Origin: Octopus sinensis | Lineage: Eukaryota | Direction: 5' to 3' | Assembly (NCBI RefSeq): GCF_006345805.1 | Contig: NW_021832221.1 | Span: 248,001-281,000 of the forward strand | Length of the DNA stretch: 33,000 nucleotides | Shown: positions 1-33,000 of the stretch, piece after piece | Layout of the letters: each line of letters opens with the position of its first letter | Position numbering within the stretch: the first letter of the stretch is position 1 | Position numbers and translations under genes: made by a program | Notes under the pieces: model-generated | The model's input: only the letters and a program-made list of their open reading frames with translations | What the model was told of the DNA's origin: nothing | Databases searched by the model: none

Positions 1-3000
1 GTGTCCCTACTTCACTTTTGTGTCAAAAATTTGAGTTTTTCTCCGATTTATATTCGAATATCCTCAAAGAATACCCAAACAATGTCCTGATTGTCAATCC
101 GGTCATTTCGTTTTATTATTTTTAGTGTTTGGAGTGTCTTGGATTCTGTTATAAGGCACTCTCGGCTGACGATTGGACATTTCCGCCATCCTACTTTCTG
201 GATTTCATATCCTTCTCTTCCAGTGCCTTCGCAAAGGTGATTTGTTCGTTTTATTCTCAGATTAGAAAAAAGGTGAGGAAATTTGTGGGTATCCTTGTCT
301 CTAACAATGTGGCCAAATGGGGAAATGAGTTGAAAGGTCACCCTATAGTGTCCCATCTTGCTACATATCTCATAAATAGTCTAAATGGGCATATTGGTGG
401 TGTTGTGTTTGTGTATTCTAGTCGAGGCTAATCATCTTCAAATTCTCTATCTTCTCGCCTTTTCGACTGAATTTGTTGGAAATATTCATTCTTGTCAAAA
501 TGTGTCCTCCCTCATAGACGTGCTACTGAAATTGTTTCTTCTCCATGTCTCTGTTAGTTGTGCACTTTTATTGTAGAAAATAAGTCTTGCGGTGACTAAG
601 GTGTTATATTCTCTGTTTAAGGCTAATCCGCCTTCTCTCTCCTCCTCAATTTTGACAGACTTTATTCGAGTATTGCTGTTACTCAGTTTTAGTTGTCTTC
701 ACAATTTCGTCCTGCGGTAGGCGACGTTGTGCATTTTGTGCCTTTTATTCAAATGTTTGACTTTGCTTGTCGTGCTCTTTGTGGGTTAGAAATGATTTAT
801 ATTGGGTAGTTTGGATTATTGTGCATATGTCGATTCGTGTTCTATTCTGCTGGATTTGTGTGTCGAGGGGTTGAGGACTGGCAATAGGGCGGTCGTCCAG
901 ATCGTGGATTTAGCCATCAATGTTGTGATTTATGTTAATTTCAGGAGTTTCTGAATCGTGCGGGGGAGAATTTGAGTCACTCACAAAAATGGGATGAGAA
1001 AATGCGGTCAGTTGTGGCAGATTTTGTGGGGGACCTGCAAGATTCGATTAATTTACAATCCAAAGACAACTTGGAATGCTTATTTAAAGTATTCGAAAAA
1101 ATCTATTCTGTATTTGTCATCCAATAAAATCTAGAAATTTGGATCTTCTTTTCCTCATGTTTTCACTTCGGTTGAAATTTTGCAATATTTTAGTCGCTGT
1201 CGTGTCTGGCCAACCTTCGTTCCACGAATGGCTTCGAGTATTCCGAACAGCTCGACAGGACAATTGGAGCTGCGGTCAAATCAATGGGCCCTCAATTTGT
1301 GCTGTCTGTATTGGCAGTGGAATTCTTTCCCAATAATGACTTTGGGGACTTGACACATGGCTGGATCCTCCCATTATTGGCCAAAAATATTAAAAATGTG
1401 CCGCTGGAGTACTTTGTCTGCCGATTTCTCCCTCTGATTGACCAAATACAGGACAGGTGTAATCTGCTAGAACAAAATGGGAGATCAGTGTGTGCTAAGA
1501 AATTGTCGACACTCCTGACTCAAATATGGGCACTTTTGCCATCGTTCTGCGACGGGGCGACGGATATATCAAATGTGTGTTTGTGTGTTATTCCAGAGTG
1601 TTGATCCGATAATGCAGAGGTTGTATTCCCTGTGTGTGTCCGACTCCCCGCTTGTGGGGATGGCTCTCCGCGCATTGCGGAAGCTCATTGATACTGCCCT
1701 GTCGTCCCCGAATTGTCAGTCACTGGGAATCCTCATTTTTAGTGGAGGATCGTCAAGTAGTGGGAAAATATACCAAAACATTCGTGTCTTTTTGCATCAA
1801 CAAAGTGATGGGATTGGAACATTCGAATGAAGGGAGAATATGGAAATGGAGTACATCACTACTATTAGGAGAGTAATCGGCTACTTGGTGAGCAGGTGAG
1901 ACGGCAGTCTGTCATTTGTAGGACATTGGTCTGGTTTACTCGATGGTCTTGGGGAAAATGGGTGAACTAACAGTGGATAAATATAAGGAGAACATGCCAT
2001 CGCTGTAGTGATTTGCTGACTATAGTAGACGAGCAATGTTGAGTGTGAGCAGAACAGGAGTTGTTTATTTGGGAAATGAACAGATTGGGGGTCTGCTTGG
2101 ATATATTGTGAGAATATTGGAGGTGGGGCAGTGGGTGTATTGTAGAGTGGACATTCTATTGACCATTGTGTCCAGAAGAGAGGGTATGTGCTTTTGGGTG
2201 ACATTCTTCATCATCCGAGGGGCTGATATATCTTCCCGATTGGGGGAACTCTCCCAATTGCTGTTTGGAGACACTGCAGATTCTTCGTTGAGTTCATCAA
2301 AAGCAGTTTGCAGTGTATTTAAGTATTGAAGGCTCGATTTCGATGTCTTCTTCTCGTTTCTACGCGGCTTGCAGGTTACTCTGAACAAATTGTGGACGGA
2401 ATGGTCGCAGAAGGAATCATTGGGTTGGGGGAAATAGGAAGGAAGGCAAGAGATGGGGCGCACGTGCTTATTAATGGTGCCCGGCAATATATTCTGAGGA
2501 CTGGCGTGGATATGGATTGTTGTGGGGCTACTACTAAAGTGGTCTCCAAATTGATGCTTGGACTGGTGGGAGATGGGTCACTTATATGTCGAGTATTGGT
2601 AGCACTGAGAGGCCTCATTGGTCGGGAGTCGAGTATTGCTTTGTAAGAGTCCAATATAGTGACATTCACTGAGAAGATGGTGGAATTGTGCATAGATAAT
2701 GGGATCAGACTGTTGGGACATCCTCAGTCGGCTGTTGTACTTGAAAGTCTCGGATTGCTTCACTCCACGTTGATTTACTTCAACTGTGGAGTGGTAGTTT
2801 GTTCAATTCATAAAATGGTATTGTGTTGTCTGATTGAGTAGATTCCTGCTGTGATGAGGGTGGCTGGACTGGACTGTTCCAGTAAGATCAGAATCAAAAG
2901 AAGACGAATTTTGACCAAAGCGTGTAAAATGATTGGGTTGTCTCATGTTTGTTATGAGTAGTCTTGATTCACTGAAGGAACTAGTCCCAGTTGAGTTCCA

Positions 3001-3506
3001 CAAGGTTTTGTCGAATATTGCCAAATCAATTCGTTCTAATAAAAAGACAAAGAATGATGATGAAGTGACACTCCATGGCCAAATGTTGTTTTCTTGTATT
3101 TATTTGCAGTGAGGGTGGATTGAGTGACTCGTGTGATGAGACTTGTGTGTCCTCCAGGAGTGTGAGGGGAGTGGTCAGACTAAGAAAGAATGATGGAGAC
3201 ATTGTAGATTTGGCAGATCCTTCTGCCATCGGGAAGACCATGGGTAATGTGTGAATATATATTTTGTTAGAATCTGTTGCTAGAGTGAGTACCCGGGAGA
3301 AATCGGCTGTTTCTGTCACGGAGGATGGGAAATTGGTGGTGATGGGGGAGTGTGGTGGAGATTTGGATGACGAGCCTCATTTGGATGTGAAACGTAAAAG
3401 GAGGAAGTTGGTTGACAAAAAGTCGCGTAAAAAGGCGTGGAAAAAGAATCGAACGACCATGCCTGCCAGTCAGAGGCGTGCCAGGAAAAGGCATGGACAT
3501 TACTGA
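1..3506 (+). CDS. RRP12: RRP12-like ribosome biogenesis HEAT-repeat protein; multi-exon, 5' end upstream of the window
   Basis: Removing GT-AG introns at 102-125, 237-260, 397-421, 553-576, 670-692, 785-809 and 922-944 gives a continuous frame (CLECLGFCYKALSADDW...SAFAK|IRKKVRKFVGILV...HPIVSHLATYL...SLIDVLLKLFLLHVS|KISLAVTKVLYSLFKANP). It is colinear with remembered human RRP12 (SCLATLLRKQDLEAW...HPKPKIRK...HPAAISTAKF...AFHSLFHARP). Basic C-terminal tail ends at TGA 3504-3506. Downstream introns were not all mapped. Confidence 0.88.
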
Positions 3507-3554
3507 TATATTCTCTACAATTTAAACTTAGTTCTTTAATTTTTTAATGTTTAA

Positions 3555-4051
3555 AATGCATGTGTATAAAAATTGATATTAGCTATTCGACCCTCTTTTG
3601 GGCAATCGTGTTGATTTATTAAGGAGATTATTCTATCGACAACGCTATACCGTGTTTGATTGATCTTATAAATCATTTGCTGGATATATATTCGAAACAT
3701 ATATCCCAGTTTATCAAAACAAACACTGACCATAATTTTACAGTTTTCAACTACCTATTTATGCGAAGCAGGTTTTTCCAACCTGCATAATATGAAATAT
3801 AACAAATGCGAAAGTTTGAGAAACATTGATGCTGAAATGTGGCTTTGTCAACCATTCGACCTGATTTGATAATATATGCAACCAACAAAATAATAAGATT
3901 TCATTTTCATTATTATAAAAATTTGGCATTAAATTATCAATTTTTGTACTTGGTTTTACACTCTTAAATTTATTTGTTTATATTTAAATGTGTGCCGTGG
4001 ATTATTTTTTTAAGATTAGTGTGCCGCGAGAATATTTTTTGAAAAGCTCTG
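3555..4051 (+). mobile_element. hAT (Buster-like) DNA transposon relic: 3' end of transposase and right terminus
   Basis: Frame from 3681 reads WIYIRNIYPSLSKQTLTIILQFSTTYLCEAGFSNLHNMKYNK, matching the hAT C-terminal dimerisation motif (FW...YP.L...AL..L..F.TTYLCE.GFS). Two subterminal gtgtgccg repeats (3990, 4019) precede a TIR-like end ttgaaaagctctg (to 4051) and an 8-bp site with central TA, ctctagac (4052-4059). No left end or full transposase is present. Confidence 0.75.
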
Positions 4052-4392
4052 CTCTAGACAGCTCTCTCCATTTCGTTCTATTTTAAACAGCGACGGGCAA
4101 TATTTTCAGCTTTAAACGCTAATTGAAGTAATCACACTAAACGAGAACTGGTTATTTGTAGATGTCAGGCATTGCTTTTGACTATAGGCAAAAAGATTCG
4201 TTAGGCGAATTGACCCTCAGACTATACACTTTCTCCTTTAAAAAGAAAAATCGTCATCTCTTAAGTCTTCGGTGAATATTTGGCAAATTTCAGTAATTTT
4301 GTATTTTTTTATTTTGAACAAAGTAAGTGTATAGTAAAATAATAACCTACAAAAAATATACGAATAAACTATAATTTCGTTTATTGTGGTGT

Positions 4393-4933
4393 ATGAATTC
4401 AGACTCAGCGAAGAATACATTCCTCGATCAAATAAAAAAACGAAAAATATTAGAAGAAGAAGCCTTGATAGCCGTAATCGACCTACTAAACGTGAATATA
4501 ACCCCAGAGCAACTAAACACGAACGTACTGCCCTAAGAATACTCGTAGTTGGCACATTTGAACAAGCACTACTACAAGGACGTGGAAGAAGAGCGATCAA
4601 TTCAGCACATGTGTGGATACCCTCTCTGTGACAATCCTCTCACCAATGTCCCTATTCATCCTCATTCTCAGGTGCCTCAGAAAAAGTACAAAATATGTTT
4701 ATCGAGCAATACTGTCTACGATATTGCCAATCTTAAGGTTATTCTCTCACTAGGCCTTCTAGAAGTTCTGCAGTACGTCCTGCTACCACAATTCTCGCTC
4801 TGTTTTGAATGGACTGAGTGCTGAGCCTATTTGGGCCAGAACTTGCGAAGGAGTGTTCGTGGACAGGGAGGGTGATGTGTCTTCTTCCTCAAGTTTGGAG
4901 ATTACTGCAGATTTTGATTCCATGTGTTTATAA
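4393..4933 (+). CDS. RPAP2: RPAP2/Rtr1 RNA polymerase II-associated protein, minimal 155-aa form, copy A (4 exons)
   Basis: Exons 4393-4524, 4549-4647, 4672-4737, 4763-4933; introns of 24, 24 and 25 nt. Product contains YYKDVEEERSIQHMCGYPLCDNPL, VPQKKYKI, VYDI and KFCSTSCY, i.e. the Rtr1/RPAP2 zinc finger (C-x4-C ... C-x3-C). Confidence 0.88.
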
Positions 4934-5014
4934 AATAATATTTTATTATAAAAATAAATTATTAAATAATAATTAGATACTAAATTTAAATATTTCTAGT
5001 TGACGTGTCTGGTT

Positions 5015-5340
5015 ATGGTACTGTTTTTAATTCAGTAATCATAGGTGATAATTTCAGCAGCAATACTCAACAAAAAAGGAACAGGTGAATTAAAAACAAA
5101 TATTATAGAACTAATATCTCGACAGTTCGTGGATATCGACAGATCCACAATGGAAGGCCTACTGGCCGCCTTCCCACAACTCGTCAAAAACTCTAAAGAC
5201 TACACATATGAAGAAATAGGCGAAATCCGCTACATCTATCAGCCAATCGAGGAACTCTACGTGCTTCTAATAACGAACAAGGCCAGCAATATAATGGAGG
5301 ATATCGAATGTCTCCGTCTGTTCGCCCGAGTGGTATGCGA
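5015..5340 (+). pseudogene. ARCN1: Truncated coatomer delta (delta-COP) duplicate, 5' exons only
   Basis: Matches the start of the full gene at 6660 (one synonymous change in 5045-5332), but breaks 8 nt into the third intron (donor at 5333) and joins hAT-derived sequence. Confidence 0.85.
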
Positions 5341-5460
5341 ATGCATGTGTATAAAATTGATATTAGCTATTCGACCGTCTTTTGGGCAATCGTGTTGATT
5401 TAAGGAGATTATTCTGTCGACAACGCTATACCGTGTTTGATTGATCTTATAGATCATTTG
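5340..5460 (+). repeat. Second copy of the hAT-relic segment 3555-3679
   Basis: aatgcatgtgtataaaa...gatcttata(a/g)atcatttg is nearly identical to 3555-3679 and starts at the same nucleotide. Confidence 0.85.
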
Positions 5461-6034
5461 ATTATTTTTATTCACTGCAATAAAACGTCAAGTTGAATAC
5501 GTGGTTTACTGAGTGCATCGAATTTGGAGCACTGATAGTCAACATCGTGATTCAAGAACTGAATCCTGAATTTATTGTGTTTTTTATAAATTCTTTTTGT
5601 CCCAATATGAGCACTACACGATGTCATCGGCAATGACTAAGCTTTAGACAGCTCTCTCCATTTTGTTCTATTTTAAACAGCGACGCGCAACATTTTCAGC
5701 TTTAAACGCAAATTCGACAAATAGTTATCTATTAATAAAATCTGGACATTTTTAAATATAAAGTAATCTCACTAAACAAGAACTGGTTATTTGTAGATGT
5801 CAGGCATTGCTTTTAACTATTGGCAAAAAGATTCGTTAGGCGAAATGGCCCTCAGACTATACCCTTTCTCCTTTAAAAAGAAAAATCGTCATCTCATTAA
5901 GTCTTCGGTGAATATTTTGGCAAGTTTCAGTAATTTTGTATTTTTTTATTTTGAACAATTAAATGTATAGTAAAATAATAACCTACAAAAAATATACGAA
6001 TAAACTATATAAATAATTTCGTTTATTGTGGTGT

Positions 6035-6575
6035 ATGAATTCCAACTCAGCGAAGAATACATTTCTCGATCAAATAAAAAAACGAAAAATATTAGAAGAA
6101 GAAGCCCTGATAGCCGTAATCGACCTATTAAACGTGAATATAACCCCAGAGCAACTAAACACGAACGTACTGCCCTAAGAATACTCGTAGCTGGCACATC
6201 TAAACAAGCACTACTACAAGGACGTGGAAGAAGAGCGATCAATTCAGCACATGTGCGGATACCCTCTCTGTGACAATCCTCTCACCAATGTCCCTATTCA
6301 TCCTCATTCCCAGGTGCCTCACAAAAAGTACAAAATATGTTTATCGAGCAATACTGTCTACGATATTGCCAATCTTAAGGTTATTCTCTCACTAGGCCTT
6401 CTAGAAGTTTTGCAGTACGTCCTGCTACCACAATTCTCGCTCTGTTTTGAATGGACTGAGTGCTGAGCCTATTTGGGCCAGAACTTGTGAAGGAGTGTTC
6501 GTGGACAGGGAGGGTGATGTGTCTTCTTCCTCAAGTTTGGACATTACTGCAGATTTTGATTCCATGTGTTTATAA
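6035..6575 (+). CDS. RPAP2: RPAP2/Rtr1, minimal 155-aa form, copy B (4 exons)
   Basis: Same exon structure as copy A (first intron 6167-6190), intact frame, all four zinc-binding Cys retained, TAA at 6573-6575. Confidence 0.88.
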
Positions 6576-6659
6576 AATAATATTTTATTATAAAAATAAA
6601 TTATTAAATAATAATTAAATTGATACTAAATTTAAATATTTCTAGTGACGTGTCTGGTT

Positions 6660-8377
6660 ATGGTACTGTTTTTAATTCAGTAATCATAGGTGATAATTTC
6701 AGCAGCAATACTCAACAAAAAAGGAACAGGTGAATTAAAAACAAATATTATAGAACTAATATCTCGACAGTTCGTGGATATCGACAGATCCACAATGGAA
6801 GGCCTACTGGCCGCCTTCCCACAACTCGTCAAAAACTCTAAAGACTACACATATGAAGAAATAGGCGAAATCCGCTACATCTATCAGCCAATCGAGGAAC
6901 TCTACGTGCTTCTAATAACGAACAAGGCCAGCAATATAATGGAGGACATCGAATGTCTCCGTCTGTTCGCCCGAGTGGTATGCGAGTGTGTTCTGACAGT
7001 CCAGCTGTGTGAGTACTGTCCAGAAGTGACAGAGGAAACAGTCTACGACCAAACATTTGATTTAATATTCGCATTTGACGAGGTGGTCACTCAGGGCTAC
7101 CGGGAAAACGTGACTCTCAGTCAAGTCCGGAAGTACATTGAAATGGACAGTCTGGACGAAAATCTCTACAATATTGAGAAACAGGCCAAGGAAAGGAAGG
7201 CTAAGCAAACCATCAGACAGGAGGCTCGGAGGATCACTCAAACTAAGATCCTGGAAGCCCGAATGGACCAACCTGAGGCCAATCCCCTCGCAGAAGCCAT
7301 CAAACAGAAATTGTGGAAACATTTGACCAAGAATTCCAAACCGAGGGAGTATCCGACTGTAAATCACGTTATTCCTGAATTCCGCCAAAAGTCTAATTTT
7401 GTATTTATTCGTAGACCTGTGAGGAGTGCCCCCAAACCGGTGCCCGACTCCCTCAAACTTGGGAATACGAGCAAGGAGGCCGAGTTTATGGCTCAACTGC
7501 GAACAGAGGGGCACGTTTCGAGGACAGTCGACGTTGTTTCTACGGGAAATGTGCAGCGGAAATGGTGGTGATGTGTATGCATGTTTGAGTAGTGTTGTGG
7601 TGTTGGCGAAGGAGTCATTGGAGGTGGATGCAGATTGTGACATGGGATTGGTCAGTCTCAAAATATTCGGGTCACTTTCTGTGCGAATTGGGAATGGGGG
7701 GATGACTCGTTGTGCCGTGGTGGTGAAGGGGAGGGCAGAGGGGATTGTCTTCGAGGTGATTACTCTTCTAATTTGTAGACTCACCCCCGCATTAGTAAAT
7801 CCGTGTTTGCCCAGAGTGGCAGATTGGAGTTGGCTGATACTAAATTTGAGTTCCCGTTGGACACGGACGCCTCACTCGTCAAGTGGCACCAGACTACGAA
7901 AGATGACTCAAAATTGCCCCTCTCTGGTTGATTGTTGGACACATGTGTAGTACACTGCTGGCCAAACCCGAGTTCTGGTGGGATGTGTCTTGTGAGTGTG
8001 GAGTATGATTTGCAGTCCTCAATCGAGTTGTATGATGTGGTTATGACAATTCCCCTCAGGTTGTGTTATCCTTCCAATGTAGGAATCCGAGTTCGGTTAA
8101 AGTGACTCAGTGTGACTGTGGGGAGTTCTTTATTAACCGGTCTCGAGGGTGTGTTGAATGGCGGTTGAGTTCGCTTACGCCTTCTCAGCCTACGGGGATG
8201 CTGGAGTTTACAGGAGAAGGGTCCCCCAAACAGTTTTTCCCAGTGAATGTGTCGTTTGAGTCGTTTTCGTGTCTATCTGGTGTTGGTGTGGAATGTGTTG
8301 TCGTTGGGGAGACGCAGGCTGACTTTGATTTTGAGGAGTCGCTGAATGTCAAGTCATATACTATTAGGTCTACCTAA
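6660..8377 (+). CDS. ARCN1: Coatomer subunit delta (delta-COP), complete, multi-exon
   Basis: ATG-only first exon, then introns 6663-6689, 6730-6753 and 6978-7004. Spliced product MVIISAAILNKKGTELISRQFVDIDRSTMEGLLAAFPQL...RYIYQPIEELYVLLITNKASNIMEDIECLRLFARV...FDLIFAFDEVVTQGYRENVTLSQVRKYIEMDS matches the delta-COP longin domain. The mu-homology domain follows (THPALVN, EWRL, FFPVNVSF). Confidence 0.95.
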
Positions 8378-9140
8378 TTTTTATTATTACTATTAATAAT
8401 AGTACGTTTAATTTCACTCTTTCTGTGCGCATATGAAAGTGGTGTTCTGTCGTTGACTAAGTGGATAGAATTCCTTTATCCCTTATTTAAGTAAAATTTA
8501 TAAATAGCATTTTTACTATTCCAATTGTACTAGTCAACTTTATTCTACCTATTAAAGTAATCCAATTTTTGTGACTTTTTTTTGTGTTGTGTGATTTTGG
8601 TAATTTTTGAGTAATTTTTTTGAATAATCTAAAATTTAATATTGCTGAATAAACATTGGTTCTGTGATTTTAGAACAAATTTCATTATTTCAAGTCAATT
8701 TTTGAATTGTTCCCAGGTTTTCTTTTGATTATATTTTGTTAAATTTAAAAATTTTATTGGCTTGGCCCGTATTTCAAAATGTTTTATTTTCATTAAGATC
8801 AGCCATAATCATTTCCTGTTTTATAAAAATATTCTTAAACGGTTTTTGAAAAATCGTATTTTACGCATGAAGAAAAAAGTTTGTGAGGTAAGTGAATACT
8901 ATGGAGGATTTCATTCTGTAATTTTTATTCATGTTTCATGTTTATTTATATCATGTTTATTTGTATCAAGATCAATTGACAGTCCATTCCTTTACATTTG
9001 ATTATTTTGTTTTTCAATTCCTGACAGTCTCAATTATACTTTTCCGAGCATGCTCTTTGAAGCAACTCCTTTGTCAAAGCGTATTTGTTGAAAAAATTAT
9101 CTGCTCTGTATAATGAAAAAAACTTGAAGTTTATTATTAG

Positions 9141-9269
9141 TTTAGAGAAGGGGACCTGACAAGCAGAAGGAGAAATGACCATCGGGAACGGACATGGCTT
9201 TTCCAACGCACATCAATAGCCATCTTGCGTGAGAATTGCCATTCCATCTTATCCTCTGCTGCTAATTAA
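9141..9269 (+). mobile_element. Possible 3' fragment of a CRE-like non-LTR retrotransposon ORF
   Basis: Frame reads FREGDLTSRRRNDHRERTWLFQRTSIAILRENCHSILSSAAN*, resembling the CRE-type C-terminal motif (D.RE..FLFQR.S.A.QRGNA..IL). Short and isolated. Confidence 0.45.
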
Positions 9270-9557
9270 ATACTAAATAATTATGTCATTGACACAATAA
9301 TTATAAATTAAAAAAAGTTTAGAGAAGAAAGGGAGGTGGTGCTTGAAGTTTCATCCTTTATTCACTTCGAAGGCTTTGGGCTTAGGAAATTAATTAGTTG
9401 CTCATTAACTGTTAATGAGTTTCTATTGATTAATGATAGTTCATATTATTAGTTTATGCGTGTAATCAGATATTTCTTTAGAAGAGAATCCATTATAGCA
9501 CTTAAGTTGAGACGGTTAAAAAAAATGTTTCTTATGATTTGATGGCAAATCAGGACA

Positions 9558-9579
9558 GTTGAGAGCCGCTGCTCTAACA
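9558..9579 (+). mobile_element. Possible orphan hAT (Buster-like) right terminus with target-like site
   Basis: gttgagagccgctg followed by ctctaaca (central TA), resembling the terminus at 4039-4059. No matching left end found. Confidence 0.25.
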
Positions 9580-9976
9580 TATACACTCTGTCACTCATAA
9601 AATTTTAGACAGAAAATAATAAACGACACCAAAATTAACAAAAAGACCTCAAAAACAGAAAAATTGACCAAGTTGACTTAAACTTTTATTCTAAAAGTTT
9701 TTCTGAAATAAAAATGTATTTCTCGTATTTTTATAATGAAATAATAACTTTCGAGTAGATTTAATTGACTTCTGGCTGCCCTATTGTTTACTAATAAATC
9801 ATTATTCTAGTATTGTTGATGAACATTGATAAAAATAAAGTAAGTCAAGTTAATAAGCGTCGCCATAAGCATGGGACATAATTTTCAGTTGATTTTTATT
9901 ATAGTTAAATTCATATTTGATTATAATAAAATTTATAATTTAGTAAAAAATAAATCTAGATTAAGTATTAAGAAAA

Positions 9977-11127
9977 ATGCTCTGCGGTTCTAAACCTTAT
10001 AATTAACTACCTAAAATATATTTAGAAGACTCTTGGCTCGACAAATCGTCGACTCCACCAACAGGCTACCTCCAATTGATGTGCGTCCTCCTGCAGTCAT
10101 TTCAGGATCTTAAACACATTCGAAACGCCACCACAACCGAACTAATTTTCCCATCACTAGAATCCCTCATGTCTGACATACAGTCCTACGGATATTTCCA
10201 AAAGTGTGATCTGATTGTGATTTTTCTTCCCCTCATGTGGGCATTCGTCCGGACAAGACTAATAAAGGACGTCCAAGTTGGAGGACACGTTCACTCCTAG
10301 TCATTCGTCTCCCGAAGGTGGACACGCATCCCCCAGTCCGTCTCCCGGAGGGTGGCACAGAACTCAGTGCAGACGTGCATTCACTTGCTGTTCACTGTGT
10401 GCTCGTGCTATAGCGTGCTGCACCTCCGAAGGCACTACTTTCACGACCCTCTCTCATTTCTGGGGGGTTAGTTGTGTGTAGTATCCCAGATTGGACTGCC
10501 ATTGAGGCTATCCCCCGAGATATCTACGTCAATTACGTCCTGCAGATGACCAGTTATGTCTCGGGGGTGTACTCCACTCTCTATGTCGATGTTTGGAGAG
10601 CAGACTCCCCCCTTCTCCTGTTCCACCACTTCCTCACCATTAGTCTGATTGGCCTCTCCTACATCCTCAGGTGGACTCTCCAGTGAGTGTAGGTTCTTTC
10701 ATACAGGAGTCTTTGTCATGTTTCTTCATGACTTTCTCGACGTGTTTTTGGGAATCGCCAAACTATTTCAATATTTTGGGAAATACTACACTCCTCTCTG
10801 CTTCATAGCCATTTCTAACATTTCTTTATTCCTCTTTTCTGCACTCTGGTTTCCATTTTGGATCATTTTAGGTTCGTCTCGAGGCTTAATTGGTACCCAA
10901 TGAAGGTCTTGTTTGCCTGCTCTGTCGGCTTCGTCGTCTACCCCGAGATTCCCCAGTCCTTCTATTCTGTTTTTAACAGTTTGCTTTGGTTTCTTCAACT
11001 GGCGCACGTTATTTGGTCGTTTGTATGCCATTTTTGGTATTTCTAGTTTATCTTGAAAGCCGTGTATCGCATTCTTCACGGATTCATGCCCGAGTTCAGA
11101 GAAGAGGAGTCAGATGGGGACAAATAA
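9977..11127 (+). CDS. CERS1: Ceramide synthase (TLC/LAG1 domain), CerS1-like
   Basis: Spliced frame gives YFHDPLSFLG|DWTAIEAIPRDIYVNYVLQMTSYVSGVYSTLYVDVWRADSPLLLFHHFLT...LR|FFHTGVFVMFLHDFLDVFLGIAKLFQYF...SRLNWYPMKVLF, i.e. the Lag1 motif (HH...LHD.SD) with CerS1-type DW/PRDI/D.WR.DS residues. The start (ATG 9977 plus intron 9987-10025) is less certain. Confidence 0.88.
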
Positions 11128-11920
11128 TTACTTTTGTTTGTATATTTAATGCATTTAATGGATTCATTTTATTATCGTTTTTAATGAAAAGCAACGGCAA
11201 ACATGTCGTGACTCGTCTAAATTAGTTCTTTGAAATCTCTTAGTAATTTATTGATATTTAAATACTCTTGTGCATAATGGTTGCATGAGATTTAATCAAT
11301 TATCAAAATACACTTTACAGTCACATCTAATAGTTTGGAGTGCACATTTCTGAGGAGGTGAGGTTTATTTTTAATGGCAGACTTGATATTTCCAGTTGGG
11401 GGACTTTTATCATTTGCTTTTGTATTTTATTCGACATTAAATAAATTAAATTCTTACGCGTCTGTAAATTATTTCTTCTCAGTGGACAATAAATCAATCA
11501 CGCAATAAAAGATAAAATTGTTAAAGATTTTCTTCAAAAAATTTCTATAAAGTACAAAAAGAGGAAGAGTAAGGCACTGTATCACGAATAAAAAACAGTC
11601 TTTATTTTTTGATTCCTCATCCCGAGAATGAACTTGTTGAAAAACAGGTTGAACCCCGAAAAGACGGAAAATACTTTTTTAGGCACAAGACTTTTTACAC
11701 CGATTATGATTAGTTTCATTAAATATTGAATAAAACAGAAATTAAAAAAATAAAAGAAGTTTTGTTTACTTTCATTTTTGAGGCACACCTCTGCATCCCC
11801 TGACCATTACAACTGCCAATAAAGTACTTTTGGTTCGCCAAACCGGACTGTAATAATTTATATTTTATTTTAATGTGATTAAAAATAAAAAAATAATAGA
11901 CATATTCATATAAAATATTT

Positions 11921-11934
11921 TTGGTGTCCGTATG
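11921..11934 (+). promoter_or_regulatory. Candidate core-promoter or 5' leader motif TGGTGT just upstream of ATG (also 13383-13389, 4386-4392, 6028-6034)
   Basis: ttggtgtccgtATG (SHQ1), ttggtgttccaattcttgtttgtATG (MYPT), gtggtgtATG (RPAP2). Only a few independent genes. Confidence 0.35.
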
Positions 11935-13276
11935 ATTATCCCACGTTTCTGGCTTAAACAAGACGACAAATTTATTTATATAAATGTAAAAATAATGCGC
12001 TGTTACATAAAAAATACGGAAATCGTTATCCCCGATGAGAACACATTCATATTCAGTTCCGACCCATACTTTCTCAGACTTAATTTCCGCAACCAAATAA
12101 AAAGAAAAGACGAGGACGAATGTGATTGCTCTTATGATGCCGACCAAGGTCACTTGCTTAAGTTTATAAAACAGGAGTATTGACCTTCTCAGTATTAAAG
12201 AAACAAAAATCTGAATTTTTTGACGACTTGGAAATGCTGACATTCCTCATGACCCCGCCGGATATCCCCCTACCCAAAAGACCGGGGATCGAAGAAATCG
12301 ACGGCCAGGAATCCGACCACGAGGAAATATGTGTAGGAATCCGCCACCCAAATTCCTACGGATTCGCATTTCGGCGAAACGTTCAGAGTGATGGAGACTT
12401 TTTCCTAAAAGTACAAAGTTTGGAGTATTTAGGACGACTTTGGTGACATTTTTGACAAATCTTGTATTTTTATCAGCCAGGAGGAGCGGGAGAGAATAGA
12501 AAATTCACATTTCAACGATTCGCATTATTTGTATGTTGAATAACTGGTTATCCCTCAGGGCAGATCTGCTGGACCAGGATAACGAAATTGCCGACCTTCT
12601 AAAATATGCCCAGCCCGAATGTGACGAGGACAGCCTGTTAGAATTGAAGGATCTGCCGAAAAGAAGCTGTAATTGTTATCCCCATAACAGACCTCCTGGA
12701 CGGCGAGGAGGAGAACTGGGCGTGTTGTGGATTAGTGGATGTACTTCTCGCCTATTGCTACGAGGATGTGGTGACTGGGGGCCATTTTAGTGTTGAGGTT
12801 GTCCTTTTATTCTCAGGTGGAGTCTCCGTGGACTATTGTCAGACTGGCAGCCACATTGGGGTGTCTGGTGAGACATGAGACAGTGGGGGACGTCCTTCGG
12901 TCATTCACTCGCCGTTGTTTGTGTTATCCGCTTTATCGAAGTCTCAAGTTGATATCATTTGTACGGACTCGTGTGGCCGAGTTGCTCAAATGTATGTTTG
13001 GGGATTTATTTTAGGCAAGAAGAGTCTGGTTAGTAGTCTTATCCGACTGCGGTCTATTCTGAGGAGTGATAATTACAACGTGCTGAATGATTTGTATGTG
13101 GATGATTACTGTGTGTGGACTCAGTCCTTGAAGAGTGGGCGACTGGCTGATTTGGCGAAGGAGTTGTCGGAGGTTTATTATGGGGATGGACTGGGTAGGT
13201 TGTGTTGGAGACGGAGGATATTGGCCTCCACATTCCAGAATTACAAATCGCCGCATCTCTCATTCTCCAAGAGTAG
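11932..13276 (+). CDS. SHQ1: SHQ1, H/ACA RNP assembly chaperone
   Basis: N-terminal CS domain MIIPRFWLKQDDKFIYINVK...PYFLRLNF...SYDADQG|VLTF...FFDDLEMLTFLM, then FNDSHYL|ADLLDQD, RRCLCYPLYRS, LNDLYVDDYCVWTQ and LADLAKELSE|VVLETEDIGLHIPELQIAASLILQE*. All are colinear with remembered SHQ1. Confidence 0.9.
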
Positions 13277-13405
13277 ACTGCCTTGTTATTGCTTGTTTAT
13301 AAATTGTTTTATTGTTTATGCTACATTGAAAGAATAAATAAAATTACGATTAAGTTATTTAAAATATTCAGATAATAAATTCTTGGTGTTCCAATTCTTG
13401 TTTGT

Positions 13406-15220
13406 ATGCCACATCAATCTAAAAACCGAAAAGTGGCCTTCTCGAAAGAAATCATGTTCTACTCAGCCTGCCAATCCAAGGATTTCGAAGACATTGAGAA
13501 CTACCTGAATGCAGGGGCTGACATAAACTATCGCAGTACTTCATCCCTCACTGCTCTCCATCAGGTGCCCTCCCCCACTCCACTCCAGGCCTGTATTGAT
13601 GAGAATTTGAGTCTCGTCCGCCTGTTGATCCACAGAGGAGCCGATCCTTCCGTGAAGGACGAGGAAGGGTGGACTCCCCTCCATGTGGCTGCCTCCATCA
13701 ACAATTTCGAGATAATTCAGTTACTCCTTCACTTAGTCGGAGATTTAGGCTTACTTAAGATTCCTCGTCGAGCACGGGGGGTCTTGTGTCTCTGATATCA
13801 ACTACGATGGGGAATTCCCTCTCGACATGACCACTGATTCCCAAATCGAGGACTTTCTCAGGGCTAAAATGACCTCCCAAGGTATCCCTCTCAGTCCCAT
13901 CTGTTCAGGTGTGGATAGAGAACAGATTCTGGCCAAAGAGCACTCTCAAATGCTGAGGGACGCCCACAAATTGGGTGAATTGGGGGGGAATATGCCGTGT
14001 GACCCCCAGACGGGTGCCACTGCTTTGCACGTGGCCTGTGCGAAGGGATACATCGACGTGATCGAGTTGTGGGTGGGGGTGATTGTAGGGCGTTGTTGAG
14101 TGGGGGGGCGGACTTGGACGTGGAGGACAACGACGGGTGGACTCCCCTCCATGCGGCAGTCCACAATAACCGTGTGGCCGCGGTCACTTTGCTTATAAAT
14201 GCGGGAGCCGACACTACGATTCGATCGAAAATGGTATTTGGGTGTGAATATTGAAGGGGGAGAGCCAGAGGGATTTGGGGGAGGGCGATTTGGTCAAAAT
14301 AATCGACGATCTGATAGTGAAAAACGTATTTAAGTTGTTATGACGAGTAGTACCAACTGCGGAAGGACAGAGAATTGCAGAAAAAGCAGTACAATACGAA
14401 AAGAGAGTTTTAGACATTTTTTGTCGCGATATTCAGAAAAGCAGAAGACGGAGATAAAGGCAATGGACAACACGAACGAATTGAATCACATCCAGTCGTG
14501 CATTGCCGAGTTCGACCCCTCCTCGGACAAGTCTTACTTTTCCCTGGCTTCAGTCGAGCCAATAAGTTCCATCAGGGTGGACTCGTTGTGTCATTTCAGT
14601 CAAAGGGACTTCGCCATCGACTCAGAATGCTCGACCAATTCCACCGAATTGTAGAGACGGACGATTCCCTCTTCTCCCCTCGACTCAAGTCCCCCGAGTC
14701 CCCTAAGAAAGAGTCAGTCGACGTGGAGACTAAAACGTGGTGACATGTTGTATATTTCTAGGTCGAAGGGGAAGAGAATGACTGTGCAGGTTCAGTCGAG
14801 TCGGCCATTTCTAGGAAGTGTTGGACAAGTGCATGGACTTGCCTCCCACCGACAAAATACAGGACGAGGATGCCTGTTTTCAGCGTAGTGTCTCGACTAA
14901 TGTTAAGTCACGAATTCCGTTCCCTACAGAATGCGGTTTTTGGTGAAGGATGCGGAGAAGGAGACCGATTGTGGGAGATGCAGTCGACTGAGGATGGAGT
15001 TGGATCAACTACGGGCGGACAATGACTTGATCAAGACACAACTCAAGTCACGCACGTCGGAGGGGAGTAGAAAGGCTGATGTGAGGATTGGTTTGTGTGG
15101 ACTGAGTAGGAACAATTGACTGAAATGGTCGATTATTTGGACAGAATTTGTCGTTTGGAGGACGAGAATCAACGATTGACAGCAGAGAATGACAGATTGC
15201 GTTCAATGCTTTTTCAGTAG
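13406..15220 (+). CDS. PPP1R12A: PP1 regulatory subunit of the PPP1R12/MYPT (myosin phosphatase targeting) family: ankyrin repeats and C-terminal coiled coil
   Basis: KVAF (RVxF PP1-docking motif), then GADINY...LTALHQ|ACIDENL...DEEGWTPLHVAAS, TGATALHVACAKGY and DNDGWTPLHAAVH. C-terminal coiled coil LEDENQRLTAENDRLRSML, TAG at 15218-15220. Central exons are approximate and paralogue identity is uncertain. Confidence 0.85.
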
Positions 15221-15759
15221 TTTATTTAATTAGCCCTTTTGAATAGTGGATGCTTTATTTTTATGCTGTTTCTGGTTATTTTCACATTTCTAATTCATGC
15301 TGAGTTAAATAGACAAAATGTAATGATTTAATGGAATCCATAAATTATCACTTCTTATTGTTCTTCTGTTTGATCTTAAAGTGGTTAGCTGCTTCATGAA
15401 TAGACCATATTGTTTACAAAATCGATTAGAATCGAATAAAGGTTAAGTATTAACCATTTTCACTTTAATCTACAATCGGAATCTTGCATTAATTCGACAA
15501 CACGCAGTTCACAATTGTTTTTCCACTAAATATTTATACCAGGCATCCACAAATTAGACTGGTTCTTGGAGGGACAAAATAATAATTTAACTTTTCGCAG
15601 TACACTAAGATTGGTCAGACTCTCAAACAACGTTTCACTAAACAACGTTTCCGAGAACCTTTTCTTCTTAACTCTTAGTTTCGATTAAGATTAAGTAAAT
15701 CATGGTTCATAAATCGAACTTACCTTTCAAAATTAGCTATCAACAAAAACAGTCAATGA

Positions 15760-17600
15760 CGAGTTTTTTTGAGTTGGACCGGAGCGTTTGTTATCGTGCG
15801 ACCAACGTTTGGTTAATCTGTGGACACTTTGTTGGACCTTTTCGATTCACCTCCTGTCGGACCACGATAACCGCAGGCGTAGGAAATGAACGGTTCAAAG
15901 TATTGACGGTAAATATTCGTCAGTACCGGGTGGGAACCGTTTTTCCATAAACAGGATAGACTTTTGAGTACGTTCATTTTTTTTCACATTTACGAAGAAG
16001 GTTGTCTACGTGCGGGGAGAAGGAGAGGAGCATGTCGAAGGTTACCTCTAAAACCGTCTGACTTCTGTAGAAGGGTACGGACACATTGTTCAACTTCAAG
16101 TTGACCGAAGCCCTTCCCAATCTTTTATCAGATGTGAAAAGGAACGTGGCGGACGCGTTTACCACGAATCGGTTGTCAGTTAGTCATAGGTTGAGCCAAT
16201 CCAAGTTACCTTGGAGCCTTTCAGAGGCCTTCTGGGTATCCCGGTCCCTCGAGGCTAATACAATGTTGTCCGCATATGAAAGGACAATATCATTATTGAG
16301 GTCTTCCAGGAAAAGGTTGAAAAGGGCCGGGGATAAGAGGGATCCCTAGGGTACTCCGTTGGGCAGGAGACAAGACGTGGACTTCAGGCCTCCGAGGCAA
16401 ACCCTTCCCCTTCGTCCACTTAGGAAACTGGTGATTCATAGTTTGAGTTTTGGCGGAAATTTAGTTTGAAATATCTTCCTTGATAGGAGCTTCCTCAAGA
16501 CAGAGTCGAAGGCTTTGTGGATGTCTAAGAAGCAAAGCACGGCTTTTGGTGCCTCGGTTTGCTTGAAAAGTCGGTACAATTGAATTCCGTCAATGACTGT
16601 AAGTATGAAGACGTGGACTTTGCCTTTTTGAACCCAGGTTGGAAAGGCCTTTCTGGTAAGAATTCTTGTATTCTTCAAAGAACCATCCTTTCTAGAATTT
16701 TTGACATGGAGCATAACAGGGAAACCGGCCTGAAAGATGCCGGGTCGTCTCTTGGTCTTTCAGGTTTCAGTATCGGCCTTATTAGAGCCTGTTTCCATCA
16801 GACGGAATCACATTATGGTTGACCCAGTAGTTGAAGATATCCGTTTGAAACGTGACTCCTTCCACACCAAGATTTTTTAATAGAATGACCTGATTTTGTT
16901 TGGGCCGTAAAAATATAACGTTTTTGTGGAGTGCAAAGTATCCACAACCTCTTTTACTGAGTGGTGGAAAGATTCCGCTTGTTTCTTTAGGCTTCTGATT
17001 GAGAGAGGCGAATCTGATTTCCTGTTCTCCTTGTGTGCTGTTTTCGCGGAGAATTTGATGAGGATGTTCACGTCTTTTTGATCATATTCTTTAACAATTT
17101 CGGTAGCGTCTCCCTTGGCCACGTCCACAATTCTCCCGTTGAACGATTACGGTTTACGGCTGTAAGAATGCAATTCCATTTCAAACAAGTGTTTCTGTGT
17201 TCACTAGTCTTCAATTTCTTGTTCAATGATCTGATAAAGATCATTATATCAGAAGACATTTGGTTTGATTTCTTGAGGCAATTTCTTTCCTTGGTCAGGC
17301 CGGATCTTCTTCGGCTACAAGCAGCGTGAGGTTGACATTTCGGTATAACCATTGCTCTTGCTTCCAGAATAATTTTCGAGAAAAGCCAATGGCCTTATCA
17401 AGAGAGCTGAAGTTGTGTAGATTGCAATTCTTTAGTTTCGAGTTCAAAATCTCCTAGGACCGTGGCCAATTCGCCGAATTGTAATTGTATGAAACAGGAA
17501 CTTTCGTGTTGACAACTTCCCGTTTGATCTCTACCGCGATCGGATTGTGGTCGCTTCTCGTCTCATAGAGGACTGACCACTCCGTTGTCGATAGGTTAAA
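15760..17600 (-). mobile_element. Degenerate, 5'-truncated non-LTR retrotransposon (LINE; AP endonuclease and reverse transcriptase ORF2)
   Basis: Minus-strand fragments in order: SDHNPI...YNYNSANW (end of APE domain), AVLCFLDIHKAFDSV, GVP*GSSLSPALFNLFLEDL, SYADNIV, LEVTFDMLLSFSPHV, NIYRQYFEPFISYAC. Multiple stops and frameshifts; ends approximate. Confidence 0.85.
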
Positions 17601-18391
17601 ATTCATAAACGGTAAAAAAATATGAACGATGATTCACTCAAAAAGAAAAGATTAACTAAACTATACTTTTTTACGATAGAGTTGTCGGTTCCGTGAAATC
17701 AAAACGAAAGTTTTACATTTGGCGTTCATGAAGTGAATCACGGAAGAACCGTATGAGCCAAATTCAATATGCAGTTTTCTCAAAAATCTGAAATTAAACC
17801 AAATTCCTCCTAAAAGTAATCAGCCTCCTAATGTACAGATGTTATTGAAAGATTGAGAAAATCCTCTGCTTCATGTATATTTTCCTGAAACGCATGAAAG
17901 AAAATTTTAATTTCAGGCATTCGTTAATAAGAAATCTTCAAAAAACTGAAAATTGACAGATTTGTGTAAAACTTGTATGCATTTTGCCTACTCAAATCCA
18001 ATTCGAGAGATTAATCCTCATTTTAGGATTCTTCAAAGTGCGTCTACTAATATCTCTACACCACTTTCTCAAACCCATCAATTTAGTTAAGGTTGAAGAA
18101 TCTGGAAAGATATCCTAAAAAGTCATTGTTGTGATTTTAGGACAAAAATCACAGCCCCTGTTTACAGCCCAAATTATTTGATTCAGTTTCTTAAATTTAT
18201 TTCTTTAACGAGTCTCTAATAGTTGTACAGACAAAAAGGTCTGTTGCTGCTAGTTTTTAGGTTGCCCTACCCTGGTAGTGTTTATTACACCATCCTTTAA
18301 TGCACACAGCATAATTTCCCTCACTTACATCATAAAACAAGTTTGAGTAAATGCACAATCAAAAACCAATTAGTGAGTGTTAGTGGATTAA

Positions 18392-18922
18392 TCAAGCCAA
18401 CGCTTTATTGAGCTCATCATAGCACATTTGAGATATTGTGGCTTCGGCCCGTTCAACGTCGTCTTTGGCATTGTTCAGATCAGTGAGGGATTGTGCCAGC
18501 CCATCCCTCACAGCCTGACAATAAACATTCACTATCAATACTTGTTTGTCAATTCTTTCGAGAGGACACAACTCCTCGGCCAAAATGCGCACAGCTCCCG
18601 TTCCTGTCACTGTCAAGGTCCCACTGCTCACTAGCAAAGTCAGGAGGCTCATTGGGGTACCAAAATATTTGACCGTCTCCCCGTTATCCTTGTGCACTGA
18701 GAGGACACCCGGGCGAAGAACACCTAAAATTGGCACGTGTTCTGCCAGGATTCCCAGATCTCCGTCTACAGTAGAGACGTCTACTTGTTTGATGGATTCT
18801 GATTTGAAATAAATCTTAATTATAGATTAAATTGAAACTTCATTCGGGGAACTAAGAGTGAAGGCCATTTGTGAGGCTCTCCGAACAGACCGAAGGAAAA
18901 TACCAATTGCGGGCGCAAACAT
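18392..18922 (-). CDS. ATP5F1D: Mitochondrial ATP synthase F1 delta subunit
   Basis: MFAPAIGIFLRSVRRASQMAFTLSSPNE|IYFKSESIKQVDVSTVDGDLGILAEHVPILGVLRPGVLSV...KYF|VSSGTLTV...ILAEE. Introns of 24, 30 (18631-18660) and 27 nt (18515-18541); TGA at 18392-18394. Confidence 0.93.
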
Positions 18923-19673
18923 ACTCACAAGAAATTAACGATAGGTCCTGTTTTATTTTAAATTTATTTTCAATATAAATACTTTATATTTAACAAATTG
19001 AAGAAAGCCTTTTACTCTATATTCTATGTCTGTGTATGAAAAATACTGACTTAAATGTTGAAGAACGTCCAGGGTGACTAGTACTCGGAAATCATTTTCT
19101 TGATTTAAGGAATGCTGTGTTTACTGCTTGAATTTGCTCGAATAAAGCCTGCTGTAAATGAAAAGTGCAGAGAACTATGAATTCCAAGGAAATTCTAGTT
19201 TTCCGTGTTTACTCTAAGAGAAAATAGTTTTTCACAGTCGACATAAATATATCAATTGATTTGTTTAACTTTAACAAATAATCATAACAATATTATTCTT
19301 TGCAAAATATTGACCGAATCAAAATCCAAAACAAAGCGGAGGATAGGATCTTAAAATACCCTTTATTATTAAAGGACCACTTTTCACATCAATTTCAATG
19401 GAGATCTCAGGATTATTCAGAAACATTCGGTTTTTTTCAAGAGATTACTAGACTGCCAAATTATTCAAGAGAAGTAAGATCACTGAAAGATAAAAAGACT
19501 CTTCGAGGGGATTGCGGCGTCTTTCCCGGATCAACTCAATTTTTGACTTTTTCGGCTTAAAATTATTTAATTATTAAACAAAAAGACAAAAATAGTTGGA
19601 CAATTTTGCTTTAAAGAGCAAAAGAATTTAATGTTAATTTGACATTTGTGTTAATATAATTAATTTCGTGATA

Positions 19674-21160
19674 TTATTCAATAAAATCAGGAATTTCCAC
19701 ATTTCTTAATTTTGCTGCCTTCCTTGATGCTAAACATTTTTCCCTTAAAATAAATATTGATTGATTGTTGTTCTTTATTTCGTTTAGGAGCTGTTCCTTT
19801 AACAAAATTAATGAATGCAAAATGTTCTTTCCTGATTTTAGTTCTGATTCCATATTTTCCTGTTGTTTTGATATTGAACAAGAATTATTTTGCAGCCTTT
19901 AAATATATGTTACTTTAATACTTGTTTTCTAATCTATCGTAAAAATTTTCAGTTTTTAGCCGACTTAAATGAAATGACATTTTTGCGTCGATAAGTCTCT
20001 GAGGTCTGACTAGTTCCGTTTTTGACCGAGAAAGGGAGATATAAGATGTTTCGAGTGCACCGATTTGCACAAGAACCTATTTATGATGAGGTTTTAATGA
20101 AATACATCATCTAGTTGACTTTTAGTGTTTTTGCGTGAGTTTACCATTTTCTGAATCAGCAGTGAGATTGCATCATTTGTGGAATTCCAGTGAGATATAA
20201 GTTTCTTGAATGAAAAATATATTTGTTTATTTGTGTTCTTTGCCATTAATTTTACAGCAAAGATTTCAGTAAAAGAATTGTCAATGATTGATTGTATTTC
20301 TTTGACCCATCTATTTTTTGAAAGTTGAGAATTTTTGGTGAATTTGTTGAGCGAATCACTAATGTGGGCTATTTTGTTACAAAAGTCGTCTATATTGTAG
20401 GCAGAAGTCTTGCTATATATTTCGTTTTTTAATATATTTGACATTTTATGAACTTGCCTGAACTTTAATTTATAAATATAACCCTATTTTTGTATTTATT
20501 TTAGCAGAGACATTTTGGAATTCCTTTTGAATCGTTTCTACGAGTTCCGATTCCTAAAATAAAAAATAATTTTTATTTAATTTTTTTGACAGTAATTATA
20601 TTGCCTATTGTTATAATACACTCCATAATAACCTTCAAAATTGTATTTACAACTTCCTCATGGTTAAAATTTTTTGATTTTATGTTTTGAATCCAAGATA
20701 GGCAGTTACTGGTTACTTGAGCTGGAATATTTATTTGTTGGAGGCTAAAGCTTAGTTGGATATCTGTATCCAGTAATAAATCTCTGGCATGGTTAAGCAA
20801 TTTTAAATTATTTTGAAGTTCCAAGTTCCAGTGAGATATTTCTTCAAGTCTGGAATCAAATTCAGATTTTAATTCGGAATATATGTTATTACACATGTTC
20901 ACAGACTGATCATTCAACTGGAGAGAAGTTAATTTGAATCCTTCTGCATTTCGAATTGTCTTCTCAAATGGACTAGTTTCTTGCTTATATGGGGAATTCT
21001 ATAATTATTTAATCATTTTACAAACTGAAAGGTTAATTTGCGGCAAAAAATCTACTAAAGATTTTTTCTCATTGTTTCTGTTCCATAATGTTTTTTGTCT
21101 CATTTGATCAAAATTAAAGGTAGTATACGAGCGGACAAGAGGATTGGAGAGATTGCTCAT
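19674..21160 (-). CDS. Divergent tektin (ciliary microtubule inner protein)
   Basis: Spliced frame gives FDSRLEEISHWNLEL...IPAQVTSNCL...HEEVVNTILK|ESELVETIQ...SKTSAYNIDDFC...NNQSIFILREKCLASRK, colinear with the tektin pattern (RL.DI.FWK.EL; LLKE.E.I; K..AY.ID..C; NSLFID..KC...R). Subfamily not assignable; start codon inferred. Confidence 0.8.
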
Positions 21161-22084
21161 TATGTAAATTTTTTTTGTTTTGTTGTTGAAATAAGCTTTT
21201 AAATTATTTTTTAAATTGTTCGATAAGTTGCTTTATGACAGCTAAAAATATTTTATTGTAAGTAATCTCACAATCAATTTATATCCAAATTGATTTATAT
21301 GACCTTAATAAACTTGAATTTTACAAAATCAAAAAAATGATGAAAATATTTCTGCTCATTAGTACAAAAATTTTAGTCTATAATTGCATTCTCTGAATTG
21401 TCTTTTGAATTGGCAATTTTGTGGGCGTCATATAAATTAAAACATATTTTTAGTTCGAAAAGTCAAACTATTTGAAAGGATAAAAATCAAGAATTTATTT
21501 TACGTCATGATACGTCTTTATCGAGATACATTTATACACGTAAATTTTATCATTTCAGAGAAAACTATAGCGATTGAATTTAAATTTTTTTAATGGTCTA
21601 TAATTAAAATGAATTTCAAATCAACTTTTCAGGAATTTTTTAGGTGTTTTTTAAATACGTGTTCACTTTTTCATTATTATTTTGTTAGAAATTTTAAATG
21701 CTAGACAGATATTTTAATCATTGTTAAAATTAGTTCATTTTCAACGATTTTTTTAGAATAATAAAGTTATTGTGTTATCTAAGCCTAAAGAATTATTGTG
21801 GAATTATTTAAATAGTTGCACAAAAATTGTACTTCAATATCAAATTTTTGGTCAATAATTTAAGATTTATTGTTGTTTTCATTATTACAAAAAACCACAT
21901 TTAATAAAATTTTCATTTCACAGTGGTTTTAAATACCTCTGTGAATAGATTTTCACTGACAAATATGGATTTATTTTGATTTTATGATTACGTTTGTAAT
22001 ACTGTTAATAATTGCAGATGGATTGAACTAATCTATATATTCTAATTATAATGTACTTATCTTCTTTTAACAGATAAATCAATA

Positions 22085-25000
22085 ATGACCGCACTGGGTA
22101 GGCCGATTTTTCTACTATATAACCGCTTAATGTTTTGTTTTTAGCTGATTTTTTAATTATGATAAGTCCTGATTTTGATTTAGATTCAGGTATATATTTA
22201 ATATAAATCCATAATATACTGATTGTACTTTTCCCTTAATGTTTATACAAATCAATTTCAATAGGAATTCAATCTTCAGGTTCTGTTCCTACACCAGATA
22301 ATTGTTCTTTTTCTAGTTTGAAAAAAAACGATAATAACTCGGATTTAGTACCTGATCTTTCCATAAACGATTCAATACTCCGGGTTAGAATCATTATTAA
22401 TATTCTCAAAGGAATTAATTTTGGTCGCAGAAGGATCTTTGGCAAGTCAAATAGTATTTTTGCAAAACGATGTAATTTTTGTAATAAGATTTTATTGTAT
22501 AGGAAGAGGAAAAATTATGTACATATTACGATACAATGTGCACTTCAAAACAAGTCGATTGTTTGCAGAATATATTAGAAACTCAAAATCAGCTTATTTT
22601 GACACACAAATGTAGCAAAGCTTTTTAATAAATCAGATTCTTTGACTATTTGGAGTGGATACAAGATTATTCAGGCGATTTATTCAGATACCACAACTTC
22701 GCTTAATTATTGGCCAATCGAAAAATTTATTAAATTTCACAAAGCTGAATGGGATGAAATTTACAAAATAGCATCTTCTGGCTGGCTTCCCAGCGAAGTT
22801 AAGGATCGGGAATATTTTCATGGAACGTTTCTAATGTAGATTTTATGTCTATTATTTATAGAATTTTTTTTAAAAATCATAAACTTATTCGGTCCTGCGA
22901 ATGGTTATCAAAAATTAAATTAGAAGGTCCGGGTCTTTTAGTCTTTATGCTTTCTCTGGAGAAACTCTGTTTCTTTGATACAGTTAATAGATATCCATGT
23001 TTCCAGTTCGCTGTCAGTGTTATTTCTTCTTCGCTTTATGATGTAAGAAAGTTTCGAAATTTGATCAAAATTGAAATTCAATCCAGATCTTCAGCTAAAG
23101 AAGAAACTGTACAAGTTTCTCGTATTGCAATTGAGACCGAATTACAAAATCAATCTACAATAAAACATTTTGTCGTGCTCTTTGTTGTCGGTGTCACTGA
23201 AGAGTCCAACAAGTATTGTTTTTGCCAGAAAAAACCTATCGCTGCTGCCTGTTCTTCAATTGATCGTTCATTCTGTCCTAAACTTCAAACTATTTACAAT
23301 TTTTTACCTCTTAATGAAGAGTGTCAAGGTCCTACAAATTTTCCGATTCTTTTACATGCTAATTTTTGTGTCAGTCAACATGAAAGGAACAATTCAAAAT
23401 TCAATTTTGATTGTAAATCCATTTGGAATTCAATTCTAATCCATGAGTGGTTGCCTAGAGCATATTTGGGCTTGATTAAAGAATTTATTGAAAACAAACC
23501 AATCAATCCGTGCATCATATACGGCATGCTTCCTGATGTGAGTTTGGTACCTAATCGGTGGAAAATAATAGCCAATGTTGTTCTTAATGAGTTTCTTGTC
23601 GGTTCTACGGCACTATACGTGGATGCTCAGAAATATTGGACTGATGCCTTGGAACCGTTTATTTTTAATTACAACATTTTTCCATTCTTTAAAGATGTGG
23701 CCGTGCAATTATCAGTTCATTGTGGTGTACCAATTTCAGTGGTTCCTGACCACATTTTTAAAGCAGTGGAAAAAATATTCGGAGAAAGACTTAAAATTTT
23801 GACTCCTGCTAAAGTACGTAAATTACTAATTGGAAACGTTTTTTACGATTCTTTTTCTTGGGAGGAAAAAATGATGCTCATTCAGTTTATCACTGCTGAT
23901 AAAATTTTTACGTAAATAATTTATTTCAAATATTTTAGAGATCTTATCGGCATAAAGCTTTTACCAGTTTTTGACGAAGTGTTTGTAACTTTTCGCGATA
24001 ACCAAGACAAAAATAAAATTTTTATGAATTTCAGAGAATTTGATTCAGAAATCGTTGAGCATTTTCAAGAATCTTTCATTTCCAGAAACTTGCCTTCCGA
24101 AATTGAAGATATTCTACTTCGCCTAACGAAATCAGGTTGGCTATTTCATTCGGAACATATGTAAACAAGATTTTGTTAGGTTGCACTCAACTTTGTTTCA
24201 TAACCCAATTTGATGTTTTCAAATTGTTGACAAGAAAACTCGATGAGAGATTCTTTATGAACAACAACTTCAGCGTTTCTCGTAAAGAAAGTCAAAATGT
24301 TTTGGAATGTGTAAGTTTGTTGTGGAAGCATCTAAAAAACTGGTCTAATTTAGATCTTCTTAAAATCTCCGACTTTCCTCTGATCCCCTTTTTTAAAAAT
24401 GATGGAAGGCTTTATCTTGAATCTTATGGTAGTCACACAATTGCTAAAAAACACGGTAAAAATCAGTTAGAAGATATTTTGTGCAATTTTTTGAATTATA
24501 TGGATGGCGTCTTGATTCAAGATCATATGATAGTATCTACGCTTATAAAAAATAATTCGGAAATAAATTGTTACATTCAACCTCCCACTCACGAAGGATT
24601 TGTAAACTTTTTAAATGCTTGGGTTATAAAACACGGTTTCGAGAATATTAAAAGACAATTTTTTCAAATTCCAAAAGACTTTTTTCTTAAATTACTGAGT
24701 TTTATCGAGAAATTAAACTTGCCTCCAGATATTTCATTTCTGTTTAACATTGGTCATTTCAAACCTGTTTCTAATTATTCCGGATCAATGTCCCAAGACA
24801 ATAATTTTATTTTTAATGAAAAATTGTGCTTTAAACAAAGAGAAAATATTCCGACATTTGAACTACACCATTATGAATCTTCTAATAGTCCAAAAAACGG
24901 ATTGCTTATGTCTCAAAAGTTACGGTTGGATAGCATAATAGTTGCAACAACTTCTGGACGTCTTGTAAGTTGCACAGACTGTGTTGACTCTTCTGATGAT

Positions 25001-28000
25001 TTTATGAAAACTTTATTTGAGGGAATGGATGTGTTTATGGATTTAAATTTCTACAGTCTAAATTTTGTTAATTACCTGGTTGCTATGGGTTTTAAAAAAC
25101 GTAATACTATTACTCCAGATGACCTCAAAAATATCATCAGTCATATTTGTTACAATGAAAAAAACTCTCATGATAACCGAATTGTATGTTTACTTGACTT
25201 CTTTGAGTCAAATACCGATATTTTACAGAATCCTAAAAATAAAGAACTTAAAGATTACGTAATCTCACAAAAATGGTTTCCAATTAAAACACAGCGCCCT
25301 CCTAATTATCCCAAAACTATTCCGTGGCTTGGAGAATTTGAAAAATTCAATTTTTTTAATTGTAGAGAAATTAGATTACAAAAATATTCTTACCTCGTCG
25401 GAAGTGTTAGTCGAGTACACAAATTTAATATTTCTGCTAAATTAGCATACATTTTTGGCATTGACTGTTCTCCTCGAATAAACGACATTGCAGCCCATTA
25501 TTACAATGTAATGAGATTTCAAACTTCTTCGGATTTTGATCAATTTAATTTGTATATGAAGGCCTTTTATGAATCTCTTAAGAATATTTGTGATGAAAAT
25601 CCCCTAAAAATCAATTCATTTATTGATATGATACCGCATAACTGGCTTTGGAATGGCTATCATTTTGTGAACAATGGAAGTTTTTTGTTTCTCACAAATT
25701 TCTTAAAACCGTTTGTTACACTTCTTGCATACTTTAAAATTCCGTACAGCTCAGATGTCTACAGCTTTCTCTCAGAAATCAAAGACAAACACCTGAAAAT
25801 TTGTGAGCGTGAAGTAAAAAACGACCTTTCTCTTATTTTCTCATCACTTCAAGATATTCTTTCGACAGAAACATTATTGATTGAAAAATTAGATCTTCCA
25901 GTTTACTCATCCTCTCAGAAATTAAAATTTTCAAAGGGCAATACATGTGTGATATGTCCTTTTCTCAAATCCGAAAATATAGCAAGGAATCACCAGGTCA
26001 GCATACATGGAAAATCGTATAATATTTTACATCAAGACTTTCCTCTAACATTGGCAGAAAAATTAAAAATACAAATTTATAGTCCAAGTGAAACGAATAT
26101 TAAAATATTGAAAAAAGAAGATACAAGCTCATCTCACTCCTTTCTCGCTACCTTCAAAGAAATAATGCTTTTTGGCGATTCTATTCGTTCCTCAGAAATA
26201 AAATTTATGTATGATATGCGAATTCTGAGCAACAATTTTATGAAAAACGCCAGTATTTGCAACACAAAATCGAATTCTCTATGGATATACTTTAATTCGT
26301 CATTATCATCTTCGTTTTTTGACATTCCAAATGTTAAAGTATTTGATTTTCTGCAATTTTTCTCTCGGAGTATCACGATTTTGACTCGAAACATGTTTAT
26401 TGTCTACGACTTTGATTCTGAAAAAAATCCAATAAAAATAAATACGACGAACAGTTTAAATCCATCTGTAAATTACAGAGAATTGTTTAGCTGTTTTGAA
26501 GGAATTTTTGGCTGCCAAATATCTTCTAAGAGTTTCTATTCTGGAATTCTTATTCATTGTCCCCTTCAGAACTTTTGTTTCTATAAAAATACCCAAAACT
26601 CAGTTGATTTATTCATGAATATTTTTTTTGAAGCTTTCTCTAGGTCGACAGTAATGTACATGCTATATTTGGATGGAATATTCCGCTTGTCAATTCATTT
26701 AAATACGTTTGCTAATCCGGAAAATTCTGAACAGTTGTTCTGTCTTCAAAAATACTGCAGCAATATTTTGCAAAAACCTACTTTCAGAACAACTAGAGAT
26801 GACAATGTTGTAGTGGATGAATACATTTGCTTAAATAACTTTGGAAGTTCATTCAAATATCATACTATAGGAATTCATGAAATGCTGTCTTCGTATTCAT
26901 CTATGAATAAAAAACAACTTATATTTACTACATCAGTTTACAACTTCAAATTAAATGTCACAAAGATTGGAATAAAATATATCAATCTGTATGAAGTTAA
27001 AAATCTCGAAGAATGGGCCACATGTATCATAATTCAGCCTATCAATGATCAATCATCAATTTCTGTAATCTGCCTTGCAGTTCCTTATCGGATTTTAACT
27101 AAAAATACAAACAGACACCTCAAATATGGACAGACAATGTTTTCTTCATTGAATACCGAAAAAAACAATTTGCCCGTCAGTATTTACGCGGCAGTATATA
27201 ACAAGAATAACGATTCAGAAATAAAGCCATACGTCATTAACAAATTATATTCGAATAAAAATTTCCACGAATATCTATCAAATGCATATCTTATATTTCT
27301 TGAAAATATAAGCAAAATGAATTTCAAATTAATTCCACCTTCAGTTTATTATTCACTGTGGCCAATAAATGTTGAAATCGATAGCAAATATTACTTAATG
27401 GCCAGTTCCATGTATCTAAAGATTTTCTCCAGTTTATCAATTAAATATTCACTATTTCCTGTTGATAATGTACTCTCCACAGTTGAACAAATTGCCATTT
27501 TTGATCAATCTATTACCGATTGCTTAATTTCTGAATTTCTCATAAGTGTTTGTAAATCAATCTGTTGCAAAAAGCTCGTTCTTGATATGCCACAATATCT
27601 TATTTCGTTTATAAACAGTTTTTTACCCAAGGATTTAGAAAATGATTGTATTTATGACATTATTAAATTATACACCCATGTTATATTGCCTCGTTATAAT
27701 GAAATTAATTGGGATCTACGAGAAAAATTAATATTTTATGCATTGACAACTTTATTCGAAGATGTTGGGGTCAACTTGGAATATTTTCTATTTATACCTA
27801 TTGCTCCGTGTGGAACTAAACTTGGCTCACCACGTTGTCTTTTGGAACCGTCGCATGATTTTAAAGTTCTTTTCGAAGACATCTCCGATGAGATATTTCC
27901 CATTGATTCTTTCATATCTCGAGTAGATGTTTTGAACTCTCTCAGGCAACTTGGTTTGAATCGAGATAACATGTCATGGAAACAAATTGCAGGAAGATTA

Positions 28001-31000
28001 AATTTTATACATTCGACCAAATCAGACGAGCTAAAAATAACTAGAATTGCAACTTTGTTTAAATATATTCACAAAAATATTACAAATAAAATTTTATGTG
28101 AACCTGAATTACAAAAAGAAATAATATCTTCTAAAATTCTTCCTGTCAAGAAAAACATTTTTTTCTCGTCTGAAATGAGGGAATTTGCGAGTTCTCATGA
28201 AATTTATTTGCAAGTCTATGAAGCGTGTGTATCAATATTAAATCCAATTTTGGATACTGATGCCATTCCATTAATTGAAGATCCTGGAATACTAAAATTT
28301 TTCAACATTGAATCAAAAATACCAACAACAGAACTTGTGATCGATAATCTCATGGCTTTGGAAAGATTTAGTGCCAAAAAAGAAGTCAGAGAGTCTTTAA
28401 TCCAGAAATATACAAAAGAAATGTATATTGTTTTGAGCAAATCACTTTCTGATAAAATAGACGTTGATCTAATTGTAAGCCGACTCGAAAGAACAAAATG
28501 GGTTTATTTTTCAGGAGAATTTTTATCTACTAAAAAATTATGTTTTGGAAATGTTGTGACATGTCCTTCATATATTTATGATATTTCTTGCAGTTATTTG
28601 GACAGTCATAAACCACTTTTGCTTCTCCTTGGCGCGAAAGAACATTTTTATGCAAAAGATTATGGAAAAATTTTGAGAAAAATTGAAGCTGGCAATGACA
28701 AAATCGGTCCAGCTTTGATCAAAAAATACGATATCATTCTCAGTGGCTTAATCGAAGCACTGAGAAAATCTAACAAATCATTTTTAGACTATCAGTTAAT
28801 CAACGGGCCAGTGCTTTTACCCGACAAAGATGGAAATTTCGCTATTAGTTCGTGCCTTGTATCTGATTACTGTTTATCTTCCACAAGTGATTTTTATAAA
28901 GAAATATACTCCCATGACAATTTTCTTCATCCTCTAATTTCACGTAAAAATGCTGAATTTTTGGGAGTTAAAAAATGGCAAGAGATATTATTCGATTGTG
29001 ATGTCGCTACTTGTGATTATCGTATTGAATTATTCGACCGTACTTTACCAAAAAATGATGTTCTATTTGTAATGATATGCAGTGAAATGATAAATTTTTT
29101 TGATCAAATGGCCTGCACCAAAGTAAAAATACTGATTGATTCTCGACAAAACGAACTCGAAAAAAATATTAACTTACAATTTAATTCCCTATTTGAAGAA
29201 AGTTTGTGCTTTCAAGTCGACAAATTTATTAATGACGATGAAATAAACACACAGATGAGTAGAATGTTTTCCTCCTATTATCCCATAAGCTCAAAAAGTA
29301 CAATGGGATTTAATGCCGGATCTCTGATTTCTCGGATTGTAGGAATTTTTGGTCAAAATTTTGGCATTGAATCATTTGAAATGATGGAATATGACATTAA
29401 AAATAATGTCTTTTTACAAAAAACGACCCATAAATACAAAAATATAGCTCTCTTGAAAAAATTATATGAAAATATTTTGAAGATATTTAATTTTGATACA
29501 ACATTTTCTCATTCTTCAACAATATTTCGTTTCCCATTGAATTTCATGAACGTATTGGGAAAATGTTTCAATGTCGAAAAAAATTATATTTTGGAACTTT
29601 TATCAAAAACCATATCAACGCAAATAATTTTTCTGAATAATATTCGTCAAGTATCTATTCAGGAAATTGACGTTAATTCAACATTTCAAAAAAATATATT
29701 AATAATTGCCAATACTAAACCATTTGAAAACAATATATATTCGCACTACAAAGAAAATCTTTTAAAATTACAAAATGATTATTTTTCTTCTAAAATACCT
29801 ATTTCTGTTATAGAGCAAGCATATTGTTTGTATAAAGTCGAAGTCTCAGTCGAGACAAGTTTCAAAACCACATCTACATGGAACTGTTGTGATATGGTTG
29901 GATTTAGTCTTCAAGATTTGCCATCAAACTTTATTTGTGATTCCATCATACGTTCATTTCCCAGAGTAATTGTCGCAGTTGGTGGAAATACAGATTCACT
30001 TGTAGAATTTGATAATATTTTTTGTGACAGGACATTAACTATCTCCCAATCAAATATAAGGGGAACTTATATAAATGGAAATTTTTTATTAGATTTGACA
30101 AATTTTTCACTGGATTGTAGTATCCAACAAAGAAGTGAGTGGAACGAATGTTTAGCCGTAAATATGTGCGCCAAAGCCCACCTTCGGGCGCTCGATTATC
30201 TCCGAAACAGTTCTAATTCAAACTGTAATGAATTTTTGAAATATCTCCCTACGCCGTCATTCAAGATAGTATCAGAAAGCATTTCACAAAAATATTTGAG
30301 TTGCTTTTACTCGTACCTCTATCAAAATTCTTTTCACTTTTTCCCAAGTAGAAACAAAAATGGTAACATTTTGTGGGATACAGGAAATAACATATTTTTA
30401 ATTAACCAAAGCGAGTCGGCGGATTATTTACAAGTATTAAAAACATGTGGAATGAAGTTAATTGAGGTTTCCAGTGAATTTTCGGATACTCTAGCTAAGT
30501 ATTTACCTCAAATAAAACAGTTTTCCATCCCGGAGGTACTTTCATTTTTTAAGTCCTTATCGATTGATGATAATTTACTTTCTGAATGTGTTATCAAATC
30601 TGTGCCGAATTTGTGCATAATTTTCAAATATCTTATAAATTCAGACTCTGCCCGTATCGATATAGACGGAATACCTCTAATCCTTACTGCGGATTACAAA
30701 ATTTGTTCAGGTTCTGTCAAAGATTCCAAATATTTATTCAAATATCACCGAATATTTGGAAATTTTCGCCATTTGTTTGTTCACCGAAACATGTTGAAAA
30801 TATATCAAAACGAAAAATTTTTATCCAGTGGTATTTTTGTCGAATTGTGCACACAAGATTTGGTTGATTTATTAATAAAGAATGCTAATTTAAAAAGTCA
30901 GCTGACGGTCGAAACCCTCAAAGACCTATCCATGGTTTATCCATCTCAGCTATTTTGGAAAGAGCTCAAGACCCTTTGGAATACAATCGACTTGATATTT

Positions 31001-33000
31001 ATAAAATTTTGTCGAAAAAATCGAATAAATTCTCACGATGCTATTGTGCGGCAATTTTTTTTGGAATTTGAGTTAATCGAGCAATGGTGTTTACTCCCGG
31101 TAGTTTTCTGGGACTCTCGTGATCAAAAAGTACGGAGACAACTGTTTAGTCTACGGAGTCACAAAAGAATTATGAATATTCCAAAATATATTGATCCTGA
31201 GTTGCAAAACTTTTTTGTTAGAGCTGGAATACCTCAGCCTGACAAATCGAAAATAAAGTTATGGTTTTACAGAAAATTAACGCCGGACATTGATAATCCT
31301 CGCCATTTCGAACAACTTTTAAAAATGCTTGGTCGAAGCGAAACTGCACCAGAGGGAATGGAATTAGCCGCTTTTTGGAAATTCATCTTAAAGATTTACG
31401 GCCAAGTAAAAGACAAAGAATTTTTATTGAAATTACTCCTCCAACTTAAAATCTATCAACTTTATAATGGAAAATTGACTTCCCTTGAATACCAAGAAGT
31501 GTTTATTTGTTCAGAAAATGATGTACCTGATACTGAATCCGATTCATGGTGTTACTATGAAGGGAAGGCTCTCCTTGCTGCCAGCATGATGGATTACGCA
31601 AGAATTTTAAAAAGACTAAACTGCAAATTCATTTCAAAAATCGAAATCTATACGAAATTTGTACTTATCCGCTTCAAAACTATGTCTCAATCAGCACAGT
31701 TGAACCATTTTCGTTATATAATAAATTTGATAACAACAAACGCATTAGATTCTGAAATGAAAAATTTCATGGAATTTATTTCCACGATTCCATTAGTACG
31801 AAACAGTAAAGAGGAAATGATTATTGTTAAGGATCTTTATGATCCAGAAAATCAAAATCTAGTCAATATGTCACTTATTTTCCCAAATATTCGATTTCCA
31901 AACAAAGAGTACTGCTCTTTCGAATTTCTGACTTTTTTAAGAAAACTCGGTCTTATGAATAAACTGCCTGTATGTGTTATAATGCAAATTGGAAACATCT
32001 TAAAAACAATTTACTTAAATTCTCCAACTGAACAAACCATTCTTTTAAGCAAAAGTCTTTATGAATGTTGTTTACAGTCATTTACCGGCAATGTAGATTT
32101 CAAAAATATTGGGGAAATATGCTTTTTGCCGAAATATAATGTAATTCAACAATTGACTCAAATACATCTTCCATTAAACACTGAATCTCGGTCTTTAAAT
32201 CTATGCCATTCAGGGCTGGCCGCGGACAGTTCATTAATATGGACTGTTTTGTCTGTACTGCCAGAATGGATTGAAGAAACTGACGAAACACGCCAATTCC
32301 TCAAAGTCACAGGAGTTGTGTACAAATTGACACCAGAACTTGTAGTAGCCAATCTCTGCAATGTTGCAAAAAATATTACTAAGTGTAATCATAATTTTGA
32401 AGACGTTTGTACAGTTTTATTTAAAATATTTTCATTTTTATCAAAATCTCAACTTGGAGACTCATTAATTAAAATTTTGAGAGACCTTCAAATCATTCCA
32501 ACCAATTCTAAACTATTTGTTAAGCCATCAAAAGCAGTATTTAATATCCACACATTTTATGAAATCCCTTATTATTTAGAGACAGTAAATTTACATTTTT
32601 TTGGATTTATTGAATTATTTGAACGCATTGGTGTGTGTTATTTTCCGAATATATCAACATTTGCTAAAATATTGTCTGAACTCGCGACTAAAAATATCAG
32701 TCTTAATGCCAACAATTTAATATATGCTGTTAGAGCGACCAAAGGGCTGTTTTTTGAATTATTGGAAAGATTTGATGACTCGGTCACTGAGATTATTGAA
32801 ACTATTTCCGATGGATTATATCTTCCCACTCGTAGAGGCACATTAGAGATTTCTTCTGATCTTGTATACGTTGACGACATAAGTTTGTTGAAAAGACTGA
32901 AAGGAATTGATTGCTCAATTTTGCTTACCCACAAAGAACTAGAAATGGATTGGGAATCGTTTTTGAATTCCATTCTAAAAATTCCAATAAAATGGCGACC
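22085..33000 (+). CDS. SACS: Sacsin-like giant protein with three degenerate Hsp90-like (SRR) repeats; 3' end beyond the window
   Basis: Small 5' exons (inferred introns 22098-22144, 22190-22264, 22384-22411, 22472-22502, 22612-22636, 23912-23938, 24136-24179). A single frame from 24180 was stop-free wherever translated by hand and yields no terminated ORF in the track. Sacsin-like motifs: IYNFLPL...LHANF...WNSILI, DLIGIKLLPV, RPPNYPKTIPWLG, LHQDFPLTLAEKLKI, SEWNECL, YLPTRRGTLEISSDLVYVDD, KWRP. Start codon tentative. Confidence 0.85.

What the first reader, a model, noticed from the sequence alone, without database searches (positions are those of the whole stretch)
22384..29400. Sacsin with apparently dead nucleotide-binding sites in all three Hsp90-like domains, yet an intact ORF of more than 10 kb
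Canonical SRR domains carry KELxQNAxDA (GHKL motif with the Mg/ATP-binding Asn) and a G-rich lid GxFGxGFNSVY (established, recalled). Here repeat 1 reads ILR|ELILVAEGSLASQIVFL (N to V; depends on inferred intron 22384-22411) and the lid seems deleted. Repeat 2 (~26155) reads FKEIMLFGDSIRSSEIKFMYDMR (N to F) with no G-rich lid. Repeat 3 (~29085) reads SEMINFFDQMACTKVKILIDSRQ (N to F) with only a TMGFNAG remnant. Flanking anchors (E, D, FxxDxR) are kept and the frame is intact, so the fold seems selected but ATP binding does not. The same Phe in two repeats could fill the nucleotide pocket. Inference: a pseudo-ATPase scaffold sacsin retained in a highly reduced animal.
Basis: partly seen in the sequence, partly recalled or inferred. 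Interest (0 to 1): 0.72.

Follow-up and report, generated by a model that had tools for sequence, protein, structure and literature searches.

The report
Sacsin gene with dead ATP sites
The window holds most of a very divergent but intact sacsin gene in which all three Hsp90-like ATPase domains have lost the residues needed to bind and split ATP, a natural hint that this giant chaperone-like protein can be kept for a job that needs no ATP.

Summary
A spliced gene starts near 22159 and runs off the window end. It gives at least 3,525 stop-free codons, and 8,892 nt of that is one uninterrupted frame. It aligns end to end with animal sacsins (E 1e-58, 21% identity). Its three repeats match sacsin repeats 1, 2 and 3 in that order.

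Profile and multiple alignments put Val, Phe and Phe where the Mg/ATP-binding Asn of the GHKL motif belongs. The neighbouring Asp is also lost in all three repeats. So is the glycine-rich lid (only G-F-N survives, in repeat 3) and the first Arg of the middle-domain Arg pair (repeat 1 keeps the second). The catalytic Glu is kept in all three.

Of 458 repeats surveyed in 213 other sacsin-like proteins, 337 are exactly canonical. A few proteins have one degenerate repeat, notably repeat 3 of land-plant sacsin-like proteins. None has all repeats degenerate.

Positions conserved in other animal sacsins are kept 30% of the time in the three ATPase domains and 55% elsewhere (p 2e-7). AlphaFold models of repeats 2 and 3 still match the human sacsin SR1 crystal structure best.

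Most likely this is a pseudo-ATPase sacsin. Expression, ATP binding, the C-terminus, the organism and the exon structure inside repeat 1 are untested.

The parts
22159..22189 (+). Putative first coding exon, starting with ATG (MISPDFDLDS-G)
   Evidence: Hand-derived. It joins in frame to 22265 across a GT..AG intron at 22190-22264 (75 nt). Inferred only. Coral sacsins likewise start about 30 residues before motif I.
22265..22383 (+). Exon ending in ...SINDSILR, the helix leading into motif I of repeat 1
   Evidence: Frame translation. The HMM alignment covers SINDSILRELI.
22384..22411 (+).
   Evidence: GTTAGA...AAAG. Splicing it gives ILRELILVAEGS, which the SRR profile aligns to ilkELiQNAdDAgA.
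22412..22438 (+). Repeat 1 motif I, ELILVAEGS: Asn120 to Val (22424-22426), Asp123 to Gly, Ala124 to Ser, catalytic Glu kept
22345..23792 (+). Repeat 1 (SRR1 equivalent): Hsp90-like N-domain plus middle domain, with tiny introns at 22472-22502, 22612-22636 and 22836-22861 in the preferred model
   Evidence: SRR1-class HMM scores 64.4 bits, against 22 for the other classes. The Arg loop SQHERNN is at 23373-23393. The exon structure between 22472 and 22636 is not resolvable.
23912..23938 (+). 27-nt GT-AG intron containing an in-frame TAA
24136..24179 (+). Last intron before the long exon (44 nt). The alternative is 24161-24234 (74 nt).
   Evidence: Both options restore the frame. They were not discriminated.
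24180..32998 (+). Giant exon, lying within the uninterrupted frame 24107-32998, which is cut by the window end
   Evidence: 0 stops in 2,964 codons, against 134-262 in the other frames.
26126..27583 (+). Repeat 2 (SRR2 equivalent). Motif I EIMLFGDSI is at 26159-26185 with Asn to Phe at 26171-26173. The lid remnant KVFDFLQFF at 26336-26362 has no Gly. The Arg loop YNKNNDSEI is at 27197-27223.
   Evidence: The AF2 model (pLDDT 54.6) hits 5V44/5V47 first.
29051..30493 (+). Repeat 3 (SRR3 equivalent). Motif I EMINFFDQM is at 29084-29110 with Asn to Phe at 29096-29098. The lid remnant SKSTMGFNAG at 29291-29320 keeps only G193, F194 and N. STIFRFPL is kept. The Arg loop LDLTNFSL is at 30089-30112.
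   Evidence: Pfam SACS gives a weak hit here (22.4 bits, below the cut-off of 32.8). The AF2 model (pLDDT 60, pTM 0.67) hits 5V44-47 first.

Best explanation
This is a very fast-evolving orthologue of animal sacsin. All three Hsp90-like (GHKL/Bergerat) nucleotide sites have been lost independently, while the protein as a whole is still kept by selection. Each repeat still looks like a sacsin repeat: an N-domain with the Bergerat fold followed by a middle domain. It lacks the Mg-coordinating Asn, the neighbouring Asp, most or all of the glycine lid that closes over the phosphates, and the first Arg of the middle-domain pair. It therefore most likely cannot bind or hydrolyse ATP in the canonical way.

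Shown here: the homology, the repeat order, the substitutions, the intact reading frame, and the preferential decay of the ATPase domains.

Inferred: the protein works as an ATP-independent scaffold or holdase. For example, it could organise cytoskeleton or clients and hand them to Hsp70 through a J-domain, if one lies beyond the window.
For: - **Colinear match.** It aligns colinearly to a canonical coral sacsin (E 1e-58, 90% coverage). There are 94 further sacsin hits, none above 31% identity.
- **Positional orthology.** R1 scores 64 bits on the SRR1 model, R2 31 bits on SRR2 and R3 68 bits on SRR3. Each is clearly the best score on its own class. The three Asn losses are therefore separate events.
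- **ATP-site residues** (list from PMC9880540 Table 1):
  - Asn120 becomes V, F, F.
  - Asp123 becomes G, S, Q.
  - Ala124 becomes S, I, M.
  - G188, G191 and G193 are absent, except G193 in R3.
  - The first Arg of the Arg474 pair becomes E, D/K, N. R1 keeps the second Arg.
  - The catalytic Glu is kept in all three.
- **Rarity.** 337 of 458 repeats in 213 other proteins are exactly ELNDANFDKGGGFTRR at these positions. No other protein has all repeats degenerate.
- **Selection on the protein.** The long frame has 0 stops in 2,964 codons, with P about 1e-102.
- **Decay concentrated in the ATPase domains.** Conserved columns are kept in 53 of 175 cases there and 164 of 299 elsewhere, Fisher p 2e-7. 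The library hits mostly fail to align repeat 2's N-domain. Pfam finds only R3, below its cut-off, and finds no HATPase_c_3.
- **Fold.** AF2 models of R3 and R2 match the sacsin SR1 crystals 5V44-47 first (E 1e-8 and 3.5e-10), then SMCHD1, MutL/PMS2 and GRP94/Hsp90.
Against: - No expression data, no related species and no biochemistry were available.
- Model confidence is modest (pLDDT 55-60). The models were built on alignments of canonical repeats, which pulls them toward the canonical fold.
- In R3 an Asn sits one residue before the canonical position (EMIN-F), roughly on the same helix face.
- R1 keeps the second Arg of the RR pair, and R2 may have a Lys there.
- Within R3 taken alone, ATP-site residues are kept about as often (5 of 15) as other invariant positions (26 of 72). 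The site-specific signal comes from the domain-level test, not from the residue list.
- ATP binding by sacsin repeats is itself debated (PMC9880540).
- The C-terminus (J-domain, HEPN) lies outside the window.
- A second, canonical sacsin may exist elsewhere in the genome.
Confidence: 0.7

Rival explanations
1. The gene is a degenerate paralogue. The genome also has a canonical, ATP-competent sacsin elsewhere. This copy has been freed from the ATPase role and has either taken on a sub-function or is slowly being lost. The repeats are still dead, but the protein is not the lineage's only sacsin.
For: Corals, amphioxus and sea urchins carry several sacsin-like genes. An Acropora paralogue already has a partly degenerate repeat 3, EITDAHFDRGTGLTRK.
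Against: A compact genome with tiny introns and closely spaced genes suggests gene loss rather than expansion. Nothing in the 33 kb window speaks to other copies.
Confidence: 0.15
2. The repeats still bind or hydrolyse a nucleotide in a non-canonical way. For example, repeat 3 could use the Asn one position upstream together with the kept Glu, the G-F-N lid remnant and Thr.
For: The catalytic Glu is kept in all three repeats. R3 keeps Lys180, Gly193, Phe194 and Thr269 and has Asn at the Gln119 position.
Against: In the survey the Mg-binding Asn is replaced in only a handful of the 458 repeats from plants to animals. Asp123, two lid glycines and the first Arg of the pair are also gone in R3. 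R1 and R2 have no nearby Asn and no glycine lid. From general knowledge of GHKL enzymes (memory), loss of this Asn abolishes nucleotide binding.
Confidence: 0.08
3. The gene is a decaying pseudogene or an assembly or annotation artefact, and the motif losses are just neutral decay.
For: Divergence is extreme: the tree branch is 2.66 changes per site against a median of 0.96. Pfam barely recognises the protein.
Against: A 2,964-codon frame with no stop in 30% GC DNA is impossible without selection; about 225 stops are expected. The tiny introns all have GT-AG ends and restore the frame. Conserved positions outside the ATPase domains are kept 55% of the time.
Confidence: 0.02
4. It is not a sacsin orthologue but another member of the wider Tiamat / NO VEIN / sacsin-like clade that happens to have three repeats.
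For: Land-plant sacsin-like RING proteins also have three repeats, the third one degenerate. The tree could not place the window protein inside animals because of long-branch attraction to the plant outgroup.
Against: The best matches are animal sacsins (chiton, amphioxus, corals; E down to 1e-58 and 1.8e-29). The plant proteins score far lower, at 3e-11 and 3e-6. Repeat spacing matches animal sacsins.
Confidence: 0.05

Closest known systems
Animal sacsin (human SACS and invertebrate 'sacsin-like' proteins of corals, chiton, brachiopod, echinoderms, amphioxus)
   Same: A giant, mostly single-exon gene. It has three sacsin repeating regions in the same order and spacing, each with an Hsp90-like N-domain plus a middle domain. 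The alignment is colinear over 90% of the visible length. Like the coral proteins, it starts directly at repeat 1 without a ubiquitin-like domain.
   Different: Identity is only 21-24%. All three repeats lack the Asn, Asp, lid glycines and first Arg of the pair, which are near-invariant in the others. The Pfam SACS domain scores below its cut-off. [quoted passage not shown]
Third repeat of land-plant sacsin-like RING proteins (Lycium, Capsicum, Marchantia)
   Same: A sacsin repeat whose nucleotide-site residues are replaced (DLLCCELEL-GGLTQR and DLICCELEPCGGLTHR at the 16 key positions). It is kept from liverwort to Solanaceae, so it is a stable pseudo-ATPase repeat.
   Different: In plants, repeats 1 and 2 of the same protein are fully canonical. 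Here no repeat is. The replacing residues also differ: Leu/Ile in plants, Val/Phe/Phe here.
Human sacsin SR1 domain crystal structures (PDB 5V44-5V47)
   Same: They are the best structural match for the AF2 models of repeats 2 and 3 (TM 0.6-0.73 normalised to the crystal chain).
   Different: Sequence identity in the structural alignment is only 13-18%. The lid region of the models has pLDDT below 50.
Degenerate GHKL domains used as scaffolds, such as the TopoVIB-like partners of Spo11 (recalled from memory, not tested here)
   Same: A Bergerat-fold domain kept after loss of the ATP-binding motifs.
   Different: An unrelated branch of the GHKL superfamily, with a single domain and a different partner and process.

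Membership tests
Sacsin (SACS) | Three sacsin repeating regions in series, each matching its own repeat class | tested here: met
   Class HMM scores: R1 64.4 bits on SRR1, R2 31.1 on SRR2, R3 68.0 on SRR3, each the best in its class. The repeats sit at model residues about 48, 1246 and 2221.
Sacsin (SACS) | Colinear full-length similarity to known sacsins | tested here: met
   E 1e-58 at 90% coverage to P0001. The exhaustive search gave 94 hits, all sacsin-like where named.
Sacsin (SACS) | Pfam SACS domain (PF25794) above its gathering score | tested here: not met
   There is one hit, in R3, at 22.4 bits against a cut-off of 32.8. R1 and R2 are not detected.
Sacsin (SACS) | [quoted passage not shown] | not testable with these tools
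   The gene runs off the window at 32998. Attempts to extend the contig failed.
Sacsin (SACS) | N-terminal ubiquitin-like domain (vertebrate form) | tested here: not met
   No room and no open frame between the tektin gene and the putative ATG at 22159. Coral and other invertebrate sacsins also lack it (bioRxiv 10.64898/2026.09.30.754977).
GHKL / Bergerat-fold ATPases | Motif I with Mg-coordinating Asn (ExxxNAxDA) | tested here: not met
   Val, Phe and Phe occupy the Asn column in R1, R2 and R3. Asp123 is also replaced.
GHKL / Bergerat-fold ATPases | Glycine-rich ATP lid (GxxGxGF) | tested here: not met
   R2 has KV------FDFLQFF and R3 has KS---TMGFN. R1 has no glycine lid in any exon model.
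GHKL / Bergerat-fold ATPases | Catalytic Glu of motif I | tested here: met
   Glu is kept in all three repeats.
GHKL / Bergerat-fold ATPases | Middle-domain Arg contacting the gamma-phosphate (human Arg474/1839/2893) | tested here: not met
   nRRnl becomes HERNN (R1, second Arg kept), NDSEI or NKNN (R2) and TNFSL (R3). The role of the residue is taken from PMC9880540.
GHKL / Bergerat-fold ATPases | The alpha/beta sandwich fold itself | tested here: inconclusive
   AF2 models of R2 and R3 hit the sacsin SR1 crystals first. However, pLDDT is 55-60 and the input alignments consisted of canonical repeats.
GHKL / Bergerat-fold ATPases | Nucleotide binding and hydrolysis | not testable with these tools
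   This needs a biochemical assay.

The most novel reading that the evidence does not exclude
This is the only sacsin of a drastically simplified animal (dicyemid-like), and it works with no functional nucleotide site at all. In that case the ancestral, indispensable job of sacsin would be an ATP-independent scaffolding or holdase activity. The ATPase cycle of the repeats would be a dispensable regulatory layer. The pockets, now lined by Phe or Val, may be closed or re-used for another ligand.
Probability: 0.3. Interest if true: 0.65.

Novelty: new variant of a known kind. Interest (0 to 1): 0.45.

Why it matters
Sacsin is mutated in the ataxia ARSACS. Whether its three Hsp90-like repeats really need to bind and hydrolyse ATP is still argued (PMC9880540; PMC3629688 cites the ATPase evidence).

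This gene is a full-length sacsin that selection has kept open for more than 10 kb. It has lost the Asn, the Asp, most or all of the lid and the first Arg of the pair in every repeat. That makes it a natural separation-of-function variant. It suggests which parts of the protein matter without ATP: the inter-repeat regions and middle domains are kept best. It also gives a ready-made negative control for ATP-binding assays.

It extends the list of pseudo-enzymes to a whole multi-domain GHKL protein. The value is limited until expression, the C-terminus and the absence of a canonical paralogue are shown.

Tried and rejected
- **Direct PDB search.** A phmmer search of the long ORF against PDB sequences found no sacsin or Hsp90 chain. 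The protein is too divergent, and only the fold search worked.
- **NCBIfam.** It found nothing.
- **RNA genes.** Rfam and tRNA scans of the window were empty, so no rRNA was available to name the organism.
- **Extending the contig to reach the C-terminus.** An exact look-up of the 356-aa ORF found no record. An exact 57-nt match in metagenome contigs found none.
- **Close relatives for dN/dS.** The exhaustive search of 1.84 billion representatives gave nothing above 31% identity.
- **Phylogenetic placement.** The window branch is 2.66 against a median of 0.96 and joins the plant outgroup, which is long-branch attraction. The placement was discarded.
- **Exon structure inside repeat 1.** Enumerating GT-AG introns gave 434 stop-free solutions with nearly equal HMM scores, so the state of the repeat 1 lid is left open.
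- **Amino-acid drift.** FYMINK is 42% in the N-domains against 37-38% elsewhere. Canonical sacsins show a similar offset (0.29 against 0.25), so this is not evidence for relaxed constraint.
- **Residue-list test within repeat 3.** ATP-site residues are kept 5 of 15 times and other invariants 26 of 72 times. There is no difference, so the domain-level test was used instead.
- **Unused search.** The third word-index protein search was left unused. Naming the organism from a housekeeping gene would not change the verdict.


Full report
**What is in the sequence.**
The right third of the window is AT-rich, at 29-33% GC. It carries one uninterrupted frame on the plus strand from 24107 to the window end, 2,964 codons long. 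A 370-codon frame lies just upstream at 22803-23912.

Reading the DNA shows short GT..AG introns that link the pieces:
- 22472-22502 (31 nt)
- 22612-22636 (25 nt)
- 22836-22861 (26 nt)
- 23912-23938 (27 nt)
- either 24136-24179 (44 nt) or 24161-24234 (74 nt)

The spliced model has 3,525 codons (10,575 nt) and no stop. A plausible ATG exon at 22159-22189 joins through a 75-nt intron.

The long frame has 0 stops. The other five frames have 134-262, and base composition predicts about 225, so P is about 1e-102. The 'ORF of more than 10 kb' is therefore a spliced coding sequence rather than one ORF, but it is certainly kept open by selection.

**It is a sacsin.**
- Pfam gives only one weak SACS-domain hit, at repeat 3 (22.4 bits, cut-off 32.8). 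NCBIfam and a sequence search of PDB give nothing.
- The word-index search finds two proteins. The better one (P0001, 3,682 aa, E 1e-58, 21% identity, 90% coverage) is a coral sacsin fragment. It has canonical LKELIQNADDAGATEV and GRFGLGFNAVYN motifs and a J-domain and HEPN tail.
- An exhaustive HMMER search of 1.84 billion representatives used residues 1241-2440 of the model. It returns 94 hits, best E 1.8e-29, and none above 31% identity. The named ones are sacsin-like proteins of a chiton, amphioxus, sea urchins, a starfish, a brachiopod, corals and land plants.
- HMMs built separately from repeats 1, 2 and 3 of sixteen three-repeat proteins score R1 best on class 1 (64 bits against 22). 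R2 scores best on class 2 (31 against 20 and 6). R3 scores best on class 3 (68 against 28-29).

The three repeats are therefore positional orthologues of SRR1-3, and their defects arose separately.

**The nucleotide sites.**
The residues that contact ATP in human sacsin are listed by Perna et al. (PMC9880540, Table 1). They are:
- Glu116, Leu117, Asn120, Asp123 and Ala124 in motif I
- Asn160 and Phe164
- Lys180, Gly188, Gly191, Gly193 and Phe194 in the lid
- Thr269
- Arg474 of the middle domain

An HMM of 61-64 canonical repeats numbers its columns as the human residue minus 80. That HMM, MAFFT class alignments and two align_proteins runs all give the same register.

| Feature | R1 | R2 | R3 |
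|---|---|---|---|
| Motif I | ELILVAEGS | EIMLFGDSI | EMINFFDQM |
| Catalytic Glu | kept | kept | kept |
| Asn120 | Val | Phe | Phe |
| Asp123 | Gly | Ser | Gln |
| Ala124 | Ser | Ile | Met |
| Lid | no glycine lid in any model | KV------FDFLQFF, no glycine | KS---TMGFN, only Gly193-Phe194-Asn kept |
| Arg pair (nRRnl) | HERNN, second Arg kept | NDSEI or NKNN | TNFSL |
| Thr269 | kept | Ile | kept |

One nuance: R3 has an Asn one residue before the canonical column.

**Repeat 1 is partly unresolved.**
Between 22412 and 22835 there are 53 candidate GT-AG introns and 434 stop-free combinations. Their SRR1-HMM scores span only 58-73 bits. Motif I at 22412-22438 is untouched in all but the lowest-scoring combinations, whose intron starts inside it at 22424.

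**How unusual this is.**
I located 458 repeats in 213 other sacsin-like proteins and read the 16 key columns.
- 337 are exactly ELNDANFDKGGGFTRR. Most of the rest differ conservatively or are N-terminally truncated ORF fragments.
- Chiton, brachiopod, bivalve, crinoid, urchin, starfish, amphioxus and coral proteins are canonical in every repeat.
- Genuine internal degenerate repeats do exist:
  - repeat 3 of land-plant sacsin-like RING proteins (Lycium DLLCCELEL-GGLTQR, Marchantia DLICCELEPCGGLTHR)
  - one metagenomic protein
  - repeat 3 of an Acropora paralogue (Asn to Thr)
  - one repeat of a five-repeat protein (Asn to Ile)
- In each of these the other repeats are canonical. A protein with every repeat degenerate was not seen.

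**Is the loss specific to the ATPase domains?**
In a full-length alignment with nine animal sacsins, the three N-domains are the best conserved parts of the canonical proteins (0.66-0.74 conservation). They are among the worst conserved parts of the window protein, at 0.18-0.25 identity, which gives the lowest ratios along the protein.

Columns conserved in at least 8 of 9 sacsins are kept in 53 of 175 cases in the N-domains and 164 of 299 elsewhere (30% against 55%, Fisher p 2e-7). The middle domains keep 49% and the regions outside the repeats keep 59%. The library hits likewise mostly begin after the N-domain of repeat 2.

A caveat is that misalignment is more likely where divergence is greater. 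Within R3 alone, the ATP-site list is kept no less often than other invariant columns (5 of 15 against 26 of 72).

**Fold.**
- The AF2 model of R3, built with eight canonical SRR3 sequences, has pLDDT 60 and pTM 0.67.
- The AF2 model of R2, built with eight SRR2 sequences, has pLDDT 55 and pTM 0.52.
- In both, the lid region is below pLDDT 50.
- Foldseek ranks the human and lizard sacsin SR1 crystals 5V44-47 first for both models (E 1e-8 and 3.5e-10, TM 0.6-0.73 on the crystal chain). SMCHD1, MutL/PMS2 and GRP94/Hsp90 follow.

This fits a retained Bergerat fold, but the canonical alignments bias the models. The 'Phe fills the pocket' idea was not testable, because no coordinates are returned.

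**Interpretation.**
The best reading is a pseudo-ATPase sacsin. The protein is under selection as a whole, and its three nucleotide sites are gone.

The mechanism beyond that is inference. It could be a scaffold or holdase role that does not need an ATP cycle, perhaps still coupled to Hsp70 if a J-domain lies downstream.

The rivals are these:
- It is a degenerate paralogue beside a canonical copy. This was not testable from one window.
- It binds nucleotide in a non-canonical way. This is unlikely, given how many site residues are lost at once.
- It is a pseudogene. The open frame excludes this.
- It belongs to the plant or Tiamat-like branch rather than to sacsin proper. The hit ranking makes this less likely, but only the missing C-terminus can settle it.

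**Organism.**
The organism was not identified.
- The tree is useless here: the window branch is 2.66 against a median of 0.96 and is attracted to the plant outgroup.
- Introns of 25-31 nt are reported among animals only for myxobolid myxozoans and Dicyema japonicum (PMC13644364).
- The neighbouring tektin gene suggests a ciliated organism. That would fit a dicyemid better than a myxozoan, but this rests on inference and memory.

**Verdict.**
This is a new variant of a known family. It is moderately interesting because it bears on whether sacsin needs ATP.

Noticed in passing
window 22190-24234: The sacsin gene has a run of extremely short GT-AG introns (25, 26, 27, 28 and 31 nt, plus one of 44 or 74 nt and a possible one of 75 nt), mostly with GTA donors. 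A 2026 paper reports such lengths among animals only for myxobolid myxozoans and Dicyema japonicum.
   Followed up: partly
window 20094-21160, minus strand: Tektin-like exons lie head to head with the sacsin gene across a 1-kb spacer of 23% GC. The Pfam Tektin hit is E 3e-8 for 20576-20998, and 20094-20444 is probably the next exon. A tektin implies cilia or flagella.
   Followed up: partly
window 1194-1601 (+), 12879-13334 (+), 13379-13792 (+), 11722-12246 (-), 18395-18826 (-): There are exon-like frames of housekeeping genes: RRP12 HEAT repeats (E 1e-35), SHQ1, an ankyrin-repeat protein, a weak tRNase Z match and the mitochondrial F1 ATP synthase delta subunit. The locus is densely packed with genes.
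   Followed up: partly
window 1-19000 compared with 19000-33000: GC content is uneven. Stretches of 44-50% GC (2000-3000, 7000-8000, 10000-11000, 12000-15000, 16000-17000) alternate with stretches of 30% GC on the left. The sacsin gene is uniformly 29-33% GC.
   Followed up: no
window 6690-7950: Long stop-free frames overlap on both strands (293, 269 and 175 codons) in a 49% GC island. The two longest have no Pfam match (the 175-codon frame was not scanned). They may be a GC-rich repeat or an unrecognised gene.
   Followed up: no
window 17454-17606, minus strand: A short ORF contains ...SDHNPIAVEI.... From memory this resembles the end of an APE-type endonuclease of a non-LTR retrotransposon. 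It may be a transposon fragment.
   Followed up: no
proteins P0164 (Lycium), P0198 (Marchantia) and cluster members: The third sacsin repeat of land-plant sacsin-like RING proteins lacks the Asn, the Asp and one lid glycine. This state is conserved from liverwort to Solanaceae, while repeats 1 and 2 are canonical. It looks like a long-lived pseudo-ATPase repeat. The papers read here do not describe it.
   Followed up: partly
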